Below the pieces are notes generated by a model. That model saw only the letters and a program-made list of their open reading frames with translations. It was not told where the DNA came from and searched no databases. The position numbers and the translations under genes were made by a program. DNA of 64,000 bases from a virus: positions 160,001-224,000 of IMG/VR virus record IMGVR_UViG_3300045988_119718; one strand, given 5' to 3'. How positions within the stretch are numbered: the stretch's first letter is position 1; every line of letters starts with the position of its first letter. This document shows positions 1 through 64,000 of this stretch, piece after piece.

Positions 1-201
1 TCGCCTTTATACGCACCTGATTGAGATTCAGCATCAATATCACATTTAATAACCCTTACTGATTCTGGTGGAATAAAACTAAATGATGTTATACTATCAG
101 TGCTTTCAAACCTACTATCACTAGTTATTTGAGCTGTTGCGGGGCTAGCACTAAATACTACTACCCCCCCCCCGTATAGTTCCTTTTAAAGTTGTTGTCA
201 T
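1..201 (-). pseudogene. 5' portion of a gene running off the window start, with its frame interrupted 9 codons after the start by a G10 homopolymer (C10 on the + strand). Candidate phase-variable or homopolymer-miscalled structural gene
   Basis: GGAGGA-N6-ATG sits at 199-201 on the minus strand. The current frame reads MTTTLKGTIRGGGSSI-stop. Deleting one G opens the frame through to position 1 (at least 67 codons, ...VVVFSASPATAQITSDSRFESTDSITSFSFIPPESVRVIKCDIDAESQSGAYKG). Confidence 0.35.
164..173. repeat. C10/G10 homopolymeric tract
   Basis: Ten consecutive C on the + strand in a genome that is otherwise very AT-rich, lying inside the 5' end of a minus-strand ORF. Confidence 0.9.
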
Positions 202-341
202 AATGATTCCTCCTTTATTATTTATCTATATTTCAATTCTAATAATTCTTTAAAGTCATTACTTCTATAAAGAGTACCAATTACTAAAATAAATGAAATC
301 ATAGCTTTCCAAATAATAGTTTCCATATTACTTCATCCTTT

Positions 342-1742
342 CTATTGCTTATATGGTTTATATCCATTATTGGTCTTAAACCAAATAATCATATCCCCAA
401 TCATATCTTTATAGTTACCATATACTTCTGGGCATTTACAAATCATATCAGAAGGCAAAGATACAGATTCTGGCTTGATATAAGAATTTATATTATCAGA
501 TATAGTTGTAGTACCATCTGTAGTAACTCCACATTTAGCGATACCACCATATACTGTAGCACCAATTACACTACCATTTACAGTCTTACCACCAACTATC
601 TTACCATTGGTGATAGTACACTTCATACTAGTACCACCTTTAGTAATACCATTTTGAATTATATACGGAATATCATTAATCTTACCCGTAGCAGTACCAC
701 CAACTAAAGTTCCTCCAGTAATAGTACCACCATATGCAATATCACCAATTACTATAGCACCAGTAGTAACCATATCTTTGCCAGATCTAGTTCCTCCTAC
801 TACAGTAGATTTCTCTATAACTGGATTGATTACAGTTCCATCATATGCTTTAGAGCCAACTACATTACAATCAGTAGCAACTATAGTAGCATTACAAGAT
901 TCTACTATACATTTAGACATAATGGTTTTAGTACTATCATTACAATCACAAGTACAATTACCCTGACTAATAATAGTGTACTTTTCCATCTTACCACTCA
1001 TTATCTTACCAGTAGTAATAGTGCCTCCAATTACTTTAGCATTTGCTACTGTAATGAAGTTATTTAATGAGTTTACACCAGTAGCACAGCCATCTACAAT
1101 AATACATTGCTTATCATCTGCAACGCCTTTAGTGATAGTACCTGAATAGATATTACCATCTTCATCTATCGTAGCATCAGTAATAACAATAGCGTTTACT
1201 AAGCCTGCTACAGTAACACCACTAGAATGAGCATTAAGAATAGTGCTATCTTCATCAGCATGCTCTACATATGGCTGAATATCTCTAATGTTAGAAGTTC
1301 TAATATCTTCTACTACTGAAGAATAGTTAGTAGAAGCGTCTACTCTAATAATATAATCATTTACTCCAGAACAGCAATCACAAGAGCAATTAGAATTAGA
1401 GTTTACTTTACCAATTTTAGTAATTACTCCTACTAAAGTATTAAGTTCTCCATTAGCTAAGTATTGTACTTTGTATCTTTTTCCTTTTTCTAAAGCGTAA
1501 GTTTTAGACGTTCCATCTGAATAGTCTATAGTAATATCAATAGAATAATTAGCTTTAGCAGATACATTAGTAATCATCAAAGTAGCTCTTTGTAATTTCT
1601 CTACAGCATGATTGATATCATATGGCTGACAACAATCACAATTATGGATATTAGATAAATTATAAGAATTTTGAAATTGCTCAGTATAATGACCACAATA
1701 GGTGTCTAATGGGAATTCACCTTCACTATAATGAATAGGCAT
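342..1742 (-). CDS. Cys-rich glycine-rich beta-helix-like structural protein (tail fibre/spike candidate)
   Basis: 466-aa ORF with AAAGGAGG RBS upstream. Long G/T/I/V-rich runs (GGTITGGTLVGGTATGK, VGGTRSGK) are typical of beta-helical fibres. There are three copies of an N-C-(S/T)-C-D-C motif (NCDCCQ, NCSCDCCSG, NCTCDCND). Confidence 0.6.
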   Translation of the reverse strand: MPIHYSEGEFPLDTYCGHYTEQFQNSYNLSNIHNCDCCQPYDINHAVEKLQRATLMITNVSAKANYSIDITIDYSDGTSKTYALEKGKRYKVQYLANGELNTLVGVITKIGKVNSNSNCSCDCCSGVNDYIIRVDASTNYSSVVEDIRTSNIRDIQPYVEHADEDSTILNAHSSGVTVAGLVNAIVITDATIDEDGNIYSGTITKGVADDKQCIIVDGCATGVNSLNNFITVANAKVIGGTITTGKIMSGKMEKYTIISQGNCTCDCNDSTKTIMSKCIVESCNATIVATDCNVVGSKAYDGTVINPVIEKSTVVGGTRSGKDMVTTGAIVIGDIAYGGTITGGTLVGGTATGKINDIPYIIQNGITKGGTSMKCTITNGKIVGGKTVNGSVIGATVYGGIAKCGVTTDGTTTISDNINSYIKPESVSLPSDMICKCPEVYGNYKDMIGDMIIWFKTNNGYKPYKQ

Positions 1743-1804
1743 ATGTATACCTCCTTTTTTTAATACATAAATTATTAAAATGTTTTGTTTATTTTGAATA
1801 AGGT

Positions 1805-1838
1805 AAAAAATAAAAGGTCGAAAGACCTTTTATTTTCA
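1805..1838. terminator. Bidirectional intrinsic terminator between two minus-strand genes
   Basis: AAAAGGTC-GAAA-GACCTTTT perfect hairpin flanked by A-run and T-run (1812-1831). Confidence 0.6.
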
Positions 1839-1846
1839 GATGATGA

Positions 1847-2260
1847 TTAGAGGTCATCCTCGTCATCATCATCTCTCCAGTGATTATTGATCGCCTTGGA
1901 ATCTTTAGAATCTGTAGTATGACGAGATTCTTCATCAAAAGGAGGAGCAATATACTCCTTCCAGTTAGCCTCTTCCTGCTCAAAGAAGGAATCATCTTCT
2001 TTGGACTCCAGATAGCGAATCTTCTCGCTTTTCATGATAATCATGCGTTTATCCTCTACAATGCGGTGGATAAATGTCATAATCATATCTGACTCACGGA
2101 TATCGATAATATCGCCATGCAAGAGCATGGCGGAAACAATCTTCTTAAGGAATGTTTCCATATCGGAAACTAAAACCCTTGCACCGGTGTAATCTTTGTA
2201 ATCGATTCTCAAATCGATCAGCCTACACAAATCGGATACACTATTTGCGAATTTCATCAT
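1847..2260 (-). CDS. Small acidic protein (137 aa), remote paralog of 36339..36656
   Basis: ORF with acidic C-terminus (DDDDEDDL) and locally elevated GC. Its upstream leader is nearly identical to that of the 36339..36656 gene. A 6-codon uORF (MINEKQ-stop, 2260-2280) is coupled to the start by a TAATG overlap. Confidence 0.6.
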   Translation of the reverse strand: MMKFANSVSDLCRLIDLRIDYKDYTGARVLVSDMETFLKKIVSAMLLHGDIIDIRESDMIMTFIHRIVEDKRMIIMKSEKIRYLESKEDDSFFEQEEANWKEYIAPPFDEESRHTTDSKDSKAINNHWRDDDDEDDL

Positions 2261-2360
2261 TACTGTTTTTCATTAATCATGATTTGTCCTCCTTATAGAC
2301 AAAATGACTAGAGTTTATTTTCTCTAGTAACATAGTGAATTGGTAGATGTATTTCTACCA
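2261..2360 (-). promoter_or_regulatory. Conserved 5' leader (copy A): RBS block TGTCTATAAGGAGGACAAA plus two hairpins (CTAGAG...CTCTAG, GGTAGA...TCTACC)
   Basis: About 30 nt are identical to 36657-36690. The hairpin stems differ in sequence but keep their pairing when compared with copy B. Confidence 0.55.
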
Positions 2361-2418
2361 CGACTCACTATTATAATATATAACTATATATAACTAAGTA
2401 TTTTAGGAATTACAAAGT

Positions 2419-2446
2419 ATACTCTACCTTATATAAGGTAGAGTAT
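2419..2446. promoter_or_regulatory. 28-nt perfect palindrome ATACTCTACCTTATATAAGGTAGAGTAT (copy A)
   Basis: The core TACCTTATATAAGGTA is shared with the palindrome at 36778-36803. The flanks differ but remain palindromic. Confidence 0.55.
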
Positions 2447-2614
2447 ATTAAAAAGATATTAGTAAACGAATATTCAATTATATAATATTACAATGAGATA
2501 GTATAAATAGAAGTTAGAAATCTGAAGTTGGAGTTTTTATTTATACATATCTCGTACATATTTGTTTTCCTTTCTTGTATCAACAGTCTTTGTTTCTGCT
2601 GATACAGAGCACGC

Positions 2615-2685
2615 ATATATCTCACTATACCTAATATGGTATAGTGAGATATATTTTACATATTTTATTTTTTCTCTTTTTCTAA
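2615..2685 (+). terminator. Strong plus-strand intrinsic terminator with no plus-strand gene upstream (possible sRNA 3' end)
   Basis: 17-bp perfect stem ATATATCTCACTATACC / GGTATAGTGAGATATAT with loop TAATAT, followed by TTTACATATTTTATTTTTTCTCTTTTTC. There is no U-tract on the minus-strand side. Confidence 0.5.
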
Positions 2686-3489
2686 ATATTCTTTTACTTT
2701 ATCATAGTAATAGTCTTTATTTAAAAATGCTTTCTTAAATTCTTCTAAAGACCCAAATAGTTCTTGTAAATCTCTTCTGTTATCATATAAGTATTTTATC
2801 AAGTTCATATGTCTATCATAAAGTTTAGGATAATGCTGTTTTATTTTTTCTAAGTTTTCAGCAGTATTATATTGAATTGGACATATTAAGCAAGATCTAG
2901 TGAATCCTAAAGTATCATAATCTTTATTAAGCTTTATATTATTTTCCTTAATATACTCATAGCAGTCTTCATCTGTCCAATTAAATATAGGAGAAATTAT
3001 TTTTTTATTTCCTTCTTTTATGGTAATTGCAGATTTAACCCAAGTCTTAGTATTGTATAAATCGTCTTTTCTAACACCAGTGAAAAATATATCATATTTT
3101 TTTAATACTTTTGTTGTTGTTTGCCGTTTATATGAGCAGCAAGATAATAAAAATTTACTATTTATAATATTATTATCTTTGTATAATTTTTTGATATAAG
3201 AAGATAAAGCAAAACATTTATTTTCTTTCATATACTTTTCAGCATCTATACCAATAATAGTTACATCAGGTCTAGATTTAAGATAATCTAATATACCATC
3301 ATCTTCAAACCCAGTAGCAATATAATATTGATAAATAAAATCTCTTACTTTTAATTCTTTTAATAAATTATCGACGATTACACTATCTTTACCACAAGAA
3401 AATAGAAAACATGCATTATCGTCTTTAGAGTAATTATCTAAAATTATTTGTTTAGATTCTTTTATTTTTTCTTCTAGTTGATTAGTCAT
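2665..3489 (-). CDS. PAPS-reductase-like PP-loop ATP pyrophosphatase family protein
   Basis: FLFSCGKDS matches the SGGKDS PP-loop of the PAPS reductase/DndC-like family. There is a C-terminal CxxC. Confidence 0.55.
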   Translation of the reverse strand: MTNQLEEKIKESKQIILDNYSKDDNACFLFSCGKDSVIVDNLLKELKVRDFIYQYYIATGFEDDGILDYLKSRPDVTIIGIDAEKYMKENKCFALSSYIKKLYKDNNIINSKFLLSCCSYKRQTTTKVLKKYDIFFTGVRKDDLYNTKTWVKSAITIKEGNKKIISPIFNWTDEDCYEYIKENNIKLNKDYDTLGFTRSCLICPIQYNTAENLEKIKQHYPKLYDRHMNLIKYLYDNRRDLQELFGSLEEFKKAFLNKDYYYDKVKEYLEKEKK

Positions 3490-3504
3490 TCCGATTACCT
3501 TCTC

Positions 3505-6500
3505 TTATGTAATATTTTCTGTACCCGATGTTCCGGCATCTTTACCGCCGCCAAGGATATACCATGAAGCAACTACATTAGCAACTTTAACTGTTATGTC
3601 TTCGGTTAAAGTGTATGTAATATCAGATGTTGCATAGAAATACTTTACACTTTTATCTAAATTAGTAATAGTACATGGGATTTTAGTATCATTTATATAC
3701 ATATCGATAGTTTCAATACTGTCATATCCATTATCATCAGTTGGGGTTAATTTAAATCGTACTCTATATAATCTCCCATAACCCCATTTACTAGTTTGAT
3801 ATTCACTCTTATCAATTAATACATATAATGCAGCATCTGTATTGGTTAATTGAATTACATTTATAGTATATAAAATACCATCAGCAGATCCAGCATATAC
3901 TTCATCGTCTGATAATAGTATACCACTAGTTTTATTTAAAGTACCGGCATTATAACCTACATCAGGTTTAATACCTGCTGTCCATTTAGTACCATAATCT
4001 AATTTAACTGAAGAGGTATAAATTTTACCATTAGCCATTACAGCGATAGTTTGATGCTCAGACTGAGTAATAGTTAAAGTGAATTGCTTTATAGTAGCAG
4101 CTGTAGCACTAATACTGTCATTACCTGTTAAAGTACCACTAGTTTTATTTAAAGTACCAGCATTATAGCCTTCTGCTGGTTCTATAGCTACAGTATAAGT
4201 AGTTCCATATGGTAAAGCTACAGTATTGGTATATTTATTACCATTAGCTGTAACAGTAATAGTCTGATGCTCAGATTGAGCTATTGTAAGAGTACATTCA
4301 ATCTTCTTAGCTGCTGATTGAGCATAGATATATGTATCGCTAGTTAAAGTACCACTAGGTAAGTTTACCTCTCCAGCAGTGTATCCTGTTACACCTTCTG
4401 TATATGCTACCCATGTAGAACCATATGGGAAAGATTTAGTACCAGTTGTCCAAGTAATAACATGATTAATATCATCTGGATAAGTACATGTTACTGTAGT
4501 TATAGTATTTTCTGTCTGTTTTATAATTATTCTATAATTGATCTTATTAGCAGCACTAGTAGCATATACCGAATCATCTCCAGTTATAGTACCACTAGCC
4601 TTATTTAAAGTACCAGCGGTATAACCAGTATCTGCTGTAATAGTAGCAGTCCATTTAGTCCCATATGGCAAAGATACACTATTAGTATAAGTTTTACCAT
4701 TAGCATGAACTATGATAGTCTGATGTTCAGATTGAGTAATAGTTAAAGTAAATTGCTTTATAGTAGCAGGACTAGCACTTATAGAATCATTGCCAGTTAT
4801 AGTGTCACTAGTTTTAGACAAAGTACCAGCAGTATAACCAGTATCTGCTGTAATAGTAGCAGTCCATTTAGTCCCATATGGCAAAGATACACTATTAGTA
4901 TAAGTTTTACCATTAGCATGAACTGTGATAGTTTGATGATTACTTTGGTTAATACTAAGAATATAACCATAAGCTGTAGCATTAGTAGCTGAAATAGTAT
5001 GGTTACTATTGATATCGTTTATTTCAAAAGAATTATATAGTTTACCATCAAGTGTTATATATCCGCTTTTATATCCAATAGATGGAGTTATCTTTATATC
5101 GAGAGAATCTCCTTCTGTAGTCTCAAATGTGCTGGTATAATTTTGGTTATTTAATCTTGAATATACGGTAATAGTCTGATTGCTGGTCTGATTAATAGTA
5201 ATAGTATATTTCTTTTTAGCTATATATGTAGCTTCTGTAGCAAATATTGTATAATCCTGACTAATGTTATTAATAGAAGTATAATTCAATTTACCTGCTG
5301 CATAATTAGAATTAGTAGATACAATAGTACAAGTTATACTATCTCCTGACTCTACTTTAAAGCTATTAGTATATATAATACCATTATGGTATACTCTTAT
5401 TATTTGATTTTCTGATTGTTGTATAGTAATAGTATGGGTTCTTAAAGACGGTGGAACTATACCATTTTTATCATGTACATAATCATAGCTATTTTTATCA
5501 TCTATATCTTTAAATCCAGATTTAGTAGTACCAGCAAATGGTAAATAATATAAATCTTCCTTATTATTATGATCAAGATTAACTAATAAATGCGGTTCTG
5601 TAAGATACCAATCGTCATCATCATAGTCTGACAACGGTGTTATTTCCTTATTACCATCTAAATATTGTAAATAAAATACACCATCATTTATCTTATGTGC
5701 TGGTGTTATCTTGATTTCACTATCTTCTTTTAAGATAAAACTTCTTTTTATAGGAATATTAGAATCTATATCCACTGGTGGATATATCAATCTTCCTGGT
5801 ACATAAGTATTATCTTTAGGTGTAATAGTTATTCTGTATTCTGTAAGATAATCTAAACTTACAGCACTAGTATAAGTAGTTCCATTAGCTATTACTCTAA
5901 CGGCTTCATTATCCATTGTAGGTATAGTTATTTTATATTTCTTTTTAGTAGCATTAGTGCAAGTTATATTTAAACTAAAATCATTACTATTAACTAACGT
6001 ATTAGAGGCATTTAGCTTATACATAGTTAATTCAGTATGGTTAGAAGTGCCTTTATTATACCCATATATAGGATTGATTTCTATGCTGTATTCAGTATCA
6101 TAAGTAACATAAAAAGATTTACTTTTATTACCAGATTTCTGTATCGTATACATAGAATAAAAAGTTAAAGTTTGATTAATAGTAGCCGGTAAAGTAATTT
6201 TACACATCTTAGGTTCTGCATCTTTATCTACAGACAAATGTTTATTCTTATACATTATACCACTAGTAGAATTTAATGCTCCTTTGATGGTATAACCAGT
6301 ATCTGCTACTATTTCAGCATCAAATCTATCACCTATCTTACATTTAATGATTCTAGTATTTTCGTATACAGTTTCATTATTTATAGTAACTTTAATATGC
6401 TGATGATTATATTGATCTATTAATATATATAATGCATTGTTTATACTTTCACTAGCATATATAGAAATATCACTTTCTAGTATTCCATGTTCTTTATTTA

Positions 6501-6612
6501 ATCGACCTGATATATAGCCTTCATCTGCTTCTATAGAAGCAGACCATTCTGTCTTATTAGGTCGCTTTTGTGAGGAAGTATATTTTGAATGATCGCTCAT
6601 TTTACCCTCCAT
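3505..6612 (-). CDS. Giant structural protein with tandem Ig-like repeats (tail fibre/adhesin candidate)
   Basis: 1035 aa containing at least 10 copies of an ~80-aa module (..TITQSEHQTIxVxANGKTYTNSVSLPYGTKWTATITADTGYTAGTL..). Several copies are nearly identical at the DNA level. Confidence 0.65.
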   Translation of the reverse strand: MEGKMSDHSKYTSSQKRPNKTEWSASIEADEGYISGRLNKEHGILESDISIYASESINNALYILIDQYNHQHIKVTINNETVYENTRIIKCKIGDRFDAEIVADTGYTIKGALNSTSGIMYKNKHLSVDKDAEPKMCKITLPATINQTLTFYSMYTIQKSGNKSKSFYVTYDTEYSIEINPIYGYNKGTSNHTELTMYKLNASNTLVNSNDFSLNITCTNATKKKYKITIPTMDNEAVRVIANGTTYTSAVSLDYLTEYRITITPKDNTYVPGRLIYPPVDIDSNIPIKRSFILKEDSEIKITPAHKINDGVFYLQYLDGNKEITPLSDYDDDDWYLTEPHLLVNLDHNNKEDLYYLPFAGTTKSGFKDIDDKNSYDYVHDKNGIVPPSLRTHTITIQQSENQIIRVYHNGIIYTNSFKVESGDSITCTIVSTNSNYAAGKLNYTSINNISQDYTIFATEATYIAKKKYTITINQTSNQTITVYSRLNNQNYTSTFETTEGDSLDIKITPSIGYKSGYITLDGKLYNSFEINDINSNHTISATNATAYGYILSINQSNHQTITVHANGKTYTNSVSLPYGTKWTATITADTGYTAGTLSKTSDTITGNDSISASPATIKQFTLTITQSEHQTIIVHANGKTYTNSVSLPYGTKWTATITADTGYTAGTLNKASGTITGDDSVYATSAANKINYRIIIKQTENTITTVTCTYPDDINHVITWTTGTKSFPYGSTWVAYTEGVTGYTAGEVNLPSGTLTSDTYIYAQSAAKKIECTLTIAQSEHQTITVTANGNKYTNTVALPYGTTYTVAIEPAEGYNAGTLNKTSGTLTGNDSISATAATIKQFTLTITQSEHQTIAVMANGKIYTSSVKLDYGTKWTAGIKPDVGYNAGTLNKTSGILLSDDEVYAGSADGILYTINVIQLTNTDAALYVLIDKSEYQTSKWGYGRLYRVRFKLTPTDDNGYDSIETIDMYINDTKIPCTITNLDKSVKYFYATSDITYTLTEDITVKVANVVASWYILGGGKDAGTSGTENIT
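3970..4990. repeat. Intragenic tandem repeats of ~240 bp encoding Ig-like modules, about 4 copies, some near-identical
   Basis: For example, 4660-4740 and 4860-4925 share long identical strings (agtccatttagtcccatatggcaaagatacactattagtataagttttaccattagcatgaac). Confidence 0.7.
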
Positions 6613-6664
6613 TTAAAAATTATTACACATACCATTTACTGGTATGTGCAATAATACAAATATT

Positions 6665-9600
6665 TTATTTATAAGCAGAAGTTGCTCTAATAACCATATT
6701 ATCAGAAATAATACCAAATGTAGATACACCAATTATAGTGCCAGTCTTATAACCTTCGTTAGCTACTACGGAAATCATATACTCTAAGCCACCTTCGCAT
6801 TCAAAGCTGGATGTATGCGTTGTTCCATTGACAATAACTTGGATAGTCTGATTAGCACTTTGTTCAATCGTAATATTATACTTTCTAACTGTAGCTGCTG
6901 TAGCTGTAAATGTAGTATCAGCTTCAACAGATGGAACCTCTGTGATATTAAGCGTACCACAGTTATAGCTATCATTTGTAGGCTCAACTGTAGCTCTAAG
7001 ATGCGATTGAGCAAATGCTTTGAAGCTATCGAGATGGTCAATATTATCAGCCTCATCTGCAAATACTTCGGTAACAATAATACGCTGATTATCATACTTA
7101 GTAATAGTGATATTGTACTTATGGACTTCAACATTTGTAGCTTCAATAGTAATATCACTGGTTACTGTAGTAGAAGTTATATTCAGCTTACCAGCATCAA
7201 AGAATTTCGCTGTAGATCTAATACTTGCTGTAATAGCAGCACCATACGGAACAGTAAAGTCACTAGTGTATTCAGTACCATTGTAGGCAACAGTAATAAG
7301 CTGATTATTGGTCTGATTGATAGTAATATTAAACATTGCAGTGCTAGCTTCTGTTGTTGTAATTTCAATAGTAGTACCAACACCATCTGTAGATATACTA
7401 TCGTCAATTAAACCACTCATAGGAATATTCAATGTACCATTACTATATCCAGCATCAGCTACTAGTTCTACACTATATTCACTATCATACTGTACATCGG
7501 CTAATGTAATACTTGTATTAGGTTTAACCGTAGTTACTTTACCTTCATTAGTAAAGATTATGGTCTGATGTGCAGGTGCAGTAATAGTAACATTAAATGC
7601 CTTTGGCGTTGCATCACTGCATACAATTTGGGTATCCTCATTAATTATATAAGTATCTTTTAATGGTCTACCTGCTGCATACCCAGTATCTGCTACAACT
7701 CTTACATTTACTTCAGCATGAATAGGAACCTCAAAATCTTCAAAGTAATCTTTAAACTGATAAGTAGCAATTATAGTTTGGTGTTCAGTTTCAGCAAAAT
7801 ATACGGTAAAATATTTCAAAGTAGGTTTAGTTGCAGTAATAGTAATATGGTTATCTGTATCCATAATACTATCACTAAGTATACCACTCTTTTTAATATT
7901 TAATGTACCAGCATTATAATCGCTATGAGTACTTAGATAAACTACATATTTACTATTATAATCCTTAATTACCGTTTTAGTTTGGTTACTACCAACTGTT
8001 ACAGTTTCATCATCAAAGATTACTCTGATAGTAGTATTATCAGGTGCTTTAATATCAACAGTAACTTTCTTAGCTATAGGTTTTACAGCAGAAATCACTA
8101 TAGTATCTTCTTTTACTACAGCTGTAGTTTTAAGAGAAGTTAATGTAGTTCCATTTAATATTAAATTACCTGCAATATAACCATTATCAGCATAAGTTTC
8201 AAATTCTATATAAGAACCTGTCATAGCTTCAAACGATTTATCAATATATACTTTATCACCGTTAATGGCTTTAATATGAGCATGTTCTGGAACTATAACT
8301 TGGATAAATTGTGTTATAGGAGTAGCATCAGTAGCATATATATGCATATCATCATTCTCAGCTCTACCATATCTCATATTTAAATTACCTTCATTATAGT
8401 TTTCATCTGGTATTAAGTATGCAAAGAACTCTTCACCATATTTAAGAGTAAATTCAATATAATCAGTATTAAAATCTGTATCTAAGAATTTACTAAATTC
8501 AGTTACTTCTCTAGTATTCTTATCTTCTAATGTAAACCCAGATAAATCTTTACCTTCAAAGATAATAAATCTAGACATATCTATTGCATTATCTTTATTA
8601 AGTATAAAACTACCATAGGTTTGTAAATTAGGATTTTTCTTATAAGAATAATAATAAGTGATTAAACTTTCTTCACTAGTAGCTTTATCTTTAGCTAATA
8701 ATTCACCATGATAAATATTAGTAGAGTAAGTTTGACCAGTACTTGTTACTATAAAGATAGTCTGATTCTTAGTTACATCTACTCTAACTTTAATAATATT
8801 TGTAGTTGGTAAATTATTCTTCTTAGCATAATCCAAATACTTTTCGTTAATAGAATCTTCTATAGTAGTATCAAAATGAATGTGTTCTTTAAACCCAATA
8901 CTATCCGTGTAGTGTGTAAATACTTGCATTTCACTTCTTATACTATCAAGAGGATTTATACATTCATATTTATTTAATTCTACAAAGTTATCTTTTACAT
9001 CTACATATCTTAAAGTATTAAGCATTGGGTCTTTAGCATTAAATACTATATAATCCCCTTTGCTTCTCAATACTACTTTATATGACTTAAAGAAATTAAT
9101 TATAGTATATAGCATATCTAAGAATGCATTGCCACTTACTCCAGGTAAATGGTCAAATATATTCTGGAATTCTTTTAAATTCAAATACTCTTCCAATATA
9201 TATACTACATCAGAAATTCTATCTACAATAGCTTCATTTCTAGTTTCTTTATCAGTAATGTACTTTAGCCTCATATAATCATTATAAAGTTCAGTATCTT
9301 TATACTTTAAGAACTCAGTTAATGATTTAGCTATTCTAGTAGTACCATTCTCTTTAATATGATAATAATCAAATGTCTGTTTATAGGTCATCAAGGTATC
9401 AAATATCTTTTTCCAAATTTTAAAGATATCATAGTCTTGGGATTTATAAATACTTCTAACTATGAAGTTATAGATATCTCTATTAGTGACTTTACCATTG
9501 ACTAATTTACCAGTACTAAACATATCTGCTATTTCTTTAAGAGAATTAAATACATTATTTTCTCCTGGTTTAATATCAAAATCCCAAATCTTTTTAGTTC

Positions 9601-12600
9601 TATCCTCAGGCAATGGCACAGACATATTTTCATCCAATGGTCTTGGTTGATAGATAAATGTAGTATCAAAATTATTAGCATGCCTACGCTGATCTAATAT
9701 CCATTTCTTTAGTTTAGGTATATCTGCTTTAAAGTTAAATCCTTTAACGTACAATATTTTACCTGTTGTATCGATTATAGTATCATCTACACCAGAGTAT
9801 AAATATGCTAAAGCATTTAAATATGTAAAGAGATATGCTACATTAAATTGCTTATATGGAATAATAGAAGGCACTGATACTTTTACCTTATTTTCCTTAA
9901 ATACATCATCAAAGAAAATATTATAGAAATAAGCAATTTTTAAACTCATTTCTGCTATATCTAAGACATAGTTTATACCAAAATATTTAGTTCTCTCATA
10001 GTTAAATTCTTTAGCTAGTATTTGTTCCTTTACTTTAATATGATTCTTATTTTCATCATCATCAAATCCTACACCATCCCAATACTTATCAGCTAATGTA
10101 GTTTCATCATACGGAAGTAAATTAGTTCTTTTAATAATATTCTTATTAAAGAAAGTATCTTCTATAGGAACACCTACAAACTTCAAATCTATATCTTTCT
10201 TATAATCTTCTGTATAAGTTTTATATACATATCTTTCATTATCAAAATATATAAAATGGAAATTTATATTGCTATACTTTAGTATATCTTTAGAATTTAA
10301 GAATGATAAATGCCCATCAAATATATCATAAGTAGATTCATCTATAATATTATTATTCTCATCAGTAATAAACATTAACCATCCATTGTTATCATAATTA
10401 TCGAATGGGTATGGTATCTCAATCTGAACTTTATTATTTATATCAGTACTCTTTATCGTTTTAACTTCTTCTTTGATAAGATTCGTTCTATCATTGATGT
10501 ATTTATTATTATAAACAAATAAAATATCTATAGAATCGTTGTTAGTAAATATTTCATCAGGTATAGTAATTTCATCATTTGTAAGTTCAAATTTAGTTAC
10601 TACAGATGAATAGTTATTGCTAAAATTATGGAATACTATAGCACTTTGTTTAGTTTCTACATATGATTTAAATGGTATTTTTATTTTATATGTATTAGTA
10701 TTCTCTTTAGCTGCAATAGTTTCTCTTTTAATTTTCAAAGCAGTATTTGTAGTATTATTCATTACATAGGTTATATTGATACAATCTTTTTTACTAGGTA
10801 ATCTATTAAGATTCGTAATAGTCAAAGTTTTAGTAGCAGCATCAATATTATACTCATTAGATCTCAAGTACTTACCAGTTATATCTACAATTACATTATT
10901 ATTCATTTCAAAATAATCATTTGCTATATTTATATCTTTGAATTCACTTTGTTTATCTTTAGCAACTTCTATTCTTTGCTTACTACAAATAATATTAGAA
11001 GTATCTGGGCTGAATACATATGTTATAGTAACTTTCTGACCTTTTTGTAAACCAATAGCTTGGTCTTTAAGAGTGAGAGTATTATTAAATATATCATATA
11101 ATTCAGTGGATAAGTATTCTTTGTTTGAACGAAGTTTAGGATATGCCTTGTATCCTAAAGCAAAGAATTTTTTAAATGGAGGATTTAATTTAAAAGTAAC
11201 TTGGAAATTCTCAGTAGCAGTAATTTCTTCAGTACTTTCATTTATATAGATTCTATTATAAATAGAATTTTCAGAATAAATAAAGAATACTTTTATAACA
11301 GTATTATCATTAATAACTACATTATTATTGAGAGTAACAAGACCTTCATTAATAGTATAATCTGTAGAAGGAATAATAGATATTCTATTATCAGTACTAT
11401 CAGATTTGGTTATTAATACTTCATTTCCTCTTTCAAAGTATTTATCAAAAGGAAAATCTATAGAGAATTCTCTTTTAGCTTCTTTAGTAGATTCAGAATC
11501 ATTATCTATAAGCAAGCTTTCTCTTTGTTCATCTAATTTAACTATATTATCTTTATTATAAATATAGATTATAGTAGCAATAGAATCTTGTGGTATATCT
11601 TCTAATACTATTCTATTCTTAGATAAATCTATAGTATATCTAGTAAGCTCCTTAGTATTAATAAGTATATCACCATCTATACAAATCATTATCTGATTTC
11701 CATCAGTAAGATATGTAGGAGTTGGTAATTTCTTTAATTTTATAATATTAGTATCTAATACATCTGCTTCTTCTGTACTAATAATATATCCATTTTCTGT
11801 ATCAATATAAGGAGTTATATCTTCTTTATTATAGTAGAAATCAAATATTACATCTTTCTGTTTTACACCAGCTTTAGTTATGGTAATTTGTTTCTTATCA
11901 GAAGAGATAGTATAGTCTGTATCTTTAGTAAGAATAGCATTACCATAAACTACCTTCATAATATTATTCTGAAGATAATCGTCAAAAGGCTTATTATTAT
12001 ACTTAGGATAAGGAATATCAAAAGTAGAATTATTTAATCCTTTTCTGGTAAAATTAATTACAACAGAAGTATTATCTTTGCCTAAAGACATTGCATAATC
12101 CCATTCTTTAGGAGAAAGGTTATTAACTATTTCTTTAGATTTACGAGTTTGAATATCAGTTTCTACTAATCTACTATTTTCAATAGAATACCATTTATTA
12201 GTAGCTTCATTATAGAATAAATCTAAATTGATATCATAATATTCTATTTCAATATTATTTTTATCATTAATAGACAACTTATAATAGTTTTCTTTAACTA
12301 AAGAACTAGCATCATCATTATCGCCAGAAGTTACTACTTTATCTTCGGTAATAATATATGCATTATCAGAAGAATCATTGGTAAGTTTATAAATAGTAGT
12401 TGTAGTGGTACCATTCTGTTTTTTATCCTCTATAGGTACATTTATAGCTGTATCCAGATTGCTAGCTATATCGGATATAGTAACTTTAGATATACTACCA
12501 TCACTACCATTTAAATAAGCTATACCATCTTTAACTGTTAGAGTATACGTTCTAGTAAACTCTCTCTTTACTCTATCATGGAAAACAGTATCATTTAATT

Positions 12601-13945
12601 TACTAGATTTAGATTCTAGTTCATTAAAAATAATATCTCCCCATTTATCTACTTTTCTATCTCTAAGTATAAAATATCTAAATACTTCAATATTTGGAGC
12701 ACCAAATAGATCGATTAGATTAATCATACCTTGAGAGCAAGATTTAAATCTAATTAATTGATTTATATTCTTGCACATTCTATACTGGTATCTTAAAGGA
12801 ATGGTATTATAGTAAGGCATACCATACATTTCAAAGATATATTGGATACATCTTTTATCTAATAAATCAGTCTTAATAATATCTTGATGTACTTCTGATA
12901 AGATATCAGTTATAGTCATAATCATTATCATCATTCCTATAAAATTATCATAATAATCAGAAGTTTCTTTAAAAATATCATTGTAGAAAGTACTCATTAC
13001 AAATAATCTATTTTCTTCATACTTAGATTTAAATTTAGAAGTTACTACATAATCATCATCTACTGTAGGAGCATATAATAATTGGAAATTATATGCTTTT
13101 CTAGCTTTATATATTTTCTTAGCTCTGTAAATAGTGTTATCTTCAGATTCATCATAGTCTACAAAAGCATCAGCAATATAATCAAGATAATCAGCATTAG
13201 GATAATCGGCTCTAATTCTATCCATAATGCCTTTACTCTCTAAGTATTCTATCTGAGTTGGTGATAACTCATGAACATAAGTTACATTATCATTATTAAT
13301 AAATTCTTCAATAGTAGAAGCAGCTACTGGAATATATTCATAATCCATTATAGGAATACCATAATCCCCAATTTTTGGTAATCCTGCTAACATACGATAG
13401 TAGTTATTAAGCTCATTATAATTCGCTATATAAGATTGCTTGCCTTTTTCAGTTAATTCATCTCTAAGAGCATAAATACCTACAATCCTACCATCATCAA
13501 GTTTTTTAACTTTATAATTTCTAAAAGTTATTCCTCCACCAATAGTTTCTACTTTAAAATATTCACCAAATTTATACTTTACTTTATCAAAGTATCCACC
13601 TATTTCTTCTCCAGTTTCATCGTCTAAAGCTGGTTTAAGTTCTATCATATCATGTAAATCAGGTATATAAGTTTTATCTTCCATGCATTTAGAAAGATGA
13701 TAAGAGCCTGTTATACCAGCACTTTTAAGTAAACTTTCATCGTAATCAAATAACTCAAATACAGCAGTATTCTCAAAACAAGAAATAAGTATATCACCGG
13801 CTAATATACTTTCTTTAGTTTCATTTTTCATAGCTTCTTCTTCATTTTTTATTACCGAACCAAATGAAAGAAGTTTAGTATAATATAAGAGATAATCAAC
13901 GAATGGGTTATTAGAATAGGTTTTGCTTATTTCTATGCTACTCAA
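6665..13945 (-). CDS. Giant structural protein (2426 aa) with a C-terminal array of Ig-like repeats
   Basis: Uninterrupted 7.3-kb ORF. The C-terminal third carries the same N-x-T-I-x-Q..QTI.V..NG..YTS module family as the neighbouring 1035-aa protein. Confidence 0.65.
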   Translation of the reverse strand: MSSIEISKTYSNNPFVDYLLYYTKLLSFGSVIKNEEEAMKNETKESILAGDILISCFENTAVFELFDYDESLLKSAGITGSYHLSKCMEDKTYIPDLHDMIELKPALDDETGEEIGGYFDKVKYKFGEYFKVETIGGGITFRNYKVKKLDDGRIVGIYALRDELTEKGKQSYIANYNELNNYYRMLAGLPKIGDYGIPIMDYEYIPVAASTIEEFINNDNVTYVHELSPTQIEYLESKGIMDRIRADYPNADYLDYIADAFVDYDESEDNTIYRAKKIYKARKAYNFQLLYAPTVDDDYVVTSKFKSKYEENRLFVMSTFYNDIFKETSDYYDNFIGMMIMIMTITDILSEVHQDIIKTDLLDKRCIQYIFEMYGMPYYNTIPLRYQYRMCKNINQLIRFKSCSQGMINLIDLFGAPNIEVFRYFILRDRKVDKWGDIIFNELESKSSKLNDTVFHDRVKREFTRTYTLTVKDGIAYLNGSDGSISKVTISDIASNLDTAINVPIEDKKQNGTTTTTIYKLTNDSSDNAYIITEDKVVTSGDNDDASSLVKENYYKLSINDKNNIEIEYYDINLDLFYNEATNKWYSIENSRLVETDIQTRKSKEIVNNLSPKEWDYAMSLGKDNTSVVINFTRKGLNNSTFDIPYPKYNNKPFDDYLQNNIMKVVYGNAILTKDTDYTISSDKKQITITKAGVKQKDVIFDFYYNKEDITPYIDTENGYIISTEEADVLDTNIIKLKKLPTPTYLTDGNQIMICIDGDILINTKELTRYTIDLSKNRIVLEDIPQDSIATIIYIYNKDNIVKLDEQRESLLIDNDSESTKEAKREFSIDFPFDKYFERGNEVLITKSDSTDNRISIIPSTDYTINEGLVTLNNNVVINDNTVIKVFFIYSENSIYNRIYINESTEEITATENFQVTFKLNPPFKKFFALGYKAYPKLRSNKEYLSTELYDIFNNTLTLKDQAIGLQKGQKVTITYVFSPDTSNIICSKQRIEVAKDKQSEFKDINIANDYFEMNNNVIVDITGKYLRSNEYNIDAATKTLTITNLNRLPSKKDCINITYVMNNTTNTALKIKRETIAAKENTNTYKIKIPFKSYVETKQSAIVFHNFSNNYSSVVTKFELTNDEITIPDEIFTNNDSIDILFVYNNKYINDRTNLIKEEVKTIKSTDINNKVQIEIPYPFDNYDNNGWLMFITDENNNIIDESTYDIFDGHLSFLNSKDILKYSNINFHFIYFDNERYVYKTYTEDYKKDIDLKFVGVPIEDTFFNKNIIKRTNLLPYDETTLADKYWDGVGFDDDENKNHIKVKEQILAKEFNYERTKYFGINYVLDIAEMSLKIAYFYNIFFDDVFKENKVKVSVPSIIPYKQFNVAYLFTYLNALAYLYSGVDDTIIDTTGKILYVKGFNFKADIPKLKKWILDQRRHANNFDTTFIYQPRPLDENMSVPLPEDRTKKIWDFDIKPGENNVFNSLKEIADMFSTGKLVNGKVTNRDIYNFIVRSIYKSQDYDIFKIWKKIFDTLMTYKQTFDYYHIKENGTTRIAKSLTEFLKYKDTELYNDYMRLKYITDKETRNEAIVDRISDVVYILEEYLNLKEFQNIFDHLPGVSGNAFLDMLYTIINFFKSYKVVLRSKGDYIVFNAKDPMLNTLRYVDVKDNFVELNKYECINPLDSIRSEMQVFTHYTDSIGFKEHIHFDTTIEDSINEKYLDYAKKNNLPTTNIIKVRVDVTKNQTIFIVTSTGQTYSTNIYHGELLAKDKATSEESLITYYYSYKKNPNLQTYGSFILNKDNAIDMSRFIIFEGKDLSGFTLEDKNTREVTEFSKFLDTDFNTDYIEFTLKYGEEFFAYLIPDENYNEGNLNMRYGRAENDDMHIYATDATPITQFIQVIVPEHAHIKAINGDKVYIDKSFEAMTGSYIEFETYADNGYIAGNLILNGTTLTSLKTTAVVKEDTIVISAVKPIAKKVTVDIKAPDNTTIRVIFDDETVTVGSNQTKTVIKDYNSKYVVYLSTHSDYNAGTLNIKKSGILSDSIMDTDNHITITATKPTLKYFTVYFAETEHQTIIATYQFKDYFEDFEVPIHAEVNVRVVADTGYAAGRPLKDTYIINEDTQIVCSDATPKAFNVTITAPAHQTIIFTNEGKVTTVKPNTSITLADVQYDSEYSVELVADAGYSNGTLNIPMSGLIDDSISTDGVGTTIEITTTEASTAMFNITINQTNNQLITVAYNGTEYTSDFTVPYGAAITASIRSTAKFFDAGKLNITSTTVTSDITIEATNVEVHKYNITITKYDNQRIIVTEVFADEADNIDHLDSFKAFAQSHLRATVEPTNDSYNCGTLNITEVPSVEADTTFTATAATVRKYNITIEQSANQTIQVIVNGTTHTSSFECEGGLEYMISVVANEGYKTGTIIGVSTFGIISDNMVIRATSAYK

Positions 13946-14036
13946 AATTTTATCTCCTTTCTATATATAATATTATTAATACTATGTAAAACCTCTTTGC
14001 TTTTAGACATTATTATAAGAAAGGTGGTATATCTCT

Positions 14037-14750
14037 ATGACAAACGATACTATTAAACCATTGATAATAGATTCTAAATATCCAAAATTATTTACCTATA
14101 ATAATTTTAATCCTACTTTGTATTCTCCTAATTCTCCATATCAAATTATGTTTGCTCAAACTAAAGATTCTCTTATGGATGTAGATGTTTATAGAAATTT
14201 CTTATATTCTGCTATAACTAGATTTAGGCAATCTAATTTCTATAGACATTATAAAGCTCATTTAATGCAAATGGGTATGGATAGATGTCAATTACATCCA
14301 TACTTAATTTCTGATGAAGATGATTCTACTGCTACATTAGAAATGCATCATCATGTACTTACTATATTTGATATAGCATTAGTAATTACTGAGCATATTT
14401 TAAATACCTATGGATATATAACTTCTTTTGACTTAGCATATTTACTTAGGCAAGTTCATGAGCAACATAAAGTTTGCATTGTAATGCTTTGTAAAACTTG
14501 CCATCAGTTATATACAAACCATAATGATGAGTTTAAGATTCCATCTACCTTAGGCTTTGGTAAATGGTGGGAATTCTTGGATGAATATAAATATGGTATT
14601 ACTAGAGACTTAGCAGTTAAGATTTATTATATGCTTAAGAATGATTTACAAAATGCTGATGAACGAGATGAAAAAATAAAAAATATGCTGACTATTAGGG
14701 ATAAGATATTGGATTGGTCTGAATACAATGAAAAACTTACTAGAAAATAA
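14037..14750 (+). CDS. Hypothetical protein of the HHH-motif family (paralog of 25523..26245)
   Basis: RBS AAAGGTGG. LEMHHHVLTIFDIALVI and HQLYTNHNDEFKIP...GKWWEFLDEY align to IHIHHHPLTLFDIVSTI and HELVHNQYLFIPN...GNWKAFIEAY in the other copy. Confidence 0.6.
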   Translation: MTNDTIKPLIIDSKYPKLFTYNNFNPTLYSPNSPYQIMFAQTKDSLMDVDVYRNFLYSAITRFRQSNFYRHYKAHLMQMGMDRCQLHPYLISDEDDSTATLEMHHHVLTIFDIALVITEHILNTYGYITSFDLAYLLRQVHEQHKVCIVMLCKTCHQLYTNHNDEFKIPSTLGFGKWWEFLDEYKYGITRDLAVKIYYMLKNDLQNADERDEKIKNMLTIRDKILDWSEYNEKLTRK

Positions 14751-14806
14751 TAGGCTCTTTAACTCTATTATAATAATTCTATAAGTTTAAAAAAGGAGAC
14801 AGTATC

Positions 14807-15439
14807 ATGACAAATCCAATCGGTTCAGGGTTAATTAAAAAATACAGTTTTTATATTAAGGAATATTTTAGAAATCTAATTCCTAAAATTAATTCTATAA
14901 AAAATAAAATAGGTGATCTTATATCTATTTTTAAAGATAGCTTTAGTAAGAATCCATTTATTTATATTGCTATATTCTTTATTCTGTCTTTCTTAATTTG
15001 TGATTCTATTTATAAAATCTCATTTATTTTATTTTTAGTATCTTTAGTTGTAATTGCTAATAAGTTTGTTAATAATAAGCATGAAGAATTTATTCTAACT
15101 ACAGATTTCTCTATAGCAATTAAAGAATTAGATTCCCTTATTTCTGATTGTATCCAAGAATATATGGTTATGAATGGTTTAGCTAATACTACATATATCA
15201 ATGATAAACTAGAAACTCAAATAAGAAAAGAGACTACTAATCTAGTTACAGCTAAACTTAGTAATACTTTATTTAAGAAACTTTCATATCTTTATAATGA
15301 AGAATCAGTATATACCGTAATAGCAGCTAGAATCTATATCATTATTATGAACTTTACTATTCAGACTAATGAGAAAGCTAGAAATAATGAAGTAGTAACA
15401 GAGATTAATAAACAAAACAAACAAGTTTCATTATTTTAA
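14807..15439 (+). CDS. Membrane protein
   Basis: RBS AAGGAGA. Two long hydrophobic segments (FIYIAIFFILSFLICDSIY, ISFILFLVSLVVIANKF). Confidence 0.55.
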   Translation: MTNPIGSGLIKKYSFYIKEYFRNLIPKINSIKNKIGDLISIFKDSFSKNPFIYIAIFFILSFLICDSIYKISFILFLVSLVVIANKFVNNKHEEFILTTDFSIAIKELDSLISDCIQEYMVMNGLANTTYINDKLETQIRKETTNLVTAKLSNTLFKKLSYLYNEESVYTVIAARIYIIIMNFTIQTNEKARNNEVVTEINKQNKQVSLF

Positions 15440-15449
15440 CAAAAAATAA

Positions 15450-15490
15450 ATATAGTGTAAGCTCATATGAGCTTACACTATATTTCACAT
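15450..15490. terminator. Bidirectional terminator between convergent genes
   Basis: AGTGTAAGCTCATATGAGCTTACACT perfect palindrome with T-rich flank. Confidence 0.6.
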
Positions 15491-15493
15491 TAA

Positions 15494-16279
15494 CTATTTA
15501 TCATTATCCAAAGTAATCATTGTGGATAAATTAGAATCACCAGTAATTACTCTAGGCATTACTCCATTCCATTTATCAAGGAATTTTTCCATCAATACGT
15601 ATTTAGACAAACCTTCGTTTTTATACTTATTGGCTTCAGAATCCAATTGAGCTTTCTGCTTATTATATTCAGCTGTAATAGCAGCCTGTTCAGCAATCTT
15701 CTTCTGCTCAATAGCTTTGTCGTATTCATCAGAGAAATTGTGGTCTGTAATCAAGAAAGATTTTATGATAATACCATTATCAGAGAGACGAGTCTTAATA
15801 GAACTAGCAATCTTGTTACTAATTTCATCTCTCTTACTAATGAAATCTTCAATAGGATACTGAGCAATAGTAGCATTGATTACTTCAGCAACAGTAGGTT
15901 TAATAATAATAGATTCTATATTATTTCCATACTGTCTATAGATATCACCAACTTTATTAGTATCCAAAGAATATACTAATGACGATGCGATTTTAATAGT
16001 CTGGATATCACTACTAGATACTTCTACTTCAGAATTGTAACTAATATCTCTAACCTGAAGTTTTACTACTTTATCAATGAATGGAAACTTAAGATTAAAA
16101 CCTTCATTCAGATTATATTTATATTCACCTAAACGAAGTACTACACCTCTTTCACCTGTTTCAATAATTGTAAAAGAGTTGAATATTATAATACCACCAA
16201 CCAAAATACCAGCTACAAGTTTTCCTATCTTAAGTACCATAGATCCTTCATCTTCACCGGTTTCATAATTAAAGCCCAT
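15494..16279 (-). CDS. SPFH/band-7 (prohibitin/stomatin-like) domain protein
   Basis: N-terminal TM segment, then ETGERGVVLRLGEY...FPFIDKVVKLQVRD and a C-terminal coiled region (KAIEQKKIAEQAAITAEYNKQKAQLDSEA), all typical of HflK/C-type SPFH proteins. Confidence 0.65.
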   Translation of the reverse strand: MGFNYETGEDEGSMVLKIGKLVAGILVGGIIIFNSFTIIETGERGVVLRLGEYKYNLNEGFNLKFPFIDKVVKLQVRDISYNSEVEVSSSDIQTIKIASSLVYSLDTNKVGDIYRQYGNNIESIIIKPTVAEVINATIAQYPIEDFISKRDEISNKIASSIKTRLSDNGIIIKSFLITDHNFSDEYDKAIEQKKIAEQAAITAEYNKQKAQLDSEANKYKNEGLSKYVLMEKFLDKWNGVMPRVITGDSNLSTMITLDNDK

Positions 16280-16297
16280 ATTAAATCTCCTTTTTAT

Positions 16298-16786
16298 TTA
16301 AAAACCTTTATAGCCATCTTTTATAACAGCTATATTGTTTATAAAACTAATATCATCTAAAGCATCTTTATTATTCTCTATTACTTCAGGTGGGATAGAG
16401 GTATGCTTGTTTTCTTTTAGCCTTAGATAATGCTCATACAAATCCATGAATAATCTATTAAATAACATTTTACCGTTAAAGGTTAAAATATTATACCTCA
16501 ATACTTTCTCAGGAATAATACGTTCTCTTAATTTAGTATTGGTTACTTGGAAAATAGTTATTCTATACTTATTCAAATCCAGTTTGTAGATACGTATTCT
16601 AAAATACTTTTTAAGTTTTTCATCATACTTAAGCAATGCGAAGTTAATAATACCGCAAGATGCATCTCCATTTAAAACTGCCATATATTCAGTATTATTA
16701 TTATTAACTTTTAAAATAGTACTAGCTATTTGTGTCAACTGTATTACTACAGTTCTATCATTAGATTCATTTGTTGTATAATCCAT
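16298..16786 (-). CDS. Hypothetical protein
   Basis: ORF start trimmed to the internal ATG (MDYTTNE), which is preceded by GGGAGAGGG. The longer listed form would overlap the upstream gene. Confidence 0.45.
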   Translation of the reverse strand: MDYTTNESNDRTVVIQLTQIASTILKVNNNNTEYMAVLNGDASCGIINFALLKYDEKLKKYFRIRIYKLDLNKYRITIFQVTNTKLRERIIPEKVLRYNILTFNGKMLFNRLFMDLYEHYLRLKENKHTSIPPEVIENNKDALDDISFINNIAVIKDGYKGF

Positions 16787-16805
16787 ATAAACCCTCTCCC
16801 TTAAT

Positions 16806-17294
16806 TTAATTATTGTTGCTAATAAAATCCAAAATGAAAAATATTGAAATAAGGAATATAGGTAACGCTGCAATAGATAATCCAACAGATAAATACCTAA
16901 TGTACTTTTGATATTCTAAAGGTCTAATGTATTTCTTAATTTTTACTTTAGCTATTTTTTCCTTACAAGAATCTTGATGAAGTATTTCATCAAGAAAATC
17001 ATCCGCACATCGAATACTCGAAGAAAGAGTTGAATAAAACCCATCATAAATAAAACATTTATCTTGATATTTAAGAATATCGATTTTAACTATATGCACA
17101 TGACCGCTAGTAACTTCTACGTCATAAATTATAATATGGTCGTCTATACGCTCGTTCATAATCAGGAATGAGTTCCTAAATGAAGAACCATATGCGGTTA
17201 CATACTCACTATTATTTCTTAAATCACCCATTAAATAGTTTACGTTCTCTAAAAAAAGTAGATGGTTTATATTATTTCTATAGTGTATTTTCAT
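16806..17294 (-). CDS. Hypothetical protein with C-terminal TM anchor
   Basis: 162-aa ORF. The C-terminus GLSIAALPIFLISIFFILDFI is hydrophobic. Confidence 0.45.
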   Translation of the reverse strand: MKIHYRNNINHLLFLENVNYLMGDLRNNSEYVTAYGSSFRNSFLIMNERIDDHIIIYDVEVTSGHVHIVKIDILKYQDKCFIYDGFYSTLSSSIRCADDFLDEILHQDSCKEKIAKVKIKKYIRPLEYQKYIRYLSVGLSIAALPIFLISIFFILDFISNNN

Positions 17295-17299
17295 AGTAC

Positions 17300-18127
17300 T
17301 TATCCTCGTTCAAATGCAACAGATAATAGTATTTGATAGAATCTTTCCAGTATTCTTCTATTGTATTCGATATTTAGCATTACTGGATAACTATAATGCA
17401 TATCCATTAGACGATAATTAGCATTTTTAGATTGTATATTAAACTTAGATTCGCTATTAAATTCTCTATAATAGTTTAAGTCTAAATTTAGTTTTACATA
17501 ATCTATCAAAAAATTTTTAATAAAGTTTACTACATTAAACAAATCTGATTCTCTTTCAGCACCAATAATAATATCTTCAAATATATCTAATAAATATCCC
17601 TTATGATATTTTAAAGATTCTTTATCAATACCTTTGATATCAAGATATGTTTCTGTACGTATTTTGGAATTATTCATATATCTATACCCATATAAGAAAA
17701 CAAGATTAAAAATCTTGTAGTATGAAGTATAAACATTTTTCTCTTTGAAATGAATATGACCAAAATCTAAGTTATTTAGCTTTCTTGTAGTAAATATAGC
17801 ATCTTTTCTAATACTGATAATTTCAAACTCACTAATACTATTAGAAATTACTAAAGCTTTTCTAGCTCCAATAAATCCAGCTTTTAATGCTTCTGCTATT
17901 TCAGGGTTATCTCTTTGAAGTAAACCAATGCTAATCTCCCTATCTATCTTCGGGAGATTAGCATAATAGTTAAACTTACTTTCATCGATAATTCCTGTTT
18001 CTAATAGTATAGAAATATTGGCTTGCTTGATATCATATTCATAAATAGATTGATTGATTAAACAATCTACAGGTGCAGTATATGAATCATTATCCCATAT
18101 TTCCATAAGAACAATCCTCCATAGCAT
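17300..18127 (-). CDS. Hypothetical protein
   Basis: 275-aa ORF in the minus-strand gene series. Confidence 0.45.
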   Translation of the reverse strand: MLWRIVLMEIWDNDSYTAPVDCLINQSIYEYDIKQANISILLETGIIDESKFNYYANLPKIDREISIGLLQRDNPEIAEALKAGFIGARKALVISNSISEFEIISIRKDAIFTTRKLNNLDFGHIHFKEKNVYTSYYKIFNLVFLYGYRYMNNSKIRTETYLDIKGIDKESLKYHKGYLLDIFEDIIIGAERESDLFNVVNFIKNFLIDYVKLNLDLNYYREFNSESKFNIQSKNANYRLMDMHYSYPVMLNIEYNRRILERFYQILLSVAFERG

Positions 18128-18653
18128 CTAAATTATCAAGCAACTCTTTTTCTTTACCATTTATAGTTTGACTATAATACCATTCTTTATCATTCATGAA
18201 TCGCTGTATGCAATCATTAGATTTTACTTCTTTACTAGTATTGGCATTAAAGATACAATCATTCATATCTTCAATACAATTAATCATAATAGAATTACTA
18301 CCATATCTTCTATTAATAACTAATGCAACACATTCTAATACGTTACAACAATAATCACTTGATAAGTCTGTAAGTACTATAACATCGTTATTATAATACT
18401 CACCTAGTACTAAATCAATTAACGATAATAATGGCTTATAGCTCTCCAAATATTGCAAATAATAATATCTAAAAGTTTCCATATCATCAATCATAAAATA
18501 ATGCATAATCTCTTTAGGGGGATTTACATCATCTATAGGAATACCTTTAGACGCTATACCTATAGGAGCATAGATAGTTCGTATAGAATAATTAAATTTA
18601 TCTATAATTAATGCTATATAACTATCTAAATGATAATCTACAAAATAAATCAT
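18090..18653 (-). CDS. Hypothetical protein
   Basis: 187-aa ORF. The true start may be internal. Confidence 0.4.
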   Translation of the reverse strand: MIYFVDYHLDSYIALIIDKFNYSIRTIYAPIGIASKGIPIDDVNPPKEIMHYFMIDDMETFRYYYLQYLESYKPLLSLIDLVLGEYYNNDVIVLTDLSSDYCCNVLECVALVINRRYGSNSIMINCIEDMNDCIFNANTSKEVKSNDCIQRFMNDKEWYYSQTINGKEKELLDNLDAMEDCSYGNMG

Positions 18654-19417
18654 TTGTTATCACTATCCTTTGGTACACTAGAGATAACTCGACGATACTG
18701 TTTATTTGCTTCCATAATACCTTTATTAGTATTGCTTCTAATGCTTCTAGCATACCCATTCGCGAAATTAACAATATCTTCCATTGTAGGTGAAGGATTA
18801 TTACTATATCTAACAATATCCTCTAAAGTAATCTTATTATCAGCAATAATCTTATTCGCCATTGCTTCATTCATACGAATATTATCTGGGAAATGCATAC
18901 AGAGGTCAATAAACGAAAGATTATCATAAAGATACATACAATTCAGCATATTTGCAAATTGTACTTCATTAGGATTAGTAAAAGCACTCTGAGGATTTCT
19001 AATATCTCCAACTCTAACCCCAAATAAATTAAATAAATAATTTCCAAGTACTGGAATAAAATTAAGAGATGTAGCTTCATCTCTAGGGACAAATAATACG
19101 ATATTTCTACCTGTATAAAATAGTTTCAATAATACCGAAATAATATTTTGACAGGTGACATCATTATTCAAGAAATTACCATAAATATTTGCTCCAATAT
19201 CATATCTTCCTTCAAGATAAGCACTAATTGCTTCTGGTGGAGGAAGAAGTGAACTAAGCATTACTACGCCTTTTCTTGGCATTACTGATACTCCAAATTG
19301 ATTTCTAACTTTATATTTCTCTGGATTATCATCAATAATACCTAAACTAAAATTCTGATTATTTAAAACCATAAAATACTCATCTGCATTACTTGCAAAA
19401 TAACCTACTCCAAACAT
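18650..19417 (-). CDS. Hypothetical protein
   Basis: Start placed at MFGVGYF, which is preceded by GAAAGGAGAA. The upstream extension has no RBS. Confidence 0.45.
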   Translation of the reverse strand: MFGVGYFASNADEYFMVLNNQNFSLGIIDDNPEKYKVRNQFGVSVMPRKGVVMLSSLLPPPEAISAYLEGRYDIGANIYGNFLNNDVTCQNIISVLLKLFYTGRNIVLFVPRDEATSLNFIPVLGNYLFNLFGVRVGDIRNPQSAFTNPNEVQFANMLNCMYLYDNLSFIDLCMHFPDNIRMNEAMANKIIADNKITLEDIVRYSNNPSPTMEDIVNFANGYARSIRSNTNKGIMEANKQYRRVISSVPKDSDNK

Positions 19418-19547
19418 AATAAACACTTCTCCTTTCAAATATATAAATATAATAACTTTATATGGTTTCACTACTATAATATATATTTTATTTATACTTT
19501 ATGAAAAAATAAAAGTAGAGAATATTCTCTACTTTTATTTCTAATGA

Positions 19548-21191
19548 TTAGAATTCATCCTTAAACTGACCATACTGTTTAGCTGATACTTCGATTGCAT
19601 CTGAAGCATCAATTACTCCTTTTCCCAAAGGATTACTAGTGCCAGTAACATTCATAATCTTTTCTTCAGGTAATACTACTGATGTAACTGCTTCTTTATC
19701 TTTCTTAGGATTCTCAGAAGTAAATGATACAGATTTATCATTAGCAATTTCATTAATAGCATCAGCTAATGCATTATCGCTATGATCGGTATCTGTGGTT
19801 TCTTCTTTAACTTCTTCTTTTTCGTTCTCCTCGTCAAGATAACGTTCGTAAGCTTTTACGATACACTTAGTAAATCTTTCAATATTAATAATCGGTTTAG
19901 ATGGAATATACATATTGAAAGAACCCATATTTACTTCTGTAAATGCAGTTACATTTACTCCTGCATCTTCAGACAGTTTACTCTTAATGCTTTCTCTAAT
20001 CTCATCTGTAATCTCTGTTTCACTATCAAGAACTACAGAAGGGACAAGAATAAACTGATCATGATAAACGTCCAAATAATTGGCAATGTATTCGATTACC
20101 TTATTATTAAAATTGTCAATCTTATATTCAGCTTTAAGTTTTTCCAATGTTTTGCTATAAGCATTATTAAGACTGAATTTATTAATAAAATTATTTGGCT
20201 TCTTATCGTTTTTCTTTTTAATATTCTCAATGTACTTCTGCTTATCAGAATTTTTTGTGATATTTTCGGATACAGGATTATTGATGTAGTCTACACCATT
20301 ATCCGTAACAATATGAGTTACACTCTTATTACCTCTTGTGAATGTGAATTTGATTGGTTCCATTTTAAATACTTCCTTTCTTTTTAACTTCTGCATGAAA
20401 TCAATATCACTACCAACATCTTTTGCCCTATATACTTTTTTGCATACAGGGCAATATAGATGATTGAAGCCTTCATCATATATGATTCTACCTGGGCATC
20501 TAGCACCATTTTTAAATGTATTACAGTGCAATCTATCTCGGTTTAATCGATAAACATATGGGAAATCCAACAATACTGGACCAAATTCATCTCTTACACC
20601 CCAATTCATAAAATAATCTGTACCAATATCTTCCATTACTAACCCATGGTTTACCCAATAATCGGTTATCATAAAAGTCATTGGTGCATACTTTATAAAC
20701 GTTTCTCGATTCATAATAGGATGAACTTTCTCAATCATCTCTACTACTCCATCTGGAGAAATATCAAATATTTTAGGAACAAAAGGTTTAAGTTTTTGCT
20801 GGAGTTCAAATTCAGACCTATTATCATTAATACCAACTTTATCCATACCAATCTTCAGTAAAAAAGTATCATCGCTTAAATAACTATATACAACTCTATT
20901 AGTACCAGAGAATGATCTTACAAATCCTAATGGGTTTAAGATAGAATCGTATACATCATTTCTAACAAATTGATCGCTTACTGAAAATTTAGGATTAGTA
21001 GCAAATTGATATAAGACATAGAAATCTTCTCTTCTTAGATAATTCAGCAATGGTGCGTGATACATATTATCAAATGCGACGGTATATTTATCATCAATAG
21101 AAGGTTTATCGATTGATTCACCAATACTTTTGATACTAGTTCTTAGTGTTGAATACAGATTAGTATCTAAGGTATTTGTTTTCATAATCAA
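19548..21191 (-). CDS. Hypothetical protein with a possible atypical protein-kinase-like (RIO/Kdo-kinase-like) N-terminal half and a C4 zinc ribbon
   Basis: LLKIG (VAxK-like), HGLVMEDIGTDYFMN (HGDxxxxN-like catalytic loop) and LLDFPYV (DFG/DFPQ-like), followed by C-x8-C-x14-C-x2-C. Confidence 0.3.
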   Translation of the reverse strand: MIMKTNTLDTNLYSTLRTSIKSIGESIDKPSIDDKYTVAFDNMYHAPLLNYLRREDFYVLYQFATNPKFSVSDQFVRNDVYDSILNPLGFVRSFSGTNRVVYSYLSDDTFLLKIGMDKVGINDNRSEFELQQKLKPFVPKIFDISPDGVVEMIEKVHPIMNRETFIKYAPMTFMITDYWVNHGLVMEDIGTDYFMNWGVRDEFGPVLLDFPYVYRLNRDRLHCNTFKNGARCPGRIIYDEGFNHLYCPVCKKVYRAKDVGSDIDFMQKLKRKEVFKMEPIKFTFTRGNKSVTHIVTDNGVDYINNPVSENITKNSDKQKYIENIKKKNDKKPNNFINKFSLNNAYSKTLEKLKAEYKIDNFNNKVIEYIANYLDVYHDQFILVPSVVLDSETEITDEIRESIKSKLSEDAGVNVTAFTEVNMGSFNMYIPSKPIINIERFTKCIVKAYERYLDEENEKEEVKEETTDTDHSDNALADAINEIANDKSVSFTSENPKKDKEAVTSVVLPEEKIMNVTGTSNPLGKGVIDASDAIEVSAKQYGQFKDEF

Positions 21192-23943
21192 ACAACTCCC
21201 CTCTCTTCTTTCTCATAATCTTATTGATGTAATTCTGTGCTCTTACTTCTGGTGGATCAGATGGATTGATACTAATTGGTTCTGGATTATAGCTAGGATT
21301 ATCAGGATTATGATAAATATCATAAGCAAACTGATTTAATCCGCCATATTTTTCAAACTCTTTTTGTCTAGCATTTATTTCATGCATACAAGCCAATCCA
21401 CGTTCATTGGTATAAAAGCTATTGCGGTTTCTATATCTAACTCCTGCATTATAGTTATTAAAGAGGCAATTAGTTACATAATCAGCATCTGCAATAGTTT
21501 TTACATTCAGAATTCTACCATGAGTAAGTTTGATTAAGAAGTCGCTATGTTGTTTGATACGTTCTTTTACTACCTCTTCATAAGGAATAAGCTTTTTGTC
21601 AAGTTCTTCCCAATGATCATTTGCTAACTGCATCATTCTATCGACATATTTCTTTCTGTATTCTTTTTCAGATAATTTAGATGTTGGTTTAGTCCACCAT
21701 TTAAAGAATCTCCTTTCAAATGTTGCTGGATCTTTATCAGTCTTTCTCATAAACATTTTGAAGATATCGTAATTAGCTTTGTTCTGACCTTGAGCAATAT
21801 TAAGAGCTTTAATCATTTTCTTAAATGCTCCATATGCTACATCATCTTTTTCATCGATTACCCGAACATCTCTAAGATTCTGTAGATATTTAACTTTTTC
21901 TTCTACTGTATCATACTTATCGAGTTCAGATAAATCATATGAAACTTTCTTTCTAAGCTCTTCAATCTCTTCTAATGTTGTAGGCTTAGGCTGACCATAA
22001 ACTACTTTATCTCCAATAAAGAGTACGCAAGATTTATTATATGCAAATTCATCAGCATTTCTATAATGCATCAACTGATTCTGACAAAGATCAGTTAAAT
22101 TCTTACGTGCATTACGTGGTAAAATTGTAATAAACCACAAATAGTTATCTGCTACAAACTGATTATATCTAGACAATTCTGTAGCAAGATTAACTCCTTC
22201 ATCTTCTTCAGCTTGTTCTTGAGCAGATTTAAATACATCTGCAAACTGAGAGAAACTGCTAATATGTGGATCTTGGAAATCTTTTGGAGTGGATGACATA
22301 CCAATAGCAGCAAATTTATAGTCATCAGAAAACTGATGACTTGTATTAGCTTGCTTCTGATAATACTCATGTACTTCTTCTTTAGTAAGCTGATGTTTAT
22401 GAGTAGCATCATACATACTAATTTCTTTAGAACCATCTTCATTAGTTTTAGTTCTAATAAGATATACGATAGGTTCAGTATTTTTAGGTTCTTCTTTTTT
22501 CTTTGGCTTACGCTCTACCCCATTACTACAAATCAATTTACCATTTCTATACAGTTTAATGCCTACTTCTTCTCCATCATCAATTTCTTCTTGAGTTGGA
22601 GTTAAGTATAACCAGTTATCATTAAACCATTTAGTTGGTAATCCTTCTTTATCATGACTAAATACGTTCATGTAACCAGAACCTGGTCTATAATGCTGAT
22701 TAGCAAATAACTGCTGATTCTGCATGCAGTAGTTATAATAATTATTCCACTGCTGTGGGGTAGAATAGCTAGCAAGACCATTAGAGTTTGGTGTAAATGC
22801 TGGTGCTACTGGGGTTGTTTCAACAGGCTGGTTGTTGTCTTCTTTATCAAATTCATGGAATACATCTTCACCATTAGCCCATCTCTGGAATTCCTCATTA
22901 TTAGCACTCAATCCTCTTTCTTCACACTTAAATACATATTCAGTATACCCTAACATATCACGATCTTCTGGAGACCAATCTGGTCTTTTCTTAATCTTCT
23001 TAGGTGTATTTCTTGCTTCCTTGGCACTAAGAATAGCAGCTTTCTGCTGATTAAAGCCATCCATAATCTGCTGATAAGGATTACCAGTTTCATTATAAGT
23101 CATGGGTACTGGTGGCATATATGATGCATACTGTAAATACTGAGGATTAATACTTGGTGTAATAATACTATTATATCTACATTTATCATCATATGGATTT
23201 CTTGCTCTAATCTTGCAATCTTGATCTGGAGTAAGTTGGAATTTACGATTTTCTTTTTCTTTCTTCATCCTCATCTGATCTAAGAATTTATTATTCTCAG
23301 TTTCACTATTAAATGAATTATCTCTTTCATCATCTTCATCATGAGGAACACCATCTCTATCCAAAACGCCACCAGCTTTAGCTACTGTGTTTTTATCTTT
23401 CCAATACTGTTTAGCAATCTGATTTGGGTCGTTTACATATTGATTGGTGTGTCTCTGAAAATCAGCAATACGTTCATCATGTTTTCTTTCATTATTGAAC
23501 TGATATTCAGGAGTATACGGTCTTTGATTAAGATATGCTTGTCCTCTAGCTGCATTAACCTGATCCATATAGAGTTCATACGGCGTCTTAGGTCTTTGCT
23601 GAATATGAACATACATATCTTTTGTAGGGTCAAATGATCCTAGTGTATATTTCTTACCAAATTGAGGACTATAAATTGGTACAATGTTTGGGTCATTAGG
23701 ATGAACCTCTAAAGTACCATTAGTCGGAATTGCAGCAGGTATGTCTTGTTTAAATAACTTAGACATATCTGCTTCAGATTCATGAAATTCTTCTTCTTGT
23801 TTTTTACGAATTTTTGTAAGTGCATCTAAGAAATTAAAACTACTAGTTGTTTGTTCTTCTGTGTTAGATTGTTCGCTACAATGTAAATTACTCAATTCTC
23901 TGAAATCGTATGGATTTTTAAATACATAAGGCTCCATAGTCAT
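21160..23943 (-). CDS. Large hypothetical protein (927 aa) with a Q/N/Y/P-rich low-complexity N-terminal half
   Basis: Long ORF. Its start overlaps the RNase H stop (ATGA), and GGAGGTGA lies upstream. Confidence 0.5.
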   Translation of the reverse strand: MTMEPYVFKNPYDFRELSNLHCSEQSNTEEQTTSSFNFLDALTKIRKKQEEEFHESEADMSKLFKQDIPAAIPTNGTLEVHPNDPNIVPIYSPQFGKKYTLGSFDPTKDMYVHIQQRPKTPYELYMDQVNAARGQAYLNQRPYTPEYQFNNERKHDERIADFQRHTNQYVNDPNQIAKQYWKDKNTVAKAGGVLDRDGVPHDEDDERDNSFNSETENNKFLDQMRMKKEKENRKFQLTPDQDCKIRARNPYDDKCRYNSIITPSINPQYLQYASYMPPVPMTYNETGNPYQQIMDGFNQQKAAILSAKEARNTPKKIKKRPDWSPEDRDMLGYTEYVFKCEERGLSANNEEFQRWANGEDVFHEFDKEDNNQPVETTPVAPAFTPNSNGLASYSTPQQWNNYYNYCMQNQQLFANQHYRPGSGYMNVFSHDKEGLPTKWFNDNWLYLTPTQEEIDDGEEVGIKLYRNGKLICSNGVERKPKKKEEPKNTEPIVYLIRTKTNEDGSKEISMYDATHKHQLTKEEVHEYYQKQANTSHQFSDDYKFAAIGMSSTPKDFQDPHISSFSQFADVFKSAQEQAEEDEGVNLATELSRYNQFVADNYLWFITILPRNARKNLTDLCQNQLMHYRNADEFAYNKSCVLFIGDKVVYGQPKPTTLEEIEELRKKVSYDLSELDKYDTVEEKVKYLQNLRDVRVIDEKDDVAYGAFKKMIKALNIAQGQNKANYDIFKMFMRKTDKDPATFERRFFKWWTKPTSKLSEKEYRKKYVDRMMQLANDHWEELDKKLIPYEEVVKERIKQHSDFLIKLTHGRILNVKTIADADYVTNCLFNNYNAGVRYRNRNSFYTNERGLACMHEINARQKEFEKYGGLNQFAYDIYHNPDNPSYNPEPISINPSDPPEVRAQNYINKIMRKKRGELFDYENKYLRY

Positions 23944-24680
23944 TCACCTCCATTAATATATTCGCTAAATGTTTTCAAATCTTCTTTTGTAAGTTTTGTA
24001 TTATTAAGCTTCGGCTTAATATAATTACTATTATGATATATACTTGAAGACATGTTTTCCTTCATATTATATCTAGTAAAATTATCTACAAAAATATTAT
24101 AATAGCAAAGCTCAGCAGCTTCTGTATCTGTTATAAATATTCTGTTATTATTGAAAAACATTTCGATAATTTTGTTTAATTCTACTCTATCGCTCAAATT
24201 AGATTTTTTATTAAGCTTAATCTGAGCATGACCTTTAATGTGATATAGATTAACAGGTATCTTATACTTATTAACTATCTCTATAATTTTTCTAATAATA
24301 TCTTGATTGATTACTTCCTTATCATCATAAGTCTTTCTAATAATATTATCGAGAATATACCAGTTTTTAAAATTATTTCTTAGATTCTCAATACTACTAA
24401 GAGAATCGCTGAAAATATTTATAGGTGTATTGGAAGGCAATCTTCCACTAATAATTTCTCTGTATACGGCTTTAATACCCATTAGAATGGCGTATAATTC
24501 ACCGTATGAAGAATTAGTTTTATTGATAAATTTATTACCATACAATCTAATTATATTATTATAAACTATTACATATCCTGGACTGGATGTAATTTGATCG
24601 GTGCTAGTATAAGCATTTGTAGTACTAGCATCGGTATAGACATTAATAGAATTAAATAAATCCAACTGTTTCATTTTCAT
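23940..24680 (-). CDS. rnh: Ribonuclease H (RNase HI-like)
   Basis: VYTDAS (compare IFTDGS), GELYAILMGIKA (compare NRMELMAAIVAL), IFSDSLSSI (compare LSTDSQYV) and HIKGHAQ (compare VKGHAGH) appear in the canonical order. Confidence 0.65.
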   Translation of the reverse strand: MKMKQLDLFNSINVYTDASTTNAYTSTDQITSSPGYVIVYNNIIRLYGNKFINKTNSSYGELYAILMGIKAVYREIISGRLPSNTPINIFSDSLSSIENLRNNFKNWYILDNIIRKTYDDKEVINQDIIRKIIEIVNKYKIPVNLYHIKGHAQIKLNKKSNLSDRVELNKIIEMFFNNNRIFITDTEAAELCYYNIFVDNFTRYNMKENMSSSIYHNSNYIKPKLNNTKLTKEDLKTFSEYINGGE

Positions 24681-24964
24681 TCACCATCCTTTAATAATGG
24701 CTCTTTAAAATAATGATTAATAGACTCTTTACTACTTACAGCGATTACAATATCTTCTGTACTCATAGTTTTAAGTATTTCTTTAATAATCATTCGTTTT
24801 TTATAATAATACGACCTAGCTTCAGTTTCATCACTAAAGTAAGTATTAAGAATATAATCTTTTTTATTTTTTAGAATAACAGCTTTTTTAGCTACTTCTA
24901 ATTTAGGATTAAATTCTGCTAAATATTCTAAAATTACGTTTGCTGTAATATCTAATTTAGTCAT
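24677..24964 (-). CDS. Hypothetical protein
   Basis: 95-aa ORF coupled to the downstream gene by a 4-nt overlap. Confidence 0.4.
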   Translation of the reverse strand: MTKLDITANVILEYLAEFNPKLEVAKKAVILKNKKDYILNTYFSDETEARSYYYKKRMIIKEILKTMSTEDIVIAVSSKESINHYFKEPLLKDGE

Positions 24965-25162
24965 AACTTATTTTTCCTTTCTATTTAAAATTATAAGTGT
25001 AATTATCTCACAATTATAATATATTTTTTAATTAATTTTTACATTTATATCTCCTAGTTCATATGAACTAGGAGATATAAATGCTGCTTAGAAAGAGAGT
25101 TTAAGTGTACTGCAATTAGGGAAGTCATTGCATTACTTATATGTATACTCATATGTAGAAAA

Positions 25163-25489
25163 CTAAATACTTGTAAGCTCTTGTATTCTTCTGCATATAT
25201 ATTCGTTATTATAGACTTGGTTATTAATAATAAAACTTTTAGATTTTCCTATAAAAGGAGAATTACTATTAGCTTTTGCCAAACACATAAATTCTATTTC
25301 TTTTTTAGTATTAATTAAAACCTGAATAAATGCGTACTGATTTTCAGTTTCTATTTGTAAAGCATCATTAGAAAAAGAAAAAATATAAGGTGGATATTTA
25401 AAGTAACTAGATATATCTCTTGCTAAGTCTATAATTTCATTATCAAAGTCATTAGATAAGTTTTTTATATTATCTTCATTGGCAAACAT
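25163..25489 (-). CDS. Hypothetical protein
   Basis: 108-aa ORF. Confidence 0.4.
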   Translation of the reverse strand: MFANEDNIKNLSNDFDNEIIDLARDISSYFKYPPYIFSFSNDALQIETENQYAFIQVLINTKKEIEFMCLAKANSNSPFIGKSKSFIINNQVYNNEYICRRIQELTSI

Positions 25490-25522
25490 AGCAATCTCCT
25501 TTCTTATGATTTTTATAATCTC

Positions 25523-26245
25523 TTAGGCATCGGTTTTAGCTTTGATTTCATTTAAAGTCGTATTAATCTTTTCATACAATTTTTCTGTACTTGGTTGATA
25601 ATCGCTGTCATCAACCTGAACATGAACGAATCCATGATCCAATATCTTGGTATTGTCTTCATAGTCATATTCTTGGCTCATTTTTTCAGATTTTTCTATG
25701 TTACTGATGGTTTCTAATGGTATATAATCTTTATAGGCTTCTATAAAGGCTTTCCAATTACCAAATACTACATCATTAGGAATAAATAAATATTGATTGT
25801 GAACTAATTCATGTACTGTTTCTGATAATGGTATTAATCCTACTTTAAGGGTATAATGGTTATACATAACTTCTCTAGCTATTACATTTTCTTCAGTAGA
25901 TAAACCTTCTGCAATATTCTTATTTATAATAGTAGATACAATATCAAACAAAGTTAATGGATGATGATGGATATGTATTTTAACTCCTCTTTCTATCTCA
26001 TTAGAAATATTAGTCATTATACTACATTTGTTAAATCCAGCATAATCTCTTAGAAAAGAAATAAATGATTTATATTCATAGGAATTTCTACAAACTCTTT
26101 CGATTCTAATTACGTATTTCTTAAAATCTTTAGGATTAGATAAATCATAATCAGCGATATCAAAATTAGGAACATTTGATACTTCTATATCATGGTTAAG
26201 GTCTTCATCAATATTTGATTTAATTAATTCAGGATTACGAGCCAA
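25523..26245 (-). CDS. Hypothetical protein of the HHH-motif family (paralog of 14037..14750)
   Basis: See 14037..14750; alignable over about 120 aa. Confidence 0.55.
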   Translation of the reverse strand: MARNPELIKSNIDEDLNHDIEVSNVPNFDIADYDLSNPKDFKKYVIRIERVCRNSYEYKSFISFLRDYAGFNKCSIMTNISNEIERGVKIHIHHHPLTLFDIVSTIINKNIAEGLSTEENVIAREVMYNHYTLKVGLIPLSETVHELVHNQYLFIPNDVVFGNWKAFIEAYKDYIPLETISNIEKSEKMSQEYDYEDNTKILDHGFVHVQVDDSDYQPSTEKLYEKINTTLNEIKAKTDA

Positions 26246-26340
26246 TTAAATCAACTCCTTTCTGGTAATATAATAGTTATTATATAATTTAATAATTATT
26301 ACCTTAATGTGATTTATTAGAACCATATAAAGCAGACTAT

Positions 26341-26371
26341 ACCCCTCTGCCAGCACAAATGGCAGAGGGGT
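26341..26371. other. GC-rich hairpin with 12-bp perfect stem in a 330-bp non-coding gap
   Basis: ACCCCTCTGCCA-gcacaaa-TGGCAGAGGGGT. There is no flanking U-tract on either strand. Confidence 0.5.
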
Positions 26372-26473
26372 ATATCGCTTGTAAGGAGCCTGCGAGTTGA
26401 TTGATATAATAAATAAGTACACAAAATATAAATAACACTACTCTTGGACAGTAAGTATGGTATTTATATTTAT

Positions 26474-26503
26474 GATTGTTGTGGGCCTTGTAACACAACA
26501 ATC
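26474..26503. other. Second hairpin in the same non-coding gap
   Basis: GATTGTTGTG-ggccttgtaa-CACAACAATC. Confidence 0.45.
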
Positions 26504-26577
26504 ATACTGTAGCCTTGTATCCAGCATACTTTATTTATATATCAATATTATGTTCATCAGTTAATAATCAATATTAG

Positions 26578-27939
26578 TTAATTCTTAATCTGCTCTTTAT
26601 ATAATTCCACGAAAAGTTCATAAGAGTTCTTTAATACATCAATGTTATTGTAGAAATCTTTCTGGGATCTTTCAATAACATCTTCTAATTGCTTTGCTAA
26701 GCCTTGTACTTCCTGCTGTGCAAACTGACTATCTCTTACTTTAATAAAGTGAAGCATATTTTCCATTGTAAAAGTATACATAGCATTGGTAGTTACATTC
26801 ATAGGTAAGAATGCTCTAGCATCTTGGTTAATCATACCTTGCTGTTTAAGCTGAGGATAGAGTTTAATAATTTCTTCACCTAATTCTTCAGATGTCATAT
26901 TAAACTCTTTACCACCAAATTTGAATGCATACTTCTTATTGATATCAGGATATGCTTTAGGGTTAAATGGAAGAGGATCAACAAATAATGCTTTCTTAGA
27001 ATAATCTACATATCTCTGAGATTCTTGAGAAATAGCGCATAAGTGTCTATTTACCTGTTGAGAAATAGCTCTAGAGAAATTCTTCATTTTAAAGCTAACA
27101 GTAGTACATCTAAAGATAGCTTTCATAAAGAGTTTAGCCTGTTCTTTATTTAGTTTATACATTCCTTCAGGGTCAATAAGTTCAACATGATCTTCATAGT
27201 GATCAGCAATACGTACTAAGATATCATTATATATAGCAATGATATCAGGGTAATTATACATAAAAATATTTTTATTAGAATATAGACGACTTTCATCAGT
27301 AAATGAGTTATCAAGATAATATGGATATTTATACTTAAATTCATCCAAGTCTACATAATCCTTCATATCTTCAAAGAACTCTTTTTCAATACTGTGTTTA
27401 GCAATATCCAAAATAACTCTATACAGGTCAAAGTTAAAGTTAGTTTCATTCTCAGATACAATACTGTCTGGGAGAGTACTATTTTGAATAAAATATCTAA
27501 ATGCTCTGATAGACCCTGACATTAATACGAAATACTCTTTAGCATCTTTATTATGAATAAAGTCTAAAGGTACGATATTCATGAAGTGTAATGCTGATAA
27601 ACTGGTATAGATAGAAGATAAATCAAAATCAGAGAGAACTGTATTATTCGATTTAAAACACAGCAAAACCATAATATTGGAATGACCACAAATAGAATCA
27701 TGACCATATCCCATAACTCTTTTAATATGAGCTAAGCATTTATCATATGTATTTTCTGGTGCTAACCCATAGCATGTTCTAGCAGCCATACTACAAAGAA
27801 ATGCTGATTCAGTATTATCAATAATATCGTAGGTAATAACGATATTGCGATTAGATTCATTCTGTAATTGTTTATTCATCTTTGAAGAATCTTTATTAAA
27901 GAATTCTTTAAGTTTGTTACGATTAAAAATCATAGTCAC
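26578..27939 (-). CDS. thyX: Divergent ThyX-like (flavin-dependent thymidylate synthase family) protein, unusually long
   Basis: N-terminal AARTCYGL...GHDSICGHSNI (ThyX GHxSxxEH region) and C-terminal NRHLCAISQESQRY, which matches the ThyX RHRxxxxSQxSQRY signature except that the second Arg is missing. At 453 aa it is roughly twice the typical ThyX length. Confidence 0.55.
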   Translation of the reverse strand: MTMIFNRNKLKEFFNKDSSKMNKQLQNESNRNIVITYDIIDNTESAFLCSMAARTCYGLAPENTYDKCLAHIKRVMGYGHDSICGHSNIMVLLCFKSNNTVLSDFDLSSIYTSLSALHFMNIVPLDFIHNKDAKEYFVLMSGSIRAFRYFIQNSTLPDSIVSENETNFNFDLYRVILDIAKHSIEKEFFEDMKDYVDLDEFKYKYPYYLDNSFTDESRLYSNKNIFMYNYPDIIAIYNDILVRIADHYEDHVELIDPEGMYKLNKEQAKLFMKAIFRCTTVSFKMKNFSRAISQQVNRHLCAISQESQRYVDYSKKALFVDPLPFNPKAYPDINKKYAFKFGGKEFNMTSEELGEEIIKLYPQLKQQGMINQDARAFLPMNVTTNAMYTFTMENMLHFIKVRDSQFAQQEVQGLAKQLEDVIERSQKDFYNNIDVLKNSYELFVELYKEQIKN

Positions 27940-28423
27940 TTACCCTCCCAAATTGACTTTGATAAATATTATTGGTGCTATCTGGAGTATTAGTAGTTAC
28001 TTGTCTACTAATACCTCTATTATTATATTCTACTACAGGAATCAATAGTCTCTGTGCATATTGACACAGAGTAGTAGTTCCGTTAGAATGCTGGTTATCT
28101 CTAAAAACGAAAATCTTATCAGGTTTATAATTCAGTAATTGTAAAAACCATTGAGCTTCTTTAGATTGAGTCATAATATACTTTTTAGAACAATCGCATG
28201 GAATATCTAGTTTTATAAGATTTTCTTTAGGAATCTTTAATGATTCAGCATACTGTTCTACATGGTCTACTAATCTTGGTAAACCACCATATACAAATTT
28301 TGCTTTCTTATTATAATAAAGAATTGTATAAATATTTCCCATAGGTATCCCAATATCATAAACTAAATATGTTTGGTCAAATACAATTCCTATTACTACT
28401 TGTGAATTATCTTCTTCTTGCAT
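27923..28423 (-). CDS. Hypothetical protein in the nucleotide-metabolism module
   Basis: 166-aa ORF between the ThyX-like and Tmk-like genes, possibly a Rossmann-like fold (KIFVF...LLIPVVEY). No identification made. Confidence 0.4.
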   Translation of the reverse strand: MQEEDNSQVVIGIVFDQTYLVYDIGIPMGNIYTILYYNKKAKFVYGGLPRLVDHVEQYAESLKIPKENLIKLDIPCDCSKKYIMTQSKEAQWFLQLLNYKPDKIFVFRDNQHSNGTTTLCQYAQRLLIPVVEYNNRGISRQVTTNTPDSTNNIYQSQFGRVSDYDF

Positions 28424-28431
28424 AATATCAC

Positions 28432-29253
28432 CTATTTTCTCTTTGCTCTAGCAGAAAGAATAAGTTTAAATCTTCTCAGAGAAGGTTTAAGAGCAGTAAC
28501 AATTTCTTCTTTAATAGCTTCTCTATCTTTACCTTCTACATTGATATTAGTAATATTAGAATACTTACTGTTTACATACGGTGTAAAATCAGTATTATTA
28601 AAAGTATTTCTTACAAAGCCAAGATAGCAATCATCACTTTCATAACCATCTTTCTTGTTTCCTCTAATATTAAGTTTCTTATTAATATCATCAATATTAT
28701 TATTATGAAGATTAATCAGGATATCAGTTACAGGAAGCTTATAATAAACATGAGCCATATTAAATACAGTTTTCTGACATTTCTTAATAAACTCTTCTAG
28801 TTCTTTAAGATGTACTTTATCAATAGTACCCTGAATATCTTTAGTAAGATAATAGAGCATAGAATACCAATATCTATCAAAGATAATGATAGTAGGTTTA
28901 GAGAATACTTTATTCACTCTCATACTTTCATACCAATCATACATATCAAGCAAAAACAGATTAGATACAAACTTAAGATAATCCATAGATTCTGGATTAA
29001 TATCTACTTTTGGATGATCTACAAACTTATTAGCTAAATGACGTTTAACAAAATAAGATGCTTCAGATTTATATCTAGGAAAAGATACAATCTTAATCTG
29101 TAAATCAACTGAATCAATATATTTCTTAAAATCTTCTTTAAGATAACTAGCAATAGCTTTAGCATTAGTTTCCTTATAAGTAGCATCTAATCCTTCTAAT
29201 GTAATAAAAAGATTATACTTACTATAATCTGGAAGAATAGGTTGTCTTTTCAT
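28432..29253 (-). CDS. tmk: Thymidylate kinase-like (dNMP kinase family) protein with degenerate P-loop
   Basis: FITLEGLDATYKET occupies the position of the Tmk IxxEGxDGxGKxT P-loop but the glycines are replaced. DRYWYS matches the Tmk DRY motif. The start is set at MKRQP, which is preceded by AAAGGAGAG. Confidence 0.5.
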   Translation of the reverse strand: MKRQPILPDYSKYNLFITLEGLDATYKETNAKAIASYLKEDFKKYIDSVDLQIKIVSFPRYKSEASYFVKRHLANKFVDHPKVDINPESMDYLKFVSNLFLLDMYDWYESMRVNKVFSKPTIIIFDRYWYSMLYYLTKDIQGTIDKVHLKELEEFIKKCQKTVFNMAHVYYKLPVTDILINLHNNNIDDINKKLNIRGNKKDGYESDDCYLGFVRNTFNNTDFTPYVNSKYSNITNINVEGKDREAIKEEIVTALKPSLRRFKLILSARAKRK

Positions 29254-29491
29254 AATAAACTCTCCTTTGCATAAAAACACTTATGAAAAAAGCCTTTTAT
29301 TCTAAAGTGATTATAATTTTATATATCTATTTTCTATAAATAACGCATAGAAGATTTTCTATATGTCCGGAAAATTAACAAAGGTTTTTAAACTGGAATA
29401 GTTCAAAAGTGTAATAGACTTCTACAACTTTATAAACTATTCTTTACTGAAGAAGTGTAAAACTTTTATTTTTATTGAAAGGAGAAAACTT

Positions 29492-29596
29492 TATGAACTC
29501 TATTATTGAAAAAAGTATATATGCTATTTTACTATTTCTCTGGAGTATTATTATCTACGATATTATTTCTGGTAATATTATTGAAGAACTTTTATA
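29492..29596 (+). CDS. Possible 34-aa hydrophobic peptide
   Basis: GAAAGGAGAAAACTTT-ATG. MNSIIEKSIYAILLFLWSIIIYDIISGNIIEELL is one TM-like helix. Confidence 0.25.
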
Positions 29597-29699
29597 AACT
29601 TTCTTAACTTCTATAACTTTATTGGAGTTTTTAACTATTAGGTTGATTCTAGGAAAGGATTTGTGCGACTGAAAGGAGCAACAAAACTTTCCGCCATTA

Positions 29700-29765
29700 A
29701 AAATGGGTTCTAACCCCCGTGAGGGGGTGGTGATTGTAGATTCCTACCCCCTGGAGGTAGACTAG
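29700..29765 (+). other. GC-rich structured element (two adjacent hairpins) in an AT-rich background
   Basis: CCCCC-gtga-GGGGG and CTACC-ccctgga-GGTAG. No tRNA cloverleaf could be built. Confidence 0.3.
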
Positions 29766-29811
29766 CTTTTAAACTTTTACCAAGTTTTATACTTTATAAA
29801 CTTTTTTAATT

Positions 29812-29837
29812 ACCATCTTCGGTATATACCGAAGATG
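29812..29837. terminator. 26-nt perfect palindrome CCATCTTCGGTATATACCGAAGATGG, candidate terminator for the 29470-29840 plus-strand unit
   Basis: Perfect self-complement with TATA centre, followed by TTATATTCTTT. Confidence 0.4.
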
Positions 29838-30233
29838 GGTTATATTCTTTAAAAACTGTATTTTTAGAAAGAATTCTTAATATATCAATACACTTATATT
29901 GAATTAAGGTTTAGAACTCTTATATTAAAAAATGCAGTGTTATATTTCTATTATATTGGATAGGTTTAGAACAGTATTATTTTGAAAAATACTTATAAAC
30001 TTGTTTTTATTGGTATTTTATTTACACTTCTTAATTGAAGAGGTTTTATAACTCTTTTCAATTAAAAATAAAATTATAAACTCGTAGTTTATAAAGTTTA
30101 GAAAAAGTTTATAATTATAGTATTTTTTCAATAAATTCTTTTTTGTTATTATTTAATAATTCATGTACATTTTCGTAATGAAATTTTTTTGACTACTTTT
30201 ATAGTTTGTATTCTTTTTTCTTTCCCTCTTTTT

Positions 30234-30280
30234 GGAGGGAAAGGGGGATGGGGGTTCTAGGGGGTAGGGGGGGGAAGGGA
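30234..30280. repeat. G-rich tract (GGAGGGAAAGGGGGATGGGGGTTCTAGGGGGTAGGGGGGGGAAGGG), G-quadruplex candidate
   Basis: G runs of 5, 5, 5 and 8 within 45 nt, flanked by mirror-image pyrimidine runs (TTTCCCTCTTTTT / CCTTTTTCTCCCTTTC). Confidence 0.8.
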
Positions 30281-30689
30281 ACCTTTTTCTCCCTTTCTTT
30301 TTTCAACTTCATAAAAATGTATAGATTCTTTTCTATCTTTATAAGTTGTATTTCAATGTATTCTAATAGAAATATGGCTATTCAGTAGTAAAAAATAAAA
30401 CGATTTTTCTTATAACTTCAGTGTAAAAACAAGGGTATGAGATTGATTCTCATACCCATATCTTACCTCGTATATTGCTTTCATACAAAAAATGCTATAT
30501 CTCAAAATATAGTATCGTATTCCTATTAAAAATAATAGTCATAGGAGCATGGTTTAAAAATACAACATTACATACTTCCTATAGAAAAATGATTTTTTCA
30601 TGGATTTTTACCTAAATATCAATAATTTCTGTCTAAATGCGAATCATTCGCATTTGTTAGAAAAAGTTTATAATTATAAACTGAAAAAA

Positions 30690-30940
30690 TCGCTAATTTT
30701 TTAGTTAAAAATTAAAAATCAACTAACATACCCTTTTTTCGCTATTTTCGTATTCCTATTAGTTTTAATGGAAATATGACTTTCTCATACCTTGCTAAAA
30801 ATTTAGTTAAAATTGAAAAACCAATTAACATACACTTTTTTAGCCATATTCGTATTCCCATTGGTTCTAATGGAAATACGACTTTTCAATTTTTTCTAAA
30901 AATTTAGTTAAAATTGAAATACCAATTAACATGTGGTCAC
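30690..30940. repeat. Tandem direct repeats of ~105 bp (2.4 copies)
   Basis: AAAAATTTAGTTAAAATTGAAA(A/T)ACCAATTAACAT... occurs at ~30796 and ~30899, with a degenerate copy at ~30700. Each unit contains TTCGTATTCC(T/C)ATT(A/G)GTT..AATGGAAATA. Confidence 0.75.
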
Positions 30941-31022
30941 TACGAAATTATAAACAAAAGTTTATAATTAGTTTATAATTTATTTTTAAAGAAAATAAAA
31001 AACATGATAAAAGACAGCAGAA

Positions 31023-31049
31023 ACCCAGTACAGGATAAACCTGTACTGA
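31023..31049 (-). terminator. Hairpin downstream of the 1448-aa gene
   Basis: CAGTACAGG-ataaa-CCTGTACTG, followed on the minus strand by GGTTTCTGCTGTCTTTTATC. Confidence 0.4.
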
Positions 31050-31096
31050 GTATTCACGCTATCTTCAGTTGGTATACTATAATGTAGGTAAAAATA

Positions 31097-34000
31097 TTAA
31101 TCATGAAGATTATCTACATTAGTAAGGTTATTCCACTTTATACCAAGTTTTTCCTTACACTGTCTAGATAATTCCATAAGTACTTTGTTCAATGAACCAC
31201 TACTAATGATAGAAGCTGTCATACGAGCATTAACCGATGCTGAAGTTAATAAAGCATCTATTGGTTCATCAGGTCTAAAATCAGTATATGGTTCTTTACC
31301 TTTAGGCATAATATCTTTTACTACACCTTTGATTGCAGTGTTGTAAGTCAGCTTATCACCAACGCCCATCTTATCTTCACACTTGATGTAGAAGCAGAAC
31401 ATTACACCTTTTTCCAAGTTCTTGAATTTGCCTTCTGGTAATAACTTTTCTGTAGAAGGTACTGATTCATTAATTTCTATATCTGTTACTCCGTTATCTT
31501 TAAGATATTTCTTTTCTTTCTTTATAGAATTTTCATACTTAGAAACTATCTTCTTTAATGATGGAGATAATTCATCTAATTCACAAGTTCTAAATATTTT
31601 AATATCTTGAAGAGTACCAGTAATCTTAGAATGAACTTGAATTCTACCAAAGTCTGTAGCTAATTCTAATTCATCATCAGAAATATTCTTCATTAAAGTA
31701 TTAGCTTCATCATCAGTAAATGCATTCTGGAAGATTATTAATGGAGAACCTTCTTCTATAGGTTTACCTTTTTCAGCTAAGAAGAATACATTAGAACCAG
31801 CATCTAAAGAACATGTTTTTTCTACACAATAGAATGAAGTAAGAGCATCTGAAATACGTTCATCTATAATAGAAGAATCTTCATATGCTTCATCTGTACA
31901 CATTATAGCTATTTTAGCCATAGTACCAATGTTAAATGCAACGTTTTTATTATCAGCGTTATGCCCTATAGAGGGACTGAACGAAGTTGGGTCATATGCT
32001 AAGATATCATTATACTTTAAGGTTTGACCTTTCTTTACAAAAGGTTTAAGTTTAACTGTTACATAGAAACCACCATCAGAGTTCTTCTGTGTTTTCTCTC
32101 TTAAATCTACAGAATGCTTGGATTTATTACCGTCTTTATCTACTTCTTCAAAGATAATAAAGTCATCAGTAATATTTAAAACTTTTCCTTTTACTCCTTT
32201 AAATTTATAAGAAAAAATATTAGAAGTAAAGTAAGGTAATGCCTCATCCATGCCATAAGTAATAAAATTCGGAGATGAAGATTTAACTCTCATAATATGC
32301 TTAGTAGTCTGAATATAGCCCATTGCAGTACGAATTGGGTCATCATGTGTAGTAGCATAAGGAGCCATAGCTTCATAAACAGACATACCATTCAATGTAT
32401 TCAATTTAGATTTATCATTACTTACTTTAAGTATACCTCTGCCATCAGCTATGGAAGAATTAATAGTAGCCTGTCTAGTAATACCTACATTACCAGCAAA
32501 CCCAGTAGACATAGATAAGATACCTAACATGGAATCGTCATATACACGTTTATCTAATGTATAAGCTCTATCAGCATTCATACCAGATAAGCCTTTGAAT
32601 GAGTATGTATTAATAGCTTCAGCTTCTAATAATGGAGAAGATACCGAAAGATCAGATATACCAGGGTCTTTCATAACTGCATCTATAAGAGCAGACTGTT
32701 TAATGGTAAACTTAACTCCTCTACCAGTTCTCTTCGATTTATTAGCATATTGACCATATGCATTAGCAATAGCTTGATATAAATAACCAGCTAATATTTC
32801 ATTAGAACGTAATCTATTACCAGAGATATCTGCATGCTTATTATAAGAAGTAGAAGCTAATAAGCTACTAGCATAAGCTAATGCTTCTATATAATCGTAT
32901 GGAATATCGTACTTCTTGCAAATATCAATAGTCATAGGATCAAATTCGCAATCATAGAAGTTATCAAAACCATCAGCTTTAATTCTACCACCAAATTCAT
33001 CTAAGATATCTAACCACATATTTTTTGTGTTGATATCTTTAATAGAGAATCTAGATAAATCAGTTTTAGCTAATCCTGCCATTAATAATGAATCTTCTGG
33101 CTTCTCATCATTATAAACTAAATATCCATCACTAAATCTAATTACAGATTCTGTTTCAGTTACCTTAGGTCTAGTATCAGAGAATCTGTATTTAATCTTA
33201 GCTTTATCCATAGACTTCTGTAAACCTTCAGAAAAAGCCATAAGAATAATAACTGGAATTTTAGTATTCATGATAGATGCTTGAGAGTAAGAAAGTTTAT
33301 TAGATGGTTTAGCTAAAGCATAAGTTTCTGCAAATACTTTATCTTTAGAAGCTAAGAATTTACCAATAGTATAAGCTGCATTTTCTTTATTAGAATAGAT
33401 AGCTTTTTTAGTTTTACTATCATACCCAATTAAGATATCAGTTTTTTCATTAAATTTTTTATCTACAGGAAGTTTCTTTAATGCATCATAGTCAAAAGCT
33501 ATATAACTTCCATCAGCTGTAGTAATTTTAGAGTATAAAGCACCTAAGTCTTTAAATTCTATCGGCATATCATACTTGGAAAGAATAAAAGTATTATCAC
33601 CGATATAAACTTTAACTTTAGAATCTGTGTCTTTTAAGTTCTTTAAAGCTTTAGTAAGTTTAGATACACCTTTAGTAGACTTAGTACCACCAGAAGGATT
33701 AACTCTTGAAATAAATATTTTATGATAAGAGGTAACTATCTGAGTTGTATCCTCTTCTGTTTTAATTATAGGAAGTAAAAGAATCTGTCCAGCTATAGTT
33801 TTAGTATTTCCTCTTAATTTCATAAATCTATGATTTATAAATTTAGGAATATCTATAGCTATATTTGATCTAGTACCATTAATATCTTCTAATTGTACTC
33901 TTAAAGTATAAATATAATCTTCATTAGTAGATTCATCTGTCATTTCCATACTAGCAACACATAATGGCCTAGACTTATTTCTAAGAGATTTAAATATAGC

Positions 34001-35443
34001 AATAATATCTTCATCTATATCATAGGATTTATTAAAGTCTAAAGCTGTTACATCTTTCCATTCTTCATTAATAGAATCAATGGGAATAGTTTCAGGCTTT
34101 AATTCTCTTTTCTTAGTATAGTAATTCTTTAATACATCTCCTACTTTTTTACCATGGATTACAGTTTTATCAAAATCTTTATCTAACTGCTCCATTCTCT
34201 TTTTTCTAGCTTCAGTTATTTTAGTAATAGGAGGATTATCTAAATCTAATATTACATCCTTGATATAATCTTCATCATTATCTACTGTAATTTCTTTTAA
34301 TTCTTTTTCTTGAGATTCTTCTTCTTGTTCTTCCTCGGATTTTTCTTTAGGAGTCTCATCATCGTTGAATCCATCGTCATCTAAATCATCTGGATTAAAA
34401 GAAGCTTTAGCTGAAATAGAATCAGAATTATTTTTCTTTTTAGATTTAGTAGCACCAAATCTATTATCCATAACTATTGAATCAGAAGAATCTGGATTAA
34501 TCTCAGCATCATCTGCATTAGATAAGTCATTCTTTATTAATTTTTTAGTAAAGAATACAAATCTAATTAAATCTTTAATATCGAAATTAGAGAAGTCTAC
34601 TTTGAAGTATGCATTTTTAGAAGCGATAATAAAGTCTATACCACTCCAATAATTAGATATAATCTGTCTTTGTCTAACTAATCTATAAATCATAGAAAAT
34701 GGGTTTATAGAATTATTAAAATCAAATATATCGCAGCCTTTAGGAATCCATGATTCTACAGGAATGATACAGGTCTTTCTAGAATAATATTGATTAATTC
34801 TAGAATCATCTAAGTATCTAGTGATAATATGATGAAGTAAGTCTAATCCTCTATCTCTTTGATAAACTTTATTATTTTTCAAGAATATATTTATATAATG
34901 GGATAAATCTACGATAAGATTCTTTCTATTATATTGCTTTAGATTAACAAAAGTATTTCTAATAAATGGAACTTTAGCTTTAACTTTACTATAGATTTCA
35001 AATATTTCTTTTTGGTTTTTTATTCTTTCATTATAAAGAAGATTTCTAAATATACTTGGATAGTTTTGATTCATTCTAAAATCTTCATTTAATATTTCAT
35101 CTACTTTATCAGGAAAGAATACTCTACTATCATCTAAGTCATAATATAAATCATTATTATCACCATCAAATTTAGACTCTAACATAGTCTTCATAAACGG
35201 TTCATTTATAGTAGAAGCTTCATTAGTGAAAAATGTGAAATCCTTTTCTGTATAATATGAAATAAAAGTATTTCTATTAACAAGAAACTTATTATTATTT
35301 AAAAAGCTAATAGTATCATCAATATCCTTGGTTAATATAAACAAAGCACTATTATGATAAATATCATTTTGCGTATATGCTGGGTAAAATAGTTTTGTTT
35401 TCATTAACCTTAAAGGAATGAGTTTTTCTATCGTATATGGCAT
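31097..35443 (-). CDS. Multisubunit-RNA-polymerase beta-subunit homolog (C-terminal conserved regions) with a long unique N-terminal extension
   Basis: SPLLE...[31 protein letters not shown] aligns to RpoB NPLSE..[43 protein letters not shown]...[16 protein letters not shown] aligns to [52 protein letters not shown]...ARM aligns to [25 protein letters not shown]...SRMN. The three blocks occur in the same order as in RpoB. Confidence 0.6.
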   Translation of the reverse strand: [1448 protein letters not shown]

Positions 35444-35587
35444 GGCTATTTTCCTTTCTTTACAAAAAGTAAAATTTTAATTAAGTGTTTCTCTATTCAC
35501 ATTAGAATTAATGGGTATAGAAATTAAAAGTTTATATTCCTATTAACTTACATAGTAATAGAAATAGTTTAGAAAGGGTTATAAAGT

Positions 35588-35728
35588 ATGGAAAAACAAG
35601 AGTTCTTAGAAATAGTTAAGGGTTTCTCTAGAGAAGATTTTAAGAAATACCTATATAGAGAAATTAATAAAAAAAGAAAATTATTAGTTGTTATTAAAAG
35701 AGTAACTAAATCTAATAATAAAAAATAA
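35588..35728 (+). CDS. Possible small basic protein (46 aa)
   Basis: GAAAGGGTTATAAAGT-ATG; MEKQEFLEIVKGFSREDFKKYLYREINKKRKLLVVIKRVTKSNNKK. Confidence 0.3.
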   Translation: MEKQEFLEIVKGFSREDFKKYLYREINKKRKLLVVIKRVTKSNNKK

Positions 35729-35751
35729 AGTTATTTTTAGGAGGAAATATC

Positions 35752-36291
35752 ATGGAAATGGAAAAGAAAGAACCTACTGTTACAGAACTGCTTAATATCA
35801 TTAAACAGGCATCTACTTGCACCGCATCTAAGAAAGATGAAACTAGAGTAATGAAAGCAATGCTTAATGATACAAGCTATTCAGTAGATGTATACGCTGG
35901 TACAGGTAAAATTGGAGAATTTAATCCATCTAAAGAAATGAGAAGTATGTGTACTTCTATTCTTAGTTCTGCCGCATCTATTCCATTGGCTGAAGCAAAT
36001 AGCCTTATGGAGAAATATACTTTTAAGAAATCTGAAGCTACCAGTATGGTTAATATCAGTAAAGAATTTGTAAACACATACATTCATAGTGGTAGAAAGC
36101 TTAATCTTGGTGGTAGAGAAAAATCTAATATTTCTCTTGCATTGAAAGAAGTACCAGCAGGAGAAAGAACTTATCCTCAGTGTACTGGAACAGATAAAAA
36201 AGGTAATAAGATTTATACCACTGGTAAAACTTATGTAAAAGGTTATGAAAGTATTAAAGTAACTGCACCTTCTCCAGAATGGGTAAAATAA
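35752..36291 (+). CDS. Hypothetical protein
   Basis: 179-aa ORF with AGGAGG RBS; terminator follows. Confidence 0.5.
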   Translation: MEMEKKEPTVTELLNIIKQASTCTASKKDETRVMKAMLNDTSYSVDVYAGTGKIGEFNPSKEMRSMCTSILSSAASIPLAEANSLMEKYTFKKSEATSMVNISKEFVNTYIHSGRKLNLGGREKSNISLALKEVPAGERTYPQCTGTDKKGNKIYTTGKTYVKGYESIKVTAPSPEWVK

Positions 36292-36294
36292 CAA

Positions 36295-36332
36295 AAAAAT
36301 AAAAGGTGCTCATATGAGTACCTTTTATTTCG
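36295..36332. terminator. Bidirectional terminator between convergent genes
   Basis: AAAAGGTGCTCATATGAGTACCTTTT (one mismatch) followed by ATTTCGTC. Confidence 0.55.
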
Positions 36333-36338
36333 TCTGAC

Positions 36339-36656
36339 TTATTTCTTAATTTCGGTGAAATATTTCTCACCGAGTTTCTGAGCATCTTTAACGATGCTCT
36401 TGCTGAGAGACATAATTGTCTTTACAGCATTAATGACTGGTTCATAGTAGCGTTCAACCAGATCACACGCCTCCTCAATGAAGTTCTGTTTGAACTTGAA
36501 AGAGACGAAGAAGAAGTCGCTCGTCTCAATCATGTTGCCTCTGAACCCAAGGGATTCAAATGAAGCCGACTTGCATTTCCTGAGAGCCAGCTTTGGGAAC
36601 CTTTTAGAAATGAAATTCTTGGTTTCCTGATCGATAGTAACGTTGATTGTGATCAT
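36339..36656 (-). CDS. Small protein (105 aa), remote paralog of 1847..2260
   Basis: The start is ATG (MITINVTID) 8 nt after GGAGGA. The listed longer form uses a TTG inside the RBS. Locally elevated GC. ETSDFFFVSF aligns to ESDMIMTFIH in the paralog. Confidence 0.55.
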   Translation of the reverse strand: MITINVTIDQETKNFISKRFPKLALRKCKSASFESLGFRGNMIETSDFFFVSFKFKQNFIEEACDLVERYYEPVINAVKTIMSLSKSIVKDAQKLGEKYFTEIKK

Positions 36657-36745
36657 AATGTTTGTCCTCCTTATAGACAAATGACTAGAACTTTTTGTTC
36701 TAGTAACATAGATAAATGAATACTTGATATGTATTCATTGTTATA
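36657..36745 (-). promoter_or_regulatory. Conserved 5' leader (copy B): RBS block TGTCTATAAGGAGGACAAAC plus hairpins CTAGAAC-aaaaa-GTTCTAG and AATGAATAC-ttgatat-GTATTCATT
   Basis: Shares the TTTGTCCTCCTTATAGACAAA(A)TGACTAGA block and the TAACATAG block with copy A. The hairpin stems differ in sequence but stay paired. Confidence 0.55.
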
Positions 36746-36777
36746 TTATACAACTATAAAATACGAGTATTACAAAT

Positions 36778-36803
36778 TAGACTACCTTATATAAGGTAGT
36801 CTA
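36778..36803. promoter_or_regulatory. 26-nt perfect palindrome TAGACTACCTTATATAAGGTAGTCTA (copy B) in a divergent intergenic region
   Basis: Same TACCTTATATAAGGTA core as 2419-2446. It sits between the leftward small gene and the rightward 2767-aa gene. Confidence 0.55.
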
Positions 36804-36858
36804 ATCCACCGCATTTGTGTTAGAATGAGCTTCCTCAACATATCATTAAACCTTACCT

Positions 36859-39800
36859 ATGAAAGGAGGAAATTCTATTTTGGATAAACTACCGAAAGTT
36901 AATAACTATATGAAAAACTTAGGAAAGTCTATTAAGTATGTAGCTATTAACGAAATACGAGAAACCTTGCCAATAGTATTTGAAACTAAAGAAACTAATG
37001 AAGAAGCTATTAGTTCAATACGTGCAAGTTTTCGTAATAAAAATAAATTAAAGACTATATCTACTATTGCTAAAGATAGCGAATTCTATAAAACTGGAAA
37101 TGATATATATAAGAACTTAAAGTCTTCTATAAAGACTGGGAATTTTTATTCTCAAAAAAGACAAGATAAAGCTGATAATGAATTTATGAAAAGCTTTATG
37201 GGAGAAGATTTTAACTTTGATGATGATTTCAAAGATGAAGAAGGCTTTGATGAGAGTGAAGATTCATTAAATGAAAATGCTGATAGCTTAAATGAATTAA
37301 ATAATGATCTTAATTCTGGATTTGAAGCTAGTGCTACTGCTATATCTAATACTACTATAGAATCTGCTAGATATGTAGGAGAGACAGTAAAAGCTAGTGC
37401 TGCTATGGCATATGCACAGAATAGTGAACAAACTTTTTTAATGAGAACTGGCTTTAAGAGTTTAGATGATGGATTAAAGAAATTAGTTCATTTTAATTCT
37501 GATATTCTTCAAAAGCATATTCAAAACTCTACTACATTCTTTGATAATACAAGCAAACTTTTAGCTGAGCAAAATGCTATGATGAAAGAAATGCTTGAAA
37601 TGCAGAGAAACGTATATAAAGCTAATCAAGCTAATGAAAATAAAACTGATTTTAATAAATACGCTAATATAGTTTCATCTGGTGGTGTAGTTAATTTATC
37701 TGAATACTTTAAAAATATTAAGTCCAACTTTAGTGAATGGTCAGAACCAATAATGATGATGCTTAACATGATAAAAGCAAATCCATTGGAAATGCTCATT
37801 CAAGGTGGATTAAGCGTTTTAGGCTCAGATAGTATGAAAAAAGCTGGAGCCGATTTAAATAAAACTTTATCTGGTACATTTGGTAAGTATTTATCATTTT
37901 TAGAAAAGCAAGCTAAAAAGAATGGTGGTATTTGGGATACATTAAATGATATATTTGGTGTAAGAAACAGTAAAAAATTTGATATTGATACAGGCAATTA
38001 TCAAAAAGGGCCTATGCAATTTAATGGTATTGCTAATAGGGCTATTACTGAAGTAATTCCTGGGTACTTAGCTAGAATCGAATCTGCATTAACCGGTGGA
38101 GAAGAAAGATTCTATGATTTTGCTGGTGGTAGATGGACTAATGCCAAAAAGATACGTAATAAATATGATAAAGAAATAAATAATGCTAGAGAAAATGCTG
38201 GGTTATCTGATTTATTTAGTGAGATAGGTAGTTCTTTAAATAAAATAAATTTTGATAATTATAATGGTACTAAAATAAGCTCTAAAGATAAAGATGAAAT
38301 ATTTAATAAAATAATGCAAACCATTGTTGATAATAATGGTGATATGGATGATAAATTCATCGTTAAACGAAAAGGTAAGAATGGTGAAGGTAATATAGAT
38401 TTTAAAGCTTTTTATAAAGCTTTTGGGTTTACACCTTCACAACTTACAGAATCCCAAAAGGCTATGATCAATGTAATGGCTACAGCATTAGCTAATACTT
38501 CTACATCTACTAGAGCTAGTTTAAATAATAGTGTAAGACAAGCTAAAGGTTCTGATTCACGGTTCAAGCAAGAAATAGAAAATGATCCAAATAGTGTATA
38601 TAGAAATATAGTTAATGGTCAATTATCTGGTTCTAGATTTGTACAATATGCTGCTGCATTTGGTGAAGGATCTATGGAAGCACCAGATAGATATATTCCT
38701 AGTGATAATTTAATAGAGGCTAATGGTAAAAATAAGAAAAACAAAGGAAGAAAATCTAATGATATTTCTAATACTTCTATAGTTGCTAGAAAGAATAAAC
38801 CAGTAGATTATGCTAAACAAGTATTTTATAAAATAAGTACTGTAGATGAATTTATAGAACTGCATCCTTCTAATGCTGAACCTATCATACGAGCAATGAT
38901 TGGTTACTTCAATGGGTTAAAGTCTATAGAAGAACTGAATGAAAAAGATGAACCTATCGCTAATTTTATTTCTATGGCTAGAACATTAGACTCTTATGAT
39001 TATCGATCTGATTGTAAACAGTATGCTGATTTTATTGATCTAAAAAAAGGAAGAGGAAAATTTTCTATTAAAGAAAGTCAATATAATGAATTACCTTTAG
39101 TATGTAAAAACTTCTATACGTTTATTATGAGCTTAGTATCTAAAGAAACTATTAGTACTTCTGAAGGATTGGCTAAGAGTGTTGATGATGCTCATAATAC
39201 TAAACAAGAATATAGCTACGATAAATATAAAGGTAATGGATTATTTGATAAATTAGATAAAGCTAAAGGTATAGATAAACTCGGTGTATTAATGAGCTAT
39301 AGTAAGAAATTAACTAGTATGCCATTTGATATACTTGGTAGTGTAATAGCTAAAACCGATAAAATTATCTATGATATGTTTTTTGGTAATGAGCAAATGA
39401 CTGATAAAAATACTGGTAAAAAAATTACTGGATTCTTTCAGTTAATGACTTCTAAAATTGGTGATACTGTAGAAAACTTATATAATGATATTAAAAAACG
39501 TATTTGGGGTAAAGAGCAGTGGAATACCTATAAAAATACTGTTTATGGTGCTTTTTCATCTATGGTAAATTATGGTAAGAGTTTTTTCGATGATGATGAA
39601 GAAGAAAATACTAATACTGAAGAAGCAAAAACCGATGAAAATGCAGAGACTGCTGCTGAAACATCTAAAAATAAAGTTAATAAGAATAATAGAAAAAACT
39701 CTAGAAGAGCTGCAAGACGAAGAAGAAAGCGTAGAAATCGTAGGAGAGTAAGAGGTGCGGCATTTGGTTTAGGAATGGTTCCTGAAACTGATATCTATAC

Positions 39801-42800
39801 TCTTCATAAGGGTGAAGCAGTAATTCCAGCATATATGAATCCATCCTATACTGGAACTGATATAGACCCAAATAAACACGCTAAAGATGAAGCGGCTGTA
39901 GCTAAGGAATATGGTTTAAATGTAAAAGGTTATGCTAAAGGTACTGTAGACGACGAATCTAAAAGAGAGAAAAAAGATAAAGAGTCTATGTTTAAAGTAC
40001 TAAAGGAAAAATATCCAGCAGCTTTAGGTGAAAGTACTGTAGGTGGTATATTAGGTACTATTATAGCAGGCCCATTTGGTTTAATAGGTGGTGCTACATT
40101 AGGTGCTGCTAACTATATTCTTAAGAATTCTACTACTGCTAATAAATTCTTATTTGGTGATACTGATAAAAAAAGCTTATTAACTAGAACTAAATCTGGT
40201 TTAAGAAAAATATTACCTAAGAGTATAACTAACTTTTTTGATGAACAGACTAAAAAAGTTAAAGATATTGGTAAGTTTACTATTGCTGGTGGTTTAGGTG
40301 GCGTAGTATTAGGAGCTGTAGGCGGTCCAGTTGGTTTAATGGGCGGCTTAATGTTAGGTGCTACTACTGGGTTGCTTAAAAATTATGAAGGTGCTCAAAA
40401 CTTAATGTTTGGCAACCACAATGTAAAAGGTAATATAGATAAAATATTAGATAAGAAGTATCTTAAATCTATAGGATTAGGGGCATTAGCTGGTGGCGTA
40501 TTAGGTGGCCCGTTAGGGATGCTTGGCGGTGCTATGCTTGGTGTAGCTGGTAAATACGCTTCTGATTCTGAAAAGTTTAAAGACTTTTTGTTTGGTAAGA
40601 GAAATAAAAAAGGTAAAAGAAATTATAAAAATGGTTTCTTAGGTAAGATTGGTGAAAAGATATTAGCTCCATTAGGCACATTAAAAGATGATATTGTTAA
40701 ATATATGGATAAGAATGTATTCCAGCCAATTAGTAGAGCTTTAACACCTTTAACCAGAATTACTCAGTTAGGTATGAGAAAGTTATTTAGAGGTCTTCAA
40801 AAAGGGTTCGATGCCATTACAAATCCTTCTTTAAAAATGAGATGGTATGCTAATCTTCCTACTTTAATGAAAGGACCAGCTGGTAGATATATAGGTCATG
40901 GCTTAGCTGGTGCAGCAGGTGGGTTTATGTATGGTGGTCCATTAGGTGCATTGATTGGCGGTGTACTAGGCGGAGCATCTGCATTTAAAGTTAAAGATAA
41001 GACTATAGCAAGTTGGTTAGGAAAAGGCATAGCTACTATTGGTACTGTACCTGGTAAAGCTTTAGATTTCGTTACTAGAAAACTTGATAAGAAATTAATA
41101 GCTAAAGGTAATATGGATTCTATTTCTATGAGTGCTAAAGACAGAGTAGACTTCATGGAAAAACATGGGTATGCATATGCTAAAGAAGAGTATAAGCAGA
41201 ACGATATAACTTTAAGAGATTCATCTGCAAGTCAGTTACAAGCTATGAAAAGTACTATTGAGATAATTAAAGAGAACAAAAAGAAGTCTAATTATGATAG
41301 AGGTAAAATAGAAAAAGAAATTAAGAATGTAGTTAAATCCATTCCTAACTTGGATTTATCTGGAATGCAGAAAATCTTAAAGATTATCAGAAATGCTATT
41401 AAGAGTAAAGATGAAAGATCTGTGCCAGAAGCTATTGATAAAATATCTAACTATCTACGCTTAAGAGGCTTAAGTGACGATCAAATAGAAAGTTATATTA
41501 GACCTTTAAGAATAGGTATGTCTGGGTTATCCGCTAATAAAGCAGTTAAGAATGCCATGGAACAGGATACTGCTAATAGAAGTGAATATCTTAAAAAGAA
41601 TTTCAATTTTAACGTAGTAGATGGTGATATAGATAAAGCTCTTGAGCAAGTTGATAGTGAATTACAGAGTAGAAAGAGTAAAGGTGAAACAGTAGAAAAA
41701 GAATCACTTGATAAAGGCGATGCTGCTATTGTAGAATCCACTAATAAAGTCAATGATTCGATAAGATTAAGTAATATATATTTATCTGCTATTACTGATT
41801 ATTTAAAATACGGTAAAGTATCAGATGAAACAGAAAGAAAACTTAAAAAGTTTACTGCTATGGATGGCGGTAATATAGTAGCTAAAACTGATAGTAAAGA
41901 CAGCATGGAAGACTCAACTTATCAATTCTCTCAGAGAACTGGTACTATGGTTAAGATGGCTAAGACTTCTGATGGTGGATATAAACCTGATACAACTGAT
42001 AAAGATACTAAAGAAGCTATTGAAAAAGCAGATGCAGAACGCGATGCTATAATGTCTTTAGGTCAGTACGCTAAATCAAAACTTAAAAGTATTAAAAAGT
42101 CATTAAAGAATCGAGCCTCTAAATTTAAAAACTCAGCAATATTTGGTGGATTTAAAGACATATTTAAAAGTATATTTGGAACACCTTTAGGCATAGTAGG
42201 AGATATACTTGGTATGATTCCAGGTGCTAATCTTCTTAAAGGCAAATTAGCAAGATTTGCTGGTAATAAATTAGGTGGTTGGGCTGATAAATTAGCTAAT
42301 AAAGCTCAAAACTTAAAAGGTACTGGTAAATTCTTAGGTAAAGTAGGCGGAAAGCTTTTAGGTGTTGGTTCATTCTTACTTAAGAATGTGGCTGATGCTG
42401 CTAGTGCTGCTGCTGATGCAGAAGAATCTACTCCTGAATTTGAAACTGAATTAGAAGCATTTAATTATATGGCTAGAAAGATTTCTGGTGTTGAAGCTGC
42501 TGTAGTAGCTATAGATCAGTTTACAAACAACCAGATGCCTAATGCTTTAAAAGCTCCTGGTAGTATACATACTACAATAGATCCTAAAACTGGTAAACCT
42601 GTTAATGCTAAAACTGGAAAAGGCTTCCTTGGTGGATGGTTATCTTCAGCATGGACTGGTGTTACTGGAGTTGCATCCTCAGTATGGAATGGCGTAAAAG
42701 CAGTTAGTTCTAAAGCTATGTCTGCTGTTGGCTCAGTAATAGGCTGGGTACAAAATGGGTTAAAGAAAGTATTCAATTTTGCAGCTAAATTCTTACCATC

Positions 42801-45162
42801 TAATATTGGTAATAAAATATCTTCATTTGGTTCTGCAATATTAAAGAAAGTATCTAATCCTAAAGTAGCAGTTAAAGTAGCTGAAAAAGCTTCTAGTAAA
42901 GGTATACAATTAGGATTAGGGCCTATAGGTTGGGCTTTCTTAGCAGGTAGTATTGCAGTTAGCTTCTATCAAGGATATAATAATGCTGAAACCATTTGGA
43001 AGGGTGGATCTGCTAATACCTCTTCTGATGAAGATTTATCAATGGGTGATAAAGCAATATGCGGTGTTTGCTCAGTCGTAGCTAATGAATTACTTATGGG
43101 AATAATGACCCCATCTGAAGTACTTGGTATTGCTAAATCTATATTTGGTAAGATAAAAGGTGTTACTGATACTATTAAAGAAAAAGCATCTAGTATTATG
43201 AGTACTATTTCAGGATATAAAGATAAACTTCTTAATACCGGTAAAGAAATGTGGGATAAAGTTAAGACATCATTCGGTAATGTTTGGGATGGTATTAAGA
43301 ATACAGTAGGAAATGCTATTCAAACTATTAAAGATACATTTGAAAAGTTTAAAAAAATTGGATATGATACATTAGTAGAAATTCTTAAATCTCCTATTGA
43401 TTGGATAAAGAAGAAAGCTAGTTCTTTATTTGGCTTTGGTGGAGATGATAAGAAAACATCAACTCCTGCTACTAATAAAACATATACTTCTCCTAAACCA
43501 ACAGCAGCTGCAATTCCAGCTGATACTAGTAAAGTTGATCCTAATGTAGACCCAGATAACGGTATAGGTACAGGTGAAAATGGAACCAATACGACAAAGA
43601 CTTGGAGAGAAAAGTATGACGGTATTTATGTAAGAGGTAAGAAAGTTGCTACAGGTGGGCCATTGTCTGGTAATAGCTTACTTAGATATAGATTAGCTAG
43701 TATCGGCGGTGGAGATATGACACCAGCTGCAATCTGGGATATTCTTACTACCAAATATCATTATTCTAACCAAGCTGCCGCTGCAATTATGGGTAGTATG
43801 CAACAGGAATCTTCATTTGATCCTAATGCTAGTCAGAACGGTGGTGGCATTGAAGCTTCTATTGCACAGGGTGAAGGTACAAACGGATTTGGTCTTTGCC
43901 AGTGGACTGGTTCTAGAACACAAGCATTAGTAAACTTCTGTAGTTCTAATAATCTTGATCCTACTACTGCTGAAGGACAGATTGCTTTCATGAACTATGA
44001 AATGGGACAAAGAGGTTCTAACGCTGCATTCAATAGTGCTGGTTCAGTAGATGATGCACTTAAAGTAATGCAACAATATGAGGGATATGGCGAAGTAGGT
44101 AATAGAGACAATTATGCTAGACAAATATTCCAGAACCAAGGTAGAGGTATAACTACTTCTGGTTCAGCTAGTGGAGGCTCTGGTAGTAAATCTTCTGGAG
44201 ATAATTCTATATTTGGTAGAATTGATAAATTATTTGATAAAGCATTTGCTCCATTTACATCTATTTTTGGTAATATATTCGGTGGCTCTTCGGATAGTAA
44301 TAGTAACTCTAGTGGTAGTGGTGGAGCAGGTAGTGCTGCGACAGATATGTCTGGAACTATAGACTCTGGTTCTACTGCTGATAAGTTGCTTGCTAATCTT
44401 AAGTCTGAAGCTGGGGGAGACGCAGTAGTAAGTGCTCCATATGGTGAAGCAAATCACCAGGGTCATACTCATGGTGGTATTGATATAGCTGCACCAGAAG
44501 GAACCCCTATTAAATCTCCAATAGCTGGTACTGTAATAGATAATCGCTATGGTGGTGGATATGGTAACTATGTTCAAATTAAAGATAAGAACAACATGGA
44601 TCACTTATTCCCACATATGGTATCTCCATCTCCGTTAAAAGAAGGTACAGAAGTATCAGTTGGCGATACTGTAGGGTATATTGGTTCTACTGGTAATTCA
44701 ACTGGTCCTCATGTCCATTATGAAATAGATGATGATGCTGTAAATAGAGGTGCTGAAACTTCTAAACCACATATAAATCCTGGTAAATATATGGGTGGTC
44801 CATTATCTGGTGATAGTACACTTAAGTTTAGAAAGAAAGTTAATGATCTTGCTAATGCTGGTAATAGAGCTGCTATCAAAGCACTTAAGAAAGGATACGG
44901 CACTGATAATGTCGGTGTTGGAGGCCCATTACCTGGAGATAACTTAGTTAATAACAATATAGCAGTTAAAGACTACTCAGATCAGTTAAATCAAATTATT
45001 TCATTACTCAGTATAATTGCAGGTGCGGTACAATCTCAAGCTTCTACCCCAGTTGCAGCAGCTAATGTACCAACTAACATGAGTGATACTATGAGTACTA
45101 CAACTCCTAATACTTCATTATTAAATATAGTAAAGAGTATGATGAATATTGCATCTCATTAA
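36859..45162 (+). CDS. Tape-measure-like giant virion protein (2767 aa) with lysozyme-like and M23-peptidase domains
   Basis: Coiled-coil-rich N-terminal part and four glycine-zipper repeats (GGPxGLxGGxxLG). GLCQWTGSR...LD...Q.AF lysozyme-like block near residue 2330. M23 motifs HGGIDIA...GSTGNSTGPHVHYE near 2550. The start is probably the TTG at 36880, 9 nt after GGAGGA. Confidence 0.6.
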   Translation: MKGGNSILDKLPKVNNYMKNLGKSIKYVAINEIRETLPIVFETKETNEEAISSIRASFRNKNKLKTISTIAKDSEFYKTGNDIYKNLKSSIKTGNFYSQKRQDKADNEFMKSFMGEDFNFDDDFKDEEGFDESEDSLNENADSLNELNNDLNSGFEASATAISNTTIESARYVGETVKASAAMAYAQNSEQTFLMRTGFKSLDDGLKKLVHFNSDILQKHIQNSTTFFDNTSKLLAEQNAMMKEMLEMQRNVYKANQANENKTDFNKYANIVSSGGVVNLSEYFKNIKSNFSEWSEPIMMMLNMIKANPLEMLIQGGLSVLGSDSMKKAGADLNKTLSGTFGKYLSFLEKQAKKNGGIWDTLNDIFGVRNSKKFDIDTGNYQKGPMQFNGIANRAITEVIPGYLARIESALTGGEERFYDFAGGRWTNAKKIRNKYDKEINNARENAGLSDLFSEIGSSLNKINFDNYNGTKISSKDKDEIFNKIMQTIVDNNGDMDDKFIVKRKGKNGEGNIDFKAFYKAFGFTPSQLTESQKAMINVMATALANTSTSTRASLNNSVRQAKGSDSRFKQEIENDPNSVYRNIVNGQLSGSRFVQYAAAFGEGSMEAPDRYIPSDNLIEANGKNKKNKGRKSNDISNTSIVARKNKPVDYAKQVFYKISTVDEFIELHPSNAEPIIRAMIGYFNGLKSIEELNEKDEPIANFISMARTLDSYDYRSDCKQYADFIDLKKGRGKFSIKESQYNELPLVCKNFYTFIMSLVSKETISTSEGLAKSVDDAHNTKQEYSYDKYKGNGLFDKLDKAKGIDKLGVLMSYSKKLTSMPFDILGSVIAKTDKIIYDMFFGNEQMTDKNTGKKITGFFQLMTSKIGDTVENLYNDIKKRIWGKEQWNTYKNTVYGAFSSMVNYGKSFFDDDEEENTNTEEAKTDENAETAAETSKNKVNKNNRKNSRRAARRRRKRRNRRRVRGAAFGLGMVPETDIYTLHKGEAVIPAYMNPSYTGTDIDPNKHAKDEAAVAKEYGLNVKGYAKGTVDDESKREKKDKESMFKVLKEKYPAALGESTVGGILGTIIAGPFGLIGGATLGAANYILKNSTTANKFLFGDTDKKSLLTRTKSGLRKILPKSITNFFDEQTKKVKDIGKFTIAGGLGGVVLGAVGGPVGLMGGLMLGATTGLLKNYEGAQNLMFGNHNVKGNIDKILDKKYLKSIGLGALAGGVLGGPLGMLGGAMLGVAGKYASDSEKFKDFLFGKRNKKGKRNYKNGFLGKIGEKILAPLGTLKDDIVKYMDKNVFQPISRALTPLTRITQLGMRKLFRGLQKGFDAITNPSLKMRWYANLPTLMKGPAGRYIGHGLAGAAGGFMYGGPLGALIGGVLGGASAFKVKDKTIASWLGKGIATIGTVPGKALDFVTRKLDKKLIAKGNMDSISMSAKDRVDFMEKHGYAYAKEEYKQNDITLRDSSASQLQAMKSTIEIIKENKKKSNYDRGKIEKEIKNVVKSIPNLDLSGMQKILKIIRNAIKSKDERSVPEAIDKISNYLRLRGLSDDQIESYIRPLRIGMSGLSANKAVKNAMEQDTANRSEYLKKNFNFNVVDGDIDKALEQVDSELQSRKSKGETVEKESLDKGDAAIVESTNKVNDSIRLSNIYLSAITDYLKYGKVSDETERKLKKFTAMDGGNIVAKTDSKDSMEDSTYQFSQRTGTMVKMAKTSDGGYKPDTTDKDTKEAIEKADAERDAIMSLGQYAKSKLKSIKKSLKNRASKFKNSAIFGGFKDIFKSIFGTPLGIVGDILGMIPGANLLKGKLARFAGNKLGGWADKLANKAQNLKGTGKFLGKVGGKLLGVGSFLLKNVADAASAAADAEESTPEFETELEAFNYMARKISGVEAAVVAIDQFTNNQMPNALKAPGSIHTTIDPKTGKPVNAKTGKGFLGGWLSSAWTGVTGVASSVWNGVKAVSSKAMSAVGSVIGWVQNGLKKVFNFAAKFLPSNIGNKISSFGSAILKKVSNPKVAVKVAEKASSKGIQLGLGPIGWAFLAGSIAVSFYQGYNNAETIWKGGSANTSSDEDLSMGDKAICGVCSVVANELLMGIMTPSEVLGIAKSIFGKIKGVTDTIKEKASSIMSTISGYKDKLLNTGKEMWDKVKTSFGNVWDGIKNTVGNAIQTIKDTFEKFKKIGYDTLVEILKSPIDWIKKKASSLFGFGGDDKKTSTPATNKTYTSPKPTAAAIPADTSKVDPNVDPDNGIGTGENGTNTTKTWREKYDGIYVRGKKVATGGPLSGNSLLRYRLASIGGGDMTPAAIWDILTTKYHYSNQAAAAIMGSMQQESSFDPNASQNGGGIEASIAQGEGTNGFGLCQWTGSRTQALVNFCSSNNLDPTTAEGQIAFMNYEMGQRGSNAAFNSAGSVDDALKVMQQYEGYGEVGNRDNYARQIFQNQGRGITTSGSASGGSGSKSSGDNSIFGRIDKLFDKAFAPFTSIFGNIFGGSSDSNSNSSGSGGAGSAATDMSGTIDSGSTADKLLANLKSEAGGDAVVSAPYGEANHQGHTHGGIDIAAPEGTPIKSPIAGTVIDNRYGGGYGNYVQIKDKNNMDHLFPHMVSPSPLKEGTEVSVGDTVGYIGSTGNSTGPHVHYEIDDDAVNRGAETSKPHINPGKYMGGPLSGDSTLKFRKKVNDLANAGNRAAIKALKKGYGTDNVGVGGPLPGDNLVNNNIAVKDYSDQLNQIISLLSIIAGAVQSQASTPVAAANVPTNMSDTMSTTTPNTSLLNIVKSMMNIASH

Positions 45163-45174
45163 AGTATAAAATGT

Positions 45175-45215
45175 TTGAGAAGCTCTATTTTAGAGCTTCT
45201 CAACATATATTTAAA
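45175..45215 (+). terminator. Intrinsic terminator
   Basis: GAGAAGCTCTATTTTAGAGCTTCTC followed by a T-rich tract. Confidence 0.55.
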
Positions 45216-45243
45216 ATTTTAAACTATAAAGAAAGGAGTTATT

Positions 45244-47427
45244 ATGGATTTTATTTTAACTAAAAACGCCAAAGTATATACTGATTGCTCATTTGATTCT
45301 AAAGTAATTGATGAGATAAAACAGAATACTACTTTACATAAATTATATTCAAATGGACCGTGGTTAAGAATAAAATATAATGATACTTTAGTATGGCTGT
45401 ATCCATTTGATAAAAATAAATTAATAATAAATCCTATTAATGTAGAAATAAATAAAGATAATGATTTAAAGATAGGAACTGTAGTATATATAAAGCCTAA
45501 TCAAAATGAAAATAAATATTTGACTAAAGATAATAAGCTTATAGAAGTAATTGCAGAACGAGATAGAAGAAAGTTTTTTGTAATAGATAGTGTAAAAACA
45601 ATAGATGGGTATTACAAAGTTAAAGCTGAAGATAATACATATTTCTTTGTAGATGAATCAGATATTGATGATTCAATAGAAGATGATACGTCAAATATGA
45701 TATCCACTTATTTTTTAGGGTTTTTTGAAGATGATGATAAGAAAGATAAGGAAAATGAAGAAGACCCTAATAAAAAATCCCCATACGCAATAGAAGAAGT
45801 AACTGGGTTTGGTGAATATAATACAGTATTAAAAGATGCTTATAATCAACGGGTTAATACTAAATACAAAAATGCTGTGGATTTAGCTAAAGTTAATCTA
45901 ACTAATCTTAGAACTGTATTTGGTATGCCATATCAATATATGCCTAATGCAGATTTACGAATGGATCCTGATGGTAGTACTTCTCCTAAATTAAAAACTT
46001 CAGAACTACAAGCTATAGGTATGAAGTATAGAGAAAAAATATTATCAAGAATGCCTTTATTAGTAATGATGCCTGGTATAGTAAACTTTATGCCTAACTA
46101 TGGTTATCAAGCTAAAGAAAAAGCTATTCAAAATTTGATGTCTAATAGTGAAGATAGCTATGTAAATAATAAAGCTTTTGATTTTCTTGTAAATAAGCAA
46201 GCTAAATCCCGTAGCAGTTATTATACATTCTATCCAGCATGGACTGAATATTTTAACTATGTAAATAAAATGTGTGCAGCTGCTGCTGTATTTATGGGTG
46301 TAGCCGATGTAAGGTTTCCATATGCTGATGGTAGTAAATCTGATACTTTAGGAAGTTATAGATGGCAGGATGCTTTACCGTCTTCACTTAATTCCACTTT
46401 TTATAAAGGGTCTTGTGCATTCTATGTAAATTCTGAAACACAAATATCTGAAACATACAGTAACTCTACTACACAATCACAATTAGCAAGTAAAGTAAAC
46501 TCTTATTCAGAAAAAGCTAGAGAATTAACTTTCTTATCTGGAGGTGTTTCAGATGCTGCTTCCGCATTAGGTAATATTGCATCAAGTGCAGCAACGATGT
46601 TTAGTGGAGTTACTGCTAAAGCAGAACAGATTGCGAGCCGTATAGCTGTAGGTGAATATGCATCTAAATTTAGATCTCAAGGTGTAATACAAGCTATAAT
46701 GGGTGGTATAGGTAATTCAGTTACTGGTGCTAAAATGCAATTCCCTGAATTATGGCAAGACTCTACTTTTTCTAGAGACTATAGTGCTACCATAAAATTA
46801 GATTCCCCCGATAATGATCCATTATCGGTATTCTTAAATATAATTGTCCCGTTAATTCATCTTACGGCATTTGCTGCCCCTAGATCTACTGGTTTGACTA
46901 CATATGCTTCACCATTCTTAGTGAGAGCATATTATCAAGGATTTTTTAATGTAAATATGGGTATTATATCTAGTATGGAAATTTCTAAGGGTGCTGAAGG
47001 TGCATGGACGTATAATAATATTCCTACTGTAGTTGAAGTAAGGTTAAGTATACATGATTTATTTGCTACTCAAACTATAACAATAGATGCAAATAATAAT
47101 AGTAATCTTCTTGATAGTTTAACTAATCTTGATATGCTTACAAATCAACCATTAATGGAATACTTAGCTAACTTATGCGGTGTAAACTATAATGAACCTG
47201 AATGGAACAGATTAATAGATTTAGCTATTACATTAGAAAAGAGAAAACCAATAGATTTCTTAAATAGAATTGAAGATTCTATTATTCAAGGATGGAATAA
47301 TAGCGTTAATAATATTTATAATAATGCTATCAATAGTACTAAATTTGGTATGGTATCTTTAATGGGTAACTATTTGGCGGATAAAGCAGCTAATAAAATT
47401 AAAAATGCTATAACTGGTAGTCAGTAA
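45244..47427 (+). CDS. Hypothetical structural protein (727 aa)
   Basis: RBS AAAGGAG. It lies directly after the tape-measure-like gene. No specific motif recognised. Confidence 0.5.
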   Translation: MDFILTKNAKVYTDCSFDSKVIDEIKQNTTLHKLYSNGPWLRIKYNDTLVWLYPFDKNKLIINPINVEINKDNDLKIGTVVYIKPNQNENKYLTKDNKLIEVIAERDRRKFFVIDSVKTIDGYYKVKAEDNTYFFVDESDIDDSIEDDTSNMISTYFLGFFEDDDKKDKENEEDPNKKSPYAIEEVTGFGEYNTVLKDAYNQRVNTKYKNAVDLAKVNLTNLRTVFGMPYQYMPNADLRMDPDGSTSPKLKTSELQAIGMKYREKILSRMPLLVMMPGIVNFMPNYGYQAKEKAIQNLMSNSEDSYVNNKAFDFLVNKQAKSRSSYYTFYPAWTEYFNYVNKMCAAAAVFMGVADVRFPYADGSKSDTLGSYRWQDALPSSLNSTFYKGSCAFYVNSETQISETYSNSTTQSQLASKVNSYSEKARELTFLSGGVSDAASALGNIASSAATMFSGVTAKAEQIASRIAVGEYASKFRSQGVIQAIMGGIGNSVTGAKMQFPELWQDSTFSRDYSATIKLDSPDNDPLSVFLNIIVPLIHLTAFAAPRSTGLTTYASPFLVRAYYQGFFNVNMGIISSMEISKGAEGAWTYNNIPTVVEVRLSIHDLFATQTITIDANNNSNLLDSLTNLDMLTNQPLMEYLANLCGVNYNEPEWNRLIDLAITLEKRKPIDFLNRIEDSIIQGWNNSVNNIYNNAINSTKFGMVSLMGNYLADKAANKIKNAITGSQ

Positions 47428-47479
47428 ATAAATCCATTATTATATTTGAATATACATTTTAATAATAAATAGAATATAT

Positions 47480-47516
47480 TCATCAGAAGGGAATATATTC
47501 CCTTCTGATTTTAATT
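47480..47516 (+). terminator. Intrinsic terminator
   Basis: ATCAGAAGGGAATATATTCCCTTCTGAT followed by TTTAATT. Confidence 0.6.
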
Positions 47517-47533
47517 AAGGATAAATTATAAAC

Positions 47534-48244
47534 ATGAAAAAAAGAAAAGATAAACAAAAAAAATACGATAAGTTATTTAATAATATACCTAGAGACTATA
47601 ATGAACGATTAGAATGGTTATCTAATAATCTTCATTTAAATTCTATGAAGATGGATACTATTGTAGGTAAATATAATACTATGAAAGAAAGATTATATTT
47701 TAAAAGATTCTTTATAGTATTATATGAAATTCCAGAGGGTTCTCCTAGACCTAGATTTAGATTAGTAAATAGAAAGAATCTAAGGAATATGGCTATTGCT
47801 AATCCTAATTTTATCCATGTATATTCTCCAGTAGGAGCTGAAGATAATAAGTACATGAAGCGTTTACTTACTAAAGATGAATTTAAAGAATTTAGCAATT
47901 TAATTTATACACCTTGTATTGTAGATTATAAAGCTTTTTTTAAAACTCCATCTAGCTTTAATTCTGTAGAAAAATATTTAGCAGAATTAGGAGTATACAC
48001 TCCTATTAGTAAACCAGATTGGGATAATATTGGTAAGAAGTATTGTGATATGACTAATGAGAATCTATGGGTAGATGATAGATTAGTAATTCAAGGAACT
48101 GTAGAGAAATTATATTCTGTACTTCCTAGAGTAGAAATTACCATAGATTTTTTAAACATGCTACAAAATAGGCATCAAGCAGAATCAATAAGAAAAATAT
48201 ATAAAGATGATATTAGGTATTTCGATGATGGGAGAGACGAATAA
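47534..48244 (+). CDS. rusA: RusA-like Holliday-junction resolvase family protein
   Basis: EIPEGSPRPRFRL (RusA P..PRPR block) and KPDWDNIGKKYCDMTNENLWVDDRLV (RusA DxDN..K...D......DD..V catalytic block). Confidence 0.55.
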   Translation: MKKRKDKQKKYDKLFNNIPRDYNERLEWLSNNLHLNSMKMDTIVGKYNTMKERLYFKRFFIVLYEIPEGSPRPRFRLVNRKNLRNMAIANPNFIHVYSPVGAEDNKYMKRLLTKDEFKEFSNLIYTPCIVDYKAFFKTPSSFNSVEKYLAELGVYTPISKPDWDNIGKKYCDMTNENLWVDDRLVIQGTVEKLYSVLPRVEITIDFLNMLQNRHQAESIRKIYKDDIRYFDDGRDE

Positions 48245-48646
48245 ATGTATAATAACACCATAATAGAAAACGGTAATGAGCTTAAAAAATGTTTAGCAGA
48301 AAAAAATAAATTAAAACAAATTCATTTTTTTAATGATAATCATCTAAATCATTTATTTGAAATTTTGGAATTTCATAATCAATTAAAGAGTTATCTTAGT
48401 ACTCTAACTATTAATGAGAACTATATAAAAGCTACTTTTAGAAAAACATATTTTAAAAAATTTAATTTTAGTTTCGATTCTATGATGTTTTACAATATGA
48501 TTAATGAAAGTTTGTTAATTTTATTGCAAGAAGAAAGTGATAATTTAAAATTTACTGAAGAAGAAATGAATACTATTTATAGTAATATTTCAAATCTATA
48601 TACTATAACAAGACCTAATGAAAATACAATTATAATTACATTTTAA
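48245..48646 (+). CDS. Hypothetical protein
   Basis: 133-aa ORF abutting the rusA-like stop codon. Confidence 0.4.
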   Translation: MYNNTIIENGNELKKCLAEKNKLKQIHFFNDNHLNHLFEILEFHNQLKSYLSTLTINENYIKATFRKTYFKKFNFSFDSMMFYNMINESLLILLQEESDNLKFTEEEMNTIYSNISNLYTITRPNENTIIITF

Positions 48647-48649
48647 AAA

Positions 48650-48690
48650 TATAGAGTAGAGCTATATAGCTCTACTCTAATAAAGGTTAT
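48650..48690. terminator. Bidirectional terminator between convergent genes
   Basis: AGAGTAGAGCTATATAGCTCTACTCT perfect palindrome followed by TTATTTTTGTTTT. Confidence 0.6.
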
Positions 48691-49601
48691 TTTTGTTTTA
48701 ATGAAGCAATATAAGCATCTGCTAATTTATTTGCATCTAAGAATCCAAATACGTTGCATTCTTCTAATACCGTATAAATAGCAGCAGTATCATCAATAAT
48801 AGCATCCATATTTAATCCAGAAGATTCATTCATATATCTAGATTGTAAATTTGGATTAATCATAGCAGCACTAGTTAAAGCTTCTACCATAGATTCAAAT
48901 AAAGATTTTTGAGATTCTCTAATTTCTAATACTTGTCTACTAGCAGATTCCTCAACTCTCCGTTTAGCCTCATCACTAAATTTAGGATTAGCTGCAAACG
49001 ATTTAGCTTTTTGATAGATATCTTTAATCTTTTCAATCTTAGCATTTCTATTATCAATAAAATTAGTAGTAGCTTTTTCTACTCTATCTGCAATAGTATC
49101 ATTAATCTTAGATGGAGTAAATTTGCTAATAGTATCATTAAATTTATCAACAATACCTTCATGAGCAAGAGTAGTAGAGTCTTCTCTAATACCTTGAACA
49201 CCATTTAATTCATAATTTAGACTACGAAGTTCTTTAGCATAATCTTCCATGATAGAAGCATATGTGTATTCAATAACACTAGTTTCTTCACTATTAGTAC
49301 TTAATGCTTTATAATGAGATTTATTTACCTCATCAGTAGATTTATCAATAATGGATTGAATAAAGTTAGCACCAGTATTTTTAGATTTTTGGTCTAATCT
49401 AAGTTTATTAGCAATTTTAATAAAGTTATTATATAATGCTTCTTTCATAAGTTCATCATATGCACTTACATCTTTAGCAGATTTAACTACTGGTTCTGGA
49501 CTAGAAACCATAGAATTGGCATTGTAGTCATTACCCATAATATAAGCATTATTTTGTTTATTGATTTTTTTCATTAAATTTATTGTATCATTAATATTCA
49601 T
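48687..49601 (-). CDS. Hypothetical protein
   Basis: Start trimmed to MNINDT, which is preceded by GGTGGTGAAAGC. Confidence 0.45.
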   Translation of the reverse strand: MNINDTINLMKKINKQNNAYIMGNDYNANSMVSSPEPVVKSAKDVSAYDELMKEALYNNFIKIANKLRLDQKSKNTGANFIQSIIDKSTDEVNKSHYKALSTNSEETSVIEYTYASIMEDYAKELRSLNYELNGVQGIREDSTTLAHEGIVDKFNDTISKFTPSKINDTIADRVEKATTNFIDNRNAKIEKIKDIYQKAKSFAANPKFSDEAKRRVEESASRQVLEIRESQKSLFESMVEALTSAAMINPNLQSRYMNESSGLNMDAIIDDTAAIYTVLEECNVFGFLDANKLADAYIASLKQK

Positions 49602-49620
49602 GCTTTCACCACCAATTCTA

Positions 49621-50694
49621 TTAGAATAAAGAATCATGATAATTTGGTTCATCTACTTCACCTTTAGATAAAGTAGTAACCTTATCTTCAGCTGTTTTCT
49701 TTAATGCTTTCTTTTCAGCTGGTACATATTCTACTGCTAACATATTAGCAATTTTACCCATTCTATTAGCCCATTCTAATTGGGATTTAGCTATTTCTTG
49801 GTAATCTTTATCACTAGTACTCTTTAAAGATTTAAGTCTTAAAGCATTAGCTTCCAGTAAATCATGTTGAATAGCAAACCAATCAGATAAATGAGTTCTA
49901 AATGAGAAGAAGAGATATGCTAAGTCTCTAAGTATAGGAAGAATAGCATTAATAATAATAAAGAATACCCCACCAATAATAGCAGCAGGAATAAAGATAG
50001 CCATCTTACCTACAGATTTAGCAGTATCAACAAAGTCTTCATTATAATTATTAATTTCTACAGCTTCAAACTTAACACCTTGCATTTTATTATTATTCAA
50101 TACTTTAAATGCTTTTTCAATCTGACCTTTATCACAAGCAGTATTGAATGCTATTAAGTTCTTATGTACTAAATAGAATTTAGATTTATATTGCTGAAGA
50201 TTATTAATTTCTAATGATACCGTAGAGTTAGGATTCTTAAAGAATTCTACACATACAGTAGTCATAAATCCAATATCAGAAATAAGTGCTAATACAATAC
50301 TATCATAGAAATATTTAATCATTTCTACATTATGTTTAAACCCATCTGTAAATACTGGTTTAAGCTTGATAATATTATATAAAGCTTTATCCATTTCATT
50401 TACTTCATCAATACCAGAGTTAGATTCTCTAGCAATTTGGGTTAATACTTCAATGGAATCTTTAATCTGCTTATACTGTTTTAATTTAGTAATATCACCT
50501 TTAGAAACCTCTATTTCTTTAAAATCTGTATTTTCTAATTTATCAACAATCATTCTATAAAGCTTATTAGCAAGAATAACTATACCATTCTTCTGCTCAG
50601 CTTCAGTAAAAGAAGCTACAGTTCTAAATGTAACTAAATTAGAAAAATCTAACGATTCAGAATATATCTGTTCTATTTCTTTGGTAATAAACAT
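49621..50694 (-). CDS. Hypothetical protein with one TM segment
   Basis: 357 aa; MAIFIPAAIIGGVFFIIINAILPIL is hydrophobic. Confidence 0.45.
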   Translation of the reverse strand: MFITKEIEQIYSESLDFSNLVTFRTVASFTEAEQKNGIVILANKLYRMIVDKLENTDFKEIEVSKGDITKLKQYKQIKDSIEVLTQIARESNSGIDEVNEMDKALYNIIKLKPVFTDGFKHNVEMIKYFYDSIVLALISDIGFMTTVCVEFFKNPNSTVSLEINNLQQYKSKFYLVHKNLIAFNTACDKGQIEKAFKVLNNNKMQGVKFEAVEINNYNEDFVDTAKSVGKMAIFIPAAIIGGVFFIIINAILPILRDLAYLFFSFRTHLSDWFAIQHDLLEANALRLKSLKSTSDKDYQEIAKSQLEWANRMGKIANMLAVEYVPAEKKALKKTAEDKVTTLSKGEVDEPNYHDSLF

Positions 50695-50709
50695 GCTTTA
50701 TCTCCTTTC

Positions 50710-51918
50710 TTATTTACCTGCTAAAAGATTGATTACCTTTTTATACTGGTTTTTATCTTCGCGCTCAAGGGAAGAATAAGAAAGCGTTTCAAAAGATAAA
50801 TCATTATCATCAAATAACATCTGTACTTTTTCAGTTACATCATTAGCAATAATGAATCCCATAGCACTATAATCAGTCATAATATTAATAAGTTTACCAG
50901 TATTTCTTTGATTAAAGTTATGCTCTTTTTTAAGAATATCCATAGTATCTTGAGATACTAATAAAGTTGCTATAGCAGTACCAGCACCATTATTATTATT
51001 AAAGAAGCTATTAGTTCTACTTACATTAGCTCTTCTTTCCAATAATTTCCAAATAGGAGAAGACTTAGCAGATTTAGAGAAGATATCTAATTTAGCTCTA
51101 TCTAATGCAAACATGAAATCTTTAAACATAGAAATTTCACCGGTAGTAGCTTTTAAGAACTCAAACAATCTATTTTGATCTCCAGATTTAAGAATAATTC
51201 TTTCAATCATATCTGCCTGATTTACATAAATAAGTTTTACTTTAACACCAATTACAGCAGTACCATCAACTTTATCATTATCACCTGATCTAAATTTAAT
51301 CACCATTATTGATGGAACAGCTTCATTTGCTTTTTTAATTTCTGGCTGATCCAGTTTAGTATCGAATAAGGTTTCATCTTTTTTCTTATTAGTATTACCA
51401 TCTTTATCTAACGGTGGATTTATCCTATTAACAAGAGTCGCACGATCTTCTTTTATAATTCTAACTAAATCATTATTAATTTCATTAAAGTCTAAATTCA
51501 CTGATTCTTTATATGGCATACTATCCATTTTATTAATATATGATAATACATCATCAGATGTAATGTTTTTATGAATTTTACTTACGAAATCAAATGCATT
51601 TTTGTTATTAGTAACACTAATAGCTGAGAATAGCATTTGAAGCATTAATACAATTTTCTTTTCTACTGCTTTAGAAATCATACTAGCAGTTTCAATAGAT
51701 ACAGAATCGTCAACGATCATTGGAAATGTAAGAATTAAATTTGAAGTAGCTCTAGAAATATTTCTAAAGTATTTACTTGAACCTACTCTATCATTTATCA
51801 TTTTGCCAATAAATGATGTAGAATTACTAGGATTAATAATTCCATCCACATTATCTGAAAGAATTTCAACAATATCACGTAAAACTCCTTCTTGCATTGC
51901 AGAACTACGTTTTATCAT
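50710..51918 (-). CDS. Hypothetical protein (402 aa)
   Basis: ORF with AGGAGG RBS (rc of 51919-51930). Confidence 0.5.
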   Translation of the reverse strand: MIKRSSAMQEGVLRDIVEILSDNVDGIINPSNSTSFIGKMINDRVGSSKYFRNISRATSNLILTFPMIVDDSVSIETASMISKAVEKKIVLMLQMLFSAISVTNNKNAFDFVSKIHKNITSDDVLSYINKMDSMPYKESVNLDFNEINNDLVRIIKEDRATLVNRINPPLDKDGNTNKKKDETLFDTKLDQPEIKKANEAVPSIMVIKFRSGDNDKVDGTAVIGVKVKLIYVNQADMIERIILKSGDQNRLFEFLKATTGEISMFKDFMFALDRAKLDIFSKSAKSSPIWKLLERRANVSRTNSFFNNNNGAGTAIATLLVSQDTMDILKKEHNFNQRNTGKLINIMTDYSAMGFIIANDVTEKVQMLFDDNDLSFETLSYSSLEREDKNQYKKVINLLAGK

Positions 51919-51993
51919 TTATGCCTCCTATATTATAAAAAATAAATTATTAAAATGTTTTTAGCAAAAAAATAATCTTTTATCCCTTCCTTA

Positions 51994-52033
51994 TAGTTAT
52001 TTAATCTAATGTGATTATGATTAAATAACTATA
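51994..52033. promoter_or_regulatory. 14-bp perfect inverted repeat ATAGTTATTTAATC / GATTAAATAACTAT with 12-nt spacer
   Basis: Lies between two same-strand genes, upstream of 50710..51918. Confidence 0.4.
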
Positions 52034-52100
52034 GATTTAGCTTGGTTACGCACTATACAGCCGAAGGATTTATATATCTTAAAGTATTTTATTTGTGGTT

Positions 52101-52376
52101 TCATTTATTGATTTTTCTATTGCGGTTACGTTTAATAGCTGGTTTATAATTGCTATTATTGGAACTAATCATAATGACAGTTCTAAGCTGTCCTTCAATA
52201 TTACTTACTTTATTGGATAAACGGTCATACTTATGGGTAAGACTATTAATATCTCCAACTAATTCGTTAATTTTATCAATAACTTCAGATAATGACTGTC
52301 TAAAAGTTTGCCATTCTTCCTCTTTTCTATTGCGTTCATCTACTGCATTTTCCCAATTAAATTTATCAATAAGCAT
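52101..52376 (-). CDS. Small coiled-coil protein (91 aa)
   Basis: ORF; heptad-like sequence, basic C-terminus. Confidence 0.4.
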   Translation of the reverse strand: MLIDKFNWENAVDERNRKEEEWQTFRQSLSEVIDKINELVGDINSLTHKYDRLSNKVSNIEGQLRTVIMISSNNSNYKPAIKRNRNRKINK

Positions 52377-52490
52377 AAATAATAATCTCCTTTAAAATTA
52401 TATTAACTTATTTTACTAAGTCATAAATATAATATACAATTAAAATTTATTTAAAGACATTTTAGTAAAGTTAAGGAGGGGTTAAAGATA

Positions 52491-53753
52491 ATGGATATAC
52501 AAGACGTTATTAATATGAGTAAGAAAACAACTGTTACCAATAACTCTCAATACGATGGAGATAATAAAATACAAGGTACTGATGATGTACGTGATAAATT
52601 AATACGAGATACTTTAGATAGAATGAAATACCCTGCAACCAAAGTTATAGTAGATGCTGCTGCTGATGCAGCAGATCAAGCTCAATTTGGTGTTACTTCT
52701 AGAGGGACTTCAGATAAAGATAATTTACACGATTTATTAAATGCCAATGGTATATTTAGACCAGAAGATTATGATGATTACAATAGCTTTTATGTGTTTC
52801 CTAGAAATGATCCATATAAAATGCTTGGCGGTACTAGAGAATATATATTTATAACTAAACCAGATCTTCATATATTCGGTGCTAGAGGTAAAAATAATGG
52901 TGTTCCAGATTATAATAGAGAAACACCATTGACCAATAATTATGATTTAAATCCTGAATTAAGATCTGTTCCATTTTTCTTGGATTTATATAATAGAGGC
53001 TATAGATCAGTACTTACTAGTTTACAAAAATCTGCACTTCCTTTAGACGGAGAGGTTAGATCTCCATTTGTAAACATACTGTCTAATTATAAAACGTCTA
53101 ATCTTGATTTATCGGATATTACTGTAGGGGAAGAAGAAACAGCTTCAAATATCTATGCTACTAAAATATTTTATAGAAAACCTTCTGATAGTGCGGATGA
53201 AGATAATGAATTTAGTATAGAATTTAAAGATAATAAGTACTTAAGTTGTTATCTATGGTTTAAAGCATATGATTTGTATGAACAACAGAAATACCATGGT
53301 ATGGTTACTCCTACAGATATAAACTATATTGTTTATAAGATACTTTCTGATCAAATGACAGTATTTAAATTTATTGTAGGAGAAGATGGAGAAACTTTGA
53401 TATATTGGGCATGCTTATGGGGTTGCTACCCTAAGTCTGTACCTAGATCTACATTTTCTGATTTACCTACAGATGGTAATTTAAAGTTTACTGTAAATTG
53501 GAAAGCTACCTTCCAACAAGACATGGATCCTATGATATTAACCCATTTTGATAATTTATGCAAAGAAGCTATAGCTGCTAACCAAGGTCAGTTTGTTGAA
53601 ATGAATTTATATGATAGTAATATAGGTGCAATAACTGGTAGAAAAGCTACTATACCTGGAATATTAAAAACTCAATCTAGAGTATCTAGTGATGGGTATG
53701 ACTTTAAACCTAAGTATGATTACTTACTTAAATGGTATTATTTAGATGAATAA
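52491..53753 (+). CDS. Hypothetical structural protein (420 aa)
   Basis: RBS AAGGAGGGG; first gene of a rightward block. Confidence 0.5.
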   Translation: MDIQDVINMSKKTTVTNNSQYDGDNKIQGTDDVRDKLIRDTLDRMKYPATKVIVDAAADAADQAQFGVTSRGTSDKDNLHDLLNANGIFRPEDYDDYNSFYVFPRNDPYKMLGGTREYIFITKPDLHIFGARGKNNGVPDYNRETPLTNNYDLNPELRSVPFFLDLYNRGYRSVLTSLQKSALPLDGEVRSPFVNILSNYKTSNLDLSDITVGEEETASNIYATKIFYRKPSDSADEDNEFSIEFKDNKYLSCYLWFKAYDLYEQQKYHGMVTPTDINYIVYKILSDQMTVFKFIVGEDGETLIYWACLWGCYPKSVPRSTFSDLPTDGNLKFTVNWKATFQQDMDPMILTHFDNLCKEAIAANQGQFVEMNLYDSNIGAITGRKATIPGILKTQSRVSSDGYDFKPKYDYLLKWYYLDE

Positions 53754-53770
53754 GAAAGGAGAAGTGAGAA

Positions 53771-56650
53771 ATGTCTGAATCATTAATAAATATTAACCCT
53801 AATGATTTACAAGATCCAAAGGATTCTTTAACTATACAAGAAGAGACTCAATCTCCTCTTACTAGTAATATATATGAAATAGCTTCTTATGTAGACACAT
53901 TAAAAAATAAGTATTTTGATGGTATTCCTACTGATACTTTAGCTATGGGTTTGTTTGGCTATATATCAGAATTAGGAACAAACATACTTGAAAATACTGC
54001 TATAATGTCTGCTGAGTATGCTAATGAAGCAGTGCCTACTCAAGCTAAATTTGAACGAAATGTATTATGTCATGCATTATCTTTAGGTATTAATAAGATT
54101 AGAGCTACACCAGCTAAAATGACTATCAATATTGCTATACCAGAAGATAGATTAATCGAAAACATGGTAGATAATGAATTTATTTTAGATAAGAGTATTG
54201 ATATTAATATAGGTGTAACTAATGGTTCTTATACATATCACTTAGATCATGATATAAAAATTAGAAGAAACAAACTCCCTAATGGTAAATGGATATATAC
54301 AGCTATGTATTTAATGTATACTCATTATGATATGGGTGATGTAAATACTAATGAAATATCTGATATTACTAATCCATATTTACCAGCTATAGGAACTATT
54401 AGTATTAGTAATACTAATATGATTGTTTTAACTACAAATATTAGGCAAACTAATCATTATGAAATTTATGAAAAAATATTAGTAGATAATCCATTAGAAA
54501 ATAAATCATTATCATTTACTTTTACAGACCAATTAGCATATTTCTATGTAGAAGTAGTAGAGCATACTACAGGTGGAGATGTAACTCATTATTTACAATG
54601 CTTATATGATGGATTATATAATACCGGTAGTGATTGGGAATACTGTAATTATCAATATATTGATGAATCTACAATTAGAATTGTATTTAATAGAGACTCA
54701 TATCAGCCTAGAGAAAACGCTGATGTAACTGTACATGTATTTACTACTAAAGGTAGTGAATGTAATTTCACATATAATAAGAACACAGTTTATGATTTAA
54801 CTTCTAGTAGATATTCATATAATAATATCTATATGGTAGTTATACCACAATCTAATTCAGAATATGGGGTAGATAAAAAATCAGTAGATGAATTAAAAGA
54901 AATGATTCCTAAGCAAATGCTTATGAGAAATAGTATAACCACATATACTGATTTAAATAATTTCTTTAACTCATTAAACACTGATAATATTAGATTGTAC
55001 TTTTTACAGAAGATTCATAACCAGATTCAAAGAATATTCTTTTGCTATATGCTATTGAAGGATGAGAATAATAATAATATTATTCCTACAAATACTTTAG
55101 ATGTAAAAGTAACAAGAGATATGTTTAGTAATATTAATAGAATAAATTATGTTCTACCAGCTGGTTCTTTATTCTATTTAGAGAATGGTGGTACTGAAGC
55201 TACTGGTTTACCATTAGGAAGCTCAGCTAATAATGAAGATTTAAAAGCTAAAGAGAATAATGGATTCTTATATATCAATCCATTTTTAACGGTTATAAAC
55301 AAAGAACCATTTGTATTAAATTATTATTTAAATATATTAAACTATTCTAAACTTGCTGATTTTGATTACATCAATGATGAATCAGAATTACAATTTATTT
55401 GTACTAGTACTACATCTAGCCCTATAGTAGTAGAGAAACCATTCTATCCAGAAACTGAGAGAGACTACTATACAATCAGCACTTTATTTACACAAAATAT
55501 TTCTACTGATTTTGATTTGGTTAGTACTGATGAGAATGGTCATATTATAAAGAATAATCTTAGAGTTATAGGTGTATTCTATAATAAAGATGAAGATGGT
55601 AATTATCAGCCATTTAGATACACCGAAGCAGAATTAGATGATGCTGATTATAGCTCAGTAGATTATTCATATAATTATAAATTTAGGCTTCATACTAATA
55701 ATATTATAAACAAAGATATTAAACTTTGTATAGATGATGGAATATATTATGTAGGAACTAGAACTAAAGCTATTACATATTTGCCTAATAATGTAAGATT
55801 TAAAATATTTATATTAGCTAAATTTGACCAGCAATATGGTTCTCTTAAAGCTAATAATAATGATGAAGATGATATTTCATATATAGTACCAGGATTATAT
55901 GAAGAAAAATACACATTGTGTAATATTTATGAAGTTAAGACTGGTTTAGATATGTTTATCGACTACACCAATATAATGGAATCTTATGCTAATTTATCTA
56001 GTGCTTCTAACGGAGATTTAGATTTCCATATAAAGAGAATGCCATTAGTTAGATACAGCTATTTCTGGAATTTTGGTATAGACCCAACTGAAGATTATTC
56101 TGACGGAATACAACCATACGGTATGAGAGATAGAGTAGATACGTTTATTCAATCTATTGATTATAGAAGAATTTATATTCAATCTGCATTATTATTACTT
56201 GAAGATAGTTTCGGTATTGATATGAAATTCTTTAATACATATGGGCCATCTAGGTTATACAATGTAGGATATGAAAAAGTTTCTATGCCAATAGATAGAA
56301 TTAATATATCTCTTAAATTTGAAGTTAAATATCAAACTTCAGCTGATAAGAATTGTGAAAATGATATTATAAATTATATTAAGACTTATATGGAAAATAT
56401 GAATTATATATCAGACTTGCATATACCAAATCTTATTACAGCAATAAAGAATAAGTTCTATAAACAAATAGTTTATATTAAATTCATTGGATTGAATGAT
56501 TATGGGTATATCTATCAAAGTATATATAAGAATAATGAAAACGATGATTATCTATACTCTACTACAGTTCCAGAATTTATTAATATAAATATAGCCAAAG
56601 ATTCTATAGGCAATGATATACCAGATATTCAAATAGAAGGAGTAGAATAA
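53771..56650 (+). CDS. Hypothetical structural protein (959 aa)
   Basis: RBS GAAAGGAGAAG; long ORF. Confidence 0.5.
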   Translation: MSESLININPNDLQDPKDSLTIQEETQSPLTSNIYEIASYVDTLKNKYFDGIPTDTLAMGLFGYISELGTNILENTAIMSAEYANEAVPTQAKFERNVLCHALSLGINKIRATPAKMTINIAIPEDRLIENMVDNEFILDKSIDINIGVTNGSYTYHLDHDIKIRRNKLPNGKWIYTAMYLMYTHYDMGDVNTNEISDITNPYLPAIGTISISNTNMIVLTTNIRQTNHYEIYEKILVDNPLENKSLSFTFTDQLAYFYVEVVEHTTGGDVTHYLQCLYDGLYNTGSDWEYCNYQYIDESTIRIVFNRDSYQPRENADVTVHVFTTKGSECNFTYNKNTVYDLTSSRYSYNNIYMVVIPQSNSEYGVDKKSVDELKEMIPKQMLMRNSITTYTDLNNFFNSLNTDNIRLYFLQKIHNQIQRIFFCYMLLKDENNNNIIPTNTLDVKVTRDMFSNINRINYVLPAGSLFYLENGGTEATGLPLGSSANNEDLKAKENNGFLYINPFLTVINKEPFVLNYYLNILNYSKLADFDYINDESELQFICTSTTSSPIVVEKPFYPETERDYYTISTLFTQNISTDFDLVSTDENGHIIKNNLRVIGVFYNKDEDGNYQPFRYTEAELDDADYSSVDYSYNYKFRLHTNNIINKDIKLCIDDGIYYVGTRTKAITYLPNNVRFKIFILAKFDQQYGSLKANNNDEDDISYIVPGLYEEKYTLCNIYEVKTGLDMFIDYTNIMESYANLSSASNGDLDFHIKRMPLVRYSYFWNFGIDPTEDYSDGIQPYGMRDRVDTFIQSIDYRRIYIQSALLLLEDSFGIDMKFFNTYGPSRLYNVGYEKVSMPIDRINISLKFEVKYQTSADKNCENDIINYIKTYMENMNYISDLHIPNLITAIKNKFYKQIVYIKFIGLNDYGYIYQSIYKNNENDDYLYSTTVPEFININIAKDSIGNDIPDIQIEGVE

Positions 56651-56885
56651 AATGAAACAAGTTTCAATAGTAGAAAATTATATTTTAACAGAAAATTTTA
56701 TTATAATACATTTTTAGAAAGTAGTGAAGAGATTGAAGGAATCGATGAAGCTTCAGTACTCGATGGGATTATTAGTAAGATTAAATCAATTCCTAAAGGA
56801 ACTAAACTCGAAATTAAAAAGAGAACTCCAGAAGAACAAAAGAAGTTCAAAGAAACCAAGCAATATAAAAACTTAAAAGCTAAGC

Positions 56886-57281
56886 TTGAAAAAAAGAGCA
56901 GCTAAAACTATTGCTAAAGAATCTAAATCAAAAGAATTTAACCTGAATGACCCAGAAGCAATGAAGAAGCATAAATTATTCATGCTAGTATCGGGGTTTT
57001 TAGAACTTATAGCTGTATTTTATTGTGTTTTAGCTTTACCTCCTGTTAGTGGACTTATAGGGTTACTTGGTATTTTAGCATATCAAGCATTAAGATCTAC
57101 TGAAACATTTAGTAAATTTTTGGATGCATGTAATGCACTTGTAAAATCTAAAACTCCATCAATATGGGAATGGTTAAACAAAGTAGAAAAAAATATTTTA
57201 GAAGCTGCTAAGAACGCTGCTAAGAATGAAAATGAAATCTCTGGTAAAGATGAGTCGTATACATTCGTATTAGATTACTAA
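56886..57281 (+). CDS. Small membrane protein (2 TM), start uncertain
   Basis: LFMLVSGFLELIAVFYCVLALPPVSGLIGLLGILAYQAL. The listed TTG start has no RBS and lies inside an A7 run. The upstream 235 nt contain only short overlapping frames. Confidence 0.4.
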   Translation: MKKRAAKTIAKESKSKEFNLNDPEAMKKHKLFMLVSGFLELIAVFYCVLALPPVSGLIGLLGILAYQALRSTETFSKFLDACNALVKSKTPSIWEWLNKVEKNILEAAKNAAKNENEISGKDESYTFVLDY

Positions 57282-57289
57282 TATACATA

Positions 57290-57322
57290 TAGAAAGGGTA
57301 GTGTATACTACCCTTTCTATAT
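57290..57322 (+). terminator. Intrinsic terminator
   Basis: GAAAGGGTAGTGTATACTACCCTTTC followed by TATATTATTG. Confidence 0.55.
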
Positions 57323-57378
57323 TATTGATTAATAAAACATTAATATAATATTTTATTTATTTGAAAGGAGATATAAAT

Positions 57379-59760
57379 ATGGACTCTCAACTCTCTTTAG
57401 GAGATGTAACTAAGAGTGTATTTACTCCTGATTTCTCTAGTACGTATAAGAGTTTATCAGCTGGTAGTACACTTTGCAATATGCTTACAACCAATACAAT
57501 TAAACAATCCATATCTGTAGATAGTTCTAATAAATCTGAAATTAAAGAATCTGAATATAAGATTAAAGAAGCAGAAAAGATTATTTCTAAAAATATTCTT
57601 TTTGCTATTTATAACTTTAATGTTTCTTCAAAGTATTCTACATATTCTTCATATTTAGGGAAAAATATTCATACTTACGATTATACTAACTTAGATAATC
57701 CTGAAGTACCATCTTTTAAGAAATTAAATCTTTATTTAGAACAAATTGATATCATTCTTGGTAATCATAGTAATATTGTAGCAAGTAAAGATACTGGCAA
57801 TCAACTGTATAATTCTCTTCAAGAATTTATTACTGAAATTAAATCCTCTACTGAAAATATCTATTCTATAGTAATGGATAATAGAATTTCTAATGTAACA
57901 GATGATGATTTCATTATTAATGCAGAAAAACTGTTTAAAGGTGAATCTTCATTTAAGACTAAGAAGTTTACCGGAAATAAGCAGAATATTGCTTCTTACT
58001 TTAATTCTGTTAAAGGTAAATACTTAGAAATTGCTAAATCTGTAGCAGGGTATAATGAAGGCTTACAGAAAACTTTAATTAAGTTTAATTCTGTTATGAA
58101 TAAATTAGCTACTAAATACAATTCTAGTTATTCTCAAGTAGTTATGCAAGTAGAATATAAAAAAGAAGAATTAAGAAATGTATTATATACATTTGCTATG
58201 AAGTATCTTAACATTGCTAATATTTTATATTCTATTAAAGCAGAATGCATTAAAGAATATTTACAACCAAGCTATTCTGATTATGATGAATTAATTACTA
58301 TGAAAGAAGATAATTCATTAGACGAATATTATGATGATGAAGATTTCTTTAATAAATCAACGGATGTATTTGATGATGAAGTTATTTCTGGTGATGATAG
58401 ACAGGTAGATTTCTCTTATAGAACCATTGAATTAGAAGAAGCTTTCTTTGCTTATACCATCAAATCATTATTAGAAGCAGAGGAAGGAAATACCCCAGCT
58501 CCTACTGTATCTGTAGCAAAAGATAAAGACGAGCAATCCCCTACTGGTACTGAAACAAAACCAGCTGATGCTACTAAGAAAGTAGCTGGGACTAAAGATA
58601 ATCCTGCTTCTGCTGATAAAGAAGATCACTTTGATCCAGGTGGTAAAGTTGAAGGTTTTGGTAAGACATTAAAAGAGCTTTGGAATAAAATAATGGAGTT
58701 TATGCAGAAACTTATTGAAAAAGTACAATTTTCTGTAAGTAATAGCAAGGATAAATTACTTGCTATTATTAATGATCTTGAATCTGTAAAGAAAATTAAT
58801 GAAAATCTTAACAATAGTGATGATGGATTTACATTTAGAGTTTATAATGGTGGTGCTAAAACTATTAATGGTCTTATTAATAATATTGGTTTAGATTCTG
58901 TTGATACTATTGTTGGTATCAAGGATGCTAATGATGTAAAGAATTTTAATGTAGAAACCAAACAACAAGAATTTACTAGGATTATTAATGATATGAATAA
59001 AGGTATAATGGATTATTTTAAACCATTTACTGATATTAAGGTTTTAGATAACAATGCATACTTTAGTTCAAAAGAGGCTAAAATAGTATTAAAAAATTAT
59101 TTTGCTGGTAATAACGCTGCTGATGTAAAAAATGCTTTTAAAGATATCGAAAATAATACTGAAGGCAAAGCTAAGAATAATATTTTAGCATCTACTATGA
59201 ATATTGCAAAGATTAAACAAGATTCTGTAAACGCTATTATTAATAATATCAAAACTATTCGCATAGATTCTTTAATAAATCAGTATAAGAATATTAAAAC
59301 GAATGGAGCTAATTACGTTAATAAATTAGCTTCGTTCTATGACGCTCCTAATGCACAAGCTGAAGCTGCTAAAGTTACTATGGAGTCTGTAATGGCTGAA
59401 TATTTCAGTGATGTTATGCACGAAGATCCGGTTAAATCAGTGGAACAACCGAAGAACACTGAAACTAAAGTTGATATCAAGCCTGTTACTACATTATTGA
59501 ATGCGTATATCAATAATTATGCGATTCCGATCTTTACCTGTGCTAGTTGGGCATATAGCAATATGTGTGATAACTATTACAATATTTTTAATGCTTTATT
59601 AACTGCTCCAGTAAAAGTTGGGGAAGGTAATAAACCAGAAGAAAATAAAAAAGAAGAACAGTCTGACGCTAATCCGCAGACTCCTACAGCTAATGCAGCA
59701 CCTCCGCAAGATGAAAAAAAAAATAACGGCGTTCCTAATAAAAATATAAGCGGTCAATAA
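57379..59760 (+). CDS. Coiled-coil-rich protein with Pro-rich C-terminus (scaffold-like?)
   Basis: The start is ATG 57379, preceded by GAAAGGAG. The listed form starts at a TTG inside the RBS. Confidence 0.5.
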   Translation: MDSQLSLGDVTKSVFTPDFSSTYKSLSAGSTLCNMLTTNTIKQSISVDSSNKSEIKESEYKIKEAEKIISKNILFAIYNFNVSSKYSTYSSYLGKNIHTYDYTNLDNPEVPSFKKLNLYLEQIDIILGNHSNIVASKDTGNQLYNSLQEFITEIKSSTENIYSIVMDNRISNVTDDDFIINAEKLFKGESSFKTKKFTGNKQNIASYFNSVKGKYLEIAKSVAGYNEGLQKTLIKFNSVMNKLATKYNSSYSQVVMQVEYKKEELRNVLYTFAMKYLNIANILYSIKAECIKEYLQPSYSDYDELITMKEDNSLDEYYDDEDFFNKSTDVFDDEVISGDDRQVDFSYRTIELEEAFFAYTIKSLLEAEEGNTPAPTVSVAKDKDEQSPTGTETKPADATKKVAGTKDNPASADKEDHFDPGGKVEGFGKTLKELWNKIMEFMQKLIEKVQFSVSNSKDKLLAIINDLESVKKINENLNNSDDGFTFRVYNGGAKTINGLINNIGLDSVDTIVGIKDANDVKNFNVETKQQEFTRIINDMNKGIMDYFKPFTDIKVLDNNAYFSSKEAKIVLKNYFAGNNAADVKNAFKDIENNTEGKAKNNILASTMNIAKIKQDSVNAIINNIKTIRIDSLINQYKNIKTNGANYVNKLASFYDAPNAQAEAAKVTMESVMAEYFSDVMHEDPVKSVEQPKNTETKVDIKPVTTLLNAYINNYAIPIFTCASWAYSNMCDNYYNIFNALLTAPVKVGEGNKPEENKKEEQSDANPQTPTANAAPPQDEKKNNGVPNKNISGQ

Positions 59761-59770
59761 TTTAGTACAT

Positions 59771-59805
59771 AATAGACTACTCTTATATAGAGTAGTCTAT
59801 TTCTC
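59771..59805 (+). terminator. Intrinsic terminator
   Basis: ATAGACTACTCTTATATAGAGTAGTCTAT followed by TTCTCTTTATATT. Confidence 0.55.
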
Positions 59806-59864
59806 TTTATATTGGTATTTTAAAAACATACTTATAATTATTCATTATAAAAGGAGGTTCTAAA

Positions 59865-60725
59865 ATGCTTAATACAGATAAACCTGTAGCATATATTATA
59901 AATGAATCATTAGAAGATGCTATTAGCTTTGATATAGTAGATGAAAACAAAACAACTGGCTTTGTTACTGCTGAAGGTATTATTCAGCAAGCTGGTAAGA
60001 TGAATCGTAATAGGAGATATTATACTCAAGAAGATCTTCATAAAGAGATTTATTCTGATAGACTTAGAGAATTGATTACGACTGGTAACTTTAAAGGTGA
60101 AGCTGGTCATCCATTAGATATGAATCTTTCTAGACAGCAGAAAGTAGATCCAACATTAGAACAAGTTTGGTATACTAAAGTATGGATGGATGGGGATTAT
60201 GTAAAAGCTCAATTTAGAGGAACTAATAATGAATTAGGTAAAGCCTTTAATGAAGATTTAAAATGTGGTCAGAAACCATCATTCTCTTTAAGATCTCTTG
60301 GTTCTATTAGAATTGTAAATGGTAAGTCCAATGTAACTAACCTTAGAATTATTACCTATGATAGAGTATATTATCCATCATATGACAATGCATACACTGA
60401 AAGAATAGTATCTGAATCTACAGATTACAAACCATCTTCTTATCCATATGAAGAATACTTAAATTCTATGGGTAATAAACAAGTTATAGAAGAATCAGCA
60501 GATTCTATTGCTCCTATTTTGAATAAAGATGTAACTGATTTATTACTTAGAGAAAATTATAGCTTTAATCAGATTTGTGAAGACTTCTCTCCTATCTATA
60601 AATCTATTAAACTTTCTGATGATAAGAAGAAAGTAGTTATGGTAGATGAATCTTATAATACTATTATAGTTCCTATTGATAGATATGTAACTAATAAGAT
60701 TGATGAATTCTGCTCTAGATTATAA
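59865..60725 (+). CDS. Possible T4-type prohead core protease (gp21-like)
   Basis: RBS AAAGGAGG. NRNRRYYTQEDL and GEAGHP resemble the NGRVYP and GE(L/A)DHP blocks of T4 gp21-family prohead proteases. Confidence 0.4.
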   Translation: MLNTDKPVAYIINESLEDAISFDIVDENKTTGFVTAEGIIQQAGKMNRNRRYYTQEDLHKEIYSDRLRELITTGNFKGEAGHPLDMNLSRQQKVDPTLEQVWYTKVWMDGDYVKAQFRGTNNELGKAFNEDLKCGQKPSFSLRSLGSIRIVNGKSNVTNLRIITYDRVYYPSYDNAYTERIVSESTDYKPSSYPYEEYLNSMGNKQVIEESADSIAPILNKDVTDLLLRENYSFNQICEDFSPIYKSIKLSDDKKKVVMVDESYNTIIVPIDRYVTNKIDEFCSRL

Positions 60726-60737
60726 AAAATAAAAATA

Positions 60738-60775
60738 TATACTTAGACCCATATGGGTCTAAGTATATATTTTTA
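60738..60775. terminator. Bidirectional terminator between convergent genes
   Basis: ACTTAGACCCATATGGGTCTAAGT followed by ATATATTTTTAC. Confidence 0.6.
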
Positions 60776-60788
60776 CATAAGTAAATTA

Positions 60789-61463
60789 TTACTTATTTTT
60801 TTGCTCTTGCTGTAGAGCTTCATTCATGAAAGCAACTAAAAGTTTCTCCATGCAATGATCTCCTACGGACTTAATCTCTTCTGCTGTAAATGTTCTTGTA
60901 TACAGTTTAGAATTAGGAAAATCAATAGGCTCTTCTTCACCATTTTCGTAGAAATCTAAGTCATCGTCATCAGCATATGGATTCCATAAAATGAAATCAA
61001 TAGAACCGTCTTTCTTAATATATACAGTAACGGCAAGAGGTCCACAGTGCCGATAAGAACTTGTGCTAGATTCGATTCTAACATCATTAAAATCGATAGA
61101 GCAGATATATTTATCGGTCATTTCATACAAATATAAGAACTGATTGACATCAGTATCTGAAGGATCAATAGTAAACTCCCTATCTTCATTAGTAATGACT
61201 CTTTTACTTGATTGCATTGGCTGCTGAGGAGGCATAAACGGATTGCATGGAAACTGCTGCTGAACAGTGGAAGGATGCCACCAATAAGTTGGCTGATACA
61301 TTGGCTGCTGAGGTGGAACAGGTACACCTGGGTTATATGGAAACGGCCACGGCTGATACGGTGGGTATGGAACACAGTTTTGAGGCATACACGGCGGATA
61401 TGGCTGTGGCATAGTATTTGGTCTTTCCTCTTGACGGGTTGTGAACTTGTAATTAGTGTTCAT
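60789..61463 (-). CDS. Protein with P/Q/Y-rich low-complexity N-terminal 90 aa and a globular C-terminal domain
   Basis: PQPYPPCMPQNCVPYPPYQPWPFPYNPGVPVPPQQPMYQPTYWW. The N-terminal coding region is conspicuously GC-rich (61200-61430). Confidence 0.5.
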   Translation of the reverse strand: MNTNYKFTTRQEERPNTMPQPYPPCMPQNCVPYPPYQPWPFPYNPGVPVPPQQPMYQPTYWWHPSTVQQQFPCNPFMPPQQPMQSSKRVITNEDREFTIDPSDTDVNQFLYLYEMTDKYICSIDFNDVRIESSTSSYRHCGPLAVTVYIKKDGSIDFILWNPYADDDDLDFYENGEEEPIDFPNSKLYTRTFTAEEIKSVGDHCMEKLLVAFMNEALQQEQKNK

Positions 61464-61549
61464 GATATTTTCTCCTTTGGAAATAAAACATTATTATGGA
61501 TAGCTAAATTGCTATCCATAATAATAGTATACAATCGTATTTCTATTTA

Positions 61550-61831
61550 TTAATACCCATTCATAGCAGCATCAGGATACATTTTTTCTCTTAAATTGGC
61601 TTCGCCTAATACATAAATTAATAAAATAGTAATTAAATCCTTCCCATATATATCGTAGAATATCTCAACTCTATCGGATTGAAATACTCTACGATGTACA
61701 TATAAAAATTCATCATTACCATCGGTATCTTTATCTTTTTGGTTTACATATATCTCAATAGAGTGGTCTTTATTCAAAGTCACATTCGCAAATATAGGTT
61801 CATTTTGAAGTAGGCCATTTTTATATTTCAC
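61550..61831 (-). CDS. Hypothetical protein
   Basis: 93-aa ORF. Confidence 0.4.
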   Translation of the reverse strand: MKYKNGLLQNEPIFANVTLNKDHSIEIYVNQKDKDTDGNDEFLYVHRRVFQSDRVEIFYDIYGKDLITILLIYVLGEANLREKMYPDAAMNGY

Positions 61832-61963
61832 AGAAAAAGTAAGCGTTAAAGCTTTATCATAGTTGTCTGTGTCATACTCAGTAGCCTCTGAATTAAGTGT
61901 ATTAACTTCAAAATCTTTATGCCTTATAGGTTTATAATATACTTTTATTTCAATTCACCTTTA

Positions 61964-62644
61964 TTACTTAATTCTAAATACAGGGCTACTCATAATTGCA
62001 TCGATAGCTTTGTCATTATATACATGATATTTTTTAAGACGTTTAAATAATCTATTAGCTCTTTCCCCTGTTTTATTTAAAACGAGTTTATAGCAATTCA
62101 TATATCTACCATATTCATGTACCCCTACTGAAGCTAATTTACTAAATTCAATAGTATCAGAACGATACATTTTGGTAATTACAAAAGCAATATAAATATC
62201 ATTGCTATTTTTTGGAGAAATAGTACTCATAAAAACATCAGAATCATTATCTCTACAAGTTGTATTCACAATATCTAATTTATCTTTATATGAGAGCTGT
62301 ACTTCATCAAGCATTCCTTCTAATTCTTGAATATAAAGCTCGAATAATAAGGATGAGGATACATCTAATAATTTAATTTTATTAAAAGTTTTATGACCTA
62401 AACAAAAGAATTCATAAATAGCATCAGAGATATCGTTACCTGGGTCAGCGATTGCTAAAGAAATAAATGTAATTAATATAGGAAGTTTAAATTTATTAAC
62501 TGTTGTGCTTAATTCTGGAAATTCTTTTCCACCAGCAACCATTATTCTTGTAATAACAAATGGAGCATCAAAATCGTCTCTTTCAATTATAATTGAATAC
62601 TGATCAATATTGCTTCCCTTATCTTTAGGCATAATATTAATCAT
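61964..62644 (-). CDS. Hypothetical protein
   Basis: 226-aa ORF. Confidence 0.45.
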   Translation of the reverse strand: MINIMPKDKGSNIDQYSIIIERDDFDAPFVITRIMVAGGKEFPELSTTVNKFKLPILITFISLAIADPGNDISDAIYEFFCLGHKTFNKIKLLDVSSSLLFELYIQELEGMLDEVQLSYKDKLDIVNTTCRDNDSDVFMSTISPKNSNDIYIAFVITKMYRSDTIEFSKLASVGVHEYGRYMNCYKLVLNKTGERANRLFKRLKKYHVYNDKAIDAIMSSPVFRIK

Positions 62645-62783
62645 TACTCCTTTTGGAAGTTCATCGTTTTCAGATGAAGTTGGTAAAGCTACTACTGTAA
62701 TTCCATCAAATTTAATAACTTTATCTTTTTTAATTTTTTCATAAATTTGTTAAAGCTAATCTGGTTGTTATCGGTTTTCATTT

Positions 62784-63200
62784 TCATTTCTCCTTATAAT
62801 TATCCACTATATACTGCATACCACTAAATTTATGAGTATCAATATACCCATAATTATTTATAAAATATTGTTTATTAGATTCTATAATTTTAATAGTATG
62901 AATATCACAATCTGCTTCAATATTACCAACCATAAGTTGGTTAATATGGCATAACTCATGACCTACTATACGTAATATGAAAGCTCTAATTTCTTCTTCA
63001 GATTCTAATCTTTTGGTTTCATAGAGATATTTTATCATACCATATAGATTAAATACAATAGAATTATCACTATCATATTTGACAGCAATAAAATCTGCAT
63101 ATTCATTATTGATAATACTAATCTTTACAGCACTAATATCTAAATTAATAAGATTAGAAAAGCTATGTATAGCTCTAGGTATTACGTTCTGTAATAACAT
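62784..63200 (-). CDS. Putative Zn-metallopeptidase (HExxH, SprT/ImmA-like)
   Basis: RIVGHELCHINQ. The start is set at MLLQNV, preceded by GAGGT. The longer form overlaps the upstream gene. Confidence 0.45.
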   Translation of the reverse strand: MLLQNVIPRAIHSFSNLINLDISAVKISIINNEYADFIAVKYDSDNSIVFNLYGMIKYLYETKRLESEEEIRAFILRIVGHELCHINQLMVGNIEADCDIHTIKIIESNKQYFINNYGYIDTHKFSGMQYIVDNYKEK

Positions 63201-63582
63201 TTTTACCTCGATATAAATTTTCAGATAAAACTTCATCAATAAATTCATACAGCCAATCGTAAAAACGACTATCGCTATTAAATGAGGGGTCAATGCCATT
63301 AGTATTTGCAAAGTATCTAGAAAATGATTTGCTATTACCATCATAGAAAGTAAATTTCATATACTGATATTCATATGGATCATAAGCTGGCATATTAAAG
63401 CCAGATAGTGGTTTTTTAAAAACACTAATAAAGCCTTTTTTACCTGCTAAATCACCTTTCTTAAAATAAATAGTGTATCTGCCTTCAGAGTTTTTTCTTA
63501 AATATACTTCGTAAGTATGCTTGTAATCTGTAAAAACTTTTTCACCATTCTTATAAAGAATCTGATAAAAATCATAATTCAT
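63175..63582 (-). CDS. Hypothetical protein
   Basis: 135-aa ORF with AGGAGG RBS (rc of 63583-63595). Confidence 0.45.
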   Translation of the reverse strand: MNYDFYQILYKNGEKVFTDYKHTYEVYLRKNSEGRYTIYFKKGDLAGKKGFISVFKKPLSGFNMPAYDPYEYQYMKFTFYDGNSKSFSRYFANTNGIDPSFNSDSRFYDWLYEFIDEVLSENLYRGKNVITERNT

Positions 63583-63724
63583 TTTAATTTCCTCCTTATA
63601 AAAGAAACAATAATAAAATTAACTTAGACTAAATATCTAAGTCATAATAATAATATATAATTTTAAAGTTTATTAAAATATGCGAATTTTAGTTTAAAAC
63701 AATAATATAAGTGAGGTGATTATA

Positions 63725-64000
63725 ATGCCGATGTCTAATAGGGTTTCTCGTTTATTAGATTTAATAGAAATGCGTTTAGGAACTAAACAGCTTAATCTAC
63801 CAGAATCTTTAGATAAAGATACATGGATGCATGTTATAGATATATCTACTTTAAATACATTTTCTAGATATTTTCCAGTTAAGATGCCATACTATCTTAC
63901 TAATGATAGAAGAAAAGGCCCTTATTATTTAATAGATGAAAAGACTGCTGCATCTGTAGATATTATAGGTGTAGGGGATATAGATTGGCATCTGTTATCT
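63725..64000 (+). CDS. Hypothetical protein, 5' part (runs off the window end)
   Basis: GTGAGGTGATTATA-ATG; 92 open codons (MPMSNRVSRLLDLIEMRLGTKQL...) to the window edge. Not in the supplied ORF track because no stop is reached. Confidence 0.5.
   Translation, partial: MPMSNRVSRLLDLIEMRLGTKQLNLPESLDKDTWMHVIDISTLNTFSRYFPVKMPYYLTNDRRKGPYYLIDEKTAASVDIIGVGDIDWHLLS

What the first reader, a model, noticed from the sequence alone, without database searches (positions are those of the whole stretch)
30234..30280. G-quadruplex-capable G5/G5/G5/G8 tract
Four G runs of five or more lie within 45 nt in a genome where G/C runs are otherwise absent. The tract is flanked by mirror-repeat pyrimidine stretches. 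This is a textbook intramolecular G4 or triplex former and sits in the putative origin/regulatory hub. It is also a second long G/C homopolymer (G8) after the one at 164-173.
Basis: seen in the sequence. Interest (0 to 1): 0.6.

Follow-up and report, generated by a model that had tools for sequence, protein, structure and literature searches.

The report
Mirror-symmetric G-quadruplex element, jumbo phage
In the largest non-coding gap of this AT-rich jumbo-phage genome, just after a late-type promoter motif, lies a 92-base element with four long G runs between two pyrimidine arms that are exact mirror images, and related phages keep that mirror symmetry while the arm sequence changes, which is rare evolutionary evidence that a G-quadruplex/triple-helix structure is functional.

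Summary
G5/G5/G5/G8 lie at 30243-30274, the only canonical G4 motif in 64 kb (G4Hunter 2.84; none in 100 shuffles; none in 250 kb of phage PBS1, also about 28% GC).

The tract is the core of a 92-nt mirror-symmetric element (30213-30304). Two 21-nt pyrimidine arms are exact mirror images. Each arm also pairs with the adjacent purine block as a hairpin.

Five related lineages carry the element although their surrounding gap DNA is only 61-95% identical. Their arm sequences differ, yet each is mirrored in its own genome (21/21, 21/21, 21/21, 29/29, 27/28; 1 of 120 permutations). This fits a pyrimidine-motif triple helix.

A motif matching the AR9-type late promoter (TACATTTTCGTA, predicted start A30177) lies 36 nt upstream in all six lineages. 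No ORF follows it, so the G-rich strand is the non-template strand.

G-run lengths vary. Two 5.3-kb relatives differ only by G7 versus G8.

Best reading (confidence about 0.4): a non-coding late transcription unit that acts during its own transcription through G4, hairpins and triplex to stop the polymerase or hold an R-loop, like mitochondrial CSB II. An origin role is untested.

Novelty: new variant of a known kind.

The parts
30166..30177 (+). Late-promoter-like motif TACATTTTCGTA (AR9-type AACA-N6-TA/G); predicted transcription start at A30177.
   Evidence: ACATTTTNNTA occurs 6 times in the window and 5 copies are intergenic. Four of these lie 24-70 nt upstream of start codons, two of them genes for virion structural proteins and one for a RusA-like resolvase. 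This copy is the fifth. The motif is conserved in all lineages, including L005. The AR9 consensus is from PMC5312081.
30177..30212 (+). Predicted 36-nt leader, containing the conserved block TTGACTA(A)CTTTTATA.
   Evidence: The alignment of the gap in 7 sequences shows this block conserved where the flanking DNA is about 60% identical.
30213..30233 (+). Left pyrimidine arm CTTTTTTCTTTCCCTCTTTTT. Bases 30220-30228 pair with 30235-30243.
   Evidence: position and uniqueness; hairpin; mirror covariation.
30235..30243 (+). Left purine block GAGGGAAAG, Watson-Crick partner of the left arm. It is also compatible with Hoogsteen pairing, in parallel orientation, to CTCCCTTTC (30289-30297) of the right arm.
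   Evidence: Read from the sequence; folds. The Hoogsteen compatibility is inference.
30243..30274 (+). G-tract core G5-AT-G5-TTCTA-G5-TA-G8, with the centre of mirror symmetry at TTCTA 30255-30259.
   Evidence: Run lengths vary among relatives: 5/5/5/7, 5/6/6/7, 5/6/6/8, 6/4/4/6 and 3/5/5/4.
30275..30281 (+). Right purine block AAGGGAA, which pairs with TCCCTT of the right arm.
30284..30304 (+). Right pyrimidine arm TTTTTCTCCCTTTCTTTTTTC, the exact mirror of the left arm. With the right purine block it scores as a plus-strand hairpin followed by a T run (terminator-like).
30213..30304 (+). The whole mirror-symmetric element (pyrimidine arm, purine/G core, pyrimidine arm), single copy in the window.
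   Evidence: The plus-strand RNA folds at -45.5 kcal/mol against -23.6 for the minus strand, and at -73 with G4 allowed.
30433..30457 (-). Context: a convergent minus-strand terminator-like hairpin GGGTATGAGAATCAATCTCATACCC followed by TTGTTTTT, about 130 nt to the right of the element.

Best explanation
The G tract is the core of a dedicated, non-coding late transcription unit. The phage's own multisubunit RNA polymerase is predicted to start at A30177 and to transcribe rightwards through the element, so the G-rich strand is the non-template strand and the RNA is G-rich. As the element is transcribed, three structures can form in the RNA and/or the displaced DNA strand. (1) Each pyrimidine arm pairs with its neighbouring purine block as a hairpin. 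(2) The four G runs form a G-quadruplex, either within one strand or as an RNA:DNA hybrid. (3) One arm binds as the third strand of a pyrimidine-motif triple helix (T.A-T and C+.G-C triplets) on the duplex that contains the other arm. This last step is the only known structural reason for mirror symmetry. The proposed net effect is to stop or stall the polymerase at the right arm and leave a very stable RNA-DNA structure (R-loop or 'G-loop') or a short, highly structured RNA. This is how mitochondrial CSB II works. A role in priming DNA replication or another late DNA transaction is possible. Shown here: the sequence architecture, its conservation, the mirrored covariation, the promoter-like motif, the strand asymmetry and the G-run length variation. 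Inferred: that transcription occurs, that the G4 and triplex form, that termination or an R-loop results, and any biological role.
For: 1. The G4 motif is unique and very strong. With G4 allowed, ViennaRNA predicts hairpin-G4-hairpin in 4 of 5 element-bearing lineages.
2. The arms are exact mirrors in every lineage although the arm sequence differs. Each left arm matches its own reversed right arm best (1 of 120 permutations).
3. Window versus L002 shows 4 differences in the element, two of them a mirrored T>C pair at 30217 and 30300. Window versus L001 shows a second mirrored pair. The surrounding gap DNA is only 61-63% identical in L013 and L004.
4. The two-hairpin consensus is conserved and rich in G.U pairs, so it is specific to the plus strand.
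5. The late-promoter-like motif is conserved in all six lineages. The same motif precedes virion structural genes and a RusA-like resolvase gene elsewhere in the window, and the consensus matches AR9 (PMC5312081).
6. No conserved ORF is present: G-run indels shift the frame between near-identical relatives.
7. The sixth lineage keeps the promoter motif plus G6-TCT-G6, close to CSB II's G6AG8, and two G tracts are enough for RNA:DNA hybrid G4s (PMC4176368 and PMC3488243).
8. The phage's ordinary terminators are simple perfect palindromes followed by a T run and look nothing like this element.
9. PBS1, with the same GC content, has no such motif in 250 kb.
Against: No transcript data exist, so the promoter is a motif match only, and its first base here is T rather than A. 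No in vitro structural evidence exists. A 50-nt spacer is far longer than in classical H-DNA. No single static fold uses all the constraints: the hairpins need the arms single-stranded, while the full-length mirror fits best with arms in duplex DNA. In L004 the energy model prefers hairpins to the G4. L005 lacks the mirror arms altogether, so arms and G runs may be separable. A late promoter is not an obvious choice for origin priming. The gene-orientation switch that often marks an origin is about 5 kb away. Only five element-bearing lineages are available, all metagenomic.
Confidence: 0.4

Rival explanations
1. A trans-acting structured small RNA. The unit makes an RNA of about 130 nt (30177 to about 30305) whose G4 and hairpins, perhaps with a 3'-end triple helix (right arm bound in the groove of the left hairpin), make it very stable. 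It would then act on a protein or RNA target, for example as a decoy or sponge.
For: A promoter-like motif and a terminator-like right hairpin followed by T6 bracket the element. The plus-strand RNA folds at -45.5 kcal/mol, or -73 with G4 allowed. The right arm's CTCCCTTTC is Hoogsteen-compatible, in parallel orientation, with GAGGGAAAG of the left hairpin (sequence). Pyrimidine-motif triplexes can form in RNA (PMC4666352).
Against: There is no Rfam match. The primary sequence of arms and loops is not conserved between lineages, so there is no obvious conserved single-stranded recognition motif. An RNA-only triple helix explains the mirror only for the 9-13 arm positions opposite A or G that are Watson-Crick paired, not the perfectly mirrored outer arm positions (L013's outer 8 nt have no in-strand partner). 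The parallel third strand would need the 44-nt G-rich linker to cross the helix.
Confidence: 0.22
2. A DNA-only non-B structure (H-DNA plus G4/i-motif) that works without its own transcript, for example as a recombination or packaging signal, a replication-fork or supercoil barrier, or a protein landing site.
For: A full-length exact mirror of homopyrimidine arms is the defining requirement of H-DNA, and every arm position gives a canonical triplet in every lineage. Two Logan contigs (L012, L016) end exactly at the left edge of the element. The G-run length is hypervariable.
Against: The 50-nt spacer would require about 70 bp to be unpaired. The conserved arm-to-purine-block hairpins and the G.T-tolerant strand asymmetry are not explained by H-DNA. 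The conserved promoter motif directly upstream would be a coincidence. The contig breaks are equally explained by poor sequencing or assembly of G-rich homopolymers. In the 231-kb and 237-kb relatives the element lies inside the contig, not at an end.
Confidence: 0.18
3. An ordinary terminator or insulator. The element merely stops plus-strand transcription from running antisense into the RNA polymerase beta gene, and the G runs and mirror symmetry are incidental.
For: The right half scores as a plus-strand intrinsic terminator. In L005 a canonical GC-rich hairpin flanked by A7 and T6 occupies the homologous spot. A convergent minus-strand terminator lies 130 nt away.
Against: The phage's other terminators are simple perfect palindromes. 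A terminator does not need four G runs, a left hairpin preceded by a T run, or mirror symmetry kept through sequence turnover. It would also be odd to conserve a promoter 36 nt upstream only to terminate its transcript.
Confidence: 0.15
4. Chance low-complexity sequence or an assembly artefact.
For: Homopolymers are error-prone, and some contigs break here.
Against: The same architecture appears in independent assemblies from ENA, Logan and IMG/VR. It was found in 0 of 100 shuffles and is absent from 250 kb of PBS1. Assemblers and polymerases cannot create mirror (non-complementary) repeats.
Confidence: 0.02

Closest known systems
[quoted passage not shown]
   Same: Both are long G runs on the non-template strand of an AT-rich genome, a short distance downstream of a promoter. 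In CSB II a G4 in the RNA, or an RNA:DNA hybrid G4, causes premature termination and a very stable R-loop that primes replication (PMC3488243, PMC4176368). G-run length heterogeneity tunes the effect there (PMC5027508), and heterogeneity is seen here too. The L005 lineage's G6-TCT-G6 is very close in form.
   Different: Here there are four G runs instead of two, plus flanking mirror-symmetric pyrimidine arms and hairpins that CSB II lacks. The polymerase would be a phage multisubunit enzyme rather than a single-subunit one. Termination, R-loop formation and priming are all untested here.
H-DNA-forming homopurine/homopyrimidine mirror repeats
   Same: The arms are homopyrimidine with exact mirror symmetry, as required for T.A-T and C+.G-C triplets (definition in PMC4666352).
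   Different: The spacer is 50 nt and is itself G4-forming, whereas classical H-DNA has a few base pairs. The arms are also complementary to the adjacent purine blocks. The mirror symmetry is supported by covariation between genomes; I know of no such evidence for any H-DNA tract (my own knowledge, not searched exhaustively).
BoxC/PIT intrastrand triplex motifs of bacteria (ITxF classes I-IV)
   Same: Both have pyrimidine, purine and mirrored-purine blocks on one strand that could fold back as a triplex, and both are intergenic (PMC4666352).
   Different: ITxF motifs have three 6-15-nt stems joined by loops of 1-6 nt and occur in many copies per genome. Here the mirrored blocks are 30-50 nt apart, there are four blocks rather than three, and there is one copy.
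Neisseria pilE G4 with its adjacent small-RNA promoter
   Same: A promoter directly next to a G4 motif, where transcription of a non-coding RNA is needed for the G4 to form and act in cis on DNA.
   Different: That system drives pilin recombination in a bacterium, has a 16-nt G3 motif and has no mirror arms.
Intrinsic (Rho-independent) terminators
   Same: The right purine block and right arm form a stem followed by a T6 run.
   Different: The stem is rich in G.U pairs, is preceded by a G4 motif and a mirrored second hairpin, and is unlike the phage's other terminators.

Membership tests
Canonical intramolecular G-quadruplex motif | Four runs of at least three G separated by loops of 1-7 nt | tested here: met
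   G5-2-G5-5-G5-2-G8. It is the only such motif in 64 kb and was found in 0 of 100 shuffles.
Canonical intramolecular G-quadruplex motif | High G4 propensity score (G4Hunter above about 1.5) | tested here: met
   2.84 in a 25-nt window and 2.53 over 30237-30279.
Canonical intramolecular G-quadruplex motif | K+-dependent G4 signature in vitro (CD, melting, polymerase stop) | not testable with these tools
   Only an energy-model prediction is available (-73 kcal/mol for hairpin-G4-hairpin).
Canonical intramolecular G-quadruplex motif | Four-run motif conserved in relatives | tested here: inconclusive
   Kept in window, L002, L001/L010/L011, L013 and L004. L005/6/7 keep only two adjacent G6 runs, plus G3 and G5 inside a hairpin 17 nt away.
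H-DNA (intramolecular triplex from a mirror repeat) | Homopurine/homopyrimidine arms | tested here: met
   Both 21-nt arms are 100% pyrimidine on the plus strand.
H-DNA (intramolecular triplex from a mirror repeat) | Mirror symmetry of the two arms | tested here: met
   Exact in 4 lineages and 27/28 in the fifth. It co-varies between lineages.
H-DNA (intramolecular triplex from a mirror repeat) | Short spacer between the arms (a few bp; the cut-off of under about 8-10 nt is recalled from memory) | tested here: not met
   The spacer is 50 nt (30234-30283).
H-DNA (intramolecular triplex from a mirror repeat) | Supercoil- or pH-dependent single-strand reactivity | not testable with these tools
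BoxC/PIT intrastrand triplex motif (ITxF) | Three compatible stems of 6-15 nt joined by loops of 1-6 nt | tested here: not met
   The left arm and purine block fit (loop of 6), but the mirrored purine block is about 30 nt further on. Criteria are from PMC4666352.
BoxC/PIT intrastrand triplex motif (ITxF) | Multi-copy dispersed repeat | tested here: not met
   There is a single copy in the window.
CSB II-type co-transcriptional G4 terminator/primer element | At least two long G tracts on the non-template strand shortly downstream of a promoter | tested here: met
   G tracts begin 67-89 nt after the predicted start (23 nt in L005) in every lineage. The promoter itself is only a motif inference.
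CSB II-type co-transcriptional G4 terminator/primer element | Premature termination and a stable R-loop or hybrid G4 | not testable with these tools
   Needs in vitro transcription or RNA 3'-end mapping.
CSB II-type co-transcriptional G4 terminator/primer element | RNA-to-DNA transition (primer use) at an origin | not testable with these tools
   GC skew in the window only follows gene strand. Whole relative genomes could not be read.
Intrinsic terminator | G+C-rich stem-loop followed directly by a U run | tested here: inconclusive
   The scan scores the right half as a terminator only when G-T pairs are allowed. It is unlike the phage's other terminators.
Any Rfam RNA family | Score at or above the gathering threshold | tested here: not met
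   No hit on the whole window. Over the gap, the best overlapping hits score 17-22 bits against thresholds of 45-99.
ENE/MALAT1-type RNA triple helix (recalled from memory) | U-rich internal loop clamping a 3' A-rich tract | tested here: not met
   There is no A-rich 3' tract on the plus strand. The geometry here would be pyrimidine-purine-pyrimidine with a long linker (sequence).

The most novel reading that the evidence does not exclude
Natural selection maintains a composite G-quadruplex and pyrimidine-motif triple helix as a working, transcription-coupled switch in a jumbo phage. The late multisubunit RNA polymerase would write a short RNA that locks onto its own gene as an R-loop/G-loop clamped by triplex arms, and this would serve as the primer or licensing mark for phage DNA replication (or packaging). 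It would be a phage counterpart of the mitochondrial LSP-CSB II origin, and the first triplex supported by covariation between genomes.
Probability: 0.2. Interest if true: 0.85.

Novelty: new variant of a known kind. Interest (0 to 1): 0.62.

Why it matters
Whether G-quadruplexes and, even more, DNA or RNA triple helices do anything in bacteria and phages is still argued, mostly from motif counts and in vitro data. Here the evidence is evolutionary. Polymerases and recombination cannot copy mirror symmetry, so it must be kept by selection, and it persists while the arm sequence turns over. That gives a clean, testable case: break the mirror in one arm, then restore it with the mirrored change. 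The element sits downstream of a predicted promoter for the unusual jumbo-phage multisubunit RNA polymerases, whose termination and possible priming behaviour are unknown. Its hypervariable G run could act as a rheostat, as at human CSB II. In practice, the element appears to break short-read assemblies of these phages.

Tried and rejected
- Coding: the ORFs across the tract (30206-30388 plus strand, 30199-30312 minus strand) are rejected. G-run indels shift the frame between relatives that are otherwise identical or nearly so.
- Known RNAs: no tRNA or tmRNA. No Rfam family.
- SD/anti-SD mimicry: GGAGG at 30234-38 and the right arm's CUCCCUUUCU resemble a Shine-Dalgarno sequence and the 16S 3' tail. 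L004's arms and purine blocks lack both, so this is rejected.
- Mobile repeat: the element is single copy in the window.
- GC skew as an origin test: it only follows gene orientation.
- Searches for more relatives: megablast of the gap against 50,697 phage records found nothing. IMG/VR pattern scans found only one relative, plus two unrelated chance hits, L022 and L023. The species-genome scan found nothing.
- More distant relatives were not informative. L018/L019 (kinase 34% identical) and L025 have a different gene order and no element. L008, L009 and L024 contigs end too early.
- PBS1 scan (250 kb): no G4 motif, no paired G runs, no purine/pyrimidine mirror repeats.
- TTATAAAC motif: 12 of 26 window copies lie in the gap. 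I first took it for the element's promoter, but it is not enriched upstream of genes elsewhere, so its role stays open.
- Junction complementarity (GG/CC, GGG/CCC, GA/TC at the arm-core junctions): noted but not interpretable with five sequences.

Full report
**Where the window comes from.** The window is 28% G+C and has no tRNA or Rfam hit. It encodes very large proteins, including a 1,448-aa RNA polymerase beta-like protein (31097-35443, minus strand). The best phage matches for that protein, at about 30% identity, are PBS1/AR9, Staphylococcus S6-type, Listeria LPJP1 and Yersinia phiR1-37. It also encodes ThyX, a thymidylate-kinase-like protein, virion structural proteins, a tape-measure-like giant protein and a head protease. 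It is therefore a piece of an uncultured jumbo phage with its own multisubunit RNA polymerases.

**Checking the observation.** The G runs are exactly as described: G5 at 30243-47, G5 at 30250-54, G5 at 30260-64 and G8 at 30267-74, with a G3 on each side.
- It is the only canonical G4 motif on either strand of the 64 kb.
- The pattern was found in 0 of 100 dinucleotide shuffles.
- G4Hunter gives 2.84, against 1.76 for the next best site.
- PBS1, a cultured phage with the same G+C content (27.7%), has no G4 motif, no pair of neighbouring G4+ runs and no purine/pyrimidine mirror repeat in 250 kb.
- Elsewhere in the window G/C runs of five or more are rare but at about the random expectation, so 'otherwise absent' is a slight overstatement.

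**The real extent of the feature.** The tract is the core of a 92-nt element, 30213-30304.
- The left arm is CTTTTTTCTTTCCCTCTTTTT (30213-33) and the right arm is TTTTTCTCCCTTTCTTTTTTC (30284-304). They are exact mirror images.
- The purine-rich core is quasi-mirror about TTCTA at 30255-59 (self-mirror alignment score 114 against 21.9 +/- 5.1 for shuffles).
- Each arm is also complementary to the adjacent purine block. CTTTCCCTC (30220-28) pairs with GAGGGAAAG (30235-43), and AAGGGA pairs with TCCCTT on the right.
- As RNA, the plus strand therefore folds into two long hairpins rich in G.U pairs (-45.5 kcal/mol), while the minus strand reaches only -23.6.
- When G-quadruplexes are allowed, the predicted optimum is hairpin, five-layer G4, hairpin (-73 kcal/mol).
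- The element is single copy.
- It lies in the largest non-coding gap of the window (29281-31096, 1.8 kb; the next largest gap is 572 nt).

**Relatives.** Protein-guided searches recovered the same locus from independent assemblies: IMG/VR, an ENA WGS contig, ENA metagenome assemblies and Logan assemblies. Identity of the non-coding gap to the window is 95% for L002, 86% for L001/L010, 63% for L004, 61% for L013 and 56% for L005. At the lower values the DNA is barely alignable.
- Five lineages carry the element.
- Their G-run lengths are 5/5/5/8, 5/5/5/7, 5/6/6/7, 5/6/6/8, 6/4/4/6 and 3/5/5/4.
- L010 and L011 are identical over 5,316 nt except for G7 versus G8 in the last run. That run is therefore either hypermutable or systematically mis-called.
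- Two Logan contigs (L012, L016) end exactly at the left edge of the element. This is consistent with sequencing or assembly trouble and, less likely, with a physical DNA end.

**Mirrored covariation (the key result).** The arm sequence differs between lineages:
- window: CTTTTTTCTTTCCCTCTTTTT
- L001: CTTTTTCCTTTCCCTCTTTTT
- L002: CTTTCTTCTTTCCCTCTTTTT
- L013: a 29-nt arm, CTTTCTTTCTTTTTCCTCTTTCCCTCTTT
- L004: a 27/28-nt arm of different sequence

In every genome the right arm is the mirror of that genome's own left arm (21/21, 21/21, 21/21, 29/29, 27/28). Pairing each left arm with its own right arm beats all other assignments (1 of 120 permutations). Between the window and L002 the element has four differences, and two of them are the mirrored pair 30217/30300 T>C. 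The window-to-L001 comparison adds a second mirrored pair (30219/30298).

A polymerase copies complements, not mirror images, so no copying mechanism can homogenise a mirror repeat. Selection must be keeping it. The only structural rule I know that demands identical bases in antiparallel pyrimidine strands is the pyrimidine-motif triple helix (T.A-T and C+.G-C; rule as set out in PMC4666352).

Three realisations fit this rule:
- H-DNA in the duplex.
- An intramolecular RNA or single-stranded DNA triple helix, with the right arm in the groove of the left hairpin. CTCCCTTTC runs parallel to GAGGGAAAG and is Hoogsteen-compatible with it at all nine positions.
- The transcript's arm binding the duplex of the other arm as an RNA.DNA-DNA triplex.

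The perfectly mirrored outer arm positions face G runs or nothing in the single-strand fold (for example the outer 8 nt of L013). This favours a version in which the full arm lies on duplex DNA. The conserved hairpins, in contrast, need a single-stranded state (RNAalifold consensus). No single static fold uses every constraint, which is why I favour a dynamic, transcription-coupled reading.

**Evidence for transcription.** AR9 late promoters have the consensus AACA-N6-TA/G, with the last base as the start site (PMC5312081; review PMC7598289).
- In this window the sub-motif ACATTTTNNTA occurs six times, and five copies are intergenic although 89% of the window is coding.
- Four copies lie 24-70 nt upstream of start codons, in the correct orientation, two of them in front of virion structural protein genes and one in front of a RusA-like resolvase gene.
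- The broader consensus also precedes the tape-measure-like, structural and head-protease genes by 11-35 nt.
- The fifth intergenic copy is TACATTTTCGTA at 30166-30177 on the plus strand, 36 nt before the left arm. No plus-strand gene follows it for 5.5 kb.
- It is the best conserved sequence near the element and is present once in every lineage, including L005, L012 and L016.

So the G-rich strand is predicted to be the non-template strand of a non-coding late transcription unit. The right hairpin plus T6 scores as a plus-strand terminator. A minus-strand terminator-like hairpin (30457 to 30433) faces it 130 nt away, and the polymerase gene has its own terminator-like hairpin at about 31020-31050. 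The phage's other terminators are simple perfect palindromes followed by a T run, so this element is more than a routine stop signal.

**The sixth lineage.** L005/L006/L007 (and L020) have the promoter motif immediately followed by a canonical GC-rich hairpin flanked by A7 and T6, and then CAAAAA-G6-TCT-G6-ATTTTTC. They have no mirror arms, but a T35 run lies about 190 nt upstream of the G runs. What is shared by all six lineages is therefore the promoter motif, a hairpin and at least two long G tracts on the non-template strand. That is the CSB II arrangement, in which two G tracts are enough because the RNA supplies the other two (PMC4176368, PMC3488243). G-run length acts as a rheostat at CSB II (PMC5027508).

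**Verdict.** The G4/triplex interpretation is supported in silico and by conservation. The origin label is untested, and the gene-orientation switch at about 35.5 kb argues weakly against it.
- My best explanation, at about 0.4, is a co-transcriptional G4, hairpin and triplex device that stops the phage polymerase and/or holds an R-loop.
- The rivals are a trans-acting structured RNA (0.22), a DNA-only non-B element (0.18), a plain terminator or insulator (0.15), and chance or artefact (0.02).
- It is not a member of the BoxC/PIT family (the loop rule fails) and not classical H-DNA (the spacer rule fails). It works most like CSB II, with added triplex arms.
- I rate it a new variant of a known kind. 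Its interest comes mainly from the mirrored covariation, which is unusual evidence that such structures matter in vivo.

Noticed in passing
window 164-173 (with the minus-strand ATG at 201): The C10 run is a G10 run at codons 10-13 of a minus-strand gene with a strong ribosome-binding site (AAAGGAGG). As assembled the ORF stops after 16 codons. With G9 it stays open to the left end of the window. This is either a phase-variable (slipped-strand) gene start or a homopolymer miscall.
   Followed up: partly
window 31021-31096: About 76 nt just downstream of the RNA polymerase beta stop codon are almost 100% identical in all lineages, even where the rest of the gap is 56-63% identical. The stretch holds a hairpin (CCCAGTACAGG-ATAAA-CCTGTACTG) followed on the minus strand by TTTCTGCTGTCTTTT, but the conservation runs 45 nt beyond the hairpin. 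That is more than a terminator would need.
   Followed up: partly
window 29640-29765 (+): A G+C-rich, structured-looking segment (CCCCC-GTGA-GGGGG and CTACC...GGTAG hairpins). It is present in L002, L001/L010 and L017, and absent from that spot in L004, L013 and L005. In L001 it is flanked by a duplicated block of about 480 nt, as if inserted. There is no Rfam match.
   Followed up: no
window 29493-29597 (+): A small ORF for a hydrophobic 34-aa peptide (MNSIIEKSIYAILLFLWSIIIYDIISGNIIEELL) with ribosome-binding site AAAGGAG. It is conserved in L001, L002, L004 and L013 and sits inside the 'non-coding' gap on the strand opposite to the flanking genes.
   Followed up: partly
window 29813-29838: A perfect palindromic hairpin (CCATCTTCGG-TATA-CCGAAGATGG) that shows compensatory changes among relatives: L017 CCATCTCTGG/CCAGAGATGG, L004 CCTCTTCCAGC/GCTGGAAGAGG, L013 CTTCTTTCAGC/GCTGAAAGAAG. 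It is a real conserved stem, probably the terminator of the small ORF. The L017 contig ends in it.
   Followed up: partly
window 29281-31096: The 8-mer TTATAAAC is strongly clustered: 12 of its 26 copies in the window, on both strands, lie in this 1.8-kb gap. One copy is part of a perfect 16-nt palindrome, GTTTATAATTATAAAC, at 30665-30680. It could be an early-promoter core or a protein-binding site.
   Followed up: partly
window 30690-30935; also 30348, 30517 and about 35530: Three tandem repeats of about 102 nt, with the full imperfect palindrome GTATTCCCATT..TAATGGAAATAC at 30750 and 30852. Degenerate copies lie at 30348 and 30517, and a similar palindrome lies in the divergent gap 35444-35751. 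These look like operator or iteron sites.
   Followed up: partly
L005 about 3405-3440; end of L020: The lineage that lacks the mirror arms has a T35 homopolymer about 190 nt upstream of its G6-TCT-G6. The L020 contig ends inside it.
   Followed up: no
window-wide, e.g. predicted start sites at 1773(-), 35478(-), 36848(+), 45213(+), 51948(-), 52467(+), 57347(+), 59836(+): AR9-type late-promoter motifs (AACA-N6-TA/G) lie 11-35 nt upstream of structural-gene start codons. This suggests the uncultured phage shares the AR9/PBS1 late-transcription logic. Those phages have uracil-containing DNA. A ThyX plus kinase-like gene cluster sits next to the gap.
   Followed up: partly
L012 and L016 (contig ends); L008/L009: Short-read (Logan) contigs end exactly at the left edge of the element. 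Two contigs of a 59%-identity lineage end 145-256 nt upstream of the kinase gene. The gap is a recurrent assembly breakpoint.
   Followed up: partly

Follow-up and report, generated by a model that had tools for sequence, protein, structure and literature searches.

A gene on the minus strand of the viral DNA analysed here very probably codes for beta-N, the N-terminal beta-like subunit of a virion-packaged multisubunit RNA polymerase (vRNAP), carried by an uncultivated jumbo phage of about 253 kb from the phiKZ/AR9 group. The window, which is the whole stretch of 64,000 nucleotides studied (positions 160,001 to 224,000 of IMG/VR record IMGVR_UViG_3300045988_119718), contains this gene complete, and the ORF list and translation give the same frame of 1448 residues that had been proposed in a sequence-only reading of the DNA (Table 1). 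The gene belongs to a family that is already well described, in which it is unremarkable, and it has the usual length of a vRNAP beta-N. A ribosome-binding site (AAGGAAA) is located about 8 nt 5' of its ATG. The hairpin that follows the stop codon is, judging from its sequence, probably the terminator of the gene; it was not called in the terminator scan.

Table 1. Features of the beta-N gene and its protein (positions in the window)
Feature	Position	Strand	Basis or remark
vRNAP beta-N gene, complete	31097..35443	minus	1448 aa + stop codon; ORF list, translation
N-terminal family-specific globular domain, residues 1-310	34514..35443	minus	No RpoB counterpart
Disordered acidic/basic linker, residues 311-410	34214..34513	minus	AF2 pLDDT and composition
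Beta-like body, residues 411-1448	31100..34213	minus	AF2 model and Foldseek
Block 1, fork-loop / rifampicin-cluster equivalent, residues 936-988 (SPLLEAEA...GFAGNVGI)	32480..32638	minus	hhalign; weak hmmsearch match
Block 2, segment from residues 1032-1042 through 1160-1198	31850..32350	minus	Aligned to RpoB EHDDANRALMG onward; hhalign and family profile
Block 3, beta DPBB active-site segment, residues 1350-1414, with K1364 and K1372	31202..31396	minus	Aligned to RpoB up to NPLGVPSRMN
Hairpin CAGTACAGG-N5-CCTGTACTG directly 3' of the beta-N stop codon	31020..31050	minus	Read from sequence

The assignment to the beta-N family comes from similarity to its members. The protein matches PHROG 3148 ("RNA polymerase beta subunit") with E=1e-136, residues 332-1431 pairing with positions 347-1418 of the 1424 in the profile. 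With tblastn, 272 jumbo-phage records were matched at 276 places in all (best E 5e-121), among them 78 records of Pseudomonas phages and many of Erwinia, Salmonella and Klebsiella phages. More than 80 full-length metagenomic homologues were also found. The matched genes include PBS1 gp80/gp78 (equivalent to AR9 gp078), DC4_00067, phiR1-37 g099, annotated as "phage structural protein", and a DT01 gene annotated as "virion-associated RNA polymerase subunit". With the 20 kb surrounding the gene, megablast gave no match among cultured phages. The closest cultured relatives are the beta-N proteins of AR9/PBS1 (gp078), DC4 (DC4_00067), SA1 (QPI17140) and LPJP1, with about 30% identity over residues ~410-1433, whereas the phiKZ-like proteins are about 22-24% identical over the beta-like part.

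Several members of this family have been characterised. AR9 gp078 is among the vRNAP late genes (PMC5312081), and the 1,417-aa product of Staphylococcus phage DC4_00067 was detected in virions by LC-MS (PMC10638138). The characterised reference for beta-N is SPN3US gp241 (equivalent to phiKZ ORF178), which is absent from the tblastn records listed; it has 1,401 aa with a non-RpoB N-terminus of about 400 aa, it is essential, and without it no vRNAP subunit gets into the head (PMC5105663). The window protein is of about equal length and shares with phiKZ ORF178 and SPN3US gp241 both the N-terminus of about 400 aa and a beta-like body that ends past the DPBB lysines. AR9 gp078, DC4_00067 and phiR1-37 g099 likewise have this length and an N-terminus of about 400 aa that is unlike RpoB. 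The three sequence features of the beta-N family were all found, namely similarity to its members, a split site after the DPBB and a long non-RpoB N-terminus. By analogy with orthologues that are about 23-30% identical, the window protein would be packaged in the virion, expressed late and active. As in phiKZ-like phages, the gene appears to stand apart from those of the partner subunits and lies beside structural genes, which here include virion structural PHROGs and a tape-measure-like protein that carries lysozyme and M23 domains.

Jumbo phages of the phiKZ/AR9 group have two paralogous RNAP sets (PMC7598289) and packaging is not provable by sequence alone, which leaves the reading that the gene encodes the beta subunit of the second, non-virion RNAP (nvRNAP), made after infection for the middle and late genes. 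This is very unlikely. The cultured-phage matches listed are all the virion-set gene, with a single matching place per record in all 40 records listed and no second beta-like gene at E 1e-5. Moreover, nvRNAP beta is split elsewhere than vRNAP beta (PMC7598289), the published nvRNAP sets hold no polypeptide of about 1,400 aa with an N-terminal extension of about 400 aa, and the other beta genes of DC4 encode 713 and 540 aa (PMC10638138). When the PDB was searched with the family profile for nvRNAP beta chains (the class of AR9 gp105/gp089 and phiKZ gp71-73/gp123), no AR9 nvRNAP chain was matched at E<=1; the AR9 enzyme is present in the copy searched, as its beta-prime chain surfaced in another search. 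The structural neighbours of the gene also argue against an nvRNAP subunit.

By profile comparison and structural modelling the window protein is genuinely homologous to bacterial RpoB, as the sequence-only reading had claimed. The RpoB profile search that it had suggested gave a significant result: with a profile built from 25 family sequences, bacterial RpoB chains of the PDB were matched at E=1e-14, in three stretches that follow one another in order. The family profile was required for this, phmmer with the single sequence against the PDB being only marginal for RpoB (E=0.0017). In one hhalign alignment (98.4%, E=4e-15), residues 934-1414 are collinear with E. coli RpoB 517-1113. The three motif blocks on which the earlier claim had been built (residues 936-988, 1160-1198 and 1362-1380) all lie inside it in the expected order, the first pairing with RpoB from about residue 517 onward (NPLSE...GPGGL...PEGPNIG). 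Of the Pfam domains Rpb2_1, Rpb2_2, Rpb2_3, Rpb2_45, Rpb2_6 and Rpb2_7, by which a cellular RpoB orthologue would be recognised, just RNA_pol_Rpb2_6 was detected, over residues 1223-1413 with 23.4 bits; this is exactly the gathering threshold, and the match taken alone is of threshold level only.

Residues 441-1448, as modelled by AF2 (pLDDT 83.5, pTM 0.80), have the RpoB fold, which extends from the N-terminal part of RpoB to the beta double-psi beta-barrel inclusive. In a Foldseek search of the PDB with this model, each of the best 50 matches was a bacterial RpoB chain (E 4e-25 to 4e-23), with 1,085-1,291 alignment columns, TMq of 0.45-0.54 and about 12% identity. The window protein shares with bacterial RpoB a fold over about 1,000 residues and the collinear fork/Rif region, HDD..R..MG segment, YED pair and GDK...KG(V) lysines. 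It differs in the low identity, in an extra N-terminal region of 440 residues and in the missing part beyond RpoB residue ~1113-1150.

Such low identity, together with a large non-polymerase N-terminus, could also be expected of an RNAP beta descendant that has lost catalysis and serves as a structural or internal head protein. This is extremely unlikely given the conservation of the active site. In the family alignment D1034, D1035, R1038 and D1189 never vary; nearly invariant are E1188 (of YED), G1362, D1363 and K1364 (GDK) and K1372 (IKGV). The motifs GDK, IKGV, YED and HDDP.R.AMG are kept in homologues down to 24% identity, which indicates purifying selection on an active enzyme, and the SPN3US orthologue is essential. 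At the sequence level, the residues that contribute to the active site, that is the two lysines of GDK...IKGV and the acidic pair of YED, are shown to be retained in the window protein.

The alignment reaches residue 1113 of the 1342 in RpoB; the window protein stops 34 residues beyond this point, about 76 residues past the second catalytic lysine, K1372. Since it stops shortly after the barrel, the rest of beta (past ~RpoB 1113-1150) would have to be supplied as a separate protein. Read from the alignment, the window protein is still a split beta, with the vRNAP-specific split site just after the DPBB with both lysines. The sequence-only reading had described it as an unusual fused form, and a new beta joining several jumbo-phage fragments in one chain can be given almost no credence: the beta-N gene does appear as 2-4 pieces in PBS1 and several Staphylococcus phages, so that short fragments can seem to be the rule, but these pieces make up a single gene into which introns or homing-endonuclease genes have been inserted (PBS1 gp80, HNH gp79, gp78), the C-terminal part of beta is missing here, and the architecture is ruled out by the lengths of the uninterrupted orthologues, which span 1,393-1,463 aa (phiR1-37 g099 1,393 aa, SA1 1,418 aa, LPJP1 1,436 aa, DT01 1,463 aa; PHROG 3148 has 1,424 positions). 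The window gene, unlike those of PBS1 and these Staphylococcus phages, is uninterrupted.

The N-terminal ~450 residues had been described as unrelated to beta and of low complexity. The first statement was borne out, as residues 1-440 have no RpoB match (family profile against the PDB, hhalign). The second applies to residues ~311-410 alone, a linker with AF2 pLDDT of 26-50 and, among its 100 residues, 19 D, 13 E, 11 K and 10 S, which is variable in length and sequence among homologues. Residues 1-310, on the contrary, form a conserved and confidently folded globular domain according to AF2 and the family alignment. No homologue of this domain was found in the PDB. It is common to PBS1 (E=9e-18) and LPJP1 (E=3e-10), with weak matches in Staphylococcus phages, and its similarity to phiKZ-type proteins was undetected (HMM against DT01, E=0.47).

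In relatives, enzyme domains are carried inside the beta-N N-terminal domain, namely NUDIX, GNAT, a P-loop kinase-like domain and DUF6582. The insertion site corresponds to a loop at residues ~76-124. These insertions may merit a separate look.

By analogy with the orthologues, the N-terminal domain may direct the enzyme into the head and assist in its assembly; as homology to the phiKZ-type N-terminus is undetectable, this role is carried over by position and analogy. A more speculative and rather doubtful proposal is that the domain is a scaffold for head incorporation and ejection with a built-in insertion site, by which beta-N would deliver host-takeover effectors with the polymerase, the window protein being a minimal form free of cargo. 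If this were true, vRNAP beta-N would be a vehicle injecting such effectors alongside the polymerase.

The window holds no further RNAP subunit, as judged from PHROG scans of 30 of its other ORFs. The absence of a beta-prime DFDGD motif, stated in the sequence-only reading, was confirmed in all six frames, and a six-frame search for the D-x-D-G/A/S-D motif of an RNAP subunit also found none. In SA1 and DC4 a divergent RNAP-subunit gene of 408 aa adjoins the beta-N gene, whereas no such neighbour exists in the window, where the SA1 protein gave no tblastn match. The earlier suggestion that the partner subunits lie elsewhere agrees with a beta-prime-N-like protein cluster, P0391, that carries the Mg-binding GGDYDGD triad. 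A member of P0391 is found on a 253,886-bp contig, and a contig of equal length carries P0222, an N-beta variant; both proteins occur in the same two samples. At 90% clustering P0222 groups with P0001, whose identity to the window protein is 98%. Moreover, in relatives 50-66% identical the two genes share a contig, separated by about 45 kb. A beta-prime-like partner therefore appears to be encoded elsewhere in this ~253-kb phage lineage, a statement made at the level of the lineage rather than of the window's own contig. Another candidate, P0191, was rejected as the beta-prime of this phage because it comes from a sister lineage, in which beta-N is 50% identical to the window protein; a closer query led to P0391.

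The hub at 29.2-31.15 kb contains 11 of the 15 copies of the motif AGTTTATAA present in the window. This motif cannot be called a phage-specific promoter because a related 11-mer, searched with one mismatch, showed no window-wide enrichment (19 matches vs 13 expected) and because AGTTTATAA overlaps sigma-70-like -35/-10 pairs. Judged by sequence, the hub motifs resemble ordinary sigma-70 -35/-10 promoters no less than phage-specific ones. At gathering thresholds, an Rfam scan of the whole window had no match; with permissive settings the hub yielded just three sub-threshold matches of chance level. No tRNAs were found in the window.

The source contig has a length of 252,690 bp. The phage genome has a G+C content of 28% and the host is probably a Gram-positive bacterium (Bacilli), in which it differs from the phiKZ-like phages. 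The DNA of AR9, PBS1 and phiR1-37 contains uracil (PMC7598289), while the window phage encodes a ThyX-type thymidylate synthase.

If the characterised orthologues are a guide, the beta-N gene would be expressed late, the vRNAP subunits would assemble around its product, and the N-terminal domain with the flexible acidic linker would direct the complex into the prohead. Ejected along with the DNA, the enzyme would then transcribe the early genes from phage promoters rich in AT, and for this it would need neither host RNAP nor a sigma factor; RNAPs of the phiKZ/AR9-type family work without alpha, omega or sigma (PMC7598289). What is new here is a divergent sequence for a known family, and no concept is changed. 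The window is very probably part of an uncultivated jumbo phage of the phiKZ/AR9 group, of about 253 kb, in which the early genes would be transcribed by an injected, sigma-independent multisubunit RNAP. Annotation of this genome should anticipate a second RNAP set of the non-virion type, AT-rich early promoters and independence from the host RNAP.

The reading frame for the RNA polymerase (RNAP) beta homologue, 1448 codons on the minus strand, was borne out by the ORF list and its translation. It is preceded by a plausible ribosome-binding site (RBS), a hairpin lies immediately past its stop codon and its G+C content (28-30%) is the same as that of its surroundings. The three RpoB-like motif blocks reported by the sequence-only reading were all found in the protein. 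The sole Pfam domain recognized was RNA_pol_Rpb2_6 (residues 1223-1413), with 23.4 bits, which is exactly the gathering score, and phmmer of the single sequence against PDB sequences gave a marginal RpoB match (E=0.0017). A profile made from an alignment of 25 homologues (A1) matched dozens of bacterial RpoB chains of the PDB in three ordered stretches, with E-values down to 1e-14; this comparison with RpoB had been named beforehand as the test of the assignment and its outcome was significant. Moreover, hhalign of A1 with E. coli RpoB placed residues 934-1414 on RpoB 517-1113 in one continuous alignment (probability 98.4%, E=4e-15), in which the block pairings proposed earlier recur residue for residue (e.g. 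NPLSE...PEGPNIGLI).

The AlphaFold2 model of residues 441-1448 had a mean pLDDT of 83.5 and a pTM of 0.80. Every one of its best 50 Foldseek matches in the PDB was a bacterial RpoB chain, with E-values of 4e-25 to 4e-23, over 1,085-1,291 alignment columns and with TM scores of 0.45-0.54 on the query. The protein was thus correctly recognized as an RNAP beta homologue, and it is a true one, though a single-sequence search barely reveals the homology. The beta-like part had been placed at about 850-1448; RpoB homology does lie there, but the Foldseek matches of the 441-1448 model show that the beta-like body begins near residue 440. In A1, which includes homologues down to 24% identity, D1034/D1035/R1038, E1188/D1189, G1362-D1363-K1364 and K1372 are invariant or nearly so, K1364 and K1372 being the lysines given by the beta barrel to the active centre (PMC7598289). 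The keeping of these residues across homologues argues for an active enzyme subunit.

The protein belongs to phrog_3148, 'RNA polymerase beta subunit' (E 1e-136, profile positions 347-1418 of 1,424). When it was compared by tblastn with 50,697 phage genomes, 276 places in 272 records were matched, with a single place in each of the 40 records listed, so that no paralogous, non-virion beta gene in those phages reaches E 1e-5. Those listed comprise a phiKZ-like set, with Pseudomonas, Erwinia, Salmonella, Serratia, Klebsiella, Vibrio, Aeromonas and Ralstonia as hosts, and AR9/PBS1-like Bacillus, Staphylococcus, Listeria and Fusobacterium phages along with Yersinia phage phiR1-37. The PBS1 gene matched is gp80 plus gp78, one gene split by an HNH gene and the counterpart of AR9 gp078, which is grouped with gp125, gp145, gp189 and gp264 as late-expressed subunits of the virion RNAP, vRNAP (PMC5312081). 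The match in Staphylococcus phage DC4, UFVDC4_00067 (1,417 aa), was found in purified virions by LC-MS (PMC10638138). Other matches are QPI17140 of SA1 (1,418 aa), g099 of phiR1-37 (1,393 aa, annotated 'phage structural protein') and proteins of Listeria phage LPJP1 (1,436 aa) and Pseudomonas phage DT01 (1,463 aa, annotated 'virion-associated RNA polymerase subunit'). Profile A1 matched no chain of the AR9 non-virion RNAP (nvRNAP) in the PDB at E<=1; the copy searched contains this enzyme, as its beta-prime chain was seen. We are therefore highly confident that the gene is an orthologue of the N-terminal beta-like subunit (beta-N) of vRNAP. Salmonella phage SPN3US gp241 (= phiKZ ORF178) serves as the genetic reference for beta-N, though it was absent from the 40 tblastn records listed; without gp241 no vRNAP subunit gets into the head (PMC5105663). 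The window beta-N is a standard part of a well-studied system.

The description of the protein as an unusual fused form fails, since the orthologue lengths show that beta-N is normally a chain of about 1,400 aa; the shorter pieces in PBS1 and some Staphylococcus phages are due to intron or homing-endonuclease insertions. Judged by hhalign, the protein nevertheless represents a split beta, the alignment stopping at residue 1113 of the 1342 of RpoB and the chain ending 34 residues on. A chain that ends there agrees with the split specific to vRNAP, where the C-terminal part of beta is supplied by a small protein of its own (PMC7598289; PMC7824862).

No further RNAP subunit was detected by PHROG scans of 30 other window ORFs, a six-frame search of the 64 kb found no DxDGD-like motif and tblastn of the 408-aa neighbouring RNAP subunit of SA1 gave no match in the window. 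Over 24 kb, the window is 100% identical to metagenomic contig k119_143398 of ENA ERZ27229725, which is 252,690 bp long. The family of beta-prime-N-like proteins was traced stepwise from the Staphylococcus protein DC4_00023 (DFDGD). Cluster P0191 was rejected as the beta-prime-N of this lineage, as it comes from a sister lineage with a beta-N 50% identical to the window protein. There the two genes are found together on ~254-kb IMG/VR contigs, some 45 kb from each other, and this arrangement recurs in a lineage with a 66%-identical beta-N. A closer query led to cluster P0391 (562 aa), which contains GSIGGDYDGDQVTVK; in this lineage the catalytic motif is DYDGD, not DFDGD. P0391 members are on a 253,886-bp contig, and a contig of the same 253,886 bp carries P0222, a beta-N variant in the same 90% cluster as P0001, which is 98% identical to the window protein. 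P0391 and P0222 also co-occur in two samples (ERZ28567583 and ERR10201263). P0391 shows no similarity to the AR9 nvRNAP beta-prime, which, together with its length, suggests a virion paralogue. With no partner detected in the window and P0391 in the lineage, the earlier statement that the partners lie elsewhere is supported.

Among the beta-prime-N-like loci (L117-L126; proteins P0501 and P0391), the 562-aa protein has GGDYDGD and the common 520-aa variants diverge right after GGDY. Several of the loci, L117, L119 and L120, have an ORF for an HNH_3 endonuclease some 2 kb further downstream. These features suggest that an intron or homing element interrupts the codons of the catalytic triad, in a manner that resembles the PBS1 beta-N gene split by an HNH gene.

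Directly downstream of the beta-N gene is a non-coding hub without a convincing ORF, except for a possible 34-40-aa hydrophobic peptide (ATG at 29494, strong RBS). No Rfam family at threshold and no tRNA match were obtained in it. Of the 15 window copies of AGTTTATAA, 11 fall in the hub, on both strands. The hub motifs would fit the 'extended AT-rich' early promoters described for this phage group (PMC5312081); equally, scoring finds in them sigma-70-type -35/-10 pairs with perfect TATAAT. The hub may produce a set of small early transcripts or sRNAs, or may resemble a replication origin.

Coordinates of the features in the window
Feature	Position	Strand	Remarks
vRNAP beta-N gene	31097..35443	minus	1448 codons
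Block 1	residues 936-988		SPLLEAEA...GFAGNVGI
Block 2	residues 1160-1198
Block 3	residues 1362-1380
Loop holding inserts in relatives	~35072-35218	minus	residues ~76-124
Non-coding hub	29281-31096		1.8 kb
Exact 22-mer	30098 and 30657		TTAGAAAAAGTTTATAATTATA, two copies in hub
Tandem units	30690-30932		three of ~102 bp, hub
G-rich tract	30230-30280		hub
Terminator-like hairpins	29813-29838, 30266-30296, 30433-30457		hub
~160-nt element	2283-2441 and 36661-36799		77% identity
ORFs behind the element	1847..2260 and 36339..36680	minus	unrelated
Tape-measure-like protein	36859-45162	plus	2,767 aa
Large ORF	6665-13945	minus	2,426 aa
ThyX/Thy1-type protein	26578-27939	minus	453 aa

Elsewhere in the window, a conserved hairpin and the perfect palindrome CTACCTTATATAAGGTAG are present in both copies of the repeated ~160-nt element, whose RBS region GTCTATAAGGAGGACAAA is identical in the two. 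The element probably acts at both ORFs as a common promoter/leader or as a module bound by a regulator, and the 'conserved palindromes' of the sequence-only reading may refer to it. Near its C-terminus, the tape-measure-like protein has domains of the phage tail lysozyme (residues 2290-2425) and M23 peptidase (residues 2537-2625) types. For the 2,426-aa ORF, neither Pfam nor PHROG gave a significant match; on visual inspection, its C-terminal third seems made of repeated beta-rich modules, and it is possibly a fibre or decoration protein. AR9, PBS1 and phiR1-37, among which are the closest beta-N relatives in culture, have uracil-containing DNA; the window phage, by contrast, encodes a ThyX/Thy1-type thymidylate synthase domain, which suggests that its genome contains thymine.

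The N-terminal ~450 residues had been described as low-complexity. This holds for residues 311-410, which are disordered and rich in D, E, K and S, but residues 1-310 are conserved across the family and confidently predicted (pLDDT about 90 except in the loop 76-124). An HMM of this domain matched the N-terminus of PBS1 gp80 (E=9e-18), LPJP1 (E=3e-10) and, weakly and at the same position, Staphylococcus proteins; the phiKZ-type DT01 was not detected. In addition, the best Foldseek match in BFVD was a 921-aa PBS1 protein (E=1e-13). When 1.84 billion cluster representatives were searched exhaustively with a profile, 489 proteins were matched. Of the 150 listed, most are long and of beta-N type (1,400-2,785 aa); there are also shorter ones (199-1,100 aa), which may be fragments or separate genes. 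On these matches, the domain is an old, lineage-specific piece of vRNAP beta-N in the Firmicutes-type branch. By extension from the SPN3US genetics, it would have a role in head targeting and assembly.

In many homologues this domain is interrupted by an insert of 100-1,300 residues, at the place of the short, disordered loop of the window protein. Among the inserts are domains of the DUF6582, GNAT acetyltransferase, NUDIX hydrolase and P-loop kinase-like kinds, and the resulting proteins reach 2,785 aa (metagenomic relatives P0278, P0320, P0259, P0242, P0239 and P0061). No description of such enzyme inserts was found in the literature cited here. These enzymes may be packaged and injected together with the polymerase and, as the loop of the relatives has accepted such modules, the beta-N subunit may double as a carrier of injected effectors.
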